In this document: piece by piece, positions 1 through 64,000 of the stretch
How the letters are laid out: each line of letters opens with the position of its first letter
Position numbering within the stretch: position 1 is the stretch's first letter
Assembly (NCBI GenBank): GCA_040219515.1
Contig: JAVJSI010000010.1
Coordinates: 158,557-222,556, forward strand
Length of the DNA stretch: 64,000 bases
Source: Acidimicrobiales bacterium
GTDB taxonomy: Bacteria > Actinomycetota > Acidimicrobiia > Acidimicrobiales > Aldehydirespiratoraceae
Direction of reading: 5' to 3'
Program-made: the position numbers and the translations under genes
Notes under the pieces: generated by a model
Seen by the model: the letters and a program-made list of their open reading frames with translations, nothing else
Database searches by the model: none
What the model was told of the DNA's origin: nothing

Positions 1-5
1 TCCCG

Positions 6-902
6 ATGACGGCGGTTGCACTCTCACCACGGGAGCTCAGGCTCGGACTGGGCGCTTCGTCGGTGGCCGTCGCGGCCTGGGCCGCCGGCAACATCATGGT
101 GACCAAGGTGCCGATGCCGGGTATCCAGATCGCGTTCTGGCGGATCCTGCTCGGCGCCGTGGTCTACACGGCGGCCGTGTACGTGAGCGGACGCCGTCTC
201 ACGGTGCGCCACGTGATCAGGTCTGCACCCACCGGGGCGGCCATCGCGCTGGAGATCGCCGTCTTCTTCGTGGCGCTCAAGTCCACGACCGTGGCCAGTG
301 CCACCGTCATCGGCTCACTCGTGCCGCTGCTGCTGATGGGTGTGGCCGCCCGACGATTCGGCGAACAGGTCACCCGATTTCTGGTGGGAGTGACCGTGGT
401 CTGCCTTCTCGGCGTGGGCCTCGTGATGTCGGGCGCGTCATCGTCGAACTCGTGGAGCCTGCGCGGCGACCTGCTCTCGGTCGTCGCCCTGGTGTTCTTC
501 GCCGCCTATTTCGCGCTGGGCAAGGAGGCTCGCACCGAGGTGCCGGCGCTCGAGTTCCAGGCCTGCATCTGGATCGTGGGCGTGGTCGTGCTGTTCCCGG
601 TCTCGCTGGTCGATGCCGGCGGTGTCGACGTGCCGAGCGCGTCGAACTGGGTGTGGCTGGCTGCGCTCCTCGCGGTGCCCGGCACCGGGCATCTGCTCAT
701 GAACTGGTCCCACGCGCGGGTGCGCCTGTCGGTGAGCTCCATGCTCACGCTCGCGGTTCCGGTGCTCACCACGATCGGTGGCGTCATCTTCCTCGATCAG
801 TCCGTGGGTGCAGTCCAGGTGATCGGCATCGCGGTGGTACTCGGCGCGCTCTCTATGGTGGTTCGCCGTGAGGCGCAACTCATGCGGGCCGTGGGTGATT
901 GA
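6..902 (+). CDS. EamA/DMT-family transporter
   Basis: 298-aa ORF made almost entirely of hydrophobic helices, with two EamA-like halves. High GC3. Its stop overlaps the start region of the next gene. Confidence 0.8.
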
Positions 903-919
903 ACGAAACAGGGGATCGA

Positions 920-2566
920 GTGGGGAATCGCTACGACTACGTGATCGTCGGCGGGGGCTCCGCCGGCTGTGCGATGGCGAACCGCCTGTCGGCCGACCCG
1001 TCGGTGTCGGTTCTCGTGCTCGAGGCGGGCCGCCGAGACTGGAAGTTCGACGTCTACATCCACATGCCCGCCGCGCTGTCGTTCGGTATCGGCAATCGGT
1101 TCTACGACTGGAAGTACGAATCCGAACCCGAGCCCCACATGAACGGACGGCGGATCCACCACGCCCGGGGCAAGGTGCTCGGCGGATCGTCGAGCATCAA
1201 CGGAATGATCTTTCAGCGCGGCAACCCGCTCGACTACGAGCGCTGGGCCACCGACGCGGGCATGGCCACCTGGGACTACGCCCATTGCCTGCCCTACTTC
1301 AAGCGCATGGAGAACTGCCTCGCGCCCGATGACGGCCCGGATCATCGGGGCGACGACGGCCCGTTGATCCTCGAACGAGGGCCGGCGACCAATCCGCTCT
1401 TCGAGGCATTCCTCGACGCGACCGTCGAGGCGGGTCATCCCCGAACGAGCGATGTCAACGGCCATCGCCAGGAAGGGTTCAACGCGTTCGACCGCAACGT
1501 CCATCGGGGCCGGCGGCTGAGCGCGGCCCGCGCCTACCTCCACCCGGCACTCCCGCGACCGAATCTCGATCTCGTCACCGGGGCGATGGTCGACAAGGTG
1601 CGGTTCACCGGCACGCGGGCCACCGGCGTCGGGTACCGCCGCCGGGGTCGGACCCGGGTCGTCGAGGCCGGCGAGGTGATCCTCTGCGGGGGTGCGATCA
1701 ACACGCCGCAGGTGATGCAGCTGTCGGGCGTCGGCCCGGCCGAGTTGCTCGAACGCCACGGGATTCCCGTGGTGGCCGATGTCGCCGGTGTGGGCCGGAA
1801 CCTGCAGGACCATCTCGAGGTGTACGTGCAGTACGCCTGCACCCAGCCCGTCTCGCTGCAGCCGAACCTCGCCTTCTGGAGACGCCCCTGGATCGGGCTG
1901 CAGTGGCTGTTCCGACGAGGCCCCGGGGCATCGAACCACTTCGAGGCCGGTGGGTTCATCCGCAGCAATGACGACGTCGACTATCCGAACCTCATGTTCC
2001 ATTTCCTGCCGATCGCCATTCGTTACGACGGGTCGACGCCGGAGGGCGGTCACGGCTATCAGGTCCATGTCGGCCCGATGTACGCCGACACCCGTGGTTC
2101 CGTCGAGATCAAGAGCCGTGATCCGCGTGAGAAGCCGGCCCTGCGGTTCAACTATCTGTCCACCGAGAACGATCGGCGCGAGTGGGTCGAGGCGGTACGT
2201 CACGCTCGTCGCATCCTCGGTCAACCGGCGATGGCGTCGTTCAACGGTGGTGAGGTGTCGCCGGGTCCCGGCGTCGAGACCGACGAAGAGATCCTCGAGT
2301 GGGTACGCAACGACGCCGAGACCGCCTTGCACCCCTCGTGCACGGCGAAGATGGGCGTGGGCCCCGACGCCGTGCTCGACCCGACATCGATGGAGGTCCG
2401 CGGCGTCGACGGCCTTCGCGTCGTCGACGCATCGGCGATGCCCTACGTCACCAACGGCAACATCTACGCCCCGGTGATGATGCTCGCCGAGAAGGCCGCC
2501 GACCTCATCCTCGGCAACACGCCGCTCGCCCCCGAACCCGTCGCCTTCCACCGTCACCGCCTCTGA
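920..2566 (+). CDS. GMC-family FAD oxidoreductase (choline dehydrogenase-like)
   Basis: N-terminal [13 protein letters not shown] Rossmann motif and GGSSSINGM. Length and C-terminus are typical of BetA-like GMC enzymes. GTG at 920 is preceded by AGGGGA; an alternative TTG at 899 overlaps the upstream stop. Confidence 0.85.
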
Positions 2567-2588
2567 GCTCGGCCGAGGTCGGACCAGG

Positions 2589-2654
2589 GTGGGACAGGGG
2601 TCTGACCCCAGCGTCCCTTCTGGTTGGGACAGTGGGGTCAGACCCCCGTCCCAC
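2589..2654. repeat. Two REP-like nested-palindrome units (GGGAC..GGGGTC.GACCCC..GTCCC) in a convergent spacer
   Basis: gtgggacaggggtctgacccc (2589-2609) and ggggtcagacccccgtcccac (2634-2654) are reverse complements with 1 mismatch. Each also contains its own GGGGTC-N-GACCCC palindrome. The same unit recurs at 37931-37957. Confidence 0.6.
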
Positions 2655-4425
2655 CTTTGGCTTCAGGGCCGGCGAGTTCGGCGCCAGCCGAACTCGACGC
2701 AACGCGAAGCGTGGCCGGAATCCAGCCGCGGAGGGAGTTGATGGCCCAGATGGCCTCGGCCCGGGCGAGATCGTCGATGGTGACCACGGCTTCACGGATG
2801 CGGCCGTTGGCGAGGAGTTCGGCGCGGAATGTGCCCGGTAGGAGTCCGCTCGACTCGGGTGGAGTCACGGCCTCGCCGCCGAGCTCCACCACGAGGTTGG
2901 CGACGGTCGTCTCGGTCACCTCGCCTCGCTCGTTCCAGAGCACGACATCGTCGGCTTTGCGGGCCCGAGCGGTTGCCGCCTCGTAGCGGTCTCGGCGGGT
3001 GGTTTTGTGGCGGAGGAACTCGTCGTCGCTCCTCACCGGCTCGGAGTCGAGCGTGAGCACCCAGGGCTCGTGCCGCGCCGGTGGCGGGTCGAGCACCTGC
3101 ACCTCGAGCGCGCCGTCGGGGGAGAGCAGTACCCGGATTCGGCGGGCCGTGTCGGCCCGCACGGCGCCGAGGCGACGGTTGACCTCGTCGATGTCGCAGT
3201 CGAAGCCGAAGTGGGCGGCCGATGCGGCCAGGCGCTGGAGGTGGCGGTCGAGGAGGATCGGGCCGGCCCCCGGGTCCCACCCGAGTGTCTCGAGCAGCCG
3301 GAACGGGCGGGTGGCCCGATGGAGGACGCGAGCCTTGTCGTGCGCCTCGTTCCACTCGGCGGTCTCGTCGCTGTCCCACACGATGCCCCCGCCCACGCCG
3401 TAGACGGCCCGGTCCCGGCGGCGGTCGACCCATGCCGTGCGGATCGCGATGTTGAACTCGGCGTCGCCCCCGGGCTCGATCACGCCGACCGCGCCGGTGT
3501 AGATGCCGCGTGGTTCGGATTCCAGTTCGGTGATGATCTTCGACGTGGCGACCTTCGGCGCGCCGGTGATCGAGGCACCGGGGAAGGTGGCGGCGAACAG
3601 TTCCCGCAGCGATGCATCGGTGGTGGCGGTCACCGTGGAGGTGAGTTGATGGACGGTCGGATAGCTCTCCACCGTGTGGAGCGCAGTGGTGTCGACAGAG
3701 CCGACGTCGGCGATGCGGCCGAGGTCGTTGCGGGCCATGTCGACGATCATCGTGTTCTCGGCCCGGTCCTTCTCGCTCGCGACCAGCTCGTCGGCCAGGT
3801 CACGATCGACGGTCGGGTCGGGGTGGCGCGGCCGGGTGCCCTTCATCGGGCGCGTCTCGACCATGCGTCCGGAACGGCGGACGAAGAGTTCGGGCGACGC
3901 CGAGCACACGGCGGCGTCGCCGAGGTCGATGAAGGCAAGGTGATCGGCCCGCTGGGCACGGCACAGTGCGGCGAACAATCCTTCCGGGTCGCCCTCGAAC
4001 CGAGCGTGGAGGCGCATCGTGTAGTTGACCTGGTAGGTGTCGCCGGCGGCGATGCGTTCGCGGATGGAACGCACGGACGACTCGAATCGATCCTGGGTGT
4101 TCGACGCGGTCCACTCGCCGGTGGTGAAAACCCGTCCGGCAGGTCCGCGCGAAGGCTTCGCATCGGCAAAGGCGGCCAACGCGACCAGCGGCACACCGGG
4201 ATCGCGATGTGACCGGATGGCCGAGTCGAACGCCGGGCCCGCGTCATAGCTGACGAACCCCGCGACCCAGCAGCCTTCGTGTGCGGCCGCCTCGGCGGCA
4301 TCGAGGACCGGCCCGACCTCGTCGAGATCGTTCGCCAGGAACTGTCGGACCGGGTCGACGAAGGACAACCACCGGCGGCCCTGTGGGCTGGCGTGGCGGA
4401 CGAGCGCCCGTTCGACACGGATCAT
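2638..4425 (-). CDS. pabB: Aminodeoxychorismate synthase component I fused to an aminodeoxychorismate lyase-like (class IV aminotransferase fold) domain
   Basis: The chorismate-binding core (…PGASITGAPK…, …GIYTGAVG…) is followed by a C-terminal PabC-like region (…VLWNERGEVTETTVANL…). The ATG at 4425 (MIRVERAL) is chosen over the longer ORF start at 4596. Confidence 0.8.
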   Translation of the reverse strand: MIRVERALVRHASPQGRRWLSFVDPVRQFLANDLDEVGPVLDAAEAAAHEGCWVAGFVSYDAGPAFDSAIRSHRDPGVPLVALAAFADAKPSRGPAGRVFTTGEWTASNTQDRFESSVRSIRERIAAGDTYQVNYTMRLHARFEGDPEGLFAALCRAQRADHLAFIDLGDAAVCSASPELFVRRSGRMVETRPMKGTRPRHPDPTVDRDLADELVASEKDRAENTMIVDMARNDLGRIADVGSVDTTALHTVESYPTVHQLTSTVTATTDASLRELFAATFPGASITGAPKVATSKIITELESEPRGIYTGAVGVIEPGGDAEFNIAIRTAWVDRRRDRAVYGVGGGIVWDSDETAEWNEAHDKARVLHRATRPFRLLETLGWDPGAGPILLDRHLQRLAASAAHFGFDCDIDEVNRRLGAVRADTARRIRVLLSPDGALEVQVLDPPPARHEPWVLTLDSEPVRSDDEFLRHKTTRRDRYEAATARARKADDVVLWNERGEVTETTVANLVVELGGEAVTPPESSGLLPGTFRAELLANGRIREAVVTIDDLARAEAIWAINSLRGWIPATLRVASSSAGAELAGPEAKGGTGV

Positions 4426-4498
4426 GCCGAAGAAGTATGCCAACGGCCCTCGCGGCCCGCAGAGCCTGACGCTACGCTTTTTCGGTGAGGAGCGGCTG

Positions 4499-5650
4499 TT
4501 GCCTCTGACCCGATACGCCCGCATAGAGGAATCCCCGTTCTTGCGACGTGCCCTGGAGATCGCCGACCCGACGCGAGCTGCGCTCAGCGTGGCCAACCAG
4601 ACGTACCACCTGCTGCACTACGGCGACCCCGTGGCCGAGTACTGGGCCCTCGTCGACGGGGTCACGCTCTGGGACGTCGCCCACGAACGTCAGGTCGAGA
4701 TCGCCGGTCCCGACGCGATGGCGTTCATGCAGTCGATCGTCACTCGTGATCTCTCCAGCCACGAGGTCGGCCAGGCCAAGTACGCGTTCATGACCAACGC
4801 CGAGGGCGGCATCATCTGCGATCCCGTGGTGCTGCGGCTCGACGAGGATCGTTTCTGGCTCGGGGCCGCCGATGCCGACGTTCATCTCTGGTGCCAGGCA
4901 CTCGCCCTGGCCGGGCCCTTCGACGTGACGGTGCGTGTCCCCGACGTCGCACCGGTGCAGATCCAGGGCCCGCACGCTGCGGCCGTGATGGAGGACATCT
5001 TCGGCGACGAGCTCCCCGACCTCGGCTACTACCGACTGGCTCGGCGGCATCGCGACGACCTCGATCTGGTGATCGCCCGCACCGGGTGGGGTGGCACCGA
5101 CGGCTTCGAGGTCTACGTTCTCGACGCACGAGCCGAGGACAACGCACGGGCCGAGCGATGGTGGGACACGGTGATGCGGGCCGGCGAGCGTCACGACATC
5201 GTCGCCGCGGCCCCGAACCATGTCCGACGGATCGAGGCGGGAATGCTCTCGTTGGGCTGTGACATCGACGCTGCCACCACGCCGCTCGAGGTCGGCAGCG
5301 GCTTCGGCTGGATGGTGGATCTCGATCAGCCCGACGACTTCATCGGGAAGGCCGCGCTGACCATCCAGCGGACCGCGGGACCGCGAACGCAGATCGTGGG
5401 CGTCGATCTCGACGGTCCGGACCTCGGCACGTTCACCGACGGGGACATGCCACGTGTGCTTCCGGCACTGCGGAACGGCATCGAGGTCGGTACGCTCACG
5501 TCGGCCTGTCACTCACCGCGACTGCGTCGCAACATCGGGTTCCTACGAGTCGCCGCCGGCGAGGTCGGGCCCGGCGACCGGTTCTCGGTTCCCCATCCCA
5601 CCCACCGCTGTTTGACTGCCACGGTGACACGGAAGCCGCATCTGAAGTGA
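4499..5650 (+). CDS. GcvT-family (aminomethyltransferase fold) THF-dependent enzyme, possibly a demethylase
   Basis: GcvT-like blocks are present (…YWALVDGVTLWDV…, …AFMTNAEGGIICD…, …RIEAGMLSLGCDI…, …SACHSPRL…). TTG at 4499 follows GGTGAGGAG. The longest-ORF ATG at 4424 overlaps the pabB start and is less likely. Confidence 0.7.
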   Translation: MPLTRYARIEESPFLRRALEIADPTRAALSVANQTYHLLHYGDPVAEYWALVDGVTLWDVAHERQVEIAGPDAMAFMQSIVTRDLSSHEVGQAKYAFMTNAEGGIICDPVVLRLDEDRFWLGAADADVHLWCQALALAGPFDVTVRVPDVAPVQIQGPHAAAVMEDIFGDELPDLGYYRLARRHRDDLDLVIARTGWGGTDGFEVYVLDARAEDNARAERWWDTVMRAGERHDIVAAAPNHVRRIEAGMLSLGCDIDAATTPLEVGSGFGWMVDLDQPDDFIGKAALTIQRTAGPRTQIVGVDLDGPDLGTFTDGDMPRVLPALRNGIEVGTLTSACHSPRLRRNIGFLRVAAGEVGPGDRFSVPHPTHRCLTATVTRKPHLK

Positions 5651-6933
5651 GCAACACCGAGGACGACACCGCGCTCGAGGGGGGACCCTACGTCGAGGGG
5701 AATCCGACCGCCGCTGCGCGCGGCCTGCTGGTCGGTATCGCGCTGCTCATGGCGGGCAACGGCCTGCAGGGTTCGCTCATCGGTGTCCGTAGTGAGTCCG
5801 AAGGCTTCTCCCTCGGCGCGATCGGTGTGGTGATGGCGATGTACTTCGCCGGCTTCCTCGTCGGGAGTCGTTCGGCCGAGCTTCTGCTGGCGAAGGTCGG
5901 TCACATCCGGGTGTTCTCGGCTCTCGCGTCGACGGCGTCGGGGGCGGTGTTGGTGCACGCCGTTTTCATCTCGCCGGTCTCCTGGGGGCTGATGCGCTTC
6001 GCCACCGGCATGTGCATGGCGGGTCTCTACGTGGTCGCCGAGTCATGGCTCAACGACATCGCCACGAACGCCAACCGGGGTCGCCTGCTCTCGGCCTACA
6101 TGATGGCCTCGATGGGTGGTCTCACCATCGGCCAGCTCCTCCTCGAGGTGGCCGACCCCGACGGGTTCGAGCTGTTCGTGCTCACCTCGGTGCTGGTGTC
6201 GTCGTCGGTGCTGCCGGTCACGCTGTCGGCCTCGAGCGCACCGCCGATGGGGATTCCCGAGCCGCTGTCCTTTCGAGAGTTGTTGCGTCAAGTGCCCACC
6301 GGGGTGATCAGTTCGTTCTGGGTCGGGACCTCGGCGGGCGTGTTGCTGGGCCTCAGCGCGGTCTATGCGGCCGTGGCCGACGTGCCCGATTCACGGATCT
6401 CGCTCTTCCTCGCCGCCCCGCTGGTCGGGTCGCTGGTGTTCCAGTTCCCGATCGGTTGGATCTCGGACCGCATCTCGCGACGCACGGTGATGTGGTGGGT
6501 GGCGGCCTCGGCCTCGGCCCTTTCGGCGGCGCTCGCCCTGCTGCCGGCCGGGAGCTGGGCAGCCATCGTCATGATGGTCATGCTCGGCGGCGTGATCTTC
6601 CCGCTCTACTCGCTGACGATCGCGTTCACCGCGGACTGGCTGCCGCAGTCACAGCTCACCTCCGCCTCGGCCGCGCTGGTGCGGGTCAACGGCGTGGGTG
6701 CGGTCTTCGGGCCACTCATTGCTGCGCCGCTCATGGCCGCAGGCTCGCCGCGGATGTTCTTCTGGATGATGGCGGTCACCCACGGCGTGATCGTCGTCTA
6801 CATCGCGTGGCGGGTGCTGTTCCGGGACGCGTTGCCGGTCGAGCGGCAGGGCCCGTTCATCGCGTATCCGGCTCGGGCGTCGGCGGTGGCCGCGAATCTC
6901 ATCGGCCGACGGCGCCCGCCGGGAGCCGACTGA
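5647..6933 (+). CDS. MFS transporter
   Basis: 428 aa with about 12 hydrophobic helices. The GTG start overlaps the upstream stop (GTGA), which suggests coupling to the GcvT-like gene. Confidence 0.8.
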   Translation: MSNTEDDTALEGGPYVEGNPTAAARGLLVGIALLMAGNGLQGSLIGVRSESEGFSLGAIGVVMAMYFAGFLVGSRSAELLLAKVGHIRVFSALASTASGAVLVHAVFISPVSWGLMRFATGMCMAGLYVVAESWLNDIATNANRGRLLSAYMMASMGGLTIGQLLLEVADPDGFELFVLTSVLVSSSVLPVTLSASSAPPMGIPEPLSFRELLRQVPTGVISSFWVGTSAGVLLGLSAVYAAVADVPDSRISLFLAAPLVGSLVFQFPIGWISDRISRRTVMWWVAASASALSAALALLPAGSWAAIVMMVMLGGVIFPLYSLTIAFTADWLPQSQLTSASAALVRVNGVGAVFGPLIAAPLMAAGSPRMFFWMMAVTHGVIVVYIAWRVLFRDALPVERQGPFIAYPARASAVAANLIGRRRPPGAD

Positions 6934-7037
6934 GGCCCGACTTCACCAGACGGGTGAGGAAGAGGCTGGTGCTCCCCGATGGCCATCAGACGATCGAGGA
7001 GGCGGTGGTGGCGTGGCCCGGCCCGCCGTCTCGAACG

Positions 7038-9068
7038 CTAGGTCGGTGGCGGTCGTCGTCGCCGCCGCTTCGGGCGGCCGGATGCCGACTCGGCGAGGCG
7101 CGGCGGCAGATCGACGATGCCGGCCAGATGGGGGCTGGGTGCCGTGTCGTGCGGGAACGCCATGGCGGCGACGAAGAGTTCCTGGAAGCGGGGTTCGGTC
7201 GCCGTCTCGATCTTCTCGATGCCGTCGACGGCGGCGGCGATCTCGGCCCGCTGGGCAGCCGATACGAGCATCCGCACGGCGCCGGCTCCCGACGAGTTGC
7301 CCACGGCACGGACACCCTCGACCGGACAGTCGGGGACGAGGCCGAGGACCAGCGCGTACAGCGGATCGATGTGGGCGCCGAACGCACCGGCGAGCCGGAC
7401 GTCGTGCACCTCGTCGATCCCGGCGTGTTCCATCAGCAGATCGATGCCGGCCCGCAGCGCCGACCCGGCGAGCTGGATCTGGCGCACGTCGTCCTGCGTG
7501 ATGGCGAGTTCGGGGTCGTCGCCCTCGGCGGCTCGGATGACGTAGCGGAACGTGCGATGGTCGGGCTTCACCCGGTCCGTGACCGCGGCGAGTGCGCCCT
7601 GGACGACACCGTTCTGGTCACACACGCCGGCCAGGTACATCTCGCCGATGATCTCGATGATCGCCGAGCCACAGAGGCCGGCGACATCGAGCTTCGCCGT
7701 CTCCTCCGCGAATCCGGGTTCGTCGCTCCAGAGATCGGATCCGATGACCTTGTAGCGCGGTGCGAAGGTCGCCCGGTCGATGCGGATGCGCTCGATGGCC
7801 CCGGCGGTGGCCCGCATGCCGCAACTGATCTGGGCGCCCTCGAACGCCGGGCCGGTGGGGGAGGACGCGGCATACGTGGCGCGGGCGGTGCCGAGGACGA
7901 TCTCGGCGTTGGTCCCCACATCGACCATCAGTTGCGGGTGGTCGCTGCGGTGGGTGCCCTCGTTCAGCGTCGCTGCGGCGGCATCGGCGCCGACATGGCC
8001 GGCGATGCAGGGGCCGACATGGGCTCGGGCGAACGGGAGGTCGAGATCGAGTTCGTCGGCACGGAGGTCGACGGGCGCGCCGACGGTGAGGGTGAACGGG
8101 GCGGCGCCGAGCGGGGTGGGGTCGATGCCCAACAGCAGATGGTGCATGACCGGATTGCCGACCAGCACCACATCGTGGATGCGGCGGCGCAGGTCGACCG
8201 ACTCCTCGCTCAGGTCGGCCGCGAGCTCGTCGACCATGCCGTCGAGGGCGGCTCGGACCGCGGCGGTGAGTTCTCGCTCGCCCCCCGGGTTCATCATCAC
8301 GTAGGACACCCGGCTCATGAGGTCTTCACCGAAGCGGATCTGCGGGTTCATCGCGCCGCCGCCGGCGATGACCTCGCCGGTGGCGAGGTCGACGAGGTAG
8401 CCGGCGATGGTGGTCGACCCGACATCGATCGCCAGGCCGAGCACGGTCTCGTCGAAACCGGGTCGCACGTGCATGACCGTGCCGTCGGTGTGGACGATCG
8501 CGGTGACCGCGCGCTTGCCGGTGCGGATGGCGAGCTGGAGGTCGGGCAGGGAGCGGGCGTCGACGATGGCGTCGGTGATGCCCCAGTCGGCCTCGAGCGC
8601 GGTGGCGAGCAGCTCGGCGTCGGTCCGCTCGTCACCGAGGTCGAGGGACGGTAGTTCGACGTAGCGGGCCACGACCAACGGGTCGAGTGTGAGCCCGGTG
8701 AGGTCGATCTTCTTGCGCACGACGGGACGGTGAACCTGGCTCTCGGCCGGTACGTCGACGACGAGGTCGCCGCACACCAGCGCCTGGCAACCGAGCCGGT
8801 TGCCGTCGGCGATGGGGCGGCGGCCGCGATAGTTCGTCTCGCTCGAGGTCCACTCGCTCACGTCGTCGGGGGTCGAGGCGATCTTCCACTTCGCGAACTC
8901 GCCGAACGCGGGCCGGACCTGGCACCGGCCGCAGAGGCCCCGGCCTCCGCAGGTGGAGTCGAGGTCGACGGCCACCGAACGGGCGGCGTCGAGCAGGGTG
9001 GTGCCGGCCGGGACGCGGGTCTTCACCCCCGAGGGGGTGAAGACCACGGTGACATCGGCGTCGGTCAT
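7038..9068 (-). CDS. RACo-like corrinoid reductive activator (N-terminal 2Fe-2S ferredoxin plus ASKHA ATPase domain)
   Basis: The N-terminus CGGRGLCGRCQV…C is plant-type ferredoxin-like. The long C-terminal region is ASKHA/DUF4445-like (…AIDVGSTTIAGYL…, …DVGTNAEIV…). Last gene of the corrinoid operon. Confidence 0.8.
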   Translation of the reverse strand: MTDADVTVVFTPSGVKTRVPAGTTLLDAARSVAVDLDSTCGGRGLCGRCQVRPAFGEFAKWKIASTPDDVSEWTSSETNYRGRRPIADGNRLGCQALVCGDLVVDVPAESQVHRPVVRKKIDLTGLTLDPLVVARYVELPSLDLGDERTDAELLATALEADWGITDAIVDARSLPDLQLAIRTGKRAVTAIVHTDGTVMHVRPGFDETVLGLAIDVGSTTIAGYLVDLATGEVIAGGGAMNPQIRFGEDLMSRVSYVMMNPGGERELTAAVRAALDGMVDELAADLSEESVDLRRRIHDVVLVGNPVMHHLLLGIDPTPLGAAPFTLTVGAPVDLRADELDLDLPFARAHVGPCIAGHVGADAAAATLNEGTHRSDHPQLMVDVGTNAEIVLGTARATYAASSPTGPAFEGAQISCGMRATAGAIERIRIDRATFAPRYKVIGSDLWSDEPGFAEETAKLDVAGLCGSAIIEIIGEMYLAGVCDQNGVVQGALAAVTDRVKPDHRTFRYVIRAAEGDDPELAITQDDVRQIQLAGSALRAGIDLLMEHAGIDEVHDVRLAGAFGAHIDPLYALVLGLVPDCPVEGVRAVGNSSGAGAVRMLVSAAQRAEIAAAVDGIEKIETATEPRFQELFVAAMAFPHDTAPSPHLAGIVDLPPRLAESASGRPKRRRRRPPPT

Positions 9069-9095
9069 GCGGGCTCGGTCATGCGGCCGCCGTGC

Positions 9096-10007
9096 TCAGG
9101 TCGCCGCGCCGCCGCGGCGGCGTCCACCCCGACGACGCGCGCCGCCGGCCCCGGTGCCGGCGTTGGGGTCGCGGAACTGTTGAATCCACGCCGAGCAGTC
9201 CTTGTCCTGACCGGCGAGCACATCCGCGGCCATGATCGCGGTCTTCACCTCGTCGTGAAGGGGACTCATGATGGCCGACGTCATTCCGGCACCGATGGCC
9301 ATGGCCAGGTAGGTGCCGGTGATGGCATGGCGGTTGGGCAGGCCGAAACTGACGTTGGAGGCGCCGCACGTTGTGTTGACGCCCAATTCCTCGCGGAGGC
9401 GACGGACGAGCGCGAACACCTGCTGGCCGGCCGTGCCCATCGCGCCGATCGGCATCACCAGGGGATCGACGATCACGTCCTCCTTCGGGATGCCGTAGTC
9501 GGCCGCGGCGAGCACGATCTTCTTGGCCACCTCGAAACGCACGTCGGGGTCTTCGCTGATACCGGTTTCGTCGTTGGAGATGGCGACGACGGCGGCACCG
9601 TGCTTCGCGACCAGCGGGAGGACACGCTCCATCACCTCGTTCTCACCGGTGACCGAGTTGATCAGCGGCTTGCCCTGATAGACGGCGATGCCGGCCTCGA
9701 GCGCTTCGATGATCGACGAGTCGATGGCGAGGGGCACGTCGGTGACCGACTGCACCAGCTGGATCGCCTGGGCGAGCAGTGCCGGCTCGTCGGCCAGCGG
9801 GATGCCGGCGTTGACGTCGAGCATGTGGGCACCGGCGGCGACCTGTGCGAGGGCGTCGGCCTCGACCCGGCTGAAGTCGCCGTTCTTCATCTCTTCGGCG
9901 AGGAGCTTGCGGCCCGTGGGGTTGATGCGCTCACCGATCATCACGAAGGGACGATCGAAGCCGATGACGACCTCTTTGGTTGCGGAGCTGATGACGGTGT
10001 CGGTCAC
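9096..10007 (-). CDS. Methyltetrahydrofolate:corrinoid methyltransferase (pterin-binding, MtrH/AcsE/MetH-like)
   Basis: GERINPTGRK, …MLDVNAG…, …PLAIDSS…, …INSVTGE… and …CGASNVSFGLP… are hallmarks of the pterin-binding barrel. The GTG at 10007 overlaps the upstream stop (GTGA). The longer ORF extension is Arg-rich and implausible. Confidence 0.8.
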   Translation of the reverse strand: MTDTVISSATKEVVIGFDRPFVMIGERINPTGRKLLAEEMKNGDFSRVEADALAQVAAGAHMLDVNAGIPLADEPALLAQAIQLVQSVTDVPLAIDSSIIEALEAGIAVYQGKPLINSVTGENEVMERVLPLVAKHGAAVVAISNDETGISEDPDVRFEVAKKIVLAAADYGIPKEDVIVDPLVMPIGAMGTAGQQVFALVRRLREELGVNTTCGASNVSFGLPNRHAITGTYLAMAIGAGMTSAIMSPLHDEVKTAIMAADVLAGQDKDCSAWIQQFRDPNAGTGAGGARRRGGRRRGGAAT

Positions 10008-10351
10008 TGGTCTGGCCCTCCATCGGGCTCGATCCCGCCGGCGGCCACAAGGGCTTCCAGGCGGTCTCGGGGGTAGTCGGAATGGATCGCGTCGGCGGTG
10101 GCCTGCGCGAGTTCGGTCGGGTCGCCCTCGAGCGGCGCCGCGACGCGTCGCCACTGCTCGACATAGCTCTGGGTCTCGGTGAGGCCCGCAACGTGTGCGG
10201 CGCGGTCGATGGCGTGCTGGAAGCGGGGCTCGAGCAGCACCTTCTCGTTGGCGCCGTCAGGGGTGGTGACGGTGATCTGGGCGGGGATGTCGCGCCAGAA
10301 GATGGTGACGATGCCGGGCGAGGCGGCCCGACGGCGGCCCGCGCGGGTCAT
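10004..10351 (-). CDS. Small conserved protein of corrinoid methyltransferase clusters (recalled as the PF13769-type 'virulence factor' family)
   Basis: 115 aa (…IVTIFWRDIPAQITV…). Coupled by ATGA upstream and GTGA downstream. The family assignment is from memory only. Confidence 0.5.
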   Translation of the reverse strand: MTRAGRRRAASPGIVTIFWRDIPAQITVTTPDGANEKVLLEPRFQHAIDRAAHVAGLTETQSYVEQWRRVAAPLEGDPTELAQATADAIHSDYPRDRLEALVAAGGIEPDGGPDQ

Positions 10352-10959
10352 CGGGCGACCTCCAGGATCTCGGACTCGAGCTGGCCGTAGCCGGTGGCGA
10401 TGCGTTCGAAGACGAGATCGAGGCGAGCCGCTGCGGCCTTGGCCTTCTCGTCGAGAATGGGGTCGTCGGTCTGCGCGAGATAGATCATCTTGGTGTAGTT
10501 GCCGAAATACATCTCTTCGAGCTCCGGATGAGCGGCGATCCCGAGACCACCGATGATGATGCGCTCGAAGTGTTTCACGAGATAGTCGGTCAGGTAGAAG
10601 GCAGTCGGGTCGGCATCGTGCATGGCGAGGAACGCGTCGGCCCCGGTGAAGAACTGGTAGCAGTGCGCCCCCGGCATCATCTCGACGGGGCGCGACTCGG
10701 TGGAGAGCTCCCCGCAGAGGTCGGCGAGATGTCCGCCGGTACCGCAGTCGGCGTAGCCGATCAGCACCCGATCGAACTCGTCGCCATGGCGGGACAGCCG
10801 ATCCCGAACGGCGGGGGTGATGTGCTGCGGTGTCATGTGCAGCGAGGCCGGCAGACACTCGAGGGTGACGTTGTCGAGCTCGTGGAGCCGGGCGACGTCG
10901 CGGATCTCGCGGGCCAGCGCGCCGCACGCGAGGATCAACACGCGCGGCGAGGGGCTCAT
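10348..10959 (-). CDS. DUF1638 domain protein
   Basis: 203 aa: [19 protein letters not shown]…IGYADCGTGG…MPGAHCYQFF…. This matches my recollection of DUF1638, which typically accompanies corrinoid/MttB-type clusters. Start and stop both overlap neighbouring genes. Confidence 0.65.
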   Translation of the reverse strand: MSPSPRVLILACGALAREIRDVARLHELDNVTLECLPASLHMTPQHITPAVRDRLSRHGDEFDRVLIGYADCGTGGHLADLCGELSTESRPVEMMPGAHCYQFFTGADAFLAMHDADPTAFYLTDYLVKHFERIIIGGLGIAAHPELEEMYFGNYTKMIYLAQTDDPILDEKAKAAAARLDLVFERIATGYGQLESEILEVAR

Positions 10960-11654
10960 GCCGCTCGGCGGGCGGCGACCAGAGACGAGGCGGTTTCGGA
11001 GGCGACCGCGGCGTCGCGGCAGTACGCGTCGGCACCGATGGCCTCGGCGAACTCTTCGTTGAGCGGGGCGCCGCCGACGAGCACGATGTAGTCGTCTCGC
11101 ATGCCCTTCTCGACGAGCGTGTCGATCACGACCTTCATGTAGGGCATGGTGGTGGTGAGCAGCGCCGACATGCCGATGATGTCGGGCTTGTGCTCCTCGA
11201 TGGCCGCCAGGAACTCGTCGACGTCGGTGTTGATGCCCAGGTTGTGGACCTCGAAACCGGCGCCCTCGAGCATCATGCCGACCAGGTTCTTGCCGATGTC
11301 GTGGATGTCGCCCTTGACGGTACCGATCACCACGGAACCGATGGGCTCGGCGCCCGTCTCGGCCAGGAGCGGCCGCAGGATCGCCATGCCGGCCTTCATC
11401 GCGTTGGCGGCGAGTAGCACCTCGGGGACGAAGAGAATGCCGTCGCGGAAGTCGATGCCGACGATGCGCATGGCCTCGACCAATGCGTCGTTGAGCACCT
11501 TGTCGGCCGACCAGCCACGGCCGAGGAGAATGTTGGTGCCCTCGGCGATCTCGTCGGCCAGGCCGTCGTAGAGGTCGTCGTGCATCTGGGCGGTGAGATC
11601 CTCGTCGCTGAGCGCGTTGAGATCGATCTCTTCGTCGTCGGGTTGATCAGTCAA
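10956..11654 (-). CDS. Cobalamin-binding corrinoid protein (MtbC/MttC/MtgC-like)
   Basis: A B12-binding cap helix bundle is followed by the DxHxxG motif (GDIHDIGKN), then MSALLTTT and GGAPL. The TTG start at 11654 is uncertain; an alternative ATG lies at 11585. Confidence 0.85.
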
Positions 11655-11660
11655 GGGATT

Positions 11661-11708
11661 CTGTTCTTCTCGCTCTGTTCTTCTCGTGCTGTTCTTCTCG
11701 CACTGTTC
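11661..11708. repeat. Tandem direct repeat CTGTTCTTCTCG x3 plus a partial fourth copy, 14-bp period
   Basis: Read directly: copies at 11661-11672, 11675-11686 and 11689-11700, and a partial copy at 11703-11708, separated by 2-nt spacers. It lies immediately upstream of the corrinoid protein start on the minus strand. Confidence 0.85.
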
Positions 11709-11797
11709 CGCGACGAGCGCGGCGTTCCGGTCAGGTTAGGGCCAAGAGTGCCGCGTTCGCGGAACGCTGACCACGGCCGTTCGGCCCAATCGGCACC

Positions 11798-11803
11798 TAT
11801 CCT
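11798..11803 (+). promoter_or_regulatory. Candidate -10 element (TATCCT) for a leaderless leuS mRNA
   Basis: A TANNNT hexamer ends 7 nt before the GTG start at 11811, and no SD lies between them. This spacing fits the leaderless transcripts common in actinobacteria. Confidence 0.3.
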
Positions 11804-11810
11804 GGCCCGG

Positions 11811-14639
11811 GTGTCAGAGGAAACCGGACCCGACGATCGCCCGCTCCATCGCTACGACGCGAGCCGCGCCGACGAGATCGAGACCCGCTGGCAGGAGGCC
11901 TGGCGGGCCGAGGGCACGTATCACGCGCCGAATCCCGCCGGCCCGCTCGAGAATGCCGATTCGGGCCTGACCGACCAGCCGAAGCTCTTCATCATGGACA
12001 TGTTCCCGTACCCCTCGGGTACCGGACTCCACGTGGGGCACCCGTTGGGCTACATCTCCACCGACGTCTACGCCCGGTTCAAGCGGATGACCGGCTACAA
12101 CGTGCTCCACGCCATGGGCTACGACGCCTTCGGCCTTCCGGCCGAAGAGCACGCCCGTCAGACCGGTGAGCACCCCCGGGTCAACACCGAGCGCAACATC
12201 GCGAACATGACTCGCCAGCTGGAGCGACTGGGTCTCGGCCACGACGAGCGCCGCTCGGTCGCCACCACCGATCCTGCGTTCTACCGGTGGACACAGTGGA
12301 TCTTCCTGCAACTCTTCGACGCGTGGTTCGACGAGGATCAGCAGAAGGGCCGCCCGATCGACGAACTGGTGGCCGAGTTCGACGCAGGGTCTCGCACACC
12401 GAAGGGGGGCGAGAACTGGGCCTCGGCCGACGAGTCGACCCGTCGGGAGATCGTGCAGCAGTACCGGCTCGCCTATGTCGACGATGCCCCGGTGAACTGG
12501 TGCCCCGGTCTCGGCACCGTGCTGGCCAATGAGGAGGTCACCGCCGAGGGTCGTTCCGAGCGGGGCAACTTCCCGGTTTTCCGGCGACCGTTGCGCCAGT
12601 GGATGATGCGCATCACGGCCTATGCCGATCGGTTGCTCGCCGATCTCGAGCTGCTCGACTGGACCGACTCGATCAAGACGATGCAACGCAACTGGATCGG
12701 TCGCAGCGAGGGCGCGTTCGTCGACTTTGCCAGCGACGCCGGTCCGCTGCGGGTGTTCACGACCCGGCCCGACACGCTCTTCGGCGCCACCTACATGGTG
12801 CTCGCTCCCGAACACCCGCTCGTCGACGAACTGATCGCCGACGTGTGGCCCGAGAACACCGATCCCCGGTGGACCTCCGGCGCACGGACGCCGGCCGACG
12901 CCGTCGCGATCTATCGCGCCCGAGTCGAGCAGATGACCGACCTCGACCGCCAGGAGACCAAGGAGAAGACGGGTGTCTTCCTCGGTTCGACCGCCGTCAA
13001 CCCCACGACCGGGAAGCCGATCCCGGTCTTCATCGCCGACTATGTGCTCATGGGCTACGGAACGGGCGCGATCATGGCCGTGCCGGCCCAGGACACTCGC
13101 GACTGGGAGTTCGCCGAGCTGTTCGGGCTTCCGATCGTCCGCACCGTGCAGCCGCCCGATGGGTGGGAGGACGATGGTGGCGAGGCCTACGTGGGTGAGG
13201 GGCCGGCCATCAACTCGTCGTTCCTCGACGGGTTGGGGGTCGACGCAGCCAAGACGCGGATCATCGAGTGGCTCGAGGCGGAGGGCCATGGGGAGCGCAC
13301 CGTCACCTACAAGCTGCGTGACTGGCTCTTCAGCCGCCAGCGCTACTGGGGCGAGCCGTTTCCGATCGTCTACGGCGACGACGACCTGCCCCGCGCCGTG
13401 CCCGACGAGGAGCTGCCGGTGCTCCTGCCCGACCTCATGGACTGGGCGCCGAGAGAGCTCGACGAAGACTCCGAGCCGGAGCCGCCGCTCGGACGCGTCG
13501 AGGAGTGGCGCGAGGTCGAGCTCGACCTCGGCGACGGGCCCCGTGCCTACCGTCGCGAGCTCAACACGATGCCGCAGTGGGCGGGCTCGTGTTGGTACTA
13601 CCTGCGCTATCTCGACCCGACCAACGAGAACGCCATGGTCGACCCGGCCGTGGAGCAGTACTGGATGGGCGACGCCGATGCCGACGGTGTCGGGGGCGTC
13701 GATCTCTACGTGGGCGGCGTGGAGCACGCCGTGCTGCACCTGCTCTATTCGCGCTTCTGGCACAAGGTCCTCTTCGACCTCGGCCATGTCTCGGGCCCCG
13801 AGCCGTTCAAGCGCCTCATCAACCAGGGCTACATCCAGGCCGCCGCGTTCCAGGACGACCGCGGTGCCTACGTCCCCGCCGAGGAGGTCGAGGGTGACCA
13901 GGATGCGGGCTTCACCCACGACGGCAAGCCGGTCACCCGCAGCTTCGGGAAGATGGGCAAGTCGCTGAAGAACTCGGTGACCCCCGACGACATGTACGCC
14001 GTCTATGGCGCCGACACCCTGCGCCTCTACGAGATGGCCATGGGTCCGATCGACCAGGATCGCCCGTGGGAGACCCGCTCCGTGGTGGGTTCCCATCGTC
14101 TGTTGCAGCGGGTCTGGCGCAATCTGGTCGACGAGGAGACCGGCGAGCTCACCGTTGTCGACGAGCCGGCCGACGACGAACTCCGCAAGCTGCTGCACCG
14201 CACGATCGACGGCGTGCGGGCCGACATGGACGGTCTGCGGTTCAACACGGCGATCGCCAAGGTGACCGAGCTCAACAACGAGCTGACCAAGCGCGACGCC
14301 GGGACCCCCCGTGAGGTGGCCGACGCCATCGTGCGCATGCTGTCGCCGCTCGTTCCCCACGTGACCGAAGAGCTGTGGCATCGCATGGGCGGCGAGGGTT
14401 CCGTCACCCGGGCCCGGTTCCCCGAGGCCGACCCGTCGATGCTGGTCGACGACACCGTCGAGGTGCCGGTGCAGGTCAACGGCAAGGTGCGAGGCAAGAT
14501 CATGATCGCCGCCGATGCCGACGAGGCGACCGCCATCGCCGCCGCCCTGGCCGAGGCCAATGTGCAGGCGCACATCGGCGGGAAGGAGCTCCGCAAGACG
14601 ATCTACGTCCCCGGCCGCATGGTCACCCTCGTCGTCTGA
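11811..14639 (+). CDS. leuS: Leucine--tRNA ligase
   Basis: Class I signatures are present: HVGHPLGY (HIGH) and KMGKSLKN (KMSKS), with the CP1 editing region in between. The GTG at 11811 gives a conserved N-terminus (…[17 protein letters not shown]…). Confidence 0.95.
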
Positions 14640-14653
14640 CGAGGAACCCGCCG

Positions 14654-15778
14654 CTATGGGGGCCCGCCACCCGATGGTGTGTCGGGGTCGCCGGTGCAGT
14701 CGATCACCTCGACCTCGAAGCCGTACTCGTCGATGACGGTTCGGGTGGTGCAGTCCGTGTCCTCCGAGCCCGTGGCGCCGGCGGCTTCGAGCGGTGTCTC
14801 GGTGGTGCCGCGGTCGTCGCGGTCGGAGGCGAATGCGGTCGCTGCCACGACCGAGAACGTCCGGGTGGCCCGTTCGATGAGGTGGGTGAAGTCGACGAAG
14901 TCGTCGTCGGTGAACCCGCCGCTGAGATCGAGGAACCGGACGTCGAGTTCGGTGGCGATCTCGTCGACGGCGGGCGCGACGCGGCGGTAGTCGATGAGCC
15001 CGCGAGGGTGGGCGTCGATGAAACGATCCGGCACCGGAAGGTTGACGAGGACGACCTCGATGCCCTGCGTCCGAAGCGTTTCGATCGTGGCGACGATCAG
15101 GGCGCGGTCGTCGGGATCGATGCGGTAGTCGGCCAGGCGGGCCTCGGTGACGAGCTGGACCTCGGGGGTCACGTTGCGTTCGAACAAGAGCCGCTCGCCG
15201 CCGTTGCCGGTGTGCATCACGGCGTCGTCGCGGTTCGCTTCGCGTTCGTCGGCGCGGGCGCCGGCGATGTCGTTGAGCGATCGGAGCACGGTTCGCTCGC
15301 GCACGAGCACCGACCATTGCGACGCCTGTTGCTCTACGGACGCGAGCCAGCCGTTGCGGGTGGCGAGCGCATTGTCGTAGACATCGCGTTGTTGGGTGCC
15401 GTAGCCCGGGGCGAAGTCGTAGCTGCTCAGGCCCCACACCACCGTGTCGGGCCGGGTGCGGGGGATCACTTCTTCGAGGAGCCATCGCTGCATGACCTCG
15501 GGGGTGCCGCCGTTGAGTCCGGCGTTGTAGCTGGTGGTGGCCGCCTCCTCGTCGAACACCGACGGGACGAATGCCTGCCACGCCATGGAGGTGCCGGCGA
15601 AGACCACGTCGACGTCGCCGAGGTCGTCCATCTGTTCGATCTTGTGCTGGGCGAACTCGTCGTACCAGCGCACCGCCTCAGGCGTCGACGACGCCACGAC
15701 CCGGGCCGCGCCTTCGCTCGCCAGCGCGGCGATCAGCAGGCCGGCGATCAGCAGCAAGGAACGGCGGAAGCGGCGCAT
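14654..15778 (-). CDS. Secreted or anchored SGNH/DltD-like partner of the MBOAT acyltransferase
   Basis: It has an N-terminal signal anchor. AGTSM resembles block I and DFVDFTHL resembles a DxxH block. Its ATG overlaps the MBOAT stop (TGATG). Confidence 0.5.
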   Translation of the reverse strand: MRRFRRSLLLIAGLLIAALASEGAARVVASSTPEAVRWYDEFAQHKIEQMDDLGDVDVVFAGTSMAWQAFVPSVFDEEAATTSYNAGLNGGTPEVMQRWLLEEVIPRTRPDTVVWGLSSYDFAPGYGTQQRDVYDNALATRNGWLASVEQQASQWSVLVRERTVLRSLNDIAGARADEREANRDDAVMHTGNGGERLLFERNVTPEVQLVTEARLADYRIDPDDRALIVATIETLRTQGIEVVLVNLPVPDRFIDAHPRGLIDYRRVAPAVDEIATELDVRFLDLSGGFTDDDFVDFTHLIERATRTFSVVAATAFASDRDDRGTTETPLEAAGATGSEDTDCTTRTVIDEYGFEVEVIDCTGDPDTPSGGGPP

Positions 15779-17196
15779 CAGAACTGGAAGTAGATGAAGG
15801 GGACCGGGGTCCCGCCGGAGAAGAGCACCACGGCGGCAACGAGGAAGCCGGCGCCGGCCCCCTGCAGCACCGGCGACACCGACACCGTGGTGCCGCGGGA
15901 CAGCCGGTCCATGTGGCTGCGTTGCCAGAGGTCGCCCCCGATCATGATGGCGGTGAACAGCGCGACGGTGGCCACGTCAGCGGGCCGGATCGAGCCGCCG
16001 CGCAGGGTCGCGATGCCGCTGATGACGTCCCAGGCCTCACCCAACCCGTTGGCCCGGAAGAAGATCCAGGCGAAGAGCACGGCGACGTTGGTGACGATGA
16101 TGGCGGGGAGGTCGCGGAGGCATGGTTCGTGGGTTGCTTCCTTGCCGCCTCGGGTGAGTTTGTGGATCACGAGATAGAGGCCGTGGAGCCCGCCCCAGAT
16201 GACGAAGTTCCACGAGGCGCCGTGCCAGAGACCGCCGAGCAGCATGGTGAGCATGAGGTTTCGGTAGGTCGTGAGGGTGCCCTTCCGATTGCCGCCGAGG
16301 GAGATGTAGAGATAGTCGCGGAGCCAGTTGGACAGCGAGATGTGCCAGCGGCGCCAGAACTCGGTGATGTTGCGCGAGAGATAGGGCTCGGTGAAGTTGA
16401 CGACGAGATCGATACCCAGAAGCTTCGAGACGCCTCGGGCGATGTCGGTGTAGCCCGAGAAGTCGCCGTAGATCTGGATTGCGAACGCCACCACACCCGT
16501 CGTGAGGGCGACGGCCGACGAGGTGTCGGATTCGGCGAAGGCCCGGTTGGCGATCTCGGCGACGCCATCGGCGAGCACCACCTTCTTGGCGAGCCCGACC
16601 AGGATGAGGCGGATGGCGTCTCGGCGTTCGGCGTCGACCGGGAACCGACGGTCGGTGTCGAGGATCGCGGGGAGCAGGTTCTGGGCTCGTTCGATGGGCC
16701 CGGCCACGAGTTGCGGGAAGTAGGCGACATAGGTGGCGAAGGCGACGACGTCTCGCGTCGGCTCGATGCGGCGGCGGTAGACGTCGAGGCTGTAGGACAT
16801 CGTCTGGAACGTGTAGAAGCTGATGCCGACCGGAAGAATCACGGTGAGCGTGAACGGGTCGGCCTGCCACCCGAGTCCGTCGAACATCTCGGTGAGGCTG
16901 TCGGCGAAGAAGTTCAGGTACTTGAAGACGCCGAGGATGCCGAGATTGACGGCGACGCTCGTGAGCATGAGCCGCTTGCGCCGCCGGTCGTCGTCGCTCG
17001 CGGCCATGCCGAGGCCGAGTGAGTAGTCGACGACGGTCGAGATGGCGAGCAGGGACAGGAATCGCCAGTCCCACCAGCCGTAGAAGACGTAGGACGAGAC
17101 GACCAGCACCACATTGCGAGCGTTCGGTCGCGCGCCCCAGTACAGGACCAGTACCCCCACGAAGAACACCGCGAACGTGATGGTGTTGAACGGCAT
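15778..17196 (-). CDS. MBOAT-family membrane O-acyltransferase (AlgI/DltB/PatA-like)
   Basis: Multi-pass membrane protein with the MBOAT core (…FWRRWHISLSNWLRDYLYISLGGNRKG…GGLWHGASWNF…). The ATG at 17196 (MPFNTITFAVFF) is chosen over the longer ORF. Confidence 0.9.
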   Translation of the reverse strand: MPFNTITFAVFFVGVLVLYWGARPNARNVVLVVSSYVFYGWWDWRFLSLLAISTVVDYSLGLGMAASDDDRRRKRLMLTSVAVNLGILGVFKYLNFFADSLTEMFDGLGWQADPFTLTVILPVGISFYTFQTMSYSLDVYRRRIEPTRDVVAFATYVAYFPQLVAGPIERAQNLLPAILDTDRRFPVDAERRDAIRLILVGLAKKVVLADGVAEIANRAFAESDTSSAVALTTGVVAFAIQIYGDFSGYTDIARGVSKLLGIDLVVNFTEPYLSRNITEFWRRWHISLSNWLRDYLYISLGGNRKGTLTTYRNLMLTMLLGGLWHGASWNFVIWGGLHGLYLVIHKLTRGGKEATHEPCLRDLPAIIVTNVAVLFAWIFFRANGLGEAWDVISGIATLRGGSIRPADVATVALFTAIMIGGDLWQRSHMDRLSRGTTVSVSPVLQGAGAGFLVAAVVLFSGGTPVPFIYFQF

Positions 17197-17250
17197 CGAC
17201 TCGCACAGTACGTGGTCGCTCCGACCGTGCGAAGCCGATACGGTCCGCCC

Positions 17251-17979
17251 ATGATCTCCCCGGACCGGATCGACGCCGTGGTGTTCGACATGGGCGGGGT
17301 CTTCGTGGTCCCGGCGCCGGAGCCGATCGCCGCCATCGTGCGAGCGGAGGGCGTCACCCTCGCGCTCGACGACGCCGCGGTTCGGCGAGGCCACTACGCC
17401 GGCGTGGCCGCGATGACCGGTGCCCTGGCCCACATGGCGGTGTCGGAGTCCGACCCGCTCGTGTGGGAGGCCTACGACCGCGCCTACTTCTCGGCGGTTG
17501 GCCTGGCCGGAGAGTCACTGGAGATCGCGGTCGATGCCCGTCGACACGCCCGCGTGAACGGCGACAGCACCGTGATCTGGACCCACGTCCTCGAAGAGAA
17601 CCGCGACGCGTTCCACGACATCGCGACGCGGCGGCCGGTCGCGGTGGTCACGAACAACAACGGCACCGCGATCGCCCAGTGCACCGACCTCGGACTGTGC
17701 CAGATCGGCGAGGGACTACTCCCGACCGTGGCGGCCATCGTCGACTCCGGGGTGCTGGGGATCGCCAAACCCGACCCGCGGATCTTCGGGCCGGCGCTCG
17801 AGGCCCTCGGCACCGAGGCGGCACGCACGCTCTACGTCGGTGACACGGTCCACGCCGATGTGCGCGGGGCCGACGCCGCCGGCATGCCGGTGGTGCAGCT
17901 CGATCCGTTCGATCATCACGCCGATCACGATCACTGGCGCCTCCCCGATCTGGTCGCGCTGGCCGCCCACCTGTCGTGA
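17251..17979 (+). CDS. HAD-superfamily hydrolase
   Basis: DAVVFDMGGV (motif I, DxD-type), TNN… and VGDTVHADVRGA (motif IV). Confidence 0.75.
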   Translation: MISPDRIDAVVFDMGGVFVVPAPEPIAAIVRAEGVTLALDDAAVRRGHYAGVAAMTGALAHMAVSESDPLVWEAYDRAYFSAVGLAGESLEIAVDARRHARVNGDSTVIWTHVLEENRDAFHDIATRRPVAVVTNNNGTAIAQCTDLGLCQIGEGLLPTVAAIVDSGVLGIAKPDPRIFGPALEALGTEAARTLYVGDTVHADVRGADAAGMPVVQLDPFDHHADHDHWRLPDLVALAAHLS

Positions 17980-19163
17980 CCGTCGCGATCTCCGCGGCGG
18001 CGGCCCGTCGGATCGCGCTCGGGGCGCAGGGCTTCCGGGATCCCCGGCCGAAGGGCACCGTCGACCGCCGGCACCTCCGGCGGGTGATGGGCCGTGTGCA
18101 GCTGCTCCAACTCGACTCCGTCCCCGTCGTCATGCGAACGCAGTACATGCCCGCGTTCTCTCGTCTCGGGCCCTACGAGCCGGACCTGCACGACCGCATC
18201 GCCTACGGACACGACGAATGGCTCGAGGCCTGGTGTCACGAGGCCTCGCTCGTCCCGATGGAGGACGAGCCCCTGCTGCGCTGGTCGAAGGCCCGCGCTC
18301 GTCGGGGCGAGACGTGGGGCCATCTCGCCCGGCTCGCCGAGGACGACCCCGCCTATGTCGCCGACGTGCTCGCCCAGGTGCGGGAGCGTCCGCTGGCCCC
18401 GGGCGAGCTCGACGAGCCCCGGCGTCAGGAAGGGGAGTGGTGGGGCGACCGGTCACACGGCGCCGTCGCACTCGACTGGCTCTTCCGCGTCGGCGAGGTC
18501 GGCATCCGGCGGCGGCCCGGCTTCGTGAAGGAGTTCGACCTCCTCGAGCGGATCGTCCCCGAGTCGATCCGCCGGCAACCGACACCGACCGAGGAGGACG
18601 CGCACCGGACACTGCTGATGCGGGCGGCGGCCAGCCTCGGCATCGCCGCGGTGCCCGATCTCGTCGACTACCACCGGTTGCCCAAGGTTCCGGCCAAGGT
18701 GCGCGTGGCCGAACTGGTCGAGGACGGGCTCCTCGTCGAGGCGGAGGTCGAAGGCTGGAATCGGCCTGCGTTGCTACATCCGGAGGCGGCCCGGCCCCGG
18801 GCCATCGACGCCTGCACACTGGTGTCGCCCTTCGACCCGGTGGTGTGGTTTCGCGAGCGAGCGTCGCGCCTGTTCGGCTTCGACTACCGGATCGAGATCT
18901 ACACACCGGCCCCCAAGCGCGTCTACGGCTACTACGTGCTCCCGTTCCTGCTCGGTGACGAGCTCGTCGGGCGGGTCGATCTCAAGACCGACCGGGCCGA
19001 GCGGGTGCTACGCGTCAAGGCGGCGTTCGCCGAGCCCGGTCGTGAACCGGTTGCGGTGGCCGAGGCGTTGCGTGGTGCGCTCGACGATCTGGCGACGTTC
19101 GTGGGAACCGACGGCTGGGTCGTCGACGGTCAGTCGGGCGACGTCACCCCGTACCTTCGCTGA
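17976..19163 (+). CDS. Winged-helix DUF1006 / YcaQ(AlkZ)-like DNA glycosylase family protein
   Basis: 395 aa. …LLQLDSVPV… and …YRIEIYTPAPKRVYGYYVLPFL…VGRVDLK… match my recollection of the YcaQ family. The GTG start overlaps the upstream stop. Confidence 0.7.
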   Translation: MTVAISAAAARRIALGAQGFRDPRPKGTVDRRHLRRVMGRVQLLQLDSVPVVMRTQYMPAFSRLGPYEPDLHDRIAYGHDEWLEAWCHEASLVPMEDEPLLRWSKARARRGETWGHLARLAEDDPAYVADVLAQVRERPLAPGELDEPRRQEGEWWGDRSHGAVALDWLFRVGEVGIRRRPGFVKEFDLLERIVPESIRRQPTPTEEDAHRTLLMRAAASLGIAAVPDLVDYHRLPKVPAKVRVAELVEDGLLVEAEVEGWNRPALLHPEAARPRAIDACTLVSPFDPVVWFRERASRLFGFDYRIEIYTPAPKRVYGYYVLPFLLGDELVGRVDLKTDRAERVLRVKAAFAEPGREPVAVAEALRGALDDLATFVGTDGWVVDGQSGDVTPYLR

Positions 19164-20568
19164 CCGGCGCCTCGGGTTCCGGTTCCGGTTCCGGTTCGGG
19201 GATGGGGACCCAGGCCCCGTACGGCGTGGACTGGCGCAGCTGCTCGTCGCCCTCGAAGTCGGGCAGACGTAACTGCAGCGCCCGGTCCAGTGACGCCTTC
19301 ACCGAGTTCACGTAGGCCGCCGAGTGGTTGTAGCCGAAGATCGCCGCCGACCAGCTGCCCCAGTCGCGCAGCGATCCGTAGTTGCAGAGATAGGCCGCGG
19401 CGGCGAGGGCCGCGTCGTCGATGTCGTGTGGGTCGCGCTCGCCGTCACCGTCACCGTCGCGACCCCAGGTCGCCCAGGTCTGGGGGATGAACTGCATCGG
19501 CCCGACCGCACGGTCGAAGATGGGATCGCCGTCGTATCGGCCGCCGTCGGTGTCGCGGAGGTTCGCCGTGGCTTCCCCGAAGTTGTCGACCTGGCCGTTG
19601 AGCGCGATCCCGACGATGAGGTCGGCGGGGCGCCCGTCGACGCCCATTCGCGTGTTGCCGTACTCGCCGTGGAGGCCCTCGACCGAGCCGATTGCCGCGA
19701 GGGTCCGCCACGAGATGTGGCAACCGGGATTGATCTCGGCGCTGGTGGCCTCGGCGGTGAGATAGGCGCTGAGCGCCTTCGGGGTCAGGCCCGTCTGACC
19801 CGGAACCGCAGCGACGGTGAATGCCTCAGCCGCGTCGGGGAGCATTGTCCGGGCCGCAGCGTCGAGCGTGCGTCGTTGTGCGTTCAGGGACGCAGCCTGT
19901 TCGACCAGGGCCTCGTGCGCCGATTCGACTTCGACTCGACGGGCAACGGCGGCGTCATAGGCGACGATCGCCTCGTCGAGGTCCTCCTCCGCTTGCGTCC
20001 GCTGGGAGAACATCTCCTCGAGCGTGGTGTTGGTCAGCTCGAAGTTGCGCTGCGCGATGGTGAGTGCCTTCCCGTCGAGACCGAGAAGCGCGGCCGCGGC
20101 CGGGTCGTCACCGGTGAACGAGTCGATGGCGACCGCCTGGGTGAGGGCATGGATGCCCTGGAAGTAGGCGTCGGCCTGGTTGCGGGCGATCTCGCGGCGC
20201 CGTTCGCGTTCGAATGCCTCGTCGAGTTCGACGGCGGTCGAGCGCAGCTCCGTCACCGTCTCGTCGCGTTCGGCGGTGGTCGCCGAGAGTTCGAGTGTGG
20301 TGCGGATCAGATCGGCCACCTTCGACTCCGAGCCGTCGCGGTACTGGACGGTGAGCGGGCGGACGCCCGGGTGGAGGTCGAGCGTGGAGCGCCAGGCGGC
20401 GTCGAGGCCGACATCCGCGAGAATGCTCTGGACCGCGAGGCCGTCGCTCGCGAGGACTTCCGCCTCGGGAAACCTCACTTCCGGTTGGGTCTGGGCGTCG
20501 ACAGTGGTGGTCGACGCCATGACGGAGAGTCCTATGGCCATGGCGATGGCCCGTTTCGAGGTGCGCAC
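19144..20568 (-). CDS. Secreted lytic transglycosylase with an N-terminal coiled-coil region
   Basis: It has a signal peptide and a long Ala/Glu-rich helical region. The C-terminal SLT_2-like block reads …GPMQFIPQTWATWGRDGDGDGERDPHDIDDAALAAAAYLC…. The tail is a PEPEPEPE repeat. Confidence 0.75.
   Translation of the reverse strand: MRTSKRAIAMAIGLSVMASTTTVDAQTQPEVRFPEAEVLASDGLAVQSILADVGLDAAWRSTLDLHPGVRPLTVQYRDGSESKVADLIRTTLELSATTAERDETVTELRSTAVELDEAFERERRREIARNQADAYFQGIHALTQAVAIDSFTGDDPAAAALLGLDGKALTIAQRNFELTNTTLEEMFSQRTQAEEDLDEAIVAYDAAVARRVEVESAHEALVEQAASLNAQRRTLDAAARTMLPDAAEAFTVAAVPGQTGLTPKALSAYLTAEATSAEINPGCHISWRTLAAIGSVEGLHGEYGNTRMGVDGRPADLIVGIALNGQVDNFGEATANLRDTDGGRYDGDPIFDRAVGPMQFIPQTWATWGRDGDGDGERDPHDIDDAALAAAAYLCNYGSLRDWGSWSAAIFGYNHSAAYVNSVKASLDRALQLRLPDFEGDEQLRQSTPYGAWVPIPEPEPEPEPEAPVSEGTG
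19175..19198. repeat. Hexanucleotide tandem repeat (GGTTCC)x3 plus one degenerate copy (GGTTCG), encoding a (PE)n tail
   Basis: Read directly. It lies inside the 3' end of the lytic transglycosylase CDS. Confidence 0.8.
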
Positions 20569-20627
20569 GATCTCGTTCCATCGGCACTTCTTCCCCTGGC
20601 CAAAAGCCCTATTGCTAGGTTTCTTCC

Positions 20628-20960
20628 ATGAGCGTGCCGGTACCCCTCGACGAGATCGAAGCCGCAGCGGCGGCCTATGGGGGGTCGGCGTTCGTGCTGG
20701 TGTCGTCGATCGACGGTCCGCCTCGGGTCACCCACTCCTTCGTCCGGTTCGAGTCGAGCCGACTCCGGGTCTCCATCGGGCGGCGATCGGCCGCCGCGTT
20801 GGCGACGAACTCCTCGGTGTCGGTGCTCTGGCCGGCCGACGCCTCCCAATCGATGAGTCTCATCGTCGACGGCGTGGTCGTCGATCCGATCGACGACGAG
20901 GGCGGCACGGTGGCCATCGAACCGACCGGCGCCGTGCGTCACCGCCCCGCATCGCAGTAG
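20628..20960 (+). CDS. Small hypothetical protein, possibly a PNPOx-like split-barrel
   Basis: 110 aa with high GC3. Weak resemblance to pyridoxamine 5'-phosphate oxidase-family proteins, with no diagnostic motif. Confidence 0.4.
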   Translation: MSVPVPLDEIEAAAAAYGGSAFVLVSSIDGPPRVTHSFVRFESSRLRVSIGRRSAAALATNSSVSVLWPADASQSMSLIVDGVVVDPIDDEGGTVAIEPTGAVRHRPASQ

Positions 20961-20980
20961 CGGCGCCGAGCAGTAACGGC

Positions 20981-21625
20981 TCAGGGCTGGGGCGACATCA
21001 CGACGATCGGCACCGAGATGTCGAGTTCGCCGGTGCGCAGCGTCGCGATCTCGCGAGCCGGTTGGACTGCGGGTTTCGGCGCGCCGAGAAGCTCGCCGAG
21101 ACGCCCGGCGGTCGCGGTCAGGTCGTGGCTCGTGAAGGCCAGACCCCAGAGCGAGGCGGGCCCCGGGTCGTGCGCCCCGTCGTCGCCGGCGAGTTCGAGG
21201 ATCACGTCGCCCAGCCAGAAGAAAGCCTGCCGACGGATGTGTTCGCCCGCCGCGAACGTGCGCGACCGGCGATGGTCGAGGCCGGCGTCGACGAGCGCGG
21301 CGATGGTCCGGTCCATGTCGGGGCTCATCGCCACGAGATGATCGAGGTCGACGATGCCGTTGGGGTGTTCTCCGGCCGGACTCGCTGCCGGACTCACGGC
21401 GGCCGCCGCGTCGGTCCTGGCCGCGAAGGGCATCCCGTCGACGTCACGCCCGATTCCCTCGACGTGCGCCTCGAGGATTCCCCGGCCCCGACCGGTCCCG
21501 GCGAGGACGAGTGCGGTGTTCGCGATGGTCACCGTCGACTCTTCGACCGCGAATCCGGCCGCCGCCCACGCCTCGGGTGCGTCGCCGATCACGATCGAGT
21601 GGACCTGATGCGGACGCGTCGTCAT
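20981..21625 (-). CDS. VOC/glyoxalase-like domain protein
   Basis: 214 aa from the ATG at 21625 (MTTRPHQVHSIVIG…). …DHLVAMSPD… and …FFWLGDVILEL… resemble the Glyoxalase_3/VOC fold. The upstream ORF extension is implausible. Confidence 0.5.
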   Translation of the reverse strand: MTTRPHQVHSIVIGDAPEAWAAAGFAVEESTVTIANTALVLAGTGRGRGILEAHVEGIGRDVDGMPFAARTDAAAAVSPAASPAGEHPNGIVDLDHLVAMSPDMDRTIAALVDAGLDHRRSRTFAAGEHIRRQAFFWLGDVILELAGDDGAHDPGPASLWGLAFTSHDLTATAGRLGELLGAPKPAVQPAREIATLRTGELDISVPIVVMSPQP

Positions 21626-21685
21626 CGGGTGATCGTGGCACGTGACCGGCCGCCGGGGCACGACGGCTCGGTAGGGTCGCTGACC

Positions 21686-22501
21686 GTGAGCAGCGACATC
21701 ACTCGATTCCCCGAGTTCTTCGAGATGGCCGCGCACGGCCCGGATGTGTGGGTCGGCGCCAGCGCCCGCTACCCGTGGGGGCGGGTCTACGGCGGCCAGG
21801 TGGCCGCGCAGGGACTCTGGGCCGCGGCCCAGACCGTGCCCGAGGGCTACATGCCGCACTCGTTGCACACCTACTTCATCCGCGGTGGGGAGTCCGACGA
21901 GCCGATTCGCTTCGAGGTCGATCGCATTCGTGACGGGCGTTCGTTCGTCACCCGCCGGGTCGTCGCCCGTCAGTCGAGTGGCGCCATCCTGAACCTGTCG
22001 GCGTCGTTCCACATCCACGAGGACGCACCCGATGTCACGGCCGTCGTCATGCCGTCGCCGGTCGAGCAGCCAGAGGACCTGCCCGAGGCCGGCTGGTCGA
22101 GACTGCTCGAACGGCGAATGGTGCCCTTCGACCAACAGCGATCGCGTGGGTGGCTGCGGGTGCCCGACGTGGGCGACGACCCGCTGATGCATGTCCTGGC
22201 CCACGCGTTCGCCAGCGATGACCTGCCCACCGATGCCGTCGAGATCGAGCATCCCGTCGGCCGCGTGCATCCCGAGCCGGGCTTCGAGCAGGACTACCCC
22301 TACATGGGTGCGAGCCTCGACCACACCATCTGGTTCCACCGGCCCGCTCGGGCCGACGAGTGGTGCCTCCATGACCTGCGGTCCTCCGGGGTCTACGGGT
22401 CGAGGGGCATCGCTTTCGGCGAGATCTGGTCACGTGACGGTGTTCACGTGGCCACGATCGCCCAGGAAGTGCTTTTACGAGAGGCAACCCCGAAGGGTTA
22501 G
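21686..22501 (+). CDS. tesB: Acyl-CoA thioesterase II
   Basis: Double hot-dog signatures: …GRVYGGQVAAQGLWAA…, …HSLHTYFIRGG… and …DHTIWFHRP…. GTG start at 21686. Confidence 0.8.
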   Translation: MSSDITRFPEFFEMAAHGPDVWVGASARYPWGRVYGGQVAAQGLWAAAQTVPEGYMPHSLHTYFIRGGESDEPIRFEVDRIRDGRSFVTRRVVARQSSGAILNLSASFHIHEDAPDVTAVVMPSPVEQPEDLPEAGWSRLLERRMVPFDQQRSRGWLRVPDVGDDPLMHVLAHAFASDDLPTDAVEIEHPVGRVHPEPGFEQDYPYMGASLDHTIWFHRPARADEWCLHDLRSSGVYGSRGIAFGEIWSRDGVHVATIAQEVLLREATPKG

Positions 22502-22511
22502 GTTCCCCCGA

Positions 22512-23024
22512 ATGTCGTTCAGCTTCCGGCGCCCCTGCGCCCGCACGGTGCTCCTCGATCGCGAGGGTCGAATCTTCCTGATCCGCGCCGAGGACCCGGT
22601 CGATCCCTACAAGCCCGAATGGTGGGAGATCCCCGGTGGCGGCATGGGTCGAGGCGAGGAATCAGGCCACGCAGCGCTGCGTGAACTCCACGAGGAGACC
22701 GGTATCCCGAACGTCGAGATGGGCCCCTGCGTGTGGACCCAGCAGACCGAGTACACGTTCGCCGGCTACCACTTCGAGTCCGACGACTTCATCCATGTCG
22801 CCTGGTGCGACGGCGGCGAGTACGACCCCAAGGGTCTCGAGGCGCTCGAGGCCGCCGCGTTCCAGGGAGCGCAATGGTGGACGCTCGACGACCTGCTCGC
22901 CAACGAAGAACCGACCGTGCCGGTGCGCCTCCGCGAGTTCCTGCCCGACCTCGTGGCGGGGAAGGTGCCGATCGAGCCCGTCGACATCACGCCGTCGCCC
23001 GAACAGGGCGGTCGGGTCGGCTGA
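22512..23024 (+). CDS. NUDIX hydrolase
   Basis: Nudix box GGGMGRGEESGHAALRELHEETGI. Confidence 0.8.
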   Translation: MSFSFRRPCARTVLLDREGRIFLIRAEDPVDPYKPEWWEIPGGGMGRGEESGHAALRELHEETGIPNVEMGPCVWTQQTEYTFAGYHFESDDFIHVAWCDGGEYDPKGLEALEAAAFQGAQWWTLDDLLANEEPTVPVRLREFLPDLVAGKVPIEPVDITPSPEQGGRVG

Positions 23025-23609
23025 TCAGCGGCGTCGGCCGCGAAGACCGAGCCAGGCCAGGTCGGCGACCCTGGTGGCCAGCGCGTCGACGTCGCCCTTC
23101 ATGCCGGCGGCGATCCAATGCCGTCCGGTGGCCTCGGCCAGGCCGAGGATGCCGTGGGCGAGGACGAGTCGGTCGGCGTCGGCGAGGTCGTCGATCTCGA
23201 TCAGCGCGGCGATGAAGAGCGCCAGTTCGCTCTCGACGTCGGCGACGGCGCGGGCGAACTCGACATCGATGCGGACGCCCTCGCCGAACAGCAGCCGAAA
23301 GTCGTCGGGCGCCTGGGCGGCGAAGCGAAAATAGGCCGCGAAGCCGTCGACCACCTTGGCCTCGCCGGTGGGCGCGGCGGTGGCTGCCTCGCCCACGACG
23401 GTGGTGAGCCGGTCGCCGACGTCGCGCAACAGCTCGAGGAACAGCTCGCGCTTCGACGAGAAGTGCTGGTAGAGCACCGGCTTGGTGACGCCGGCCTCGC
23501 TGGCGACCGTTTCCATCGTGGCGTTCTGGAAGCCCTCGACGGCGAAGACCGAGCGGGCCGCCTCGAGCAGTTGCACTCTTCGCTCTGCGGCAGGAAGTCG
23601 GACGGTCAC
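23025..23609 (-). CDS. TetR/AcrR-family transcriptional regulator
   Basis: N-terminal HTH (…FAVEGFQNATMETVASEAGVTKPVLYQHFSSKRELF…). Its stop abuts the NUDIX stop within the palindrome TGATCA. Confidence 0.85.
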   Translation of the reverse strand: MTVRLPAAERRVQLLEAARSVFAVEGFQNATMETVASEAGVTKPVLYQHFSSKRELFLELLRDVGDRLTTVVGEAATAAPTGEAKVVDGFAAYFRFAAQAPDDFRLLFGEGVRIDVEFARAVADVESELALFIAALIEIDDLADADRLVLAHGILGLAEATGRHWIAAGMKGDVDALATRVADLAWLGLRGRRR

Positions 23610-23637
23610 CCGGGAACCCTACCCAGCTCTTCTGCGG

Positions 23638-23916
23638 TCAGCCGATGTCGCGCCCGTGCTCGATGTCGTCGCGCACCGCGGCCTTCACGGCGTAGCCGGC
23701 GAGGATCGCGGGGGCCAAGACGACCGAACCGGCGATCACGCCGAAGGTGACGATCGCCGAGACCGTGCTGTTGAAGTCGGTCGCCAGACCGATCATGAAG
23801 ACCACGATCGCCACCGCATAGAGCAGGTAGCCGATGCGTTGCCCCAACGTCGCGATCCGCAGGGCCTTGGCCCGTTGCACGAGGATCGGGTCGGGTTCGG
23901 CGGGCACGGCGCTCAC
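23638..23916 (-). CDS. Small two-helix membrane protein
   Basis: 92 aa from the GTG at 23916, which overlaps the glycosyltransferase stop (GTGA). Two hydrophobic helices. Function unknown. Confidence 0.5.
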   Translation of the reverse strand: MSAVPAEPDPILVQRAKALRIATLGQRIGYLLYAVAIVVFMIGLATDFNSTVSAIVTFGVIAGSVVLAPAILAGYAVKAAVRDDIEHGRDIG

Positions 23917-24971
23917 CCTACGGTTGTCGGTGCCGGGCCGTCGCCGAGCCAACCCGGTTCGGCGAGGAGGATCGCGATCTCATCCCGCATCGCCTCGAGC
24001 GAGAGCCGCTCGACGGCGACCCGGCGATTGTGTTCGAGACGCTCGAGGTCGGGTCGCTCGATGGCGGCGCGGAGTGGCTCGGGATCGTCCGACGGGTACC
24101 ACTCGAGTCCGAGGGCGCGGAGCTCATCGGCCACCGGGTAGGGGCCGACGGCACACGGCACGCGGTGGATCGCCGCTTCGACCGGTGGGTTGCCGAATCC
24201 CTCCCACGTGCTCGGGAACAGCACCGCGTCGGCCGCGCCGTAGAGGTCGACGGCGGACTCGTCGCTGGTGCCCCGCACGACCGGGCAGCGGGCATCGGCC
24301 AGGATGCGGGCGAGCTCGTCGTCGTAGCCGTCCTCGGCCGGGCCCCAGAGCCAGTAGGTGCCGCCGAGCTGCTCGGCCAGCCAGATCGCCGTGGGGATGT
24401 CCTTGCGAGGAATCGCCCGGACGGGATGGGCCAGCAGCAGTGTGTCGGCGTCGATGCCGAGACGGCGGCGGACGCCGGCACGGTCGGCCGTGCCGGTCGC
24501 GGTCGGGAAACCGTTGTAGATGCACACGGCTGCGTAGCCCCGGTCCTCCATCTCCCGCCGGGTCAGCTGATTGATGGTCACGTGCCGCCACGCCGGATCA
24601 CGCGGGGGCAGCTCCGTGACATTGGCCCAGTGCGCCCGCTGCCACGGCGGGTCGTGATGGTGGAGGATCGCCGGTCGGCCGGCGAGCACCTCGGCGACGA
24701 CCCGAGCGGCCGGGAGGTTGAGAGGAATCGTGCACAGATTCTCGACCACGACGACGTCGACGTCACCGATCGCGGCGCTCACCTCGTCGGCGTCCGGCGG
24801 GTCCGTGGCGTCGATGGCCAGGCCGGGTACGGTCCGGTCGACCGGCCCGTCGCCGGCCACGGTGTGGACGCGGTAGCCCAGCTGCTCGAACGCTCGTTGC
24901 CAGTTGCGGGCGACGACCGACACACCGTCGGTCACTCCGAGTCGGAACGAGACGAACGCAGCGCTGGCCAT
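23913..24971 (-). CDS. Glycosyltransferase, GT-B fold (GT4-like)
   Basis: N-terminus MASAAFVSFRLGVTDGVSVV…. The C-terminal …FPSTWEGFGNPPVEA… is an E-x7-E-type GT4 motif. Confidence 0.75.
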   Translation of the reverse strand: MASAAFVSFRLGVTDGVSVVARNWQRAFEQLGYRVHTVAGDGPVDRTVPGLAIDATDPPDADEVSAAIGDVDVVVVENLCTIPLNLPAARVVAEVLAGRPAILHHHDPPWQRAHWANVTELPPRDPAWRHVTINQLTRREMEDRGYAAVCIYNGFPTATGTADRAGVRRRLGIDADTLLLAHPVRAIPRKDIPTAIWLAEQLGGTYWLWGPAEDGYDDELARILADARCPVVRGTSDESAVDLYGAADAVLFPSTWEGFGNPPVEAAIHRVPCAVGPYPVADELRALGLEWYPSDDPEPLRAAIERPDLERLEHNRRVAVERLSLEAMRDEIAILLAEPGWLGDGPAPTTVG

Positions 24972-26175
24972 GCACGACACGATGCCGGGAGATCCGCCCG
25001 ACCGCACCCCCGAACTACGGCGTGATGTAGAGGCCGCGTTGGCGTCCGCCTGGGTCGCCGAGCCGGGCTACACGGCTCCCAACACGGACGTCTACCCGTG
25101 GCTCTGGTTGTGGGACAGCTGTTTCCACTCGCTCGTGTGGGCCGAGTTGGGTGACGAACGCCGGGCGATCACCGAACTGACCGCCGCCCTGTCGACGATC
25201 GACGCGGCCGGGTTCGTCGCTCACATGGGCTATCAGCTCGATCCCGAGCGGTCCGTCGAACTCTGGGGTCGCCGGGGCGCGTCCTCGATCACCCAGCCGC
25301 CCATGTTCGGCCACACCATCGCGTCGCTGTCGCGCCGGGGCATCGATGTGCCAACGATGCTCGTCGATGATGCCGCTCGGGCACTGCGCCACCTGCTCGA
25401 GCACCGGACCCGCAACGCAGGACTCATCGAGGTCGTCCACCCCTGGGAGACCGGGTGCGACGACTCGCCCCGCTGGGACGACCTCTGTCCCGGTGCCGGC
25501 TTCGATCTCGAACGATGGCGGTCCCACAAGGTCGACCTGCTCGGGTCGGTGGAGCGCAGCGACGACGGGGCGCCGCGTCACAACCCCGCCTTCGCGGTGG
25601 GCTCGGTCGGGTTCAACGCGCTGGTGGCGTTCAACACCCTGGAGCTCCAGTCGGTCACCGGCGACGAGTCGCTGACCCCGCTCGTCGACGATCTGGTCAC
25701 CGCGCTCGACGCCCGGTTCGACCCCGAGCTGCGCACCTGGATCGATTCGGGTCCCACCGCGACCGGGTCGGGCCGGGCGCGAACCGCCGACGGCTTGCTC
25801 CCGCTGCTCGTGTCCCGTAACCCCTCGGCGCGCCACCGGGTCGTCGAGGAACTCCTCGACGAGGACGCGTACGCGTCGGCGTTCGGACCTCGCGGCGTGC
25901 ATGTCGGCGAGGCCACCTACGCGGCATCGACCTACTGGCGTGGACCGGTGTGGCCTCAGCTCGCCTATCTGCTCTGGGTCGCGCTGCGCAACAGCGGCGA
26001 GTCCGACGCGGCCGAGGTCGTTCGCACGACGACCGTCGACGGCGCCGTCGAGTCGGGACTGGCCGAGTACTGGAACGGCGACACCGGCCGGGGCCTCGGC
26101 GCGATCCCGCAGTCGTGGACCGGTTTGGCGGTCGTGATGGCCGCTGCTCAGACCGGCGGCGACGCCTCGGCGTGA
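24970..26175 (+). CDS. Six-hairpin glycoside hydrolase (GH63/GH15-like; glucosylglycerate or mannosylglycerate hydrolase / debranching-enzyme-like)
   Basis: …YPWLWLWDSCFH…, …HPWETGCDDSPRWD… and …YWRGPVWPQLAYL… are typical (alpha/alpha)6-barrel motifs. The start is uncertain (ATG at 24970 or 24982). Confidence 0.6.
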   Translation: MHDTMPGDPPDRTPELRRDVEAALASAWVAEPGYTAPNTDVYPWLWLWDSCFHSLVWAELGDERRAITELTAALSTIDAAGFVAHMGYQLDPERSVELWGRRGASSITQPPMFGHTIASLSRRGIDVPTMLVDDAARALRHLLEHRTRNAGLIEVVHPWETGCDDSPRWDDLCPGAGFDLERWRSHKVDLLGSVERSDDGAPRHNPAFAVGSVGFNALVAFNTLELQSVTGDESLTPLVDDLVTALDARFDPELRTWIDSGPTATGSGRARTADGLLPLLVSRNPSARHRVVEELLDEDAYASAFGPRGVHVGEATYAASTYWRGPVWPQLAYLLWVALRNSGESDAAEVVRTTTVDGAVESGLAEYWNGDTGRGLGAIPQSWTGLAVVMAAAQTGGDASA

Positions 26176-26816
26176 TCGGGCTCGACCCGGTGGCGAAGAT
26201 CGATGGTCGATTGCTCGACGGTGAGGTCGATCTCCTCGTGCCAACCGAGCGCTTCGAGCGCCGGTAGCGCACTCGGATGAAGGCGTCGTCGGCGGCGTTG
26301 CAGCATCAGGTTCGCGACGAGGTCGGCGAGTCCGACCATCATGATCAGGTCACCGATCGAGACGACCTGATTGGTCCAACGAACCGGGAACGTGTCGCCG
26401 AGTCCGGCGAGGACGGTGTCGTCGTCGGCGAGTTCGCGTGCGCCGGTGAGGCTCACGCGGTCGAGTTCGTCGACCGTGACCATCTCGGCCTCGACCAGTG
26501 CCTCGGGGCGCACGGGCATCGCCCCGTTGAGGGCGACCGGGAGAAGGTTGGCGGCGATGCCGACGACGATCACCGTCATCCCCACCAGGTGCAGGTTGAC
26601 GATGGCGAAGGCGAGACCGCCGAGGAGGCCGAGCACGGCGATCGCCCCGGACGGGCCCGCCTCGGTCAGATCGACGAAGAGGCTGGCGCCGATCGCCACC
26701 GCGAGGAACTCGGGATGACGGATGCGGGTGCGGGCAATGGCGGTCAGTCGACCGCGGCGGACGAGTCCGACGACGAGGCCGGCACACACCGCGAGGAGGA
26801 TCGGAGCCAGTGCCAC
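26148..26816 (-). CDS. Integral membrane protein (DUF5317-like)
   Basis: 222 aa with several hydrophobic helices. The 3' end overlaps the GH gene convergently by 28 nt. The family call is from memory. Confidence 0.5.
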   Translation of the reverse strand: MALAPILLAVCAGLVVGLVRRGRLTAIARTRIRHPEFLAVAIGASLFVDLTEAGPSGAIAVLGLLGGLAFAIVNLHLVGMTVIVVGIAANLLPVALNGAMPVRPEALVEAEMVTVDELDRVSLTGARELADDDTVLAGLGDTFPVRWTNQVVSIGDLIMMVGLADLVANLMLQRRRRRLHPSALPALEALGWHEEIDLTVEQSTIDLRHRVEPDHAEASPPV

Positions 26817-26825
26817 ACGCGGAAA

Positions 26826-27446
26826 TTACCAGCCGGAGCCCTCTGAGGTGCCGATCATCGCTTCTCCGTCGACGCGGCGGACCCAACAATGGATCCCGCG
26901 ATAGCGCGCCGCGTCGTCCTCGAAGTTCTCCCGGTTGGGGATGATCACACCGATGTCGAGCTCGGACGTCTCGTAGTCGGTGCCCACCCACGGTACGAAT
27001 TCGCGGTAGCAGGAACGCACTGCGAAGTTCCGAATGGTCTCGTCGCCCGGATAGGGCGTCGGATGGCCGGCGGGGTAGTCGAGGATCGCGTACACCTGGA
27101 GATGGTGTGGTTCGTCACAGGGCAGCCTCGTGGTGATCGTCACCGGCTGGCCGTCGCGACGGTCCTCGATCTGGTCGAAGCAGTCGCGCACGGCGAGGCT
27201 GTACTGGTTGATCGGTTCACCCGGAATCTCGGTGGGGTCGAGGGGCGCCACCTCGGTCGTCGTCGTGGCGGCGTCGTCGGACGATCCGCCGTCCTCGTCC
27301 GTGCCGTCGGCCTCGAGATCGGCCCCGTCGGAACCGTCGACGGACGGGCTCTCGGCCGCAGGCGAATCAGTGCAGGCGACGAGGACCGAGCCGACGACGA
27401 GGAGCAGCATCATGGTCGCAGCGAGTGCGGCGAGACGATGGTTCAC
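26826..27446 (-). CDS. Lipoprotein, septum-formation family-like
   Basis: Lipobox LVAC after a signal peptide. The Cys-containing C-terminal domain (…VRDCFDQ…LPCDEPHHLQVY…RSCYREF…GIHCW…) resembles PF13845. Confidence 0.55.
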   Translation of the reverse strand: MNHRLAALAATMMLLLVVGSVLVACTDSPAAESPSVDGSDGADLEADGTDEDGGSSDDAATTTTEVAPLDPTEIPGEPINQYSLAVRDCFDQIEDRRDGQPVTITTRLPCDEPHHLQVYAILDYPAGHPTPYPGDETIRNFAVRSCYREFVPWVGTDYETSELDIGVIIPNRENFEDDAARYRGIHCWVRRVDGEAMIGTSEGSGW

Positions 27447-27464
27447 GCCGTGGAGGCTAGGGGG

Positions 27465-28583
27465 TCAGCCGGCCGGGAGTGCCCGATCGAGCAATTCGAA
27501 CGAGAACCACAAGCAGAGTGCGACCGGCACGAGGCTGACCGCCCGCACGGCCACGCGACGGAGTCGGTCGGAGAAGAGGTGTCGTCCGAGGTGACCGGCG
27601 AGGACCCAGATCGTGGTGGCGGCGAGCATCCACACGACCGCACCGGGGATCGCGTCTCGTTCACCGTTGAGACCCTCGTCGAGGTTGGCGGGTTCGGCGT
27701 CGCTGTCCGGCGCCCCGGTCGTCTCGCCGGGAAGCGTGGCGTCGGTCGGGTCGCCGCCGAGCGCGGCGACGACATCGGGATCGAGTGCGGGCGATTCGAC
27801 CGGGTCCTCGACGAGCGCCGCAGCGACGATGATGCGCTGGCGGCTCGACAGTTTCGGGTGGCACGCCGTGAGGGTGACACGGTTGTCGCCGAAGTCGCCG
27901 AGCACCCAGGTGTCGGCCGGCCGGACGATGATGTGGCCGTCGTCGGCGTCGTCGACGGTCGCGAGCTCGTCGGGGAAGGCCACGCTCGGCTCCATCACCC
28001 GATACGTGAACGTGCCGAGCACGCTGGTGACCCGGATCTCGTCGCCCGGCGCGAGTTCGTCGATGCGGTTGAACGGCGCACCGTAGGTGGTGCGGTGACC
28101 GGCGATCGCAGTGTTGCCCACGGTGCCGGCCGTGGCGGTGGTCGCGTAGTGGCCGGGACCCTTGCGCAGGTCCGCCACCTGGACACCGTTCACCACGATC
28201 TTGTCGACGTCGATCGCCGGGATCTCGATGCGGGCGACGGCGTCGCCGTCCTCGGGGAAGAAGTAGCGCAGTAGCTCCGTGGTGAGTCCGCCCGGCAGCG
28301 TGGTCGTCGTGGTCGGGGCCGGTAGTTGACCGAGGTCGCGGTCACCCGCATCGATCACCTGACCGCCGTCGGGGTTCTGGAGGGCGTCGAGTTGGGCGAG
28401 GGCGTCGGCGACGCTGACCTCGATGTTGCCGAATTCGTCGCGGAGGTCATCCTGGGCCCTCGACTCCTGGACATTGGTCCCCCAGAGTTGGAACAGCACG
28501 AAGAGCAGGATGACGATGCCGGCCGTGATGAGGCCGCGACCGATGGCACCGAGGACGCGGGCGCTCGTCGGGACCTCACTCAT
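27465..28583 (-). CDS. Class E sortase
   Basis: It has an N-terminal TM helix. …IAGHRTTYGAPF… and …LTACHPK…SRQRIIV… supply the catalytic His/Cys/Arg. There are extra C-terminal TM helices. An alternative ATG lies at 28631. Confidence 0.8.
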   Translation of the reverse strand: MSEVPTSARVLGAIGRGLITAGIVILLFVLFQLWGTNVQESRAQDDLRDEFGNIEVSVADALAQLDALQNPDGGQVIDAGDRDLGQLPAPTTTTTLPGGLTTELLRYFFPEDGDAVARIEIPAIDVDKIVVNGVQVADLRKGPGHYATTATAGTVGNTAIAGHRTTYGAPFNRIDELAPGDEIRVTSVLGTFTYRVMEPSVAFPDELATVDDADDGHIIVRPADTWVLGDFGDNRVTLTACHPKLSSRQRIIVAAALVEDPVESPALDPDVVAALGGDPTDATLPGETTGAPDSDAEPANLDEGLNGERDAIPGAVVWMLAATTIWVLAGHLGRHLFSDRLRRVAVRAVSLVPVALCLWFSFELLDRALPAG

Positions 28584-28662
28584 GTGAGAAACCTGCACAT
28601 TGCCGAACCCATCGGCGGTGGCAGGAGCCATCTGAGGGCCATCGACGGATACCGTTTTCGAT

Positions 28663-29316
28663 GTGTCCATCATCCGGCTGCGTGCCGCAGTCGCCCTGAT
28701 CGGTCGCTTTCCTGCGCTGGCAGGCGTCGACCTCGAGGTCGGCGAGGGCGAAGTCGTGCTCGTCCAGGGGCCCAACGGCGCCGGCAAGTCCACCCTGCTG
28801 CGTCTCTGCGCGGGGCTGCTGCGTCTCGAATCCGGCGAGGGCACCGTGCTCGGCCACGACCTTGCGTCGGCCCGACCGGCGATCCGCCGTTCGGTCGGCC
28901 TGCTCGGCCACGACACCGCTCTCTACGACGACCTGACCGTGCGCGAGAACCTCGACTTCTGGGCCAAGGCGTCGCGGGTCGACCCGACTGCCGTGCGACC
29001 CGCCATGGATCGACTCGGCGTCGCCGAGCGACTCCACGATGTGGGTGTCGGTCTGCTCTCCGCCGGGCAGCGCCGCCGGGTCGCGCTCGCCGCCGTGGTG
29101 GTGCGGCGGCCGCAACTCTGGCTGCTCGACGAGCCGCACGCCGGTCTCGACCCGTCGGGTCGCGACCTGGTCGACGAGCTGGTGGCCGACGCCGCGTCGG
29201 CCGGCGCGACCGTGTTGCTCTCCTCGCACGAGGTGGATCGTACGCTCGATCTCGCGACTCGCCGGATCACCGTCGCCGGCGGCACGATCGCGGGGGATGT
29301 CACCTATGCTCGCTGA
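28663..29316 (+). CDS. ccmA: Heme exporter ATP-binding protein CcmA
   Basis: Walker A GPNGAGKST, signature LSAGQRRR and Walker B LWLLDEP. First gene of the ccm cluster. Confidence 0.85.
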   Translation: MSIIRLRAAVALIGRFPALAGVDLEVGEGEVVLVQGPNGAGKSTLLRLCAGLLRLESGEGTVLGHDLASARPAIRRSVGLLGHDTALYDDLTVRENLDFWAKASRVDPTAVRPAMDRLGVAERLHDVGVGLLSAGQRRRVALAAVVVRRPQLWLLDEPHAGLDPSGRDLVDELVADAASAGATVLLSSHEVDRTLDLATRRITVAGGTIAGDVTYAR

Positions 29317-29974
29317 CATCCGCCTGGTTGCGGCGAAGGATCTCCGGATCGAGTGGCGCTCACGCATCACGCTCTCACAGGTGCTGCCCTTCGCCCTGCT
29401 GGTTCTCGTGCTGTTCGGGTTCGCCCTCGACGCCAACCGGCCGGTGCTCGACGCGGCCACGAGCGGGCTCTACTGGATCACGGTGCTGTTCGTCGGACTG
29501 ATGTCGGTCCAGCGGGCCACGGCGATCGAGACCACCGACGGTGCCCGCCGGGCGCTGTTGCTGGCCGGCGTCGAACCGGCCGCCGTCTTTCTCGGCAAGG
29601 CGCTGGCCGTGGCCGTGCAGTTGCTGTTCGTGGAGGTCGTGCTCGTCGGCGGGGTGATCGTGCTGTTCGACGCCTCGGTGGAGTCGGTGCCGCTGTTGGC
29701 GGCCACCTGCGTGGTCGCGACGGTTGGGATCGCGGCGGCAGGTACGCTCCTGGGCGCACTGGTGGCCGGTGTTCGGGCGCGAGAGACGGTGTTGCCGATC
29801 CTCCTGCTCCCGGTGCTGGCGCCGGTGCTCATCGGTGCCACCCGGGCGTTTGACGACGCCCTCGGCACGGTCGCTGTGGATGGTTGGGCCTGGCTCGGCC
29901 TTCTCGCCGGGTTCGGCGCGATCAACATTGTCCTGGGAGCATTGGCCTACGGCGTGTTGCTCGAGGAGACCTGA
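29306..29974 (+). CDS. ccmB: Heme exporter membrane protein CcmB
   Basis: 222 aa with six hydrophobic helices. It overlaps ccmA by 11 nt, and its position between ccmA and ccmC is as expected. Confidence 0.8.
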   Translation: MLADIRLVAAKDLRIEWRSRITLSQVLPFALLVLVLFGFALDANRPVLDAATSGLYWITVLFVGLMSVQRATAIETTDGARRALLLAGVEPAAVFLGKALAVAVQLLFVEVVLVGGVIVLFDASVESVPLLAATCVVATVGIAAAGTLLGALVAGVRARETVLPILLLPVLAPVLIGATRAFDDALGTVAVDGWAWLGLLAGFGAINIVLGALAYGVLLEET

Positions 29975-29991
29975 GGGTCGAAGGAGACGAG

Positions 29992-30750
29992 ATGACACAG
30001 GAACTCCAACGCACCGGACCCCCGCACACGGGCAGTCGCACCACGCGCGTTCTCGGCATCGCGGTCATCGTCGGTCTTGCCGCCCTTTTCCTGCTCGGTT
30101 GGTTCGTGGCCCCCGAGGACGACGAACAGCAGGACGCCGTGCGCATGATCTTCGTCCACGTCCCGTCGGCCATTCTCACCTACGTCGCCTTTCTCACCAC
30201 CGCCGTCGGCTCGGTCATGTGGCTCCTGCGTCGCTCCGTCTGGTGGGACACCGTGGCCGGCGCGGCGGCGGAGATCGGCGTCCTCTTCTGCGGCCTCACG
30301 CTCTTCACCGGCTCGATCTGGGGCCGACCCACCTGGAACACCTACTGGGACTGGGGCGATGTGCGCCTCGTCACCACCCTGATCCTGTTCCTGATGATGA
30401 TCGGCTACCTGTCGGTGCGTTCGCTCGGTGGGCCCGAGACCGCCACGGCAACCCGCGCCGCGGTCGTCGGTGTGCTCGCTGCGGCACTCATGCCGATCAT
30501 CAACCGCTCGGTCGAATGGTGGGAGAACAACACGCTCCACCAGAAGTCGTCGCTCACCGACGGCAAGCTCGAGGACATGACGCTGTTCACCCTGGTGCTC
30601 GGTCTCGTCGTGTGGGGCCTGTTCTTCGCCTGGGCGGTGATCCACCGATTCCGGATCAGCTGGCTCGAACGCCAGCTCCGGGTGGCCGACCTCGACCGGG
30701 CGCTCGTCGAACGACGGGCCGAAGGCGAACAGATGGGAGCGGACGCATGA
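29992..30750 (+). CDS. ccmC: Heme-handling membrane protein CcmC
   Basis: Trp-rich WGxxWxWD-type motif (WGRPTWNTYWDWGD) and conserved His residues. AAGGAG lies 5 nt upstream of the ATG. Confidence 0.9.
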   Translation: MTQELQRTGPPHTGSRTTRVLGIAVIVGLAALFLLGWFVAPEDDEQQDAVRMIFVHVPSAILTYVAFLTTAVGSVMWLLRRSVWWDTVAGAAAEIGVLFCGLTLFTGSIWGRPTWNTYWDWGDVRLVTTLILFLMMIGYLSVRSLGGPETATATRAAVVGVLAAALMPIINRSVEWWENNTLHQKSSLTDGKLEDMTLFTLVLGLVVWGLFFAWAVIHRFRISWLERQLRVADLDRALVERRAEGEQMGADA

Positions 30751-30896
30751 CGCATCTCGGATATCTCCTCGTGGGTTGGGGCGTCACGATCGGTGTCGGC
30801 CTCGCCTACACCGTGAGCCTGCTGCAACGCGGTCGGCGGTTGTCGACCCGCGTGCCGGCCGATCGTCGCCGTTGGATGCAGGCCGACGAGACATGA
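30747..30896 (+). CDS. ccmD: CcmD-like small membrane protein
   Basis: 49 aa with one TM helix followed by a basic tail. ATGA overlaps at both ends. The call rests on position and topology only. Confidence 0.5.
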   Translation: MTHLGYLLVGWGVTIGVGLAYTVSLLQRGRRLSTRVPADRRRWMQADET

Positions 30897-31438
30897 CCGA
30901 CACTCTCGCCCCACAGGCGCCTCGCGCCGGTCGCAGCCGCCAGCGGCGCTGGATTCCCGCGCTCATCGGCATCGCCGTGGTCATCGCCGTGATCGTGCTG
31001 GTCTGGCGCCTGTTCACCGGGGCGCTCTTCTTCTACAACGCCGACGAAGCGGTGGCGGAGCGGGCCGAACTGGGCGATGACCGCTTCACCCTCCAGGGCA
31101 CGCCGGTCGGGTGCACCATCACCTCCGGCAACCAGGGGGAGGATGTCGTCACCGCGTTCACCGTCGCCTTCGATGGCGTGCTCGTCGATGTCGTTCATCG
31201 CGGTGAACCCGCGGAACTGTTCGAGGGCGGCACGCCGGTCGTTCTCGACGGCAGTTGGGTCGAGGGATCTCCCGGGGTCGACGGCTTCGCGGGGTTGGCC
31301 GCCGACGGTTGGTACTACTCGTCGGATCGCATGCGGGTGAAGCACGACGAGGACTACATCAACGACGAGGGCTATGACGAGCGCCTCGAGGAAAGCAACA
31401 TCCAGGGGGAAGCCGCGGCTGAGGTCTGCTCGGTATGA
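30893..31438 (+). CDS. ccmE: Heme chaperone CcmE
   Basis: N-terminal anchor, an OB-fold-like body and an HxxxY heme-binding motif (KHDEDY). ATGA overlaps on both sides. Confidence 0.8.
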   Translation: MTDTLAPQAPRAGRSRQRRWIPALIGIAVVIAVIVLVWRLFTGALFFYNADEAVAERAELGDDRFTLQGTPVGCTITSGNQGEDVVTAFTVAFDGVLVDVVHRGEPAELFEGGTPVVLDGSWVEGSPGVDGFAGLAADGWYYSSDRMRVKHDEDYINDEGYDERLEESNIQGEAAAEVCSV

Positions 31439-33441
31439 GCAGCGCCGCCTTCGGTGCGGTCGTCGTCGCGCTCGGCGCCGCTGCGTCGTTGACCGGCATC
31501 GGTGTCGTCACCCTCGGTCTGTTCGGTCGACGACCGAACTGGTGGCGTGAGGCCCGTGCGCTCGTCTGGGTGATGGCCGCGATGGCTGCGCTCGCCATCA
31601 TCTGGATGGAACGGGCGCTGATCAACCGTGACTTCACGATCGAGTTCGTTGCCAACCACGGCTCGCGTCAGACCTCGTCGATCTTCAACGTGGCCACCCT
31701 GTGGTCCGCGCTGGAGGGCTCGATCCTGCTCTGGACCTTCGTCCTCACCGGCTATGTCGCGGCCGTGGTCGTGAAGTTCCGCGACAAGCGGGACGACCCG
31801 ATGATGGCGTGGGTGCTGCTCACCCTGTTCGTGGTCTGCGCCTTCTTCTTCCTGCTGATGGTGGGGCCGTCGAACCCGTTCCGCTCCTTCGATCCGCCGC
31901 CGGGCTACGACGGCCCGGGCCCCAACCCGCTGCTCCAGAGCCACATACTGATGGCGTTCCATCCGCCGATCCTCTACCTCGGCTTCGTCGGCTTCACCGT
32001 GCCGTTCGCATTCGCGATCGGTGCCCTGGTCACCGGGCGGGTGGGGGAGGGGTGGCTGCTCGCCACCCGGCGCTGGACCGTCATCGCCTGGGGTTTCCTC
32101 ACCCTCGGCATCGTCCTCGGTGCGTGGTGGAGCTACGAGACGCTCGGTTGGGGTGGCTACTGGGCGTGGGACCCGGTCGAGAACGCGTCGTTCCTGCCGT
32201 GGCTCACCGGTACCGCCTTCATCCATTCGGTGATGGTGCAGGAGCGGCGTGGCATGTTGCGAGTGTGGAACCTGTCGCTGGTGGTCGCCACCTTCGCCCT
32301 CACGATCCTGGGCACCTTCCTCACCCGGTCCGGTGTGGTCGAGTCGGTCCACGCATTCTCGGAATCCTCCATCGGCCCGGCGTTGCTCGGCTTCTTCACG
32401 CTGATCGTGGTGGTCTCGCTCGGCCTCATCGCGTGGAGGGGCGATCAGTTGCGATCCCCGGGGCGGATCGATTCGCCGATCTCGCGTGAGGGCGCGTTCC
32501 TGGCCAACAACGTCCTGTTCGCCGCGTTCGCGTTCGTCGTTCTGCTGGGCACCGTCTTCCCGCTCGTCGTCGAAGCGGTCAACGACGATCGCATCTCGGT
32601 GGGCAACCCCTACTTCGACACCATGACGATGCCGATCGGGTTCACCCTGTTGTTCCTCATGGCCGTGGCCCCGGTGCTGCCCTGGCGCAAGGCGTCGTCG
32701 GGCGTGCTCGGCGACCGGCTCATCTGGCCGGCCTGGATCGGTGCCGGCGCAATGGTGCTGTCGGTGCTCGTCGGTGCTCGCGGGTGGGCGCCCACGCTCG
32801 CCTTCGGTCTCGGCGGATTCGCCGGGGGCGCGGCGCTGCGTCAGGTGGTACTGGCCACCCGGCGACAGGGTTGGCGCGGGCTCATCGGCCGCACCAACGG
32901 CGGCATGGTGGTCCACTTCGGTGTGGTGCTGATCGCCGTGGCGTTCGCGGCCAGCAACGCGTATGTCCGTCAGGACACCTTCCTGCTCGAACCCGGCCAG
33001 ACCGCCACGTTCGCCGGCCATGAACTGACGTACGAGGGCGACGACTTCCGGGAGTTCCCAAACCGCACCGAGCGGCGGGTGGCCATCCGCATCGACGGAG
33101 GGCAGGTGTACGAACCCGGCATCGCCAACTACCCGTTCGCGGGCCGCAACATCGGCATCGCGTCCGTGCGATCGACCCTGTTCGACGATGTTGCGCTCTC
33201 GGTCGACAGCTTCCCCGACGACAGCGACGCCGTCGTCATCCGGGTGACGGTGCAGCCGCTGATCGTGTGGTTGTGGATCGGCGGCCTCATCATGGCCGTC
33301 GGCACCCTGCTCGCCGTCGTGCCGGGCAAACGCCGCAATCCGACCATGCCGGTGAGCGCCCCGCTGCCCGACCCTCACGACGACCCTGACGACGACCCTG
33401 ACGACGACCCTGCCCAACGACCGCTCGAGGAGTTGGTGTGA
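31435..33441 (+). CDS. ccmF: Cytochrome c heme lyase subunit CcmF
   Basis: 668 aa and polytopic. Trp-rich motif WGGYWAWDPVENASF. Acidic DDPD-repeat C-terminus. Confidence 0.9.
   Translation: MSSAAFGAVVVALGAAASLTGIGVVTLGLFGRRPNWWREARALVWVMAAMAALAIIWMERALINRDFTIEFVANHGSRQTSSIFNVATLWSALEGSILLWTFVLTGYVAAVVVKFRDKRDDPMMAWVLLTLFVVCAFFFLLMVGPSNPFRSFDPPPGYDGPGPNPLLQSHILMAFHPPILYLGFVGFTVPFAFAIGALVTGRVGEGWLLATRRWTVIAWGFLTLGIVLGAWWSYETLGWGGYWAWDPVENASFLPWLTGTAFIHSVMVQERRGMLRVWNLSLVVATFALTILGTFLTRSGVVESVHAFSESSIGPALLGFFTLIVVVSLGLIAWRGDQLRSPGRIDSPISREGAFLANNVLFAAFAFVVLLGTVFPLVVEAVNDDRISVGNPYFDTMTMPIGFTLLFLMAVAPVLPWRKASSGVLGDRLIWPAWIGAGAMVLSVLVGARGWAPTLAFGLGGFAGGAALRQVVLATRRQGWRGLIGRTNGGMVVHFGVVLIAVAFAASNAYVRQDTFLLEPGQTATFAGHELTYEGDDFREFPNRTERRVAIRIDGGQVYEPGIANYPFAGRNIGIASVRSTLFDDVALSVDSFPDDSDAVVIRVTVQPLIVWLWIGGLIMAVGTLLAVVPGKRRNPTMPVSAPLPDPHDDPDDDPDDDPAQRPLEELV
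33370..33411. repeat. 12-nt tandem repeat (GACCCT[C/G]ACGAC) x3.5 encoding HDDP/DDDP repeats
   Basis: Read directly at the 3' end of ccmF. Confidence 0.8.
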
Positions 33442-34028
33442 GCGAGTCGACGACCCCCGAAGTCCCCCGCCGTGCGGTCTGGATCGTGGCCCCCGTTGCG
33501 CTGGTGATGGTGGTGTTCATCGCCCTGCTCGCCACCCGTGACTCGGGCGGTCCCGCGTTCGACAGTTTCGATCTCGAGGGCGAGGTGGCGCCGGCCATCG
33601 TGGGTACGACGATCGACGGCGACACGTTCGACCTCGACGATTACCGCGGCGGCTTCGTGATCGTGAACTTCTTCCAGACCACGTGCATCCCGTGCGTGCA
33701 GGAACATCCGGAACTCGTGTCGTTCCAGGAGGCCTACGGACCGTCGGGATTCGCCACCATCGTCTCGGTCGCCTTCGACGACCGTCCGGAGAACATCCGG
33801 GATTTCTTCACCGAGTACGGCGGTGACTGGCCGATCATCGCCACCGACACCGCATCGATCGCGGTGGACTACGGCGTGCCGCTGGTACCCGAGTCGGTGC
33901 TGATCGCCCCCGACGGTGAGGTCATCACCAAGCTCCTCGGTGGCATCCGGCGCGCCGAGCTCGAGGCGGTCATCCAGTCCTGGCAGGAAGAACAAACCGT
34001 CCTGGCCGAGCCGGAGGGCGACTCGTGA
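33438..34028 (+). CDS. ccmG: Thioredoxin-fold thiol:disulfide oxidoreductase CcmG/DsbE (TlpA/ResA-like)
   Basis: N-terminal anchor and CxxC motif (TTCIPCVQE). GTGA overlap with ccmF. Confidence 0.8.
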   Translation: MSESTTPEVPRRAVWIVAPVALVMVVFIALLATRDSGGPAFDSFDLEGEVAPAIVGTTIDGDTFDLDDYRGGFVIVNFFQTTCIPCVQEHPELVSFQEAYGPSGFATIVSVAFDDRPENIRDFFTEYGGDWPIIATDTASIAVDYGVPLVPESVLIAPDGEVITKLLGGIRRAELEAVIQSWQEEQTVLAEPEGDS

Positions 34029-34489
34029 CCCGCCGCCTCGCACTCTGGATCGCGATGGCCGTCGTCGCCACGTCGGCTCTTCTCTACGCCGCCATCGACG
34101 AGGGCGAGCCGCGCACCGACGCCGATCGGGCCTACGCGGTGTCGAAGACCATCGGTTGTCCCGTGTGCGACGGCCAGTCGGTGGCCGAGTCCAACGCCAC
34201 GGTGGCCAAGAACATCCGGATCTCGATCGCCACGTGGATCGACGAGGGCCGCAGCGACGAGTTCATCCGCGCCGAACTTCGCGCCGCCTTCGGCGACGAC
34301 GTCGACTACACGCCGTCGGCCGATGGCATCACGAGTCTCGTCTGGATCCTCCCGGTGGTGTTCGGGGCCGGTGCCCTGACCGGTCTGGCGATCGTCTTCC
34401 GCCGCTGGAAGCAGGAGGGCGATCTCGAGGCGAGCGAGGCCGACACCGCGCTGGTCGAGGCGGCCCGCGCCGCCTTGTCCGATGAATGA
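34025..34489 (+). CDS. ccmH: Cytochrome c maturation protein CcmH
   Basis: CPVCDGQSVAESNA matches the LRCxxCQxQS-type CcmH motif. It has a C-terminal TM helix. GTGA overlap upstream. Confidence 0.8.
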   Translation: MTRRLALWIAMAVVATSALLYAAIDEGEPRTDADRAYAVSKTIGCPVCDGQSVAESNATVAKNIRISIATWIDEGRSDEFIRAELRAAFGDDVDYTPSADGITSLVWILPVVFGAGALTGLAIVFRRWKQEGDLEASEADTALVEAARAALSDE

Positions 34490-35613
34490 GTTGTCCGATG
34501 GCTGACCCCGCCGACTCGCACGCCGAGGAGCTGAGCTTCGTCCTGGCCTCTCTGGACGATCTCGAGGCCGAGCGTGCGGCCGGCGATCTCGACGATCACG
34601 ACTACGCGGCGCTCAAGTCGGACTACACGACCCGCGCGGCCCGGTTGCTGCGAGCCGCCGAGGACAGTCGCCCGTCCGAGCCCGCGGCCGCGAGATCGTG
34701 GCGGCGAGTCGCGATGTGGACGGCGCTGGTGGTGATCGTGGCCGGACTGGCCGGCGTGCTGCTGGCCGACTACACGGGCAGCCGAGGCGACGGCACGGTC
34801 ACCGGCGACATCCGCGAGACGGTACGCCAGCGCAAGTTCGAGGCCGGCCAGCTGCTTGGCACCGACCCCGAACGGGCGCTCGAGATCTACGACGGCGTCC
34901 TCGAGGACGCCCCCTCCGATGCCGAGGCCCTGGCCTACCGCGGCTGGCTCACCCGGCTGGGTGGCGACCCGGAGGCGGCGCAGCCGTTCGTCGAGGATGC
35001 CATCCTGGCCGACCCCGATTACCCCGATGCCCGGGTGTTCGGCGCGGCGATCGCACTCGACCTCGACGACATCGAGGCTGCGGAAGCCCACATCGACGCA
35101 CTCGACGAGATCGATGTGCCACCGTTCATCGATCAGCTCGTACGCGGCCAGCTCCTGCGGGCGCGGCTCGTCGAGGTTCGTCTGCTGACCGGCGAGCCCG
35201 ATGCGTTCGCCGCGTCGGGTCTCAGGGTGGCCGAGGTCGCCCGCGCCGCCGACGATCTTCTCGACGCCGGCGAGGTCACGCGGGGACTGGCTTTGCACGA
35301 TGTGCTCATCAACGAGGCCCGAGACGACATCGACGTGCTCACCGAGGTCGGCTGGTTCCTGGCCCGCCTGGCGCTGGGCGGTGGCGACGAGGTCGCGTCC
35401 TCCCTGGACGCGGCGGACGACCTGTTGACCGAGGCGCTGGAAACCGATCCGGCTCACCCGCCCGCCCTCGTGTATCGCGCATTCGTGCGCTTCTGGTTGG
35501 CCGACGATGCGGGCGCCCGAGCCGACCTCGCGGCCTTCGACGCGGTCGATGCCGGCCGCGATGATCTCGAACTCCTGCTGACCGAGACCGGGTTGCGCGA
35601 CGAGTTGTCCTGA
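34486..35613 (+). CDS. ccmI: CcmI-like TPR protein
   Basis: A TM helix is followed by an Ala/Asp/Leu-rich helical repeat region. ATGA overlap with ccmH. Function is inferred from position and architecture. Confidence 0.5.
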   Translation: MSCPMADPADSHAEELSFVLASLDDLEAERAAGDLDDHDYAALKSDYTTRAARLLRAAEDSRPSEPAAARSWRRVAMWTALVVIVAGLAGVLLADYTGSRGDGTVTGDIRETVRQRKFEAGQLLGTDPERALEIYDGVLEDAPSDAEALAYRGWLTRLGGDPEAAQPFVEDAILADPDYPDARVFGAAIALDLDDIEAAEAHIDALDEIDVPPFIDQLVRGQLLRARLVEVRLLTGEPDAFAASGLRVAEVARAADDLLDAGEVTRGLALHDVLINEARDDIDVLTEVGWFLARLALGGGDEVASSLDAADDLLTEALETDPAHPPALVYRAFVRFWLADDAGARADLAAFDAVDAGRDDLELLLTETGLRDELS

Positions 35614-35637
35614 GCCCGGCGCTCGGTGATCGCTGGT

Positions 35638-35649
35638 TACTCGCGAGTA
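35638..35649. promoter_or_regulatory. Perfect 12-bp palindrome TACTCGCGAGTA in the ccmI-monooxygenase spacer
   Basis: Read directly. It lies about 30-50 nt upstream of the candidate start codons at 35681 and 35702. Confidence 0.25.
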
Positions 35650-35680
35650 GGAATCTGGCGTTTGATGTGCCAACCGGCAC

Positions 35681-37858
35681 ATGGTTCGCAATACTGACGT
35701 CATGGCACGCCTGCGCAAGCTCGATCTCGGCCGTCTCTCCATCCTGGCGGTGATACTTCTGGGCACGGTGGCCATGGTGACCAAGGACCAGTGGGACTGG
35801 GTCTTCGCGAGCGACGAGGCCGAGGAGCAGGGAGTGTCCGCCGAGACCATCGACGACGTCGACGACGCCACCGAACGGCTCTATCGCGTGGCGCCGAACA
35901 ACGGTTCGCAGGTGAGCTACGCCGTCGAGGAACGGCTGGCGGGGAGTGAAGGCCAGGCCGTGGGCGTCACCACCGTGGTGGCCGGCGACATCGTCATCAA
36001 CACCGAGGACCCGACCCAGAGCCGGATCGGCGAGGTCGTGGTCAATGTCGAGATGTTCGACTCCGACTCCAACCTGCGCGACAAGCGGCTGCGCCACGAC
36101 TTCCTCGAGTCCAACCACTTCCCGTTCGCCCGGTTCGAGACCACGTCGATCGACGGGCTCGACGCCGAGTTCGCCGACGGCTCCACGTACGACATCGCCC
36201 TCACCGGCGACCTCACCGTCAAGGAGACGACGAGCGAGGAGACCTTCAGCGGTACGGTCACCGTCGACGGCGACCAGCTCACCGCCGACGTGTCGGCCGT
36301 CGTGCTCAGCTCCACCTACGGGGTCGGTCCGATCAACGTCGCCCGCCTCGCCCACACTGCCGACGAGGTCACGCTCTCGTTCTCGCTGGTCGCCGACCGG
36401 GTCGAGCTCGGCACCGACGCCGATCCGGATCTCGACACCGACGTGCCCGAGTTCGCGGTGGCCGGTGGCGCGTTCGCCGCCGAAGTCCAGCCGATCCTCG
36501 AACAGAACTGCGTGTCGTGCCACACCACGGGCGGGCCGGGATGGGAGACCCTCGCCTTCGACACCGCCGCCGATGCCGCCGAGATCGCCGACGACATCGC
36601 ACTCGTCACCGAGATTCGATTCATGCCCCCGTGGCTGCCGGGCGGCGACAGCCCCGAGTTCGAACACTCCTGGGAGCTGACCGACGACGAGATCGCCACG
36701 CTCCGCACCTGGGCCGACGACGGTGGCGGACTCGACGTCCCCCCGGACACGCCACTGGTGGCCGGCGATCCGGCGATCATCCCGATCGAGGAGGACCAGA
36801 TCATCGATCCTCGTGACGGCAAGTATCCGCCACTGCTCGACGATGCGGGCGAACCGGTGCTCAAGGACGACTATCGCTGCCAGGTCCACGAGGTCGCCGA
36901 TCCCGAGGGCGACGGCACCTGGATCAAGGGCTATGAGTTCCGTCCCGACGTCACGACGGTCGTGCATCACTCCATCATCTACCTGGCGCCGCCCGAAGCC
37001 CTCGACGAGATCGCCGTGAAGTCAGCCGAGGACGACCGCCCCGGCTGGACCTGTTTCGGCACCTCGAACCTGCGCACCGATGGTGTGCGCAACATGGGTG
37101 GGTGGGCGCCCGGTCAGGCCCCCACCACGTACCCCGACGGTTACGGGCTCTTCATCCCGCCCGGCTACGTCGTGATCAACCAGACCCACTACCACTTCGA
37201 CCACGCGGCCGAGGCCGACGGATCGCAGATCATCCTCGACGAGGCGACCGACCAGCAGATGGTGGGCATCACCTCCGTCGCCGGATCGAGCTACCTCACC
37301 CCGGCAGAAGTGCCGTGCACACCGGAGGAAGAGGCGATCGCGGCCGAACGTGAGGCGACGATCGATGGCTACCGCAACCTGTGCATCCGCGAGAACGTGC
37401 TCGAGGAGATCGGCGAGAAGTACGACGTCTTCGCCACGTTCATCCCCAACGCCCTGATTCTCGGTTGTGGCGGCACCGTCGACGACTACGACGACCTCGA
37501 TGGCTCGATCGGCCACAGCTCCTGCGACATGCAGGCCCGCAACCCGGGCACGATCTACACCGTGCTCGGTCACATGCACGAGTTCGGCGACGCCTACAAG
37601 ATGACGCTCAACCCCGACACGCCCGAGGAGATGGTGCTGCTCGACATCCCGAACTGGGACTTCGAATGGCAGCTCAACTACGACCTGGTCGAGGACGTCC
37701 GCATCGACCGCTCCGACGTGATCCGCTTCGAGTGCTGGTGGGATCGCACCCGCATGTACATGCCCGAACCCCGCTACATCACCTGGAACGAGGGCACCGT
37801 CGACGAGATGTGCTTCTCGTCCGTCTCCGTCCTCCCCGACAAACCCGACGCCGAGTAA
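35681..37858 (+). CDS. Membrane-anchored fusion protein: YceI-like domain, mono-heme cytochrome c domain (CxxCH), and a PHM/DBH-like type II copper monooxygenase
   Basis: TM helix LSILAVILLGTVAMV. YceI block …DSNLRDKRLRHDFLESNHFPFARFETTS…. PSCyt-like heme c block …VQPILEQNCVSCH…IRFMPPW…. Cu sites VHHSIIY and THYHF (CuH-like) plus GHMHEFG and VDEMCF (CuM-like). An alternative ATG lies at 35702. Confidence 0.75.
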   Translation: MVRNTDVMARLRKLDLGRLSILAVILLGTVAMVTKDQWDWVFASDEAEEQGVSAETIDDVDDATERLYRVAPNNGSQVSYAVEERLAGSEGQAVGVTTVVAGDIVINTEDPTQSRIGEVVVNVEMFDSDSNLRDKRLRHDFLESNHFPFARFETTSIDGLDAEFADGSTYDIALTGDLTVKETTSEETFSGTVTVDGDQLTADVSAVVLSSTYGVGPINVARLAHTADEVTLSFSLVADRVELGTDADPDLDTDVPEFAVAGGAFAAEVQPILEQNCVSCHTTGGPGWETLAFDTAADAAEIADDIALVTEIRFMPPWLPGGDSPEFEHSWELTDDEIATLRTWADDGGGLDVPPDTPLVAGDPAIIPIEEDQIIDPRDGKYPPLLDDAGEPVLKDDYRCQVHEVADPEGDGTWIKGYEFRPDVTTVVHHSIIYLAPPEALDEIAVKSAEDDRPGWTCFGTSNLRTDGVRNMGGWAPGQAPTTYPDGYGLFIPPGYVVINQTHYHFDHAAEADGSQIILDEATDQQMVGITSVAGSSYLTPAEVPCTPEEEAIAAEREATIDGYRNLCIRENVLEEIGEKYDVFATFIPNALILGCGGTVDDYDDLDGSIGHSSCDMQARNPGTIYTVLGHMHEFGDAYKMTLNPDTPEEMVLLDIPNWDFEWQLNYDLVEDVRIDRSDVIRFECWWDRTRMYMPEPRYITWNEGTVDEMCFSSVSVLPDKPDAE

Positions 37859-37860
37859 CC

Positions 37861-37957
37861 GTCCCTGCGGTGTCAGACACCTGTCCCTGCGGTGTCAGAC
37901 ACCTGTCCCTGCCGGAAGTTGGGACGGGTTGGGACGGGGGTCTGACCCCGGTGTCCC
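37861..37957. repeat. Cluster of three REP-like palindromic units, same family as 2589-2654
   Basis: gtccctgcggtgtcagacacct occurs twice in tandem (37861-37904). An inverted canonical unit, gggacgggggtctgaccccggtgtccc, follows at 37931-37957. The cluster fills a convergent spacer. Confidence 0.6.
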
Positions 37958-37960
37958 AAC

Positions 37961-38926
37961 TCAGGGGAGGCGGTGGTGGGCGTCGCGCAAGAAGGCGAGC
38001 GCGTGGGCGACAGGGTCGTCGGCGGTCCGCAGTGCGGCGTAGGACATCGAGGCGCCGTTGAAATCGGTCTCGTTCCAGAACGGGTCGCTGCGGTCGACGT
38101 CGCCCCAGGCGCCGATGTAGAGGTAGGGCTCGGCGTGGCCGGCGTCGCCGGGCGATGCGCCATACGTCGCCCGCCCGCCGGTATCGGCGTCACCCATGGC
38201 GATCGCCGGGTCGAAGTGCCCGGGCCACAGCTGGGTGCGATCCACGTCGACGGCACCGTCCGTGAGCCGGAGTTCCTCGAGCACCGACCACGCGAAGCCG
38301 AACCATGCGGCGAGAAACTCGCCCGTGGCGTCCGTCGCGCCGAGATCGGTGTCGGGGTCGCCGAGCGGGGGAGAGTCGTGTTCCGCGGCGGTGGTGCCCG
38401 GCTCGAACCCGAGGAAGTCGCCTGCGGCCCGCAGCGTGGTGATGGCCGTGCTGTCGACCGTGTTGCCTCGCTGCCAGACCAACACGCCGTGCTCGACGCG
38501 TACCTGTTCGTCGTCGCCGAAGAACGGCGTACCGAACCCACCCCGCGTGAAACGGAGCCCGAACTTGGTGTTCGCCAATCGTCGGGCTTCGGCGACGACG
38601 CCGTAGGCGAGTCGGTGGTAGCCGTCGCGAGCGGCCGGGTATCCCGCAGGAACCGGTGGCAACGGGGGCCGGTTCGCCAGCCAGCGCTCGGCCGCCCACC
38701 CAGCGAGCTCCGGCCGCTGATCGACGATCTCGGCCCAGGTGATGTCGCCCCCGCTCGTCGGGGTGACCACGCGGGCGCCGCCGCCGTCACCGGCGAGCGC
38801 CGGGTCGTCGGCGAAGAACTCGGGATCGGTGTCGGCCGGGCGACCGGGCTCCAGCGTCCGTGCGACGAACCCGTCACCGAGCAACGCGTTCGCTTCGGCG
38901 GTGGGGCTGTGGGCGGTGATCGACAT
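37961..38926 (-). CDS. Conserved hypothetical protein
   Basis: 321 aa with high GC3 and a plausible composition. I recognise no motif. Confidence 0.55.
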   Translation of the reverse strand: MSITAHSPTAEANALLGDGFVARTLEPGRPADTDPEFFADDPALAGDGGGARVVTPTSGGDITWAEIVDQRPELAGWAAERWLANRPPLPPVPAGYPAARDGYHRLAYGVVAEARRLANTKFGLRFTRGGFGTPFFGDDEQVRVEHGVLVWQRGNTVDSTAITTLRAAGDFLGFEPGTTAAEHDSPPLGDPDTDLGATDATGEFLAAWFGFAWSVLEELRLTDGAVDVDRTQLWPGHFDPAIAMGDADTGGRATYGASPGDAGHAEPYLYIGAWGDVDRSDPFWNETDFNGASMSYAALRTADDPVAHALAFLRDAHHRLP

Positions 38927-38998
38927 GTCGGCTCTCTCCCTGTCGCGAGGCCGGCTGGTGGTCGGGAAGTCGTGGCGGCACTCGTGGGTTCACACACC

Positions 38999-40171
38999 AT
39001 GCCATCGTCTCGCCTCACCGCTGCGTTCGTCGGACTGGTCCTCGTCACGACCGCGTGCGGCGGTGACCCGGTTGTGGAGGTCGACGACGCGACGTTCGAG
39101 GTGGAGCAGATCGCGTCGACCGCACGCGAGGACGTGCCCTCGGGACTCGACGACGCACTCCAGCCCGGGCTACCCGAGCCGCTGGTCGACGTCGAGCGGA
39201 TCGTGTCGGGCGGGCCCCCACCCGATGGGATCCCGCCGATCGACGAGCCGAGCTTCCAGCCCGCCGCGTCGGTGGACTGGCTCTCGCCCACCGAGGCCGT
39301 CATCGCGGTCGAGATCGGTGGAGAGGCCCGGGCCTACCCGGTCCAGATTCTGATCTGGCACGAGCTCGTCAACGACACGATCGGCGACACGCCGATCACC
39401 GTCTCGTACTGCCCGCTGTGCAATTCCGCGCTGGCGTACGACCGGCGACTCGGCGATCGCATCCTCGACTTCGGGACATCGGGCCGACTCTTCAACTCGT
39501 CGTTGGTCATGTACGACCGTCAGACCGAGAGCCTCTGGACCCATTTCGACGGCCGTGCCGTCGCCGGCGCGCTCACTGGTGCCGAGCTCGACACGTACCC
39601 GATCTCCACGGTGTCATGGGAGGACTTCCGGACGGCCCACCCGGACTCGCCGGTGCTCAGCCGCGACACCGGGTTCAGTCGTGACTACGGGCGGAATCCC
39701 TACGAGGGGTACGACGACGCCTCGACCCAGCCGTTCCTCTTCGACGGTGAGCTCGATGACCGTCTCGACGCCAAGACCCGTGTGGTGGTGGTGCGAGACG
39801 ACGCCGGGCCCGCGGTCGTGCTCGAGCTCTCGACGCTGCTCGCCGACGGAGTCATCGAGTTCGAGGCGCACGATCGATCCCTTGTCGCGGTGCTCGACCC
39901 GGGCACGGCCAGCCCACTCGACGGCAGTGAGGTCGCCGCCGGCTATGACCAGGGTGCGGTCGGCGTGTTCGAGAACGAGCTCGACGGTGAGCGACTCGAG
40001 CTCGTCCGCGGCGACGAGGGTTTCCTCGACAGGCAGAGCGGCAGGACGTTCGACGTCTTCGGGAGGCAGGTCGGCGCGGGTCCCGCTCGTCTCGCGCCGG
40101 TCGAGCATCTCGACACTTTCTGGTTCGCGATCGCCGCGTTCGACCGCGACGCCGAGGTTCTCGCCGGCTGA
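38999..40171 (+). CDS. DUF3179-family lipoprotein
   Basis: Lipobox VTTAC. …DGIPPIDEPSF…AYPVQILIWHELVND…VSYCPLCNS…SGRLFNSSLVMYD… matches my recollection of DUF3179. Confidence 0.7.
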   Translation: MPSSRLTAAFVGLVLVTTACGGDPVVEVDDATFEVEQIASTAREDVPSGLDDALQPGLPEPLVDVERIVSGGPPPDGIPPIDEPSFQPAASVDWLSPTEAVIAVEIGGEARAYPVQILIWHELVNDTIGDTPITVSYCPLCNSALAYDRRLGDRILDFGTSGRLFNSSLVMYDRQTESLWTHFDGRAVAGALTGAELDTYPISTVSWEDFRTAHPDSPVLSRDTGFSRDYGRNPYEGYDDASTQPFLFDGELDDRLDAKTRVVVVRDDAGPAVVLELSTLLADGVIEFEAHDRSLVAVLDPGTASPLDGSEVAAGYDQGAVGVFENELDGERLELVRGDEGFLDRQSGRTFDVFGRQVGAGPARLAPVEHLDTFWFAIAAFDRDAEVLAG

Positions 40172-40174
40172 CGC

Positions 40175-40678
40175 TCAGGGTGCGGCGGTGTAGCGACCCC
40201 GGGTGATATCGCGGCCCCGCGTCTCGAGGGTCCAGATACTGCCCTTCTCGCAGCCCCGAGGACCGAGAACGGACATGCCCTCGCGCAGCAGCCGGTTCAC
40301 CACCTCGGGGATCAGGTCGCCGTGGCTGCAGAGGATCAGGTCGTCCTCGGTATCCGCTTCGGCCCGTAGGAGCTCGAGCAGGTCGTTCGGCCGAGCCCCT
40401 TCGGTGAGTTCGGCCCGGGTCTCGACCTCGAGACCGTGGGCCGCGGCCGTTGCCGATACGGTGTCGACACAGCGCGTCGCACGCGACGACCAGACACCCC
40501 GCAGGCGGCAGTCGGCGAAGTGCGCGGCGATGGAGATCGCCTGCCGCCTTCCCCGATCGTCGAGCGGCCGCTCGAGGTCGTCGAGATTCCAACGACTGCG
40601 ATCGAGCGCCGCGGCATGACGGACGAGGTAGAGGGTCACCGGATCCGGAGTGTAGGGCGGCGGTGCGACCCGACGCAT
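40175..40678 (-). CDS. Histidine phosphatase family protein (SixA-like)
   Basis: LYLVRHAAA (RHG-type motif) and a later SHGD. 167 aa from the ATG at 40678. Confidence 0.7.
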   Translation of the reverse strand: MRRVAPPPYTPDPVTLYLVRHAAALDRSRWNLDDLERPLDDRGRRQAISIAAHFADCRLRGVWSSRATRCVDTVSATAAAHGLEVETRAELTEGARPNDLLELLRAEADTEDDLILCSHGDLIPEVVNRLLREGMSVLGPRGCEKGSIWTLETRGRDITRGRYTAAP

Positions 40679-40693
40679 GCTCGGGCAGACTCG

Positions 40694-41317
40694 ATGCCGA
40701 TGGGGTTCTTCGATCGAAACCGCAAGGCGCTGGAGGAGGCCGGCATCGACCCGGCCCGACTCCCGCCCGGCCAGTATCACACCGACCGGTTTCCGGTGCT
40801 CCAGGTCGGGTCACCCGCGACCTACGCCGAGGACCTGTCCGACTGGGATCTCCGGGTATTCGGTCGTGTCGCCGACGAGCTCGTGTTCACGTTCGCCGAG
40901 CTGACCGCGCTGGCCCCGGTCGAGGTGGTCACGGACATCCATTGCGTGACGAAGTGGTCGAAGTTCGACACCCGGTGGACGGGGGTGCGCATGCGTGACC
41001 TCTACGACATCGCCGGCGTCGATCAGTACGCAACCCATGTCGTGATGCACGGCGAGCACGGCTACTCGGCCAATCTTCCGATCGAGCACACGCTCGGCGA
41101 CGACGCACTGGTCACATGGGCGTACGACGGCCAACCGATCGAGGTCGCGCACGGGTACCCCGTGCGCACCCTCGTGCCCCACCTCTACTTCTGGAAGTCG
41201 GTGAAGTGGCTGCGGGGCATCGAGCTGGTCGTCGGGGATCGGCCCGGCTTCTGGGAGCAGAACGGGTACCACGACCTGGGTGACCCGTTCGCCGAGCAGC
41301 GCTTTCGGGGCGATTGA
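40694..41317 (+). CDS. Sulfite-oxidase-fold molybdopterin oxidoreductase (small YedY/MsrP-like type)
   Basis: …DIHCVTKWSKFDTRWTGV… (Mo-ligand Cys context), …GYPVRTLVPHLYFWKSVKWL… and …GFWEQNGYH…. Confidence 0.75.
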   Translation: MPMGFFDRNRKALEEAGIDPARLPPGQYHTDRFPVLQVGSPATYAEDLSDWDLRVFGRVADELVFTFAELTALAPVEVVTDIHCVTKWSKFDTRWTGVRMRDLYDIAGVDQYATHVVMHGEHGYSANLPIEHTLGDDALVTWAYDGQPIEVAHGYPVRTLVPHLYFWKSVKWLRGIELVVGDRPGFWEQNGYHDLGDPFAEQRFRGD

Positions 41318-41420
41318 GACGTCCGTCACAGAATGGGCCATCCGGCCCATGCGCCCGAGCCCTTCCGCCATTAGCAATGGGCTGAGTGGCGAAGGGCGTG
41401 AGTGGAGGAGGCGAAGGGCG

Positions 41421-41924
41421 ATGGGCGTGGAACCCGTACCGACCGGGCGTACTGCGGTGGTGGTCGCCACGAACCTGGGTCTCATCGAATCCCTCGTGGA
41501 GTCGGCCGGCTACACGGTGGTGGGCGCAGCCGCCACCGCCGTCAACGGCGAGATGATCCTTCGACACTGGGTACAGAAGAATCGAGTGCCCGACGTGGTC
41601 GTCATCGAGAACGACCTCGTGGGCCCGAGCGGTTGGGCTTCCATGCCCAACCTGCGTACCGCGAGCCCCACAACCCAGGTTCTCCTGGTGGTCAATGAGG
41701 ATTGGACTCCCCGTGACATGGGGTCGAGTGGTGCCTTCGCCGTCGTGACAAGGAGCCGGCTCGGCGAGCTGGTGACCGAGCTCGACGGCGTCGACCGGTG
41801 GATCGCCGATCAGGCCGCGACATCGATCGACAACGATCGTCGCCACGGCCGTGATCGGCGAATCCATCAGGACTGGGCCCAGGTCGGCTGGGAACGGCGC
41901 GCCGCACAGCGGCGTGCTGCATGA
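41421..41924 (+). CDS. Receiver-like (degenerate CheY-fold) protein with an Arg-rich tail
   Basis: An alternating beta/alpha pattern (AVVVATN…, DVVVIENDL…, QVLLVVNED…) resembles a receiver domain. The acidic pocket and the Lys are not conserved. The call is tentative. Confidence 0.35.
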   Translation: MGVEPVPTGRTAVVVATNLGLIESLVESAGYTVVGAAATAVNGEMILRHWVQKNRVPDVVVIENDLVGPSGWASMPNLRTASPTTQVLLVVNEDWTPRDMGSSGAFAVVTRSRLGELVTELDGVDRWIADQAATSIDNDRRHGRDRRIHQDWAQVGWERRAAQRRAA

Positions 41925-42808
41925 TTGCGAGAGTGCAGCTTCACCACCTGACCCGCCGTCTCGAGCAGTATCCCCGTCTTCATGAGCAGGTGATGGCGCT
42001 CGAAGGCTGGCGTCTCGCCCGCCGGCTCGATCTGCTCGCGGTCCGCGGCGGTGAAGCCGTGATCGTTTTCCAGATGGGCAAGGTCGGTTCGACGTCGGTT
42101 GCGTCGTCGTTTCCCACCGGGCGGCATCCGGTGTCGGTCCAGACGCACCACCTCCACCGGCCGCGCGTCGAGGCGGCGAAGGAATGGTCGCGCGCCAGGG
42201 GACTGCCGGTGCGGGCCCACTTCTTCCACGCCGACGCGGTGGCCCGTCGCGTGGTCGACAGAGGACGTCCGTTCAAGCTGATCACACTCGTGCGCGAACC
42301 GGTGGGGCGTTCGGTGTCGAACTTCTTCCACAACTTCGAGCGCTTCGTGGGCGTGCCGTTGACCGATTCGACACACACCACCGAGGAGCTCGTGCAACTG
42401 CTGGTGGAGCACGAGAAGCAGTTCGACGAATCGCGATGGTTCCAGCGCGAGTTCGAGCCGGCGCTGGGCATCGACCTCTATGCCCATCCGTTCCCGCACG
42501 ACGAAGGGGTGCAACGACTCCGGGCCGGCCGAGGCGAGAGGGGCGAGGTACTCGTGCTGCGGCTCGAGACCTCCGACGACGACAAGGAGGCCGCCATCGC
42601 GGCATTCCTCGGCGAGACCGACTTCCGGTTGGCGAGCGCCAACGTCGGTGCCGAGAAGGACTATGGCGCGGTGTACGAGCGCTTCCGAAGTGCCGCCGTG
42701 CTCCCGGAGGCGTTTCTCGACCGGAAGCTCGGGAGCATCTACGCAACCCACTTCTACTCGGCGGCGGAGCGCGACGAGGTACGGAGGCGGTGGTCCGTCA
42801 GAGAGTGA
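41921..42808 (+). CDS. Sulfotransferase-fold protein (capsular-polysaccharide-synthesis-like family)
   Basis: FQMGKVGSTS resembles the PAPS 5'-phosphosulfate-binding loop, and the size fits. ATGA overlap with the upstream receiver-like gene. Confidence 0.45.
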   Translation: MIARVQLHHLTRRLEQYPRLHEQVMALEGWRLARRLDLLAVRGGEAVIVFQMGKVGSTSVASSFPTGRHPVSVQTHHLHRPRVEAAKEWSRARGLPVRAHFFHADAVARRVVDRGRPFKLITLVREPVGRSVSNFFHNFERFVGVPLTDSTHTTEELVQLLVEHEKQFDESRWFQREFEPALGIDLYAHPFPHDEGVQRLRAGRGERGEVLVLRLETSDDDKEAAIAAFLGETDFRLASANVGAEKDYGAVYERFRSAAVLPEAFLDRKLGSIYATHFYSAAERDEVRRRWSVRE

Positions 42809-43532
42809 CGTGGGTGACGCAGATGTCGTCGCCCTTGGACTTCGACGACCCTGTGTCGGCCCCGGCGGGCCCATGGAGCGAGCCGAGCATTCCTCGCACG
42901 ATGCCGCGATCGACGGCGCAGATGACGGGATGTTCGACCACGGCATCACCGAACGGGCAGTTCTGGGCGACGATCTGGTACTCGTCGCCGTCGGACTCGG
43001 CCCGGGCCGCGAAGCCGTGGGCGGAGAGGGCATCGGCGACGGCGTGGAGCGCACCCTGGTAGGAGCGGTGGGTCTCCGACGGATCGATGGCCGCGGCCAT
43101 CGCCTTGCCGTACTCGATGCCGACTTCCTCGGCCATCAGCTCGGCGGCTTCGGCGGGGAGCAGCGCGAGCGCTCGACCCAAGAGGGACACGAGGATGTCA
43201 TCGTGACGGATCGAGACCTCGAGACGGACGTGGGGGCTCGTGGCCCGGTACCGCTTCGACGGACGGCCCACGCCGCCGGACGGTTTGGCCAGGTCGATCT
43301 CGAGATATCCGCCGGCCGCGAGCTTGTCGAGATGGTGCCGCGCGACGTTGGCGTGGAGTTCGAAACGCCTCGCCGCGTCGCTTGCGGTGATGCCCGCATC
43401 GCTCTCGTGGGCGAAGAGATAGATCTCTCGGCGGGTCGGATCACCGAACGCGGTGGTGATCGCCGTGACCGCCGAGGCGAACTCGGTCGGGCTCAGTTCG
43501 CCGAGCGCCGACTGCGGGGAAGCTTCATCCAC
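42798..43532 (-). CDS. ArsR-type winged-helix regulator with a Cys-containing C-terminal domain (SufR-like)
   Basis: HTH …FGDPTRREIYLFA…ASDAARRFELHANVARHHLDKL…. C-terminal …NCPF…ICAVDRG… may provide metal or cluster ligands. Divergent from mrp/apbC. Confidence 0.6.
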   Translation of the reverse strand: MDEASPQSALGELSPTEFASAVTAITTAFGDPTRREIYLFAHESDAGITASDAARRFELHANVARHHLDKLAAGGYLEIDLAKPSGGVGRPSKRYRATSPHVRLEVSIRHDDILVSLLGRALALLPAEAAELMAEEVGIEYGKAMAAAIDPSETHRSYQGALHAVADALSAHGFAARAESDGDEYQIVAQNCPFGDAVVEHPVICAVDRGIVRGMLGSLHGPAGADTGSSKSKGDDICVTHVTL

Positions 43533-43549
43533 GCCGGTATTCTACCGGC
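43533..43549. promoter_or_regulatory. 17-bp perfect palindrome GCCGGTA-TTC-TACCGGC forming the whole divergent spacer; overlapping -10-like hexamers TATTCT (+) and TAGAAT (-)
   Basis: Read directly. Each TANNNT hexamer ends 6 nt before its own start codon (ATG 43550, GTG 43532). This implies two leaderless transcripts and a shared operator. Confidence 0.45.
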
Positions 43550-44689
43550 ATGACCGTCACCGAGGCCGAGCTCATCGACGCGCTGCGCCCCGTGCAGGAT
43601 CCGGAGCTCCATCGCAGCATCGTGGACCTGGGCATGGTGCGGTCCACCACGATCGACGGCGCCCACGTCGAGATCGGCATCGATCTCACCATTGCCGGGT
43701 GTCCGCTGCGCAACGAGATCCAGACGACCGTCACCGATGCCGTCACCGCGCTCGACGGTGTGAACCTCGTCACGATCGACTTCGGTGTCATGTCCGACGA
43801 GCAGCGCGCCGCGGTGCGCGAGATGCTCCACGGCGACCCGGCCGCGACGGCTGGTTCACAACCTGCTCACGGTCACGCCGAAGGTCGGGCGATTCCATTC
43901 GCACAGGCCGGCAACCGCACCCGAACCCTGCTCATCGCCTCGGGCAAGGGCGGCGTGGGCAAATCTTCGGTCACCGCCAACCTCGGCATCGCCCTGGCCC
44001 AGCGTGGGCACAAGGTCGCCGTGGTCGACGCCGACGTGTGGGGCTTCTCGATCCCGCGCATGCTGGGTGTGGCCCATGCTCCCACCGTCATCGACGACAT
44101 GATCATCCCGCCCGAGACCCACGGCGTGCGCTGCATCTCGATGGGGTTCTTCGCCAAGGAGGATCAGCCGGTCATCTGGCGTGGACCCATGCTCCACAAG
44201 GCGCTCGAGCAGTTCCTCACCGACGTCTTCTGGGACGACCCCGACTTCCTGCTCGTCGACCTGCCGCCCGGCACCGGCGACATCTCGTTGTCGCTGGCCC
44301 AGTTCCTCCCGACGGCCGAGGCCTATGTGGTCACCACGCCCAACCCGGCGGCCCAGCGGGTGGCCCAGCGGTCCGCCTTCATGTTCGATCAGGTCAACAT
44401 CGAGGTGAAGGGCGTCATCGAGAACATGTCCTGGTTCACCGGCGACGACGACAAGCGCTACTACCTGTTCGGCGCGGGCGGCGGTGCCGAACTCGCCAAC
44501 CGCCTCGAGGTCGACCTCATCGGCCAGGTGCCGATGACCATCGCGCTGCGCGAAGGCTCCGATCAGGGTGAGCCGGTCATGGCGGTCGATCCGACCAACG
44601 AGTCGTCGCTGGTGTTCGTCGAGATGGCAGAGTGGATCGAAGCGCACAAGCCGTCGAAGCGCACCCACCCCGAACTCAAGATCAACTGA
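43550..44689 (+). CDS. apbC: Fe-S cluster carrier ATPase Mrp/ApbC/NBP35 with an N-terminal DUF59 domain
   Basis: DUF59 block (…VQDPELHRSIVDLGMV…) and deviant Walker A SGKGGVGKSS. Confidence 0.9.
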   Translation: MTVTEAELIDALRPVQDPELHRSIVDLGMVRSTTIDGAHVEIGIDLTIAGCPLRNEIQTTVTDAVTALDGVNLVTIDFGVMSDEQRAAVREMLHGDPAATAGSQPAHGHAEGRAIPFAQAGNRTRTLLIASGKGGVGKSSVTANLGIALAQRGHKVAVVDADVWGFSIPRMLGVAHAPTVIDDMIIPPETHGVRCISMGFFAKEDQPVIWRGPMLHKALEQFLTDVFWDDPDFLLVDLPPGTGDISLSLAQFLPTAEAYVVTTPNPAAQRVAQRSAFMFDQVNIEVKGVIENMSWFTGDDDKRYYLFGAGGGAELANRLEVDLIGQVPMTIALREGSDQGEPVMAVDPTNESSLVFVEMAEWIEAHKPSKRTHPELKIN

Positions 44690-44716
44690 TCCGAATTCCG
44701 AGAGAAAGAGCCTGCT

Positions 44717-44944
44717 GTGGACGTCCGTATCGGTGTCACCGACCATCCCCGTGAGATCGGCGTCCGCCTGCCCGACGACGCTGATCGGGCAGCCGTGAGG
44801 GCAGAGATCGAGTCCGCGCTGAGCGGCTCGTCATCCACCCTGTGGCTGACCGACGAGAAGGGCGGCGAGGTCGGCATTCCGTCCGCGAAGCTCGCCTTCG
44901 TCGAGATCGGTCCGGAGGGCGGCAGCCCCATCGGCTTCGGCTGA
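44717..44944 (+). CDS. DUF3107 family protein
   Basis: 75 aa: MDVRIGVTDHPREI…LWLTDEKGGEV…. This matches my recollection of DUF3107. Confidence 0.6.
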   Translation: MDVRIGVTDHPREIGVRLPDDADRAAVRAEIESALSGSSSTLWLTDEKGGEVGIPSAKLAFVEIGPEGGSPIGFG

Positions 44945-44974
44945 CCCGGGGCGACGTCGTCGGTCACCAAGGTC

Positions 44975-46501
44975 ATGGCCGGACTGGCAGAGCTCGCCCG
45001 CGACCACACGTCGCTGCCCCACGGTTCGATCGAGAATCTTCAGCGTCTGGTCAGTGCATGGTCGCTGCTGAGCGACCTGTCGTCATCGGATCTCCTGCTC
45101 TACGCGGCGACCGACGAGGAGGCCTCGGCCTTCGTCGTTCTCGGCCACACGAGACCGGTCACCGGTGCGACCGTGTACCAGACCGATCCGATCGGCATGG
45201 TCGTCTCCACCGCGACGCGACCCCTGCTGGCTCGGGCGTTGCTGGATCGCCGACGGGCCGAGGGACTCGTCCCCCGACCCGACGGTGCCGTCGCGCCGAT
45301 GGGCGATGACCCCCTCGTCGAAGAGGACGTCGGCGGTATCGGCAATCGGCTGACCGTGGACTACATCCCGGTCATGAGCGGCGGAGAGGCGATCGCCGTG
45401 CTCGCCCGCGAGTTCGATCCCCGCCAGCTGCGCCAACCGAGCGCGATCGAACGCCGCTATCGCGAGGCCTGGGAACGATTCGCGGCGATGGTGGCGGCCG
45501 GTGAATTCCCGCTGCACCTCTCGGAACGGGTCGGTGAGTTTCGTGAACCGCGGGTGGGTGACGGCATCGTGATCCTCGACCGCCAACAGCGGGTCGAGTA
45601 CGCGTCGCCCAATGCGGTGTCGGCTCTCCGTCGACTCGGGGTCACGGCCAATGTGATCGGTCAGGTGCTGGGCGAGATCGGCGCCGATGATCGGCCGGTC
45701 CGCCGGGCGTTCGCGTCCCGCCGCAGCACGGTCGAGGAACTCGAGCGGGGCGACACGGTGGCGGTCATCGCTCGCTGCCATCCGCTGCTCGAGGACGGAC
45801 GGGTCAGCGGCGCCGTGCTGTTGCTACGCGACATCTCGGAACTCCGCAGCCGCGACAAGTTGCTGGTCTCGAAGGACGCGACGATCCGTGAGATCCACCA
45901 TCGAGTGAAGAACAACCTCCAGACCATCCAATCGCTCCTGCGCCTGCAGTCCCGTCGGCTCGATTCCGACGAGGCCCGGGCCGCCATCGAGCAGTCGGCT
46001 CGGCGGATCGGATCGATCGCCATCGTCCACGAGACGCTGTCGGTGGAGACCGCCGATGTCGTCGACTTCGATGCGGTCGTCCGCCGGGTGATCGGCATGG
46101 TCGAGGAAGGTCTCGGATCGGTGGAGCGACCGGTACGGGTGCAGATCGAGGGCAGTCTGGGGGAGCTTGCCGGCGATGTCGCGATGCCGCTCGCAGTGGT
46201 CCTGACCGAGCTCGTCCAGAACGCGATCGATCATTCGGGCGACGGGGCGGGCGACGTGACGGTGCGCTTCGCGGCCACCGCCAAGGAGTTGGAGATCCGC
46301 GTCGAGGATGCCGGCCGCGGGGTGCCCGACGGCTTTGCCCTCGATCGCGACGCGCAGCTGGGCCTGACCATCGTGCGCACGTTCGTCGTGCACGATCTCG
46401 GCGGGTCGATCAGCCTGGCGAGGGCCACGCCGACGCCGCCTTTCGGCACTGTGGTGGAGATCCGGGTGCCTCGGCGGGGGCCGGGGCTACCGATCGGCTA
46501 G
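44975..46501 (+). CDS. pdtaS: Sensor histidine kinase PdtaS (GAF-PAS-HisKA_2/HWE-type)
   Basis: H-box IREIHHRVKNNLQTIQSLLRLQSRR and a C-terminal HATPase block. Soluble, with N-terminal GAF/PAS-like regions. Tail-to-tail with whiB, as Rv3220c is with Rv3219. Confidence 0.8.
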   Translation: MAGLAELARDHTSLPHGSIENLQRLVSAWSLLSDLSSSDLLLYAATDEEASAFVVLGHTRPVTGATVYQTDPIGMVVSTATRPLLARALLDRRRAEGLVPRPDGAVAPMGDDPLVEEDVGGIGNRLTVDYIPVMSGGEAIAVLAREFDPRQLRQPSAIERRYREAWERFAAMVAAGEFPLHLSERVGEFREPRVGDGIVILDRQQRVEYASPNAVSALRRLGVTANVIGQVLGEIGADDRPVRRAFASRRSTVEELERGDTVAVIARCHPLLEDGRVSGAVLLLRDISELRSRDKLLVSKDATIREIHHRVKNNLQTIQSLLRLQSRRLDSDEARAAIEQSARRIGSIAIVHETLSVETADVVDFDAVVRRVIGMVEEGLGSVERPVRVQIEGSLGELAGDVAMPLAVVLTELVQNAIDHSGDGAGDVTVRFAATAKELEIRVEDAGRGVPDGFALDRDAQLGLTIVRTFVVHDLGGSISLARATPTPPFGTVVEIRVPRRGPGLPIG

Positions 46502-46779
46502 GGGCGACCGGAGGCGGCGCGCATACGGCGGCGGATGACTCGACGCTCCTCTTCGGAGGTTCCGCCCCAGACGCCGGTGTCCTGATTGGTGGTGAGGGCG
46601 AACTCGAGGCAGGCATCGCGGCTCATGCAGGTCAGGCAGACCTCTTTGGCCGAGGCGATCTGGTCGACGGCGAGACCGGTGGTGCCGATGGGAAAGAAGA
46701 GCGCCGGGTCGGTGTCTCTGCACGCGGCCTTGTCCTGCCATTCGGCAGCTGTCTCGAATGCGTCGGCGGTCAGTGCCAC
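46498..46779 (-). CDS. whiB: WhiB-family Fe-S transcription factor (WhiB1-like)
   Basis: Four Cys (C-x22-C-x2-C-x5-C: …AACRD…CLTCMSRDAC…) followed by GVWGGTSEEERR. The GTG at 46779 is preceded by GGGGGA. Confidence 0.9.
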   Translation of the reverse strand: MALTADAFETAAEWQDKAACRDTDPALFFPIGTTGLAVDQIASAKEVCLTCMSRDACLEFALTTNQDTGVWGGTSEEERRVIRRRMRAASGRP

Positions 46780-46853
46780 ATTTCCCCCAGGTAGTCGGTG
46801 GTCCGGGTGGAAATCCCGGCCGTGATCGGCCCCCGTCCCCAAGGGCCGCCCTG

Positions 46854-46883
46854 ATAATAGGAACCGGTTCTCCTTTTGCGCAA
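46854..46883 (-). promoter_or_regulatory. Candidate sigma-A promoter of whiB: -35 TTGCGC, 18-nt spacer, -10 TATTAT
   Basis: Read on the minus strand within an AT-richer spacer. It would give a 5' UTR of roughly 70 nt. Confidence 0.4.
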
Positions 46884-46983
46884 GGGTTTCTTGAAACCAG
46901 TTCTGATTTTCTTTCGGGTCTCCCGGCGGCGGGTTTCGACCGGTCACTCCACGATGTGACCGTGCGCCTGCGAGACTCTGGAT

Positions 46984-47667
46984 GTGACGAACGTGATAGC
47001 CCACCGGGGCGCCAGCGCAGCGGCTCCCGAGAACACCGTCGAGGCGTTTCGGCTTGCCCGCGAGATGGGGGCCGATTGGGTCGAACTCGACGCCCGTCTC
47101 TCCGCCGACGGAGTGGTGGTGGTGCACCACGACGCGCACCTGTCCGACGGCAGGATGCTCGCCGATCTCACCCTCGACGAGATGCCCGGCGGCATCGCGT
47201 CGTTGGCCGAAGCGCTCGAGGCCTGCGACGGGATGGGCGTCAACATCGAGATCAAGAACCTGCCCGACGAGCCCGACTACGACGCGGATCACGCGGTGGT
47301 CGATGCGGTCGCGGGTCTGGCCCAGGCCTATCTCGGCCCTGAGCGGACCCTGATCTCGTCGTTCAACATGGACAGCGTCGACCGCATGCATCGGGTCGAC
47401 CCGTCACTGCCGTGTGCCTGGCTGTTCTTCCAGATGACCGATCCCGCGAGTGTTGTCGCTCGGGCCGTGGCCCACGAGATGGCGGCGATTCACCCGTTCG
47501 ACAATCTCGTCGACCGGGCGATGGTCCGGCGGGCCCACGAGGAAGGGCTTCGGGTCAACGTGTGGACCGTCGATGATCCGGACCGGATGGCCACCCTGAT
47601 CGAGATCGGGGTCGACGGCATCTGCACCAACGTCCCCGACGTCGCCCGCCGGATGGTCGAGGGCTAA
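46984..47667 (+). CDS. Glycerophosphodiester phosphodiesterase
   Basis: IAHRGAS…ENT…VELDARLSADGVVVVHHD… matches the GDPD motifs. Confidence 0.85.
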   Translation: MTNVIAHRGASAAAPENTVEAFRLAREMGADWVELDARLSADGVVVVHHDAHLSDGRMLADLTLDEMPGGIASLAEALEACDGMGVNIEIKNLPDEPDYDADHAVVDAVAGLAQAYLGPERTLISSFNMDSVDRMHRVDPSLPCAWLFFQMTDPASVVARAVAHEMAAIHPFDNLVDRAMVRRAHEEGLRVNVWTVDDPDRMATLIEIGVDGICTNVPDVARRMVEG

Positions 47668-48617
47668 CGGCCGGCGACGGCGCCGATGTCGCCGGCGAGG
47701 GGGATCACCAGGGCCAGATGGGCGGGTGTCCAGGTGAAACGCAGCCGCTTGCTCGCCCCGAGATGATCGCCGTCGACCTGGTACGGGGCGGGCGGGTCGG
47801 ACTCGACGACGAGCGAGCGGACGTCGGTGCGGATGTCCAGATCGCGCTTCTTGCGCACATCGCCGGGACCCATGGCGGCGGCGGCGACCGGCAGCAGACT
47901 GCGCAACCGGATCTCCTCGAGGGTGACCACGGCCAACGGGTCGTCGAGCGTCAGGTCGGGGACCAGATCGAACGGTCGGTTGCCGAGGAACGTGTAGGGG
48001 TTCGCGTTCATCACGATCGTGAAGTAGCCGTGGGTGAGCTCGGTGCCCTGTCCGTCGAGCACCCGCAGCGGCGGACGCGAGCGATCGGTTCGGCGCAACC
48101 AGGTGTCGATCGCGCAGTAGACGAACAGGGGATGGCCGGCCCAGCGCTTCCATGGCCCGCGCCGCTCGACCTGCTCGACGACGGCGGCGTCGAAGCCGAT
48201 GCCGCAGTGGAAAAGGAAGTAGCGGCCTTCGACCGAGCCGAGCCCGATCCGTCGTATCGAGCCGGCATCGATGGCCTCGAGGAGGACGCCGGCGGCATCG
48301 ACGGAATCGTCGGGGAGCCCGAGGATGCGGGCGAAGACGTTGGTCGAACCACCCGGCAGGGTGGCGAGGGCCGTCGCGGACCCGGCCAGCCCGTTGGCCG
48401 CCTCGTTGAGCGTGCCGTCGCCGCCGAGCACGACGACGAGGTCGTAGTTCTCGCGGGCCGCGCTCTGGGCCAGCCGGGTGGCGTGGCCCCGGCGGCTCGT
48501 CTCGGCCAGCGTGACGTCGTGGTCCGCGGACAGTGCCTTGTGGATCACCACCCGGCGACGGGCGGTGACCGACGACGCCACCGAGTTCACCACGAAGAGA
48601 ATGCGCAAGAACTTCAA
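47664..48617 (-). CDS. Diacylglycerol/lipid kinase family protein (YegS/BmrU-like)
   Basis: …VVVLGGDGTLNEAANGL… matches the DAGK catalytic domain motif. Confidence 0.8.
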   Translation of the reverse strand: MKFLRILFVVNSVASSVTARRRVVIHKALSADHDVTLAETSRRGHATRLAQSAARENYDLVVVLGGDGTLNEAANGLAGSATALATLPGGSTNVFARILGLPDDSVDAAGVLLEAIDAGSIRRIGLGSVEGRYFLFHCGIGFDAAVVEQVERRGPWKRWAGHPLFVYCAIDTWLRRTDRSRPPLRVLDGQGTELTHGYFTIVMNANPYTFLGNRPFDLVPDLTLDDPLAVVTLEEIRLRSLLPVAAAAMGPGDVRKKRDLDIRTDVRSLVVESDPPAPYQVDGDHLGASKRLRFTWTPAHLALVIPLAGDIGAVAGR

Positions 48618-48700
48618 CCTATAAGCGCCCTCGAAGTATCGGGAACTATCTGGTGCGCCCGAATAGGCATTCGCCGGTCCCGCTGGCAGACTCCTCAGCT

Positions 48701-49480
48701 ATGAAGGTTGTCGTCTGTGTAAAGCAGATCCCGGACCCGGCTGATCCTGGTGCGCTTGATCCCGAGAGCAAGACGCTCAAGCGGGACACCAAGCTCATCC
48801 TCGACGAGTCGGACAGTTACGGGGTCGAAATGGCCCTCCAGCTCGTCGATACCGCAGGTGAAGGTTCCGTTCACCTCGTCTCGATGGCCCCGAACAACGA
48901 GGTCGGCGGTCTCCGCACGGCGCTCGCGATGGGCGCCGAGAGCGCGACCCTGGTGAGCGACGAGGCCCTCAAGGGCACCGACGCCCTCGGCACCGCCAAG
49001 GTGCTCGCCGCTGCGATCGCCCGTTCCGAGCCCGACCTGGTGCTCGCGGCGACCGAATCGTCCGACGGTTACACCGGCACGGTCCCCGAGATGGTGGCCG
49101 AACTCCTCGGTCTCCCGTCGGTCACGTTCGCCAAGTCGATCGCCATCGACGCCGGCACCGCCAAAGTGCAGCGCCAGACCGAAGCCGGCTACGACGACGT
49201 CGAATGTCCGCTCCCCGCCCTGGTGTCCGTCACCGCCGGCGTGGTCGAGCCCCGCTACCCCTCCTTCAAGGGGATCATGGCGGCCAAGTCCAAGCCCGTC
49301 GACGAGGTCGGCATCGCGGATCTCGGCATCGATGCCGGTGCGGTCGGATGGGCCGGCGGTGGCCAGGAGATCGTGTCGGTTGCCGACGCTCCTGCCCGCG
49401 AAGCCGGTGAAGTCATCGAGGACGAGGGCGACGCGCACGAGCGCATCGTCTCCTTCCTCGAAGAGCTCAAGGTTCTCTGA
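48701..49480 (+). CDS. etfB: Electron transfer flavoprotein subunit beta
   Basis: MKVVVCVKQIPDP… is the canonical EtfB N-terminus. ATG at 48701. Confidence 0.9.
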   Translation: MKVVVCVKQIPDPADPGALDPESKTLKRDTKLILDESDSYGVEMALQLVDTAGEGSVHLVSMAPNNEVGGLRTALAMGAESATLVSDEALKGTDALGTAKVLAAAIARSEPDLVLAATESSDGYTGTVPEMVAELLGLPSVTFAKSIAIDAGTAKVQRQTEAGYDDVECPLPALVSVTAGVVEPRYPSFKGIMAAKSKPVDEVGIADLGIDAGAVGWAGGGQEIVSVADAPAREAGEVIEDEGDAHERIVSFLEELKVL

Positions 49481-49491
49481 GGAAGGCTGAC

Positions 49492-50466
49492 ATGGGACTC
49501 GACAAGATCTGGGTGTTCGGCGAATCCAACGCCGACGGCGATGCCGTCGCCACCATCACCCTGGAAATGCTGGCCAAGGCTCGCGAACTCGCCGACACCG
49601 TCGAGGTGTTCATGGCGGGCGACGGCGACGACTTCGCCGAAGAGCTCGGCGATCATGGCGCCGAAACCGTCTACGCCACCGGTGATCTCGACGGCGGCAT
49701 GCAGGGCGTCGCCGTGGCGTCCGCGGTCGCTGCCGTCGTCGCCGAGGGCGATGGGCCATCCGCATTCATGCTCGGCACCACCCAGGACGGTCGCGACGTC
49801 GCCGCCCGCCTGTCGGTCAAGCTCGACGCACCGGTCATCACCAACGTGGTCGGCCTCGAGCTCGACGGTGACAGCCTGCTCGGCAACGAGCCGATCTTCG
49901 GTGGCACGGTCGACGTGAAGACCAAGAACACCTCCGGCAAGCCCGGCATCTTCCTCGTGCGCCCCAAGTCGTTCGCGGCTGCTTCCGTGGGCGGGGCCGA
50001 AGCCGACGTCGAGGACCTCGACGTGCCGGATCTCGGCGCGATGGGTTCGGCCAAGGTCACCGATCGATTCGTCGAGGAATCCGACGGCCCGAAGATCGAC
50101 GAGGCGACCATCGTGGTCTCTGGTGGTCGTGGCCTCGGCGAGAAGGATGCCTTCGCCATGATCGAGGATCTGGCCAAGACCGTCGGCGGCGCCGCCGGTG
50201 CCAGCCGTGCGATCGTCGATGCCGGATGGGTGCCCTATTCGATGCAGGTGGGCCAGACCGGCAAGGTCGTCAAGCCGACCGTCTACATCGCCGCCGGCAT
50301 CTCGGGCGCCACCCAGCATCTGGTCGGCATGAAGGGCTCGAAGAACATCATCGCGATCAACAAGGATCCGGAGGCGCCGATCTTCGCGGTCGCCGACCTC
50401 GGCGTCGTGGGCGACGTCCACAAGGTGCTGCCGAAGTTGATCGATGCACTCAAGGCGAAGGGCTGA
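49492..50466 (+). CDS. etfA: Electron transfer flavoprotein subunit alpha
   Basis: C-terminal FAD-binding block …VSGGRGLG…[11 protein letters not shown]…[25 protein letters not shown]…. Confidence 0.9.
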
Positions 50467-50502
50467 CCCTTCGTCACTCTTGACACACCGACGTACAGAG
50501 GA

Positions 50503-50537
50503 GAGGCCCCGGGGTTCGCCCTGGGGCCTTTCTCGTT
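50503..50537 (+). terminator. Intrinsic terminator downstream of etfA
   Basis: A GC-rich hairpin (gaggcccc-ggggttcgccct-ggggcct) is followed by tttctcgtt. Confidence 0.6.
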
Positions 50538-50563
50538 GTATCCCTGGACCGATGTCAGGGAGG

Positions 50564-50607
50564 ACAAAACGAGAAATCGCCTCGACCGGGTGATCCGGTG
50601 AGGCGAT
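50564..50607 (-). terminator. Intrinsic terminator on the minus strand
   Basis: On the minus strand, ATCGCCTCACCGG-atca-CCCGGTCGAGGCGAT is followed by TTCTCGTTTTGT. It lies about 230 nt beyond the stop of the SCO1664-family gene. Confidence 0.55.
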
Positions 50608-50834
50608 GCGTTAACAACCAACATAGCACAGATGATTTTTCCATGCTGGGCAAACGAGGGTTATTTCGGAATTTCTTCGAAATCGCCCCAAAATCTGGCC
50701 CGAGCGGCAGCTTGTCCCCAGCCCGAACGACCCTTCGGAAGTTATCCACAGGTTCATCCACACCTGTTGAACACGAAGGGTGACGAGAAAACGCCAAGCC
50801 GTGATGAACGGCGGGCAAACGGCTGGTTACGCCG

Positions 50835-51632
50835 TCAGACCAGGGGCCAGGGGTAGCGGTGCCCCCCGGAATCGTCACGCGGAAACCGGCCTGCTGTGGC
50901 GAGCGCAGTGGTGCGAGCGAGCAGCGCATCCCGCTCGAACGGGTCGAGCAACTCGGTGACGGCGGCGGAGAGGCCGCGCTCGAGAAATCGCCAGAGTGTC
51001 TCCTGGACGTCATCGGGGAGTGGCTCGTCCTCGAAGTCCCAGAGCACCGTGCGGAGCTTGAACTGTTGGTGGAACGCGACGCCGTGGTCGATGGCCCAGA
51101 TGGAGCCGTCGTTGCCGAGCAGACAGTGGCCCGACTTCCGGTCGGTGTTGTTGATCACGATGTCGAGGGCGCAGATCCGGCGGAACTCGTCATCGTGCTC
51201 GTCACTTTGCTCGTGGATCGTGAAGTAGTGCTCCTCGAACGCCGCCGGCATGAAGAGCTGGAGTGATCCGATGTCGAGCGGGGCATCCTCGCGTACCACG
51301 GTGGGCGGCACCACGTCCCACCCCAGATCGTCGGCGACGAGGAATGCCGCCACCTCGCGCTGGTAGAGCCCACTGGGGAAATCCCACAACGGTCGCTCGC
51401 CGCGATGCGGTTTGTAGATCGCCTGCGCACGGAGGCCGTCGTGTTCCACGTCCATCAGGAACGTCGCGTTCGACGAATAGGGCATGCGGCCGAGCGTGTC
51501 GAGCGTGCCGTGCCGGAGTAGATCGAGTGCTCGGGCGGTCGCGATCGGCGGACGGTCGCGGAAGGGACTCAGTTGTGACACGGACACCAGTCGCGATTGC
51601 GGGGCTCGAGGGGACGGCTGCAAAAGGGACAC
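50835..51632 (-). CDS. SCO1664-family protein (PI3/4-kinase-like fold)
   Basis: …SNATFLMDV…AIYKPHRGERPLWDFP…DIVINNTDRKSGHCL…AIDHGV…. The start is uncertain: the longest ORF overlaps the DUF3090 gene by 64 nt, and GTG alternatives lie at 51587 and 51581. Confidence 0.7.
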   Translation of the reverse strand: MSLLQPSPRAPQSRLVSVSQLSPFRDRPPIATARALDLLRHGTLDTLGRMPYSSNATFLMDVEHDGLRAQAIYKPHRGERPLWDFPSGLYQREVAAFLVADDLGWDVVPPTVVREDAPLDIGSLQLFMPAAFEEHYFTIHEQSDEHDDEFRRICALDIVINNTDRKSGHCLLGNDGSIWAIDHGVAFHQQFKLRTVLWDFEDEPLPDDVQETLWRFLERGLSAAVTELLDPFERDALLARTTALATAGRFPRDDSGGHRYPWPLV

Positions 51633-52060
51633 GGCGGCCGGCCGGCGGCGACGAGATCGCGTGCCCGCTCGATCAATCCGAAGACCTGCGCCCGTGACAG
51701 CGAGAAGCGAGCCTGTGAGAGGTCGTCGTCATCGTCGCCTTCGGGTGCCGCCTCGGCCATCACGATCAGCCGATCGATGTCCTGGGCGTACGCGATACCG
51801 AGCGAGCCGACGGTGAACGCCGGGACCACCGGTTCGCGAAGGCCGAGGTCTTCGGGAACGGGCCCGGGTTCAGCGGCCGGGAGATCGTCGAGCACCTGGT
51901 CGAGATAATCGGCGAGGGCGGCCACCTGCTGCTTCTCGACCTTGAGGGACACGAGTCGACCCTCGGCCCGGGCCTGGAGGTAGAACTCGCGCTGGCCCTT
52001 CGGCCCGAGGGTGCCGACGGTCAAGAAGTCGGGCTCGCGGAAGTCGAACGATTCGCTCAT
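51569..52060 (-). CDS. DUF3090 family protein
   Basis: MSESFDFREPDFLTVGTLGPKGQREFYLQA… with a C-terminal CPFC…CPC zinc-ribbon-like end. ATGA overlap with the upstream gene. Confidence 0.8.
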   Translation of the reverse strand: MSESFDFREPDFLTVGTLGPKGQREFYLQARAEGRLVSLKVEKQQVAALADYLDQVLDDLPAAEPGPVPEDLGLREPVVPAFTVGSLGIAYAQDIDRLIVMAEAAPEGDDDDDLSQARFSLSRAQVFGLIERARDLVAAGRPPCPFCSRPLEPRNRDWCPCHN

Positions 52061-52704
52061 GACGGGGCCAATCCGCTCAGGTCGTCGCCGGTGGAATTCA
52101 CGGTGAGGACGACTGGTCCCTCGGCGGTGTAGAGCACGGCCGTGATCGAGCACGGCGACACGACGATGCGCTGGAACAGGTCGAGGTGGGTGCCGGCGGC
52201 TGCCGCGACGATGGCCTTGATCACGTCGGCGTGGGACACCCCAACGATGGTTTCGCCCGGGTGTGCGGCAACGAGATCGTGTACGGCGTCGACCGAACGG
52301 CTCTGCATCTCGGCGAACGATTCGCCGCCGGGGAAGCGAAACCCGCTGGGGTAGCGCTGCACCGTGCGCCATTCGGGGAGCTTGCGCAGCTTGGCCAGCT
52401 TCTCGCCGGTCCACTCACCGAAATCGCATTCGATGAGACCCTTCGCCTGGCGAACCCGGAGCTTGCGGGCTTTCGCGATCGGCGCCGCGGTTTCGCGGGT
52501 GCGCTCCATCGGTGATGCGTAGATCGCCGCGACGGAGCCGAGTTTCGCGATGCGGGCGGCCACGGCCTCGGCTTGGGCGACACCCTTGTCGGCGAGATGC
52601 AGATTCGGCGCTCGTCCCGGCAACGAGGCGCCCGTGGTCGGGGTCTGCCCGTGGCGAACCAGGAGCACGAGGGTCGGCTTCGGCGGATCGTTTCGTCGTG
52701 CCAT
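52057..52704 (-). CDS. MSMEG_4193-family histidine-phosphatase-fold putative phosphomutase
   Basis: LVLLVRHGQT (RHG motif) and …VSHADVIK…. ATG at 52704. Confidence 0.75.
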   Translation of the reverse strand: MARRNDPPKPTLVLLVRHGQTPTTGASLPGRAPNLHLADKGVAQAEAVAARIAKLGSVAAIYASPMERTRETAAPIAKARKLRVRQAKGLIECDFGEWTGEKLAKLRKLPEWRTVQRYPSGFRFPGGESFAEMQSRSVDAVHDLVAAHPGETIVGVSHADVIKAIVAAAAGTHLDLFQRIVVSPCSITAVLYTAEGPVVLTVNSTGDDLSGLAPS

Positions 52705-52731
52705 CGTGATCGCCAACGTACCCTGCAGACG

Positions 52732-53448
52732 ATGGGAAACCCCGATCGGTCTCGTCGCCTGCTGGCGAAGCTGGAGAAGGACGTGGTGGCGTGCCGGGCC
52801 TGTCCGCGGCTGGTCGAGTGGCGTGAGCAGATCGGGCGGGAGAAACGGGCGGCCTACCGTGACGAGACGTACTGGGCCAGGGCGGTGCCCGGGTTCGGCG
52901 ACCCTGCCGCCCACCTTCTGGTCGTGGGTCTGGCTCCTGCCGCCCACGGCGCCAACCGGACCGGTCGGATGTTCACCGGTGATCGATCAGGCGACTGGCT
53001 GTACCGCGCTCTTCATCGGGCCGGGTACTCGTCGCAAGCCGAGTCGACCGGTCTCGATGACGGTCTCGCGCTCGACGGTGCGTGGATCACCTCGCCGGTG
53101 AAGTGCGCGCCCCCGGCCAACAAGCCGACGACCGCCGAGCGTGATGCCTGCCGCCCGTTTCTGGCGCGCGAACTCGAGGCGCTCACGAACGTGACGGTGA
53201 TCGTGGTGCTGGGTGGGTTCGGCTATCAGGTTGCGTGCCAGGAACTCGGGGTGTCGCCCCGACCGAAGTTCGGCCACGGGGTCGAGGTGCCGTTGGACGA
53301 CGACCGCACGCTGTTGTGCAGCTTCCACGTGAGCCAGCAGAACACCTTCACGGGGCGGCTGACCGAGGAGATGCTCGATGCGGTGTTCGCCCGGGCGAGG
53401 GTGTTGGGGGCCGGTCGAACCAGTTCACGCACGAGAAACCGGGACTGA
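52732..53448 (+). CDS. Uracil-DNA glycosylase, family 5 (UdgB-like)
   Basis: Motif A GLAPAAHGANRTGRMFTGD and motif B …FHVSQQN…. An N-terminal Cys cluster (CRACPRL) fits an Fe-S UDG. Confidence 0.75.
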   Translation: MGNPDRSRRLLAKLEKDVVACRACPRLVEWREQIGREKRAAYRDETYWARAVPGFGDPAAHLLVVGLAPAAHGANRTGRMFTGDRSGDWLYRALHRAGYSSQAESTGLDDGLALDGAWITSPVKCAPPANKPTTAERDACRPFLARELEALTNVTVIVVLGGFGYQVACQELGVSPRPKFGHGVEVPLDDDRTLLCSFHVSQQNTFTGRLTEEMLDAVFARARVLGAGRTSSRTRNRD

Positions 53449-53550
53449 TGGCCTGGTTTTGTCCTGCGAATCTGGGCCGTGCGCACCGAATCCGGCGGGT
53501 TGGGTCGATCGACTCTTGGCCGGGTTCCCGTCGCCGACGACACTCTTCAC

Positions 53551-53826
53551 ATGGCCCCCCAGCACGTACTCGACCTCACCGACGAACTCGCCCTCCTCGA
53601 CGGCATGGCTGCCGCGGCGGCCACGGCGCGTTCGGATCAGGACGAGGCGTACCGGCGCGATGGCGGACTGGACCTGCGTGGGGTCCGCGATCTGCTGTCG
53701 GCGTTGCAGCTGAAGCCGGTGAGCGGCCCGATGGTCGACACGCCCAAGGGCGACGTGTTCGATCTGGCCGTGTACCGGGCGACGGGCGATCGGCACCTCG
53801 CCACCATCTTCGGCACCGCTGGCTGA
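53551..53826 (+). CDS. Hypothetical protein
   Basis: 91 aa from the ATG at 53551. High GC3 and an acidic composition typical of real genes here. No motif recognised. Confidence 0.45.
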   Translation: MAPQHVLDLTDELALLDGMAAAAATARSDQDEAYRRDGGLDLRGVRDLLSALQLKPVSGPMVDTPKGDVFDLAVYRATGDRHLATIFGTAG

Positions 53827-53852
53827 CCCGGGGCCGATAAGGTCGGCGTCGC

Positions 53853-54212
53853 ATGGCTCTTCGAAAGAATCTCCGTTCCGCGGCTGCCGCGGGTGTGATC
53901 GTGTTGGCACTCGTCGGTGCGGGCTGTAGCTCGAGCAGCGACCCCAACACCTGGGAACAGGCCGACGAAACCGGCAAGATCGAAGAGAACTTCCTTCGGG
54001 CCTGCGCCGAGGCCGACGACGGCGCCACCGCCGACGCCGATGCGCTCGAGGCGTACTGCCAGTGCAGCTACGACGATCTGCGCGAGGAATACGACGACGA
54101 CTTCGACGGCTTCGTCGCCGTCAACAGCGATCTGGGCAGCGAGCCGACTGCGATACCGCCCAACGTGAGCGCCATCATCGTCGCCTGCGCCGCCACCCAT
54201 CTCGCCACCTGA
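53853..54212 (+). CDS. Small acidic lipoprotein
   Basis: Signal peptide with lipobox LVGAGC. Four further Cys residues. Confidence 0.6.
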   Translation: MALRKNLRSAAAAGVIVLALVGAGCSSSSDPNTWEQADETGKIEENFLRACAEADDGATADADALEAYCQCSYDDLREEYDDDFDGFVAVNSDLGSEPTAIPPNVSAIIVACAATHLAT

Positions 54213-54225
54213 ACCCCGGTCACCG

Positions 54226-55461
54226 GTGATGGCGCTCGATCTCGAGTTCGTCCGATCCCAGTTCCCGGCCTTCGCCGACCCCGAGACGAGCCGGTGGGCG
54301 CATCTCGAGAACGCCGGTGGGAGCTACGCCGCCGGTCAGGTCATCGATCTGTTGACCTCGCTGTTCTCCACGGCCAAGGTGCAGCCGTCCTGGGCGTTCG
54401 GTCCGTCGCAGGTCGCCACCGCGGCGATGGACCGGGCCCGCACGGCGATGGCGTCGACGTTCGCCGCCCAGCCCGACGAGGTCCACTTCGGTCCCTCGAC
54501 GAGTCAGAACACCTACGTCCTCGCGCACGCGATGCGACCGATGTGGGACGAGGGCGACGAGATCGTCGTGACCGAGCAGGATCACGAGGCGAACTCGGGC
54601 GTCTGGCGACGACTGGCCGCCACCGGCATCGTCGTGCGCGACTGGACCGTCGACCCGGCCACCGGCCTGCTCGACCCCGCGATGCTCGACTCGCTGATCA
54701 CCGAGCGGACCCGACTCGTGACGATGACCCACGCCTCCAACGTCGCGGCGACCATCAACCCCGTGCGCGAGGTCGCCGACAAGGTGCACGCCGTCGGCGG
54801 ACACCTGGTGGTCGATGGGGTGTCCTACGCACCGCACGGCGGCGTCGACGTCGGTGCGCTCGGCTGCGATGTCTACCTCTACAGCGGCTACAAGACCTAC
54901 GGCCCTCATCTCGGTCTCATGTACGTGGACCGCGCGCTGCTGCCGCAGCTCGCGCACCAGGGCCACTTCTTCAACGAAGCGAAACTCTCGACCCGCGTGA
55001 CCCCCGCAGGCCCCGATCACGCCGTGATCGGCGCCTCGGCCGGCATCGTCGACTACTACGACGCGGTCCACGCCCATCACGGTGGGGAAGCCATGGACCC
55101 GCTCGCCCGCATCGGCGACGTGGGTCGACGGTTCCGCGAGCACGAGACCGAGATCATCGCGCCGCTCCTCGGCCTGCTCGCTCAGCGGGACGGGGTGCGG
55201 GTGATCGGCGCAACCGAGGCCGACGCCGCAGTGCGGGCCCCCACGATCGCGTTCGCCAGCGAACGTCACTCATCGGCCGCCGTCTACGACGCGCTGATCG
55301 CCGCCGGGGTCTCGTGTGGGCACGGCCACTTCTATGCCCATCGCCTGGTCACCGCGCTCGGGCTCGATCCCGACGATGGCGTCGTCCGGCTGTCGGTCGT
55401 GCACTACAACTCGACCGAGGACGTGGCCCGCGCCCTCTCAGTGCTCGATCCGCTCGTCTGA
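54226..55461 (+). CDS. Aminotransferase class V-fold PLP-dependent enzyme (cysteine desulfurase / selenocysteine lyase superfamily)
   Basis: …HASNVAATINP…, …DGVSYAPHG… and …YSGYKTYGPH… (PLP-Lys context). I cannot place a catalytic Cys loop with confidence. Confidence 0.75.
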   Translation: MMALDLEFVRSQFPAFADPETSRWAHLENAGGSYAAGQVIDLLTSLFSTAKVQPSWAFGPSQVATAAMDRARTAMASTFAAQPDEVHFGPSTSQNTYVLAHAMRPMWDEGDEIVVTEQDHEANSGVWRRLAATGIVVRDWTVDPATGLLDPAMLDSLITERTRLVTMTHASNVAATINPVREVADKVHAVGGHLVVDGVSYAPHGGVDVGALGCDVYLYSGYKTYGPHLGLMYVDRALLPQLAHQGHFFNEAKLSTRVTPAGPDHAVIGASAGIVDYYDAVHAHHGGEAMDPLARIGDVGRRFREHETEIIAPLLGLLAQRDGVRVIGATEADAAVRAPTIAFASERHSSAAVYDALIAAGVSCGHGHFYAHRLVTALGLDPDDGVVRLSVVHYNSTEDVARALSVLDPLV

Positions 55462-55474
55462 GTCGTTCCGTAGG

Positions 55475-56089
55475 TCAGGGACGTTCGCCGACCGACGGCC
55501 CTTCGGTGCGCGTGCGCTTCAGTTCCCAGAAGCCGTCGACGTTCATCATCGCCACCAGCGCATCCCACATCGCAAGGGAGTCCTCGGTGTTCGGCACCTT
55601 CGTGATGACCGGGCCGAAGTAGCCCCGCTTGACCCCGTCGCGATCGTCGAACGCGATGATCGGGGTGCCGACGTCGTCGCCGGTGAGGGCGAGACCCGCA
55701 TCGTGACGCCGCTGGATCTCGGTATCGAATTCGTCGGTGTCGAAGGCGACGGCGTGAGAGGCGGGAAGGCCCACGGCTGCGAGGGCCTCGGCGACCTCGA
55801 AGTCCAACGCCTTGTCGTGATGGATGCGGCGCCCGTACTCCCAGTAGAGGCGAAACACGGCATCTTCGCCTTCGGTGGCGCGCACCGACTCCATGACCCG
55901 CAGGAGGCGGTAGGTCCGATCCACGGGTTCGTAGAACGAACTGTCGGGCTCGGGTGCGTTCTTCAGCTTGAGGCTGATGGGCTGCCACGTGATGTTCAGG
56001 TCACGGGCCGGTGCCACCTCGTCGACGACCCAACGGGCCGTCACCCAGCACCACGGTCAAATGGGGTCGACCCAGAACTCGAGATCCAT
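55475..56089 (-). CDS. Rv2466c-like DsbA-family (mycothiol-type) oxidoreductase with an in-frame TGA replacing the first Cys of the CPWC motif; candidate selenoprotein or pseudogene
   Basis: The minus strand reads ATG GAT CTC GAG TTC TGG GTC GAC CCC ATT TGA CCG TGG TGC TGG GTG…, i.e. MDLEFWVDPI-[TGA]-PWCWVTARWVVDEV…. This aligns with FWFDPLCPWCWITSRW of Rv2466c, and the C-terminus …FWELKRTRTE… also matches. The ORF track only reports 55475-56044, starting from a GTG. Confidence 0.5.
56010..56052 (-). other. SECIS-like bipartite hairpin immediately 3' of the in-frame UGA
   Basis: The lower stem pairs GGUGC with GCACC (nt +8-12 with +46-50 from the U of UGA). The upper stem pairs GACGGCCC with GGGUCGUC (8 bp, one G-U) around a GUU apical loop, whose G is about 23 nt after the UGA. 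Confidence 0.3.
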
Positions 56090-56189
56090 GACTCGGCAGC
56101 GTACCGCCGCGATGTGGGAGCCTTGCCCCGTGGCTGTTCCGGGAACGTCCGAGGTCAGGGTGCGGGCGAGCGACCGGTATTCGCTGCCG

Positions 56190-57443
56190 GTGGTGCGCAG
56201 CATCGTCCGGCGACCGCGGTTGACCGAAGCGCTGTTCGGCCGGACGCGCTGGGGCAACTCCTTCGCGCTCGAGCACCGACCGTGGCCGTACCCGTCCTAC
56301 GAGCCGATGCGGGCCGACGGTGAGGTGGCCTGGAACCCGTGGTTCCAGCAGTGGTTCGTGACGGGCTACGACGAGGCTCGCGAGGTGCTGTCGTCACCTG
56401 CCGTCGAGGTGGCCACCCAGCGCGAAGTGATGCTCGCGGTGAAGCCGCATTCGGCGATGAGCCGGAACTCGAAGGAACTGTTCCGGCACTTCCTGCTCTT
56501 CGTCGACCCGCCCGACCACACGCGGCTGCGCTCGTTGGTGAGCCGGGCGTTCACGCCGAAGCAGATGGAGCGCATCGAGCCCGAGGTCGAACGTCTCGCG
56601 GCGCAACTGCTCGATGATCTCGCTGATCAGCCCGCGCCCGACCTCTTCGCCGGATTCAACGCACCGCTCCCGATCCACGTCATCTCGGTGCTGCTCGGGA
56701 TCCCCGAGGAACGTTGGCCGTTCACCGTCGAGTTGTCGGCCGCCCTCATCGCGTACCTCGACCCCTTCCCCGACTTCGATCCGGTGGAGACCGATGCGAT
56801 CCTGAACCGGGGCGTGCAGTTCTTCGACGACCTCATCGAGGAACGGCGTGTGTCGCCGCAAGACGACCTGATCTCCGCCCTGGTCGCGGTGGAGGACGAC
56901 GACGACCGCCTGTCGCGCTTCGAGACGATCGCAATGGCGATGTTCCTGATGTTCGCCGGTCACGAGACCACCAGCGGATCGCTCGGCAACGCGATGGTGG
57001 CGCTCGCTCGATTTCCGGACCAGCGCGCGCTGATCCGCGACGACCCGGCCTTGTGGCCCAACGCCGTCGAGGAGCTCCTGCGCTGGGATGCGCCGCTGCA
57101 ACTCGACCCCCGCGCCGCACGCGAGGACTTCGAGGTCGGCGGACAGACCATCGAAGCCGGACGGCGGATCATGGTGGTGCTCGGGGCGGCAAACCGCGAT
57201 CCGCGACGCTGGCCCGACGCCAACACCCTTCGCCTCGACCGCGACGACCCCCGGCCGATCTCGTTCGGTCACGGGATTCACCACTGCATCGGTGCGGCGC
57301 TCGCCCGGATGCAGATGCGGATCGGACTCCGAGCGTTCCTCGAGCGGTTCGGCGACTACACGATCGACGAGTCGACCGTGGTCTGGAAGGCGCATCCCGT
57401 CCTGCGAGGGCCAGTGGTGCTCCCGGTCACGCCTTCGCGGTGA
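56190..57443 (+). CDS. Cytochrome P450
   Basis: Heme-binding loop FGHGIHHCIGAALARMQM, EELLRW (ExxR) and AGHETT (I-helix). The start is uncertain: GTG at 56190 or 56193 gives about 417 aa, and the longest-ORF ATGs at 56088 and 56112 are less likely. Confidence 0.85.
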   Translation: MVRSIVRRPRLTEALFGRTRWGNSFALEHRPWPYPSYEPMRADGEVAWNPWFQQWFVTGYDEAREVLSSPAVEVATQREVMLAVKPHSAMSRNSKELFRHFLLFVDPPDHTRLRSLVSRAFTPKQMERIEPEVERLAAQLLDDLADQPAPDLFAGFNAPLPIHVISVLLGIPEERWPFTVELSAALIAYLDPFPDFDPVETDAILNRGVQFFDDLIEERRVSPQDDLISALVAVEDDDDRLSRFETIAMAMFLMFAGHETTSGSLGNAMVALARFPDQRALIRDDPALWPNAVEELLRWDAPLQLDPRAAREDFEVGGQTIEAGRRIMVVLGAANRDPRRWPDANTLRLDRDDPRPISFGHGIHHCIGAALARMQMRIGLRAFLERFGDYTIDESTVVWKAHPVLRGPVVLPVTPSR

Positions 57444-58602
57444 TACCCACTCGGGCGGCGGGGGCCGCCCATTCGGGCCAACGCTCGCGGCTCTTCTGCG
57501 CGAGCTTGTGCATGAGCGCGATGGCGCCGGGGTCGTCGTCGCCGGGGCGGGTCTCGATGACGCCGTCCTTCACCATTGCGTCGATGATCGCCCGACCGAG
57601 TTCGGTGCGCACGATCGTGAGCGTCCAGTCGGTGGCGTCGCCGATCCCACCCGTGGAGATGTCGGCGTGCTCGGCCGCGAAGTCGGGGCAGTGGTGACAG
57701 CCCTCGCGGGTCCAGGCGTGGCATTCCTTGAGGTTGATCTCGTGGTAGCCGCCGTCCTTGGTCCACACCTGGAACACACCCTTGATGTTCATCTTGGCGA
57801 TGTTCTCCTTCTTCAGGCCGTACTTGACCTCGAAGAGTTCATCGAAGAGCGAATCGTCGAACGACTTGGAACACAGGAGCCCGATGTTGAGCTTGATCGG
57901 CTTGGAGACCTTGCCGATCTTGCGATGCCACATGACCGGCGCCACCGAGGTCTGACAGCTCATGCCCACCAGTGCGAGACGTTCGAGTCCCTTCTCCATG
58001 GCCTCGTCGAAGCCCATCGTGTTGGCCGAATACGTGTAGCGACTGCCGGCGCCCCGGAGCACCTCATCGCGATTGGTGGCGACCATGGGGAACGCCTTCC
58101 ATCCGGGGTCGCCGTTGGGCAGGTTCTCCACGCCGGATGTGAGGGCCCCGTCGACGATGTCGTTCTCGAGGCACCAGATGAGGATGGCCGAGACGAGGCC
58201 ACCGTCCTGGCCGATGTCGTAGACGAAGTCGTCGCTGGCCCGCGTGAGGAGGATGTCGGAATAGACCCCGGCCATCTCCTCGGGCTCGCGCTCGCGGCCG
58301 AAGAGGTGGAGGTCGGCTTCCGGTTCCCACGCCCGGAACCGGGGGCAGGCCCGGGTGCACGACGTGCAGCCCTTCTGCCCGTGGACGCAATCATCCAGCC
58401 CGAGCTCCTCCTCGAGATGGAACGGGGTGTAGGCGCCGGGTTCGTGTTCGTAGCCGATGACGTCGTGGGGGCACGAGATGACACAGCCGGCGCAGCCGGT
58501 GCACAGCCCACTCGTGATCACCTCGTCGAACAGCTCTTTCCACTGGTAGGTCCAACGTTCCTTCTTCGCCGGAGCGGTGGGGGTGGAGTCGGTGACGGCC
58601 AT
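57427..58602 (-). CDS. FrhB/FdhB-family coenzyme F420-dependent oxidoreductase beta subunit with an N-terminal 2x[4Fe-4S] ferredoxin domain
   Basis: CTGCAGCVISCP and CTSCTRACP cluster motifs. The FrhB-like core reads …LALVGMSCQTS…, …GLLCSKSF… and …CHHCPDFAAEHADISTGG…. Confidence 0.75.
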   Translation of the reverse strand: MAVTDSTPTAPAKKERWTYQWKELFDEVITSGLCTGCAGCVISCPHDVIGYEHEPGAYTPFHLEEELGLDDCVHGQKGCTSCTRACPRFRAWEPEADLHLFGREREPEEMAGVYSDILLTRASDDFVYDIGQDGGLVSAILIWCLENDIVDGALTSGVENLPNGDPGWKAFPMVATNRDEVLRGAGSRYTYSANTMGFDEAMEKGLERLALVGMSCQTSVAPVMWHRKIGKVSKPIKLNIGLLCSKSFDDSLFDELFEVKYGLKKENIAKMNIKGVFQVWTKDGGYHEINLKECHAWTREGCHHCPDFAAEHADISTGGIGDATDWTLTIVRTELGRAIIDAMVKDGVIETRPGDDDPGAIALMHKLAQKSRERWPEWAAPAARVGITAKA

Positions 58603-58689
58603 GACGCCGAACCTAGTCGCCACTGTCACGAACCAGCGACCTGTCTCGTCATGTGGGCGACGGCACCACGCCGCAATCAGACGAGGAGG

Positions 58690-59976
58690 ATGACGATGAA
58701 CGACGACGCTCACGAGGACCGGTGCGACGTCGCGGTGATCGGTGCCGGGATCGCCGGCCTGAGCGCTGCGATCGAAGCGGCGCGCGGCGGCGCGGTCAGG
58801 CTGCTCGATGCCCGCCGGGACATCGGCGGTCGGGCCCGCACCCGGCACCGCAGTGGGTACTCGCTGAACGAGGGGGCCCACGCGCTCTATGTCGACGGCG
58901 CCGCGATGGCGTTCCTGCGCGAGCTCGGTCGCGAACCCACCGGGGGAGTGCCTGACGCGGGCGCAGGGATCGGCGTCGACGGCGAGCTCGAGGGTGTGTT
59001 CCCGGTGTCGGCCCACTCGTTGCTGCGCACGAGTCTGCTCGAGGGTGACCGTCTGCGGATGGCGCGGCTGCTCGCGGTGCTGCCCCGAATGCGTCCGGGC
59101 CGCTTCGCCGACCGGTCGGTCGACACGCTCATCCGCGAACGGCTGGGTTCGGGGCGAGCCGCTCGACTCGGCCACGCGCTCTTTCGGCTCGGAACCTACG
59201 GCAACGATCCGGTGAGAACGAGCGCCGACGCCGGCCTGACCCAACTCCAGATGTCGCTGCGAGGCGGGGTCCTCTACCTCGACGGCGGATGGCAGCAGAT
59301 GGTCGACACACTGGCGACAGCGAACCGCGACCGGGGCGTCGAGATCCGGCCCGGATCGAAGGTCACCTCGGTCCGAACCGAGGGGTCCGATCACGTGGTC
59401 GTCCACACCGGTGGCGAGCTGCGGGCGCGACGGGTGATCGTCGCGGGGTCACCGGCACTCGCGGCGGAGCTACTCGGTGCCGCCGTACCCGATGTGCGGA
59501 CGTGGGCCGAGGACGCCCGCCCGGCCGCGGTGGCGTCGCTCGATGTCGGTTTTCCCGACCCCTGGTCGGGTCTGCGCCCGTTTGCGCTCGGCATCGACAC
59601 GCCCACGTATCTCTCGGTGCACGCGCCGGTGGCAGACTTGGCGCCCGATGGCCACACCCTCGTGCACGTGATGCGCTACCTCCCGAACGACGAGGAGCCC
59701 GACCGCGATCGTGACCGCGCCGAATGCGAAGCCCTGCTCGAACGGGTGCGACCCGGCTGGCGACATGCGGCCGACCACGTGTCGTTCAGCCCTCACCTCG
59801 TCGCGGCGACCGACCAGCCGTCGGCCGCACGTGGTGGCCTCGTGGCGCGGCCATCGGTGAGCGTTCCGGGCGCCCCCGGGCGCTTCGTCGCCGGCGACTG
59901 GGTCGGCCCCACCGGCACGCTGGTGGATGCGTCGGTGGCGAGCGGTCGCGCCGCCGGGCGGGCGGCGATCGTATGA
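58690..59976 (+). CDS. FAD-dependent oxidoreductase (phytoene desaturase / amine oxidase-like)
   Basis: The dinucleotide-binding motif VAVIGAGIAGLSAA follows GAGGAGGA-ATG. C-terminal …FVAGDW…. Confidence 0.75.
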   Translation: MTMNDDAHEDRCDVAVIGAGIAGLSAAIEAARGGAVRLLDARRDIGGRARTRHRSGYSLNEGAHALYVDGAAMAFLRELGREPTGGVPDAGAGIGVDGELEGVFPVSAHSLLRTSLLEGDRLRMARLLAVLPRMRPGRFADRSVDTLIRERLGSGRAARLGHALFRLGTYGNDPVRTSADAGLTQLQMSLRGGVLYLDGGWQQMVDTLATANRDRGVEIRPGSKVTSVRTEGSDHVVVHTGGELRARRVIVAGSPALAAELLGAAVPDVRTWAEDARPAAVASLDVGFPDPWSGLRPFALGIDTPTYLSVHAPVADLAPDGHTLVHVMRYLPNDEEPDRDRDRAECEALLERVRPGWRHAADHVSFSPHLVAATDQPSAARGGLVARPSVSVPGAPGRFVAGDWVGPTGTLVDASVASGRAAGRAAIV

Positions 59977-60851
59977 CCGCGCTCGACCACTCGGCCCGGT
60001 TCGAGGAGCACCGTCACCATCTCTTCGGCGTGGCCTACCGGATGCTCGGTGGCGTCGCCGAGGCCGAGGACGCCGTGCAGGAGGCGTGGCTACGGTGGGA
60101 CGGCACCGACCGCGCCGCCATCGATCGGCCCCGGGCCTGGCTGACGACGGTGGTGAGCCGGATCGCGATCGATCGGCTCCGCTCGGCCCAGGTCCGCCGC
60201 GAGGCCTATGTCGGCCCGTGGCTGCCCGAGCCGATCGTGACGTCGATCGACGAACCCGCCGACCACGCCGTGCTGGCCGAGTCGTTGTCGATCGCTTTTC
60301 TCGTCATGCTCGAGCGCCTCGACCCGGTCGAACGGGCTGCGTTCCTCCTGCGCGAGGTGTTCGGCCACGACTATGACGAGGTGGCCGCCACCATCGACCG
60401 CTCGCCGACCAACTGTCGCCAGATCGTGCACCGGGCCAAGGCCCGGCTCGGTCCCGACCGGCCGGTCCGCTTCGACCCGGGGCCCGACGAGGAGCGGCGC
60501 CTGCTGGATTCCTTCCTGGCCGCCGCGATCACCGGAGACCTCGACGGGTTGCACGACGTGCTCGCCGAGGACGTCGTGGCGTGGAGCGATGGGGGAGCCA
60601 ACCAGCACGCGGCGCGCCGGCCGGTTCTCGGCCGTCAGCGGGTGGCGCTCTTCGCGAAGGGCATCGCCGGCCGACGCGACGCCATGAACTCAGACGTGCG
60701 GGTGGACCACGTCCGCGTCAACGGAGGGCCCGGGTTCGTCGCCTACGCCGACGGCGAGATCTTCATGACGATGGCCTTCGACCTCGGCCCCGACGGCATC
60801 CGGGCGATCCATTCCGTGCTCAATCCCGACAAGCTCGAACACATCCGCTAG
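59973..60851 (+). CDS. ECF sigma factor with a C-terminal SnoaL-like extension (ECF41 / SigJ-like)
   Basis: Sigma-2 (…HLFGVAYRMLGGVAEAEDAVQEAWLRW…) and sigma-4 (…ERAAFLLREVFGHDYDEVAATIDRSPTNCRQIVHRAK…) regions plus a roughly 110-aa extension. ATGA overlap with the upstream oxidoreductase. Confidence 0.85.
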   Translation: MTALDHSARFEEHRHHLFGVAYRMLGGVAEAEDAVQEAWLRWDGTDRAAIDRPRAWLTTVVSRIAIDRLRSAQVRREAYVGPWLPEPIVTSIDEPADHAVLAESLSIAFLVMLERLDPVERAAFLLREVFGHDYDEVAATIDRSPTNCRQIVHRAKARLGPDRPVRFDPGPDEERRLLDSFLAAAITGDLDGLHDVLAEDVVAWSDGGANQHAARRPVLGRQRVALFAKGIAGRRDAMNSDVRVDHVRVNGGPGFVAYADGEIFMTMAFDLGPDGIRAIHSVLNPDKLEHIR

Positions 60852-61673
60852 CGGTGCGTTCCAGGCGGGGATCGTGTCGGTCGCCGGGTCGTAGCCCGTG
60901 AGCCACTGGGTCATCCACGACGGGTCGGCCTGGCGCGACGGGTGATGGTTCGGCAGCGCGGTGATGGCGATCGTCGGCAGCACCTCGAACGCGAATCCGA
61001 TGCCCCACTTCCAGAGCCGGAACCAGGCGACCGGGCTCAGGATGCGACGCCATGCCGTGAGCTGCACCACCGTTCCGAGGAAGATGAACCAGACCAGCAT
61101 CGCGAAGCAGGTCGCCATCGCGGCGGCGTAGCGCAGACGGCTCCCGCCGGTCGCCGCCCACACGTCGTGGGCCACGGTCTTGTGCTCGACCTCCTCGGCC
61201 AGGTGCCAGAGGATCAGTGTCGACGGAACCTCGTCGGCGCCCCGGAACAGTTCGTGGCGATGGGCGTCCATCCACCGGGCGGCGGCGAACGCGGTGGCCT
61301 CGAACCCGGCCGCGTAGGCGATGGCGAAACGGGATCCGGCCCGCCGTCGCAGGAATCCGTAGGACGCCGCCAGCCATCGTTCGACCCTGCGCAACGCCGG
61401 GTGCTGGGCGATGAGGATGTCGTTGAAGCGGCGGTGCTGGCGGGCGTGTTCGCCCTCCTGGGCCAGGTAGGCCCGCACCCGCTCGGCGAGAACGGGGTCG
61501 TCGATGCCGGCGGCGGCATCGCGCACGGCCGCCATCACGTAGGGCTCGCCGCTGGGCATGCCCAGGCTGAGCGCATTGACGGCCGCGGCGAACTCCGGCT
61601 TGACCGGTTGCCACGCGGCGCGTGTGTCGTCGGGCCATTCGAGACGAATGCGGCGATGGGTCGGCTGCGCCAT
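60690..61673 (-). CDS. Predicted metal-dependent hydrolase family protein (PF10118-like)
   Basis: …YLAQEGEHARQHRRFN… and …WHLAEEVEHKTVAHDVW… are His/Glu-rich helices typical of that family. The ORF runs 162 nt into the 3' end of the sigma gene before its first stop. Confidence 0.55.
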   Translation of the reverse strand: MAQPTHRRIRLEWPDDTRAAWQPVKPEFAAAVNALSLGMPSGEPYVMAAVRDAAAGIDDPVLAERVRAYLAQEGEHARQHRRFNDILIAQHPALRRVERWLAASYGFLRRRAGSRFAIAYAAGFEATAFAAARWMDAHRHELFRGADEVPSTLILWHLAEEVEHKTVAHDVWAATGGSRLRYAAAMATCFAMLVWFIFLGTVVQLTAWRRILSPVAWFRLWKWGIGFAFEVLPTIAITALPNHHPSRQADPSWMTQWLTGYDPATDTIPAWNAPLADVFELVGIEHGMDRPDAVGAEVEGHRHEDLAVGVGDEPGPSVDADVVHPHV

Positions 61674-61732
61674 CTCACCCCATCGGCCGGGTATCGCCGA
61701 TCTGTAGGTCGGACGACCCATACGATCTCCCC

Positions 61733-62212
61733 ATGATCGATTTCGGCAAGAAGATCACCAAGAGCTGTGGCGACGACCTCGAACCGGGCGAGACCGTCCT
61801 GGCCGGCACCTTCGTGCAGCCGGCCGGCGCGATCCGCCGCCAGGTCGCCTATGGCGCGATCGGCGGTGTGATCGGCGCGGTCGTCAGCCAGAAGGCGGGC
61901 GAGAAGCGGGCCAACGAGACCCCCACTGCCGAGGAGGGCATCGTCATCGACATCCCGCCGGGCAAGGCGGTGCTCGGGCTCACCGATCGACGGCTGTTGG
62001 TGTTCGGACACAGCGCCATGACCGGCCGACCGAAGGGACTCAACGCCGCGATCCCGCTCGACCAGGTCGCCGGCGTCACCCACGAGAGCGGCAAGCTCAC
62101 CGGCAAGCTGCTGGTGTCGTTCGCCGACGGCACCTCGATCGACTTCGATGTGGTGAAGACGGCCAAGCCGGGCCCGTTCGTCGACGCGTTTCACGCCACG
62201 ACCGGCCGCTGA
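61733..62212 (+). CDS. Hypothetical protein (PH-domain-like size)
   Basis: 159 aa with high GC3. No motif recognised. Confidence 0.5.
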   Translation: MIDFGKKITKSCGDDLEPGETVLAGTFVQPAGAIRRQVAYGAIGGVIGAVVSQKAGEKRANETPTAEEGIVIDIPPGKAVLGLTDRRLLVFGHSAMTGRPKGLNAAIPLDQVAGVTHESGKLTGKLLVSFADGTSIDFDVVKTAKPGPFVDAFHATTGR

Positions 62213-62213
62213 G

Positions 62214-62285
62214 CGCCCTCGGCAGGACTCGAACCTGCGCTCACGCCTCCGGAGGGCGATGCTCTATCCGCTGAGCTACGAGGGC
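62214..62285 (-). tRNA. tRNA-Arg (anticodon CCG)
   Basis: Manual cloverleaf fold on the minus strand. Acceptor GCCCTCG/CGAGGGC, D-arm GCTC-AGCGGATA-GAGC, anticodon loop CT-CCG-GA, T-arm GCAGG-TTCGAGT-CCTGC. No CCA is encoded. Confidence 0.85.
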
Positions 62286-62323
62286 AATGCCCGCGAGCGG
62301 GCAGGCCGTCACACTACCGACGA

Positions 62324-63184
62324 TCAGCTGTTCGCGTCGTCGGGTTCGTCGAAGTTCTCGTTGCCGTTGCCGTTGCCGTTGCCGGTGTCGGTGTCGGCGG
62401 ATCCGTCGGGGACGTCGTCGCCGCTCACCCATGCTTCGCAGAACGCGACATCGGCGAGCACGCCGCCGCCCATGCGGTCGAGCGCGTCGCCCGGCTCATC
62501 CGGGAAGGGGAAAGCCGGGAGGAACTCGTCGGGGGTGATACGGGAGTCGAGGCACTCCCACTCGAGCGTGCTGAGCGCGAAGGTGTCGAGGTCACCGTCG
62601 TTGGACGCGCCGAGAATGACAGCACCGCCGGCGTCGCAGCCGGCGATGATCCCGACCACACGGTCGCTCACGTCGGGGGCCACGGGCTCCTCATCGGTGT
62701 CGACCCGGGACTGGAAACGCGCCGCGTAGGCCTCCCGCCATGCTTCCACGTAGGCGTTGGTGACGCAGTCGGCCTCGACCGAATGGGTGCCGGGGATGGC
62801 GAGGGCGCCAGGAATGTCGGTTTCGAGGTGGTCGCGCAGGCTGGGACCACAGTCGACCAGGGCATCGGCCAAGGCCGCGGCGAGGTCGCTGCTGACACCC
62901 GAGCCGACACGTGCGGTCATGTCCACACCCTCGAGTTCGGCGAGCGTGAACGCGTCCTCGGCGGTCACGGCATCGACCATGCAGCCGGCGGCGTCGCGGC
63001 TGAGACCGTCTTGCATGTTGGCCTCGATGAGCACGGTGCGCAGGATCGCCTGTTCCACGTCCCAGTTCGGATCGTTCTCGCCGACGGCGCGATCGGCTGC
63101 CGGAGGGGCGGGGTCGGCCCCCCCGCAGGCGGTGCCGAAGAGGGCGAGAACCAGGAGTGCGAGGATCAGTCCGCGAGAACGCAT
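62324..63184 (-). CDS. Acidic lipoprotein with paired Cys residues and a (GN)n tail
   Basis: Signal peptide with lipobox LFGTAC. ATG at 63184. The upstream extension of the ORF is implausible. Confidence 0.6.
   Translation of the reverse strand: MRSRGLILALLVLALFGTACGGADPAPPAADRAVGENDPNWDVEQAILRTVLIEANMQDGLSRDAAGCMVDAVTAEDAFTLAELEGVDMTARVGSGVSSDLAAALADALVDCGPSLRDHLETDIPGALAIPGTHSVEADCVTNAYVEAWREAYAARFQSRVDTDEEPVAPDVSDRVVGIIAGCDAGGAVILGASNDGDLDTFALSTLEWECLDSRITPDEFLPAFPFPDEPGDALDRMGGGVLADVAFCEAWVSGDDVPDGSADTDTGNGNGNGNENFDEPDDANS
62360..62395. repeat. Hexanucleotide tandem repeats (GTTGCC)x4 then (GGTGTC)x2
   Basis: Read directly. They encode the GNGNGNGN / TDTD tail of the lipoprotein on the minus strand. 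Confidence 0.8.
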
Positions 63185-63297
63185 GTTGGACTCATCGGCC
63201 GACTCGATCCGACTCTGAGGAGTCTGACGAGACGGTAGGCTCGGTCGCTCGCCCCTCCCTTCCCGCTCGCACTCTCCCGGCCGAGGCTCTGCACAAC

Positions 63298-64000
63298 ATG
63301 GATGTTCGCGAACACCTTCGGTCGGCCCTGGCGACGGCGTTGACCGTGGTCGGCGTCGACTCGATCCCTCACGAGATCTCGCTCGAGCGACCCGCCAACC
63401 CCGAGCACGGCGACTGGTCGTCCAATGTGGCGCTGGCCACGGCGAAGTCCGCGGGCCGCAACCCACGCGAACTCGGGCAGCAACTGGTCGACCATCTGCG
63501 GGACCGCCCGCCCGCCCATGTCACCGCGATCGAGATCGCCGGGCCCGGCTTCGTCAACTTCCACTTGGCCGACACCTGGCTCCACGACGTGTTGGTCGAC
63601 GTGGTCGAGGCCGGAATCGACGGTTTCGCCCGCCCTGATCTCGGCCAGGGACTCCACGTCAACGTCGAGTTCGTCTCGGCCAACCCGAACAAGCCGCTCC
63701 ACGCCGGACATGGTCGTGGCGCGTGCTACGGCGATTCGATCGCCCGCCTCCGCGAGCGGTGCGGCTATCGCGTCACCCGCGAGTACTACATCAACGATCG
63801 CGGCGTGCAGATGACGAAGTACGCCGAGTCGCTCGCGGCCCGCAAGCGGGGAGAGGAACCCCCCGACGACGGCTACAAGGGCGAGTACCTGATCGAATGG
63901 GCCGCCGAGATGCCGGCCGACGCCGACCCGCTCGAGTGGGGCTACGAGCGGGCGCTGGCCAGCCATCGCGCCACTCTCGAATCGCTCGCCATCCATCACG
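63298..64000 (+). CDS. argS: Arginine--tRNA ligase, 5' partial (runs off the window)
   Basis: Manual translation from the ATG at 63298: MDVREHLRSALATAL…GPGFVNFHL…EFVSANPNKPLHAGHGRGACYGDSIARL… (HIGH-type motif). It is absent from the ORF track because no stop lies in the window. The listed antisense ORF 63166-63999 is its shadow. Confidence 0.9.
   Translation, partial: MDVREHLRSALATALTVVGVDSIPHEISLERPANPEHGDWSSNVALATAKSAGRNPRELGQQLVDHLRDRPPAHVTAIEIAGPGFVNFHLADTWLHDVLVDVVEAGIDGFARPDLGQGLHVNVEFVSANPNKPLHAGHGRGACYGDSIARLRERCGYRVTREYYINDRGVQMTKYAESLAARKRGEEPPDDGYKGEYLIEWAAEMPADADPLEWGYERALASHRATLESLAIHH

Follow-up and report, generated by a model that had tools for sequence, protein, structure and literature searches.

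An open reading frame at 35681-37858 (+) of the window (the whole stretch of DNA analysed, 64,000 nucleotides from the genome of an uncultured Acidimicrobiales bacterium) encodes a predicted membrane-anchored protein in which a YceI barrel and a haem c domain precede a two-domain core homologous to the copper monooxygenases PHM and DBH. The reading that we favour, with moderate confidence, is of an anchored two-copper monooxygenase fed by its fused haem c; less firmly, we see the YceI barrel as a quinol link. The protein belongs to a large bacterial family without prior characterisation. A total of 2,502 clusters at 50% identity matched the combination of cytochrome c and copper core at E<=1e-10, with members in the Acidimicrobiia, Gaiellales, Chloroflexota and Gemmatimonadota. 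The family was common in the first three of these groups, in material from sea water, soil, sludge and sponges. YceI was present in about a third of the members sampled. A survey of how often the fusion occurs found it not to be rare, the family comprising thousands of sequence clusters. Database entries label its members "YceI family" or "hypothetical", and these annotations may hide an abundant cell-surface oxidative activity. The original prediction knew of no characterised enzyme with such an architecture, and literature searches likewise turned up neither a characterised enzyme of this type nor a paper that treats PHM-like enzymes joined to cytochrome c in bacteria.

Reading frame and domain order

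The features of the gene and the evidence used to place them are as follows.

35681-37858, + strand: whole gene, anchor plus YceI plus cytochrome c plus PHM/DBH-like core (ORF, >300 full-length homologues)
35726-35782, + strand: N-terminal transmembrane anchor, aa ~16-34 (hydrophobicity, predicted helix)
35900-36394, + strand: YceI-like lipid/polyisoprenoid-binding beta-barrel, aa 74-238 (Pfam, PDB profiles, Foldseek)
36395-36466, + strand: acidic linker, variable in length, joining YceI to cytochrome c, aa 239-262 (alignment A1, low pLDDT)
36467-36730, + strand: mono-haem class I cytochrome c domain, aa ~263-350 (motif conservation, Cytochrome_CBB3)
36509-36523, + strand: CVSCH haem motif, C277-V-S-C280-H281 (invariant residues)
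36623-36634, + strand: distal Met motif MPPW, M315-P-P-W (invariant residues)
36860-37300, + strand: CuH domain, N-terminal beta-sandwich, aa ~394-540 (PHM alignments, conservation, Foldseek)
36965-36970, + strand: CuH ligands H429/H430 (aligned to PHM H107/H108)
37187-37189, + strand: CuH ligand H503 (aligned to PHM H172)
37313-37498, + strand: family-specific helical insert with conserved C546, C568, C596 and C615 (model, alignment A2)
37499-37834, + strand: CuM domain, C-terminal beta-sandwich, aa ~607-718 (DBH and PHM alignments, conservation)
37571-37579, + strand: CuM ligands H631-M-H633 (aligned to the DBH HxH, LHTH)
37808-37810, + strand: CuM ligand M710 in DEMC (aligned to PHM M314)

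A check of the ORFs in the 64-kb window found the 725 codons present as a single intact gene with the four parts originally described, although the probable true start shifts to the ATG at 35702 (M8, MARLRK...), giving 718 aa. Relatives also begin at M8, as does the database's own gene call of 718 aa (P0001). The original prediction had itself raised the possibility that separate genes were joined by a frameshift. A sequencing or assembly error that fused two or three genes, or a pseudogene in decay, would fit the one weak point of the window protein, its sub-threshold Pfam scores. Against this, the full four-part architecture recurs in >300 proteins from independent assemblies, complete chromosomes among them, the GC content by codon position (0.66/0.43/0.90) is of the coding type, with coding-type GC3 along the entire ORF, and all catalytic residues are intact. 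On the recurrent architecture, the complete-chromosome examples and the intact residues an artefact or pseudogene was rejected, and we give it a negligible probability.

A scan with domain HMMs was only partly successful on the window protein itself: YceI (PF04264) scored above its cut-off (E=1.3e-18, 68.2 bits vs 23.7), but the cytochrome and both copper domains scored below theirs. These were recovered after all through family profiles, the Pfam matches of relatives and the conservation of ligands.

The predicted N-terminal anchor was confirmed as one hydrophobic segment. Residues ~16-34 form the only strongly hydrophobic 19-residue stretch of the protein, and the AlphaFold model (pLDDT 75.5 for the whole protein) has a helix at 16-33. 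No lipobox was found at this anchor, and a hydrophobic N-terminal segment, for export or anchoring, was present in 52/52 relatives. The location had been described as periplasmic; the host carries a sortase, from which a monoderm envelope is presumed for this member of the Acidimicrobiales, and the location is better read as the external side of the cytoplasmic membrane.

For the YceI-like block there were PDB profile matches to YceI (1y0g), BcnA (5ixh) and TT1927b (1wub). Foldseek gave target TM values of 0.64-0.77 to 5ixh, 1wub, 3q34 and 2x32, the last being X158 of S. degradans, on which the block superposes (E=2e-6). The Pfam score above threshold and the eight-stranded, lipocalin-like barrel fold shared with BcnA, TT1927b and X158 assign it to the YceI family, as had been proposed; binding of a lipid or quinone is putative. 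In alignment A1 of close relatives the linker that follows (aa 239-262) is alone among internal regions in taking up insertions, some reaching ~45 residues, and its pLDDT is low in the AlphaFold model. Only 19/52 sampled relatives have a YceI domain. One locus, L055, has a split form, with the enzyme followed by a separate anchored YceI gene and then by a gene for the copper chaperone CopC; it was the only case of a separate YceI gene near a YceI-less enzyme, none being found within 8 kb in 42 loci. Given this distribution, the variable linker and the separate gene at L055, YceI is, as judged from sequence comparison, an accessory domain.

Haem domain and copper core

The haem-ligand residues of CVSCH and MPPW were invariant in 21 close relatives, and C277, C280, H281, M315, P317 and W318 were invariant across 52 distant sequences at 23-44% identity. 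The original prediction saw in the MPP a Met ligand of the PSCyt type. The distal Met is indeed conserved, but the PSCyt model was unmatched and a domain of this type was rejected; Cytochrome_CBB3 matched instead, below its cut-off on the window protein (E=3e-4, 21.5 bits vs 27) and at E<=0.01 in 41/52 relatives. In the AlphaFold model helices flank the haem motif, with a pLDDT of only 38-66 in the cytochrome domain. The CxxCH motif, the distal Met and the helical domain are those of a class I c-type cytochrome, for which a covalent haem is predicted, and the N-terminal anchor and the ccm genes directly upstream provide for its export and maturation. The motif is, as claimed, the sole CxxCH of the window: the other match, CGRCH at 14834, was rejected because its frame has the codon-position GC of non-coding DNA. 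Exactly one CxxCH was found in 50/52 members, and a CxxCH with a distal Met lies directly N-terminal to the copper core in 52/52 diverse members. Unlike the variable YceI linker, the stretch between cytochrome and core has conserved residues, W344 and G348. The haem domain is obligatorily coupled to the core in all 52 of these members, and this coupling makes the built-in electron donor that was originally suggested the natural reading, with electrons presumably flowing from haem to copper.

The copper core was compared with PHM using a numbering taken from the printed profile alignments (PDB chain index + 44). In addition to its ligands the CuH domain has Y398 (=PHM Y79), Q501 (=Q170) and the pair C400/C458 (=C81-C126), and the CuM domain has Q664 (=PHM Q272) and the pair C685/C711 (=C293-C315). 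The CuM ligands of the animal enzymes are H242, H244 and M314 in PHM, with H412, H414 and M487 as their DBH counterparts. The HH/HxH and HxH/EMC spacing noted at the outset yielded all six ligands, but conservation of H505, the second histidine of the CuH HxH, is limited to the close clade and H503 is therefore taken as the ligand. Across the 52 sequences H430 and H503 did not vary and H429 was at least 90% conserved; the CuM ligands showed no variation in alignment A4 and a conservation of at least 90% in A2. All six copper ligands, the counterparts of Y79, Q170 and Q272 and the two PHM disulfides were kept, fully or to at least 90%, down to 23% identity.

On the window protein both copper models fell below their gathering thresholds (PF01082, 16.6 bits vs 30; PF03712, 13.2 vs 23). 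They were matched at E<=0.01 by 39/52 and 46/52 relatives respectively, with best E values of 9e-10 and 1e-11. PHM was matched by family profiles at E=3e-9 and E=6e-10; for DBH the values were E=2e-8 with the whole profile and E=2e-4 with that of the C-domain across HxH and EMC. In the Foldseek search with the AlphaFold model ranks 1-28 were all PHM (E 1e-11 to 5e-9, target TM 0.54-0.67). The core is, on these comparisons, a divergent PHM/DBH subfamily poorly caught by current Pfam models. Two-copper binding and O2-dependent C-H hydroxylation are predicted from homology.

PHM (the PAM core; 1PHM, 1OPM, 3MLL) is the nearest known structure. The two proteins share the two-domain beta-sandwich (Foldseek E=1e-11, target TM ~0.6), the CuH His3 and CuM His2Met sets, Y79/Q170/Q272, the disulfides C81-C126 and C293-C315 and a location outside the cytoplasm, yet they are only ~14% identical. 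Unlike PHM, the window protein has N-terminal haem c and YceI fusions, a bacterial anchor and a Cys-rich helical insert, and ascorbate is an unlikely donor. DBH, tyramine beta-monooxygenase and MOXD1 (4ZEL) have the same core, and DBH likewise has an extra beta-rich module ahead of it; in that group the module is DOMON, whereas here it is YceI plus cytochrome c, with no dimerisation domain. The insert (~60 residues) separates the two copper domains in sequence and is skipped in the PHM alignments. It has helices at 548-560, 570-581, 583-595 and 601-605 in the AlphaFold model and four cysteines that are at least 90% conserved (alignment A2, 52 sequences), and from its place in the sequence order it is possibly a substrate lid.

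The substrate of PHM is held by anchors that the window protein does not share. R240 is the carboxylate anchor of PHM (PMC12164859). The peptide anchors N316 and Y318 are replaced by F712 and S714 in the alignment of DEMC-F-S-S with DEMC-N-L-Y. The position of R240 is presumably taken by L629, which we place only by its register with the HxH motif. Since the carboxylate and backbone anchors are thus replaced, the enzyme is predicted not to amidate peptides and to act on a substrate other than a glycine-extended peptide.

A core of this kind might instead use haem electrons to reduce a small molecule (O2, superoxide, nitrite or NO), or run in reverse, oxidising a substrate and passing its electrons to the respiratory chain. 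In cytochrome c-fused copper nitrite reductases and in subunit II of caa3-type oxidases a class I haem c is tethered as a dedicated one-electron donor, a design that is common where a soluble periplasmic carrier is lacking. The two mononuclear coppers and tethered haem of the window protein resemble these enzymes, PHM crystal structures exist with nitrite, azide and CO at copper, and the genes around the family are of housekeeping type, with no catabolic clusters. The resemblance is one of design, however: the tethered enzymes have cupredoxin folds and reduce nitrite or O2 rather than hydroxylate C-H bonds. The window protein keeps the full PHM catalytic set (the Y79, Q170 and Q272 equivalents and the CuM Met), which fits C-H hydroxylation, as does the conserved insert if it is a lid, and no PHM-fold enzyme is known to be a small-molecule reductase. 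Either activity is therefore considered improbable.

Electron supply and the YceI barrel

The favoured monooxygenase would be tethered to the cytoplasmic membrane by one N-terminal helix and face outwards, with CuH (H429, H430, H503) and CuM (H631, H633, M710) as two uncoupled copper sites. At CuM, O2 would be activated and a substrate C-H bond hydroxylated at a cost of two electrons per turnover; the electrons would most likely arrive singly from the His/Met haem c fused ahead of CuH. Outside the cytoplasm the haem would be bound covalently to the protein, a step presumably carried out by the System I Ccm of the adjoining upstream genes. With lower confidence, the YceI barrel, on its flexible acidic tether near the membrane, may bind an isoprenoid lipid. 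The favoured lipid, by analogy with Cbp2D/E, is (mena)quinol, which would make the respiratory quinol pool the ultimate two-electron source. Animal PHM and DBH draw their electrons from ascorbate, and the haem most likely replaces it as donor to CuH. The term "self-sufficient", applied earlier to this enzyme, is overstated, because a one-electron haem c itself needs an upstream reductant.

PHM, DBH and TBM are textbook animal enzymes in which the path of electrons to CuH, and then over ~11 Å to CuM, is debated. A bacterial branch with an attached haem donor offers a natural ascorbate-free system in which the delivery of electrons could be set off and monitored by optical means, in a protein that could be produced in bacteria.

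The closest precedent for the N-terminal half comes from Cbp2D/E of Cellvibrio japonicus and X158 of Saccharophagus degradans, in which a YceI-like domain that binds polyisoprenoids and quinones and a small cytochrome c are combined in a secreted protein, read as serving a copper monooxygenase (PMC8981238). Ubiquinone-8 is a ligand of the YceI-like X158, a domain found together with cytochrome c domains in Cbp2D, and the X183 haem domain of Cbp2D reduces copper LPMOs (PMC8981238). There the LPMO, of unrelated fold and with a single-copper histidine brace, is a separate protein, and the electron-transfer proteins include carbohydrate-binding modules, whereas the window protein carries its copper enzyme as a fused part with the PHM fold. 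The profile matches at E<=1 included no PDB entry under the name CjX183 or Cbp2D, and Pfam found no carbohydrate-binding module in the window protein. Membership of the Cbp2D/E type (CBM2 with X158 and X183/X132, the LPMO in trans) was rejected; the common ground is limited to the YceI-like domain and the overall logic.

What the barrel does can be read in two ways. In one, the protein is a quinol-driven extracytoplasmic monooxygenase in which YceI picks up menaquinol, the haem splits its electrons and the copper pair hydroxylates a substrate of the envelope or the environment; in this full form the proposal is tentative. YceI is absent from two thirds of the sampled relatives, so that quinol binding by YceI cannot account for haem reduction in the family as a whole, and YceI is not known to catalyse redox reactions. 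If the quinol-driven reading is true, it would reveal a previously unknown link from the respiratory quinol pool to extracellular C-H oxidation and give a first functional assignment to thousands of bacterial, ascorbate-independent PHM/DBH homologues. Should YceI prove to be a quinol port, this would also throw light on what YceI proteins and the Cbp2D/E partners of LPMOs do, long a puzzle.

In the other, the same haem-driven enzyme uses YceI to extract a membrane lipid as substrate for CuM, which may be of the polyprenyl, quinone, hopanoid, carotenoid or fatty-amide type, and a different respiratory cytochrome reduces the haem. The original prediction also had YceI present a hydrophobic substrate, and this stands as one option, while the Cbp2D/E precedent points to quinone and electron input. 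YceI proteins bind polyisoprenoids and other lipids (descriptions of 1wub, 2x32 and 5ixh), the barrel is tethered flexibly beside the membrane anchor and L629, F712 and S714 in place of the polar PHM anchors suggest a more hydrophobic pocket. YceI-less relatives must also obtain electrons without YceI, so the barrel need not be the input. The same relatives nevertheless share the active-site residues and would need another delivery or another substrate, and no lipid-pathway genes are consistently adjacent. The only studied proteins with YceI-like and cytochrome c domains have been read as electron-transfer proteins (PMC8981238). Lipid extraction is accordingly regarded as a doubtful though serious candidate.

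The ccm operon and genomic neighbourhood

The genes and spacers next to the enzyme gene are listed below.

28663-35613, + strand: System I cytochrome c maturation operon (Pfam matches, order in relatives)
28663-29316, + strand: ccmA (Pfam)
within 29039-29974, + strand: ccmB (Pfam)
within 29884-30750, + strand: ccmC (Pfam)
within 30776-31438, + strand: ccmE (Pfam)
31435-33441, + strand: ccmF (Pfam)
33438-34028, + strand: ccmG-like redoxin (Pfam)
34025-34489, + strand: ccmH (Pfam)
34486-35613, + strand: TPR CcmI-like gene (Pfam)
35614-35701, + strand: spacer from the CcmI-like gene to the enzyme gene (promoter/terminator scan, folding)
37859-37960, no strand: strongly structured spacer from the enzyme gene to a convergent gene (folding)

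The System I genes expected upstream on the same strand were found as ccmA, B, C, E, F, G and H and the TPR CcmI-like gene. Two relatives (L002 and L004) have an identical ccm order, with a ccmD-sized gene (49-50 aa) between ccmC and ccmE. The gap of 67 nt given earlier is right to the ATG at 35681 but becomes 88 nt to the likelier ATG at 35702. No promoter or terminator match was found inside the spacer 35614-35701, which folds no better than shuffles (z=+0.4). With no terminator-like element in this spacer, co-transcription of the ccm genes and the enzyme gene is plausible.

The survey also asked whether the fusion neighbours ccm genes. It does in 11 related loci, down to ~55% identity and within one Acidimicrobiales clade, but not in Aldehydirespirator loci (~60% identity) or any distant relative. 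Its last place in the ccm operon, with ccmI immediately before it in the same orientation and no terminator between, is kept in those 11 loci and would be explained if the protein assisted in cytochrome c maturation or in the handling of haem and copper. The protein is itself a Ccm client, however, which is enough to account for the linkage, no known Ccm step needs a two-copper monooxygenase and the linkage is missing from the Aldehydirespirator and distant loci; we hold a maturation role to be very improbable.

All ORFs of 84 related loci were clustered in a survey of neighbours. Recurrent neighbours were limited to the ccm genes of the one clade, ABC-type ORFs, clade-specific synteny and short-chain dehydrogenases. 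Outside the close clade the gene sits among unrelated housekeeping genes; neighbours in Gaiellales and Ilumatobacter were methylmalonyl-CoA mutase, a GT4 glycosyltransferase, an aldo-keto reductase, enolase and a molybdenum hydroxylase, with no theme. A conserved partner or pathway was rejected on the clustering of the 84 loci, and the neighbourhoods outside the close clade offer no pointer to substrate or partner. L055 was the only locus among those examined with CopC or any other copper chaperone near the gene. ABC-type ORFs lay near the gene at varying distance in 29 loci. Short-chain dehydrogenases adjoin it in ~5 clades with a mutual identity of only ~30%, a weak hint and not a link.

Downstream, the spacer 37859-37960 had a minimum free energy of -58.2 kcal/mol (z=-3.5, 0/200 shuffles equally stable) and contained a 22-nt tandem repeat at 37863-37906 that occurs only there. 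It is followed by a convergent ORF at 37961-38926 (-) with coding-type GC3, and the transcription unit probably ends at the spacer. A DUF3179 gene and a gene for a 321-aa protein also lie downstream and are conserved in close relatives only.

Domain order and the copper core

The enzyme is encoded on the + strand of the window (G+C content 68%) by a 725-codon ORF at 35681-37858, whose codon-position G+C of 0.66/0.43/0.90 is of coding type. The second ATG (M8, nt 35702) is the start in close relatives and in the database gene call P0001 (718 aa); residue numbers used here are those of the 725-codon ORF. A Pfam scan of the window protein recovered four domains in the order of the original prediction, three of them below cut-off.

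Pfam matches in the window protein
aa 74-238, YceI: E 1.3e-18, 68.2 bits, cut-off 23.7, passes
aa 266-320, Cytochrome_CBB3: E 3e-4, 21.5 bits, cut-off 27, below
aa 394-504, Cu2_monooxygen: E 9e-3, 16.6 bits, cut-off 30, below
aa 624-712, Cu2_monoox_C: E 0.06, 13.2 bits, cut-off 23, below

The sub-threshold matches to Cytochrome_CBB3, Cu2_monooxygen and Cu2_monoox_C were unconvincing alone and were therefore tested using relatives. A search of 5.8 billion proteins gave 323 matches to the window protein, and the best 120 of these were nearly all ~700-790 aa long and aligned over 91-99% of the query; they stem from many independent assemblies, and those that bear a name are called only "YceI family protein". 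In 21 relatives (58-79% identity) C277, C280, H281 and M315-P-P-W were invariant, as were H429, H430, H503, H505, H631, H633 and M710 and eight further Cys. The possibility that the ORF is an artefact, two genes fused by a frameshift, is refuted by these full-length homologues from many assemblies and by the invariance of the key residues, and has practically no chance of being correct.

An exhaustive search of aa 255-725 against 1.84 billion cluster representatives found 5,696 proteins at E<=1e-3 and 367 at E<=1e-30. The fusion is no rarity, as the cytochrome c plus copper core matches 2,502 proteins at E<=1e-10. Many of the matches were 430-550 aa long and aligned from the cytochrome domain to the C-terminus, that is, cytochrome c and copper core without YceI. 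Other copper enzymes are already known to be built with a fused haem c domain; for the PHM fold, no description of such a fusion was found in the literature searched.

A diverse alignment (A2) comprised the window protein and 51 representatives 23-44% identical to it. C277, C280, H281, M315, P317, W318, H430 and H503 were invariant in A2, and H429, Q501, H631, H633, M710, Y398, R399 and eight Cys were at least 90% conserved. H505 had been predicted to be part of the CuH ligand motif; although invariant in the 21 close relatives it was not conserved in A2, and so H503 is taken as the third CuH ligand. When the 52 members were scanned singly against Pfam (E<=0.01), 46 matched Cu2_monoox_C, 41 Cytochrome_CBB3, 39 Cu2_monooxygen and 19 YceI, so that the predicted haem c domain is upheld both by these matches and by the invariant CxxCH and distal Met.

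Comparison with PDB sequences gave PHM (E=3.2e-9) and human DBH (E=2.2e-8) for the whole A2 profile, PHM (E=6e-10) for a catalytic-core profile, and DBH (E=2e-4) for a C-domain profile, in which HxH aligned to LHTH and EMC to EEMC. PHM numbering is the chain index + 44 in these alignments and can be checked on C81, C126, C293, C315 and M314.

Residues of the enzyme aligned with PHM
Y398: PHM Y79, conserved catalytic-core residue
C400 and C458: PHM C81 and C126, disulfide in PHM
H429 and H430: PHM H107 and H108, CuH ligands in PHM
Q501: PHM Q170, conserved catalytic-core residue
H503: PHM H172, CuH ligand in PHM
Q664: PHM Q272, conserved catalytic-core residue
C685 and C711: PHM C293 and C315, disulfide in PHM
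M710: PHM M314, CuM ligand in PHM

An AlphaFold2 model built on an alignment of close relatives (A1) had a mean pLDDT of 75.5 and a pTM of 0.56, with both copper domains mostly >80 and the cytochrome domain at 38-66, a low value that is expected without haem. A Foldseek search of the PDB with this model placed PHM entries at ranks 1-28 (E 1e-11 to 5e-9, target TM 0.54-0.67), followed by the YceI-type structures BcnA 5ixh, TT1927b 1wub, 3q34 and S. degradans X158 2x32. Profile, fold and ligand evidence thus combine to support the copper-monooxygenase assignment and bear out the predicted likeness to the CuH and CuM sites of PHM and DBH.

The substrate side of the cleft differs from that of PHM, in which N316 and Y318 are among the residues that hold the peptide substrate. 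PHM R240 forms a salt bridge to the glycine carboxylate of the peptide (PMC12164859). Profile alignments pair the PHM motif DEMC-N-L-Y with DEMC-F712-S-S714 of the enzyme. From its register with the HxH motif, L629 is presumably the equivalent of R240. Since the peptide anchors are replaced, the enzyme is predicted not to be peptide-amidating, and its substrate pocket looks more hydrophobic than that of PHM. The position of PHM F80, beside the Y79 equivalent, is taken by R399, which is nearly invariant in the family. About 60 residues between the copper domains (aa 545-606), with four helices in the model and four conserved Cys, are not covered by the PHM alignments and may form a lid over the cleft. 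By fold and ligands the enzyme is a member of the PHM/DBH superfamily; the failed PHM test of substrate anchors and the scores below Pfam thresholds place it in a divergent bacterial subfamily.

Genomic surroundings and the ccm operon

Genes around the enzyme
26826-27446, - strand: Septum_form
27465-28916, - strand: sortase
28663-29316, + strand: ccmA
within 29039-29974, + strand: ccmB
within 29884-30750, + strand: ccmC
within 30776-31438, + strand: ccmE
31435-33441, + strand: ccmF
33438-34028, + strand: ccmG-like redoxin
34025-34489, + strand: ccmH
34486-35613, + strand: TPR protein, CcmI-like
35681-37858, + strand: the enzyme
37961-38926, - strand: convergent 321-aa gene, no Pfam match, coding-type GC3
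~39100-40171, + strand: DUF3179
40436-41317, + strand: molybdopterin oxidoreductase, sulfite-oxidase or YedY type (Oxidored_molyb E=6.5e-40)

The System I operon of this Acidimicrobiales genome (ccmA-C, ccmE-H and the CcmI-like gene; 28663-35613) adjoins the sortase gene. Actinomycetota usually use System II, as far as is known. No terminator-like element was found in the spacer between the CcmI-like gene and the enzyme, and the predicted fold of this spacer is no more stable than that of shuffled sequences (z=+0.4). The spacer to the convergent gene (37859-37960) reaches -58.2 kcal/mol (z=-3.5, with 0/200 shuffles as stable) and is probably a bidirectional terminator lacking a U-tract, or possibly a protein-binding site; it contains an exact 22-nt tandem repeat, CCCTGCGGTGTCAGACACCTGT x2, at 37863-37906. 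A terminator-free spacer upstream and a strongly structured one downstream fit co-transcription of the enzyme with the ccm genes.

The enzyme lies directly downstream of ccm in the window, as predicted, but a general link did not hold. Among related loci, ccm genes were found 5' of the enzyme in L002-L004, L008-L012 and L018-L020, all of at least 55% identity, and were not found there in the Aldehydirespirator loci L013-L016 (~60% identity) or in more distant loci. Adjacency in the window might suggest a Ccm accessory factor, a reading that is contradicted by this lineage-limited synteny and is very improbable; the simplest reading is that in a single lineage the gene of a Ccm client has settled next to the operon. 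As originally noted, the window has no other such motif: within its 64 kb, no CxxCH apart from CVSCH lies in a credible coding frame. A second (CGRCH, 14834) lies in a 492-codon frame (14315-15790, +) that is not coding, its third-position GC being 0.44-0.76 and its first ~0.9.

The 321-aa gene and DUF3179 form a divergent pair that recurs near the enzyme in the close relatives L002 and L008; L010 and L012 likewise have the 321-aa gene near it. The DUF3179 ORF is open from 37973, but GC3 shows its long 5' extension to be non-coding. Homologues of the Oxidored_molyb gene, 2.5 kb downstream of the enzyme, occur near it only in L035 and L040. In ~5 clades (L022, L023, L033, L034, L053, L065, L063, L068, L071-L075) a short-chain dehydrogenase/reductase (SDR) gene is directly beside the enzyme gene. 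Between clades these SDRs share only ~30% identity and are therefore not orthologues; their adjacency may be fortuitous or may reflect a repeated pairing of hydroxylation with subsequent oxidation.

Predicted mechanism and the YceI domain

In sequence and in fold the enzyme shows all the features of a two-copper (uncoupled) monooxygenase of PHM/DBH type, and it is unlikely to be a small-molecule reductase or to run with reversed electron flow. An obligatory mono-haem c domain lies directly N-terminal to CuH, the protein is exported or membrane-anchored, and a maturation system is encoded close by. Judged from sequence, it would work like PHM and DBH: the haem would pass two electrons per turnover to CuH, replacing ascorbate, and CuM would activate O2 and hydroxylate a non-peptide, probably hydrophobic substrate. 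The haem would still require a reductant, so that the description of the enzyme as self-sufficient was not sustained.

Cbp2D/E join c-type cytochrome domains to a YceI-like domain, X158, that binds ubiquinone-8; copper LPMOs are reduced by their haem domain X183 (PMC8981238). These proteins are a published parallel for YceI with cytochrome c as electron input, and a quinol bound by YceI would supply exactly two electrons. By this analogy a role of YceI as quinol port is slightly favoured over the presentation of substrate originally proposed. Neither role would be essential to the core chemistry, because most relatives work without YceI. The prediction for this enzyme stands on good grounds and lends itself to testing, and it concerns a large family that has not been studied.

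Family architecture, topology and hosts

A genome scan confirmed at least 585 candidate stretches, out of 600 listed. YceI was fused in 44 of 87 loci, and 42 had no YceI within 8 kb. The one locus with a split architecture, L055 from an Ilumatobacteraceae MAG (7683-10707, one strand), encodes in succession a cytochrome c plus copper enzyme of lipoprotein type, a separate membrane-anchored YceI protein (E=7e-19) and the copper chaperone CopC (E=4e-12). The occurrence of fused and split forms ties YceI functionally to the enzyme, and a CopC gene next door is in keeping with a copper protein. Within the proteins of A1, large insertions occur nowhere but in the YceI-cytochrome linker, and W344 and G348, in the cytochrome-to-core segment, are conserved across A2, which suggests a tightly coupled cytochrome and copper core with YceI on a flexible tether.

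The lone hydrophobic segment of the enzyme is at aa ~16-34, no lipobox was found in the window protein, and a pI of 4.05 makes its mature form strongly acidic. All 52 A2 members have an N-terminal hydrophobic segment. A lipobox-like motif is present in 15 of them, most without YceI; where YceI is fused, the N-terminus is a plain membrane helix, whereas many YceI-less members have the lipobox-like motif instead, and the two forms are therefore tethered differently to the membrane. From the sortase gene just upstream of ccmA we infer a monoderm envelope, and the enzyme should thus be on the outer face of the cytoplasmic membrane. In such organisms c-type cytochrome domains are typically fused or anchored, not soluble.

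Among the matches listed, the closest genomes were uncultured Acidimicrobiales (79% and 73% identity), and the hosts included Acidimicrobiia (Acidimicrobiales, Microthrixaceae, Ilumatobacter, Iamiaceae and Aldehydirespirator), Gaiellales, Chloroflexota (Anaerolineae, Thermoflexus and Phototrophicaceae) and Gemmatimonadota. Members are named "YceI family protein" or "hypothetical protein" in the databases.

Follow-up and report, generated by a model that had tools for sequence, protein, structure and literature searches.

Does a TGA codon that interrupts a thioredoxin-fold gene at its catalytic cysteine mark a broken gene, the boundary between two translated units, a site of simple readthrough or a site at which selenocysteine (Sec) is inserted? 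This question is raised by a minus-strand locus in the window, that is, the whole stretch of 64,000 nucleotides from an Acidimicrobiales genome that was analysed here. The answer depends on whether the codon, the coding sequence on either side of it and any RNA structure downstream are conserved among relatives, and on how relatives that carry a Cys codon at the same place differ from those that carry TGA. In what follows, the former are called Cys forms and the latter Sec forms.

An in-frame TGA at the catalytic position of an Rv2466c-like gene

The mechanical list of open reading frames splits the locus into a 189-aa ORF, which starts from GTG 56044, and a separate 66-aa ORF that ends in ...MDLEFWVDPI. 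A first-pass annotation of the window had proposed that the ORF track cuts the gene at this GTG and that a same-frame ATG (56089-56087), 45 nt upstream, gives MDLEFWVDPI-TGA-PWCWVTARW, and translation confirmed this. Read in the minus-strand frame, MDLEFWVDPI is followed by TGA 56059-56057 and then by PWCWVTARWVVDEV..., up to the TGA stop at 55477-55475. The features of the gene are the following.

55475..56089, minus strand: Sec-form Rv2466c/Mrx2-like DsbA-family oxidoreductase CDS (predicted), 204 codons with the Sec codon counted, followed by the TGA stop 55475-55477
56087..56089, minus strand: start codon ATG, ten codons 5' of the Sec codon
56057..56059, minus strand: in-frame TGA, proposed to encode selenocysteine (U11), in the column of the first CPWC Cys and homologous to the nucleophilic Cys19 of Rv2466c
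56048..56050, minus strand: TGC, the putative resolving Cys C14 of U-P-W-C, homologous to Rv2466c Cys22
55475..56044, minus strand: 189-aa ORF from GTG 56044, without the nucleophilic residue, reported by gene callers instead of the full gene

When Cys is written for the internal TGA, the protein matches the Rv2466c-like Pfam profile PF22234 (E 6.5e-42, 144.2 bits, against a cut-off of 27 bits) and covers it whole, with query residues 10-192 aligned to profile positions 1-180 of 180. The threshold of the DSBA profile PF01323 is also passed (31.6 bits, cut-off 25.6 bits). Moreover, residues 4-199 align with the solved Rv2466c structures 4zil, 4nxi and 5xur, with an E value of about 1e-40. In this alignment, 'efwvdpiCpwcwvtarw' of the query lies over 'dfwfdplCpwcwitsrw' of the Rv2466c structures, so that the TGA falls at the first Cys of CPWC, the nucleophilic position to which it had been assigned at first pass. 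In the Rv2466c-like family, the C-P-W-C active site belongs at the N-terminus of helix 1. The U-P-W-C motif corresponds column for column with the CPWC of all three structures, its first position being Sec and not Cys, and the Cys at C14 is invariant in all the Sec and Cys forms compared. The predicted product is a full-length Rv2466c/Mrx2-like DsbA-family oxidoreductase, in agreement with the family originally named for it.

Of 125 Sec forms, 83 have an ATG at the place of 56087-56089. An AAGGAG Shine-Dalgarno is located 6-8 nt 5' of this ATG(-10) in many relatives, and elsewhere the ATG lies 4 nt past the stop of a preceding frhB-like gene. The frame and length of the gene are kept in 124 Sec-form relatives. 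A promoter and terminator scan of 55300-56500 found nothing.

In a protein search, dozens of the nearest public homologues (68-81% identity, from Acidimicrobiia MAGs) were all 189 aa long, with 93% query coverage and truncation at one and the same point, and remoter homologues (62-71% identity) were full length. No NCBIfam model matches the window protein, which probably explains these uniformly truncated annotations.

The TGA is conserved across Acidimicrobiia

In one genome alone, the default reading of such a codon would be a nonsense mutation or a mistake in the sequencing or assembly of this contig, given that one base turns TGC or TGT into TGA. The first-pass annotation had kept a nonsense pseudogene as its alternative and had recommended an alignment of orthologues for conservation of the TGA and of the hairpin that follows it. 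Two sets of relatives were compared. The genome set comprised the DNA at 80 loci from species-representative genomes of Acidimicrobiales, of Ca. Aldehydirespiratoraceae and of relatives, including many complete chromosomes, and the metagenome set comprised 67 relatives obtained by a scan seeded with Cys-form relatives.

TGA was found at the Sec codon in 80/80 of the Acidimicrobiia species-representative loci, and the complete chromosomes carrying the gene include OZ244898.1, OZ224042.1, OZ243951.1, OZ242337.1, OZ244902.1 and OZ243946.1. Among the metagenome relatives, 45 of 67 carried TGA and 22 a Cys codon (16 TGC and 6 TGT). A nonsense mutation or an error would not be expected to recur at one codon in 80 independent species representatives, among which there are many long-read complete chromosomes, and in 45 metagenome contigs that are likewise independent, with the coding sequence intact on both sides, and that reading is practically excluded. 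The recommended alignment thus shows both the TGA and the hairpin to be kept in the Sec forms. Sec forms retain the TGA at pairwise identities as low as 44%, and a close Cys homologue, P0022, is 71% identical and reads ...FWVDPLCPWCWVTARW...

The sequence that precedes the TGA is also informative. The peptide 5' of it is conserved in the 80 genome loci as M-D-I/L-E-F-W-V/I-D-P-I/L. Within these ten codons, F, W, D and P are near-invariant and synonymous sites are free, with a codon entropy of 1.8-1.95 bits at Val -4 and Pro -2 (Val -4 being encoded by GTG in 24 cases, GTC in 22, GTT in 21 and GTA in 11, and Pro -2 having 1.79 bits). Since the upstream amino acids are conserved and the synonymous sites vary, the region before the TGA must be translated in this frame and, judged by this pattern of substitution, the N-terminal peptide upstream of the TGA is under purifying selection.

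The gene's own terminal stop is TGA in 87 of 125 Sec forms, which indicates that these organisms use UGA as an ordinary stop and that any recoding is local and site-specific. In a screen for further in-frame TGA genes based on third-position GC content, only this family recurred. The other in-frame TGA candidates in the window look like neighbouring genes sharing one frame and were set aside.

A predicted hairpin downstream of the TGA

A SECIS-like hairpin lies within the coding sequence, a short distance past the TGA. Its bases are numbered here with the T of the recoded TGA as 1.

56023..56043, minus strand: SECIS-like hairpin within the CDS, 9 bp with a GUU loop, beginning 13 nt after the UGA
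56043-56035, minus strand: hairpin 5' arm, UGACGGCCC, bases 17-25
56034-56032, minus strand: hairpin loop, GUU, bases 26-28
56031-56023, minus strand: hairpin 3' arm, GGGUCGUCG, bases 29-37

The element has an 8-bp upper stem, GACGGCCC-GUU-GGGUCGUC, to which an added U-G pair gives a total of 9 bp. The first-pass annotation had described a two-tier hairpin, in which a 5-bp lower stem supports this upper one. The comparison upholds the upper tier, as the 8-bp stem with its GUU loop is conserved, but not the lower: the stem GGUGC/GCACC exists in the window, but its five pairs occur together in just 17 of 122 Sec forms, and the two-tier form was rejected for this reason.

The paired positions of the hairpin are about 99% paired in Sec forms (99.4% among 122 distinct sequences and 99.2% in the covariation test described below). 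The core of eight pairs is complete in 115 of the 122 Sec forms versus 1 of 19 Cys forms, these 19 being still 68% paired at the same positions, and over the 24-nt segment the minimum free energy (MFE) averages -13.3 kcal/mol for Sec forms and -5.6 kcal/mol for Cys forms. Of the 122 Sec forms, 114 have GUU as their apical loop and the other 8 have GGU; a small apical loop with a conserved G is a hallmark of bacterial SECIS elements (PMC1088965).

Covariation was assessed on 95 distinct 51-nt Sec-form sequences, with 500 shuffles and five measures. Two-sided changes were detected at three stem pairs, in 14 cells of this alignment. Pair 18-36 changes from G-C to A-U in 7 sequences, pair 21-33 from G-C to C-G, U-A or A-U, and pair 23-31 from C-G to G-C. 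None of the 500 shuffles attained any of the five hairpin measures, and shifting the 3' partner dropped the pairing to 13-65%. RNAalifold recovered the same helix with no structure supplied. The full stem and the GUU loop persist even in L151, the Sec form that diverges most in the tree, in which five pairs are changed.

The hairpin also leaves a trace in codon usage. The in-stem codons Val5, Thr6, Ala7, Arg8, Val10 and Val11 have codon entropies of 0.29-0.47 bits in Sec forms, compared with 1.25-1.82 bits for Thr6, Ala7 and Arg8 in Cys forms and 1.5-1.95 bits for comparable codons outside the hairpin. The codons preferred within the hairpin are ACG and CGT in Sec forms versus ACC and CGC in Cys forms. 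The stem is partly favoured by the coding of Ala-Arg-Trp-Val itself (GCC CGN UGG G).

Folding energy was rejected as evidence for the hairpin, because its value in the window sequence is not exceptional for GC-rich DNA when set against dinucleotide shuffles (z = 0.17), and because the single-sequence MFE fold of the window site differs from the conserved hairpin. The evidence that this putative element matters is comparative, not energetic. Searches with the Rfam SECIS families gave no match in the window or at the site, either at the gathering score or at E values up to 10, and the window scan returned only a tRNA-Arg. Rfam is reported to cover the SECIS elements of bacteria poorly (bioRxiv 10.64898/2026.04.03.716425), so the absence of an Rfam match carries little weight. 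In the alignment, the hairpin is conserved, covaries and is specific to the TGA forms.

Could the hairpin instead separate two translated units, namely a ten-codon leader, MDLEFWVDPI, and a 189-aa protein started from GTG 56044, with the structure acting as a regulatory or re-initiation element? In dozens of genomes, this 189-aa model is precisely what gene callers produce, and the GTG is conserved in 108 of 114 sequences. The conservation of the GTG is, however, accounted for by its location, as it forms bases 16-18 of the numbered segment, which include the first stem pairs. Furthermore, the supposed leader is homologous to beta-strand 1 (FW.DP) of the thioredoxin fold in the Cys forms and in the Rv2466c structures, it is in frame with the rest of the gene in every sequence, and a protein started at the GTG would have no catalytic nucleophile and an incomplete fold. 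A two-unit arrangement is, in our judgement, extremely improbable.

Selenocysteine insertion or another form of recoding

The locus combines the features that are expected of a selenoprotein gene: a UGA at the redox Cys of its homologues, conservation of the UGA and of the flanking coding sequence, and a SECIS-like stem-loop downstream. The U-x-x-C selenoprotein that the first-pass annotation had put forward is the reading favoured by the recurrence of the TGA (80/80 genomes and 45 metagenome sequences), the conserved upstream peptide, the existence of Cys forms at 71% identity and a covarying hairpin found with the TGA only. It is very probable that SelB/SECIS-directed selenocysteine insertion produces a cytoplasmic U-P-W-C enzyme, a thiol-disulfide reductase that has a thioredoxin fold and is of the Rv2466c (Mrx2)/DsbA-like type.

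Such insertion requires a dedicated machinery, and we searched for it around the gene. Neither the 64-kb window nor the 160 related loci examined with it, which together amount to 1.7 Mb, contained selA, selB, selD or tRNA-Sec. The tblastn searches of the window and these 160 loci with SelA, SelB and SelD of E. coli and Tsukamurella returned no matches (the E. coli SelA query was 100% identical to the real gene), and ARAGORN reported no tRNA-Sec in the window. A 'tRNA-SeC' that ARAGORN called in one of the related loci (L061, 13751-13830) was discarded as a false positive, given its poor arms, its position inside an ORF and its failure to match any Rfam tRNA. A series of SelA searches, begun with an actinobacterial SelA and comprising a profile search of 50%-identity representatives and a mixed-profile search, led to Mycobacteriales, Nitriliruptorales, Myxococcota and Vicinamibacterales, and among the matches there was neither a named Acidimicrobiia sequence nor a contig known to carry the gene.

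In Actinomarina, which belongs to another order of Acidimicrobiia, each of the 84 complete genomes is reported to carry selA, selB, selC and selD, with about 5 selenoproteins per genome (bioRxiv 10.64898/2026.04.03.716425). A literature search for Sec use in the class Acidimicrobiia found only this 2026 preprint. Together with a 2006 survey that recorded 12 selenoprotein families in Actinobacteria (PMC1794560), these data show that the initial description of selenoproteins other than formate dehydrogenase as rare in the phylum was overstated.

An alternative to be weighed against Sec insertion is readthrough of the UGA without Sec, in which the hairpin would stimulate near-cognate decoding (as Cys, Trp or Arg) or a different kind of recoding that does not involve Sec, and little full-length enzyme would be made. 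The outcome of the machinery search in the window and the 160 related loci is compatible with it. The base after the recoded UGA is C in every Sec form, which is a weak termination context, and a downstream hairpin could in principle slow termination. Nevertheless, TGC or TGT would yield the Cys enzyme fully, and more than 120 lineages, down to 44% identity, keep the TGA together with a costly RNA constraint. A redox-Cys position, the occurrence of Sec/Cys pairs and a small G-containing loop at the standard distance are, moreover, the signature of SelB-dependent recoding (PMC1088965, PMC1794560), and a related order does have the Sec machinery (bioRxiv 10.64898/2026.04.03.716425). Readthrough of this kind seems improbable, and SelB-dependent insertion of Sec remains our preferred explanation.

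Relationship between Sec and Cys forms

In a neighbour-joining tree rooted on Rv2466c, several Cys forms are found at the base, and next comes one large clade consisting mostly of Sec forms, with pairwise identities down to 44%. Three Cys groups are nested inside this Sec-dominated clade. L117 and L119, two of the nested Cys forms, share 80% identity with a Sec form and have an intact hairpin, which looks like a recent Sec-to-Cys reversion that has left a SECIS relic. Relics of this type, following Sec-to-Cys reversion, were described earlier (PMC1794560).

Proposed mechanism

According to the model that we favour, translation would begin at ATG 56089 and would not terminate at UGA 56059-56057, where the 9-bp GUU-loop hairpin located 13 nt further on would act as a bacterial SECIS. 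The hairpin would recruit SelB together with GTP and Sec-tRNA(Sec), selenocysteine would be inserted, and the ribosome would then proceed to the ordinary UGA stop at 55477-55475.

In Rv2466c/Mrx2, Cys19 attacks the substrate, Cys22 forms the disulfide and mycothiol is the reductant (PMC11841060). Based on the homology with Cys19 and Cys22, U11 is predicted to be the nucleophile and C14 the resolving residue. The U11 selenolate would attack a disulfide or a mixed disulfide, or possibly a nitro or other oxidised compound, as is the case for Mrx2, and C14 would resolve the intermediate as a selenenylsulfide. Re-reduction would be carried out by a cellular thiol system, which may be mycothiol if the lineage makes it. 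We infer that selenocysteine is the residue inserted and that SelB binds the hairpin, and the identities of the substrate and of the reductant are assigned in the same way.

Gene neighbourhood

A gene for a FrhB/FpoF-like iron-sulfur flavoprotein is located directly upstream, on the same strand, in 69 of the 80 genomes, and in most of these the two genes are 3-65 nt apart. These upstream frhB-like genes are 83-98% identical to the copy in the window, and a cytochrome P450 gene separates the frhB-like from the Sec gene in the window and in four relatives. The adjacency is absent from the divergent Sec forms and from the Cys forms, and functional coupling of the two genes was rejected on these grounds. 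The arrangement would thus represent lineage synteny and provides a weak functional hint.

A broader proposal joins two claims: that the Sec Mrx2-like protein is not mycothiol-dependent and serves as redox partner of the FrhB/FpoF-like flavoprotein in a new F420- or ferredoxin-driven selenol/thiol reductase system, and that this gene is a main reason why Acidimicrobiales keep Sec decoding. Taken jointly, these are conceivable but unlikely.

Implications for annotation and for selenium use in Acidimicrobiales

Considering the comparative data as a whole, the locus is almost certainly a genuine and widely conserved selenoprotein gene, whose main value lies in the correction of annotations and in the widespread use of Sec that it suggests for Acidimicrobiales. 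The homologues that were checked, including those in complete chromosomes, are recorded as a 189-aa protein without the catalytic residue and, where they are named, as 'hypothetical' or 'DsbA'. One curated model, combined with a SECIS rule, would fix more than 100 records. The gene would also imply that selenocysteine decoding is widespread in Acidimicrobiales, which are abundant in marine, sponge-associated and soil communities.

The family may be of use beyond annotation. It provides a natural Sec/Cys pair of Mrx2/Rv2466c, a prodrug activator in M. tuberculosis, that could be employed to study the contribution of selenium. Likewise, the alignment, with its synonymous suppression, its compensatory pairs and the loss of the hairpin in Cys revertants, could be used to train SECIS models for high-GC actinobacteria.

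Comparison with known systems

The closest characterised relative is Rv2466c/Mrx2 of M. tuberculosis, a mycothiol-dependent reductase and nitroreductase (PF22234; 4NXI, 4ZIL and 5XUR). The window protein shares with it the fold, the length and an alignment that runs from end to end, as well as the x-P-W-C motif in the same place and a conserved C-terminal ELKRTRTE segment. The two differ in that the nucleophile of the window gene is encoded by UGA (Sec, as proposed here) instead of a Cys codon, and in that its mRNA contains a SECIS-like hairpin. They also differ in sequence, with about 42% identity, in the host, which here belongs to Acidimicrobiia, and in the neighbourhood, which in most relatives includes the adjacent frhB-like gene. 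Our literature search found no paper that links Rv2466c with selenocysteine.

With respect to the RNA element, the hairpin resembles the SECIS of E. coli fdhF and those described by bSECISearch in being located within the coding sequence at a short fixed distance past the UGA, 13 nt in this case. As in other bacterial SECIS elements, its apical loop is small, here always with G and then U, and it evolves together with the selenoprotein gene (PMC1088965, PMC1794560). It differs from the E. coli SECIS in its unrelated sequence and in having no conserved bulged nucleotide, and its binding by SelB is a prediction.

Finally, form 1 of the DsbA-like selenoprotein family (PF01323, UxxC) shows the same UxxC motif in a DSBA-like thioredoxin domain, with widespread Cys homologues, and likewise has a stem-loop right after the UGA with a G in its small apical loop (PMC1088965, PMC5029168, PMC13188914). 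The likeness to its exemplars, AACY01178397 and NIP15863.1, is drawn from their published description, and they may belong to the Rv2466c-like subfamily or to another DsbA/FrnE branch. DsbA-like UxxC selenoproteins were first reported in 2005 from the Sargasso Sea metagenome, as nine sequences of COG2761 (PMC1088965). A count published in 2016 gave 41 sequenced bacteria that have them (PMC5029168), and a 2026 review enters them as 'DsbA-like protein form 1, PF01323, UxxC' (PMC13188914). Selenoproteins of this type have, therefore, been known since 2005, and the gene in the window adds a member to them.

Gene neighbourhood of the selenoprotein gene

In 69 of the 80 species-representative Acidimicrobiia genomes carrying the TGA form, the selenoprotein gene is directly preceded, in the same orientation, by a gene for an FrhB/FpoF-like protein, and these copies share 83–98% identity with that of the window. 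The surrounding genes considered here are the following.

54226-55461, plus strand: class V aminotransferase gene, cysteine desulfurase-like, convergent with the selenoprotein gene
About 56150-57443, plus strand: cytochrome P450 gene, inserted in the opposite orientation between the frhB-like and selenoprotein genes
57427-58650, minus strand: FrhB/FpoF-like gene (407 aa; coenzyme F420 hydrogenase/dehydrogenase beta-subunit family with a 4Fe-4S domain); equivalent in the related locus L005 at 8779-9939
59724-60851, plus strand: ECF-type sigma factor gene (sigma-70 regions 2 and 4, long extension)
62213-62285, minus strand: tRNA-Arg(CCG) gene, beyond the start-codon end of the selenoprotein gene

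Given that only 3–65 nt separate the frhB-like gene from the selenoprotein gene in most of the genomes, the two may form an operon. The frhB-like protein scores under the cut-offs set for true FrhB or FpoF. This pair, tight elsewhere, is split by the cytochrome P450 gene in five loci, namely the window and L001, L003, L004 and L008, to which the insertion is restricted. The tRNA-Arg(CCG) gene also lies on the start-codon side in most genome loci (most of L004–L060), and this shared position represents conserved synteny and supports the orthology of the loci.

On the other side, the stop codons of the aminotransferase and selenoprotein genes are 13 nt apart, a convergent layout kept in 25/80 genomes. 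The top NCBIfam match of the aminotransferase is TIGR01976, with a score under the cut-off, and weaker similarity was detected to SufS and the selenocysteine lyase SclA. It is conceivable that this enzyme plays a part in selenium or sulfur delivery.

A typical Acidimicrobiia locus, comprising the frhB-like gene, a selenoprotein gene showing 72% identity and matching flanking genes, was also identified in a contig labelled 'uncultured Gammaproteobacteria bacterium' (L030, CAXMSE010000039.1), a bin that is probably mislabelled or contaminated.

Cys forms retaining the hairpin

Two metagenome loci, L117 and L119, encode Cys forms with a TGT codon (active site at 1528) and share 80% identity with a Sec form. 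Both retain the complete hairpin, GACGGCCC-GUU-GGGUCGUC, and probably represent a recent Sec-to-Cys reversion in which the hairpin is a relic SECIS.

Selenocysteine machinery in other loci

The tRNA-SeC(tca) called by ARAGORN in locus L061 (13751-13830) was rejected as a false positive, considering its poor D and T arms, the lack of an Rfam tRNA match and its location inside an 801-nt ORF of the other strand.

Separately, the search for actinobacterial SelA brought up a selD-selA-selB operon adjoining glycine reductase genes (GrdB, Gly_reductase) in a high-GC (71.7%) bacterium (L162; ENA ERZ25039476 contig_4799, 737060-750391), with no established tie to the window's lineage.

Comparison with Rv2466c regulation

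A distance of 3.6 kb separates the ECF-type sigma factor gene and the selenoprotein gene, and no link between the two was found in the window. The mycobacterial counterpart, M. tuberculosis Rv2466c, is under SigH regulation.
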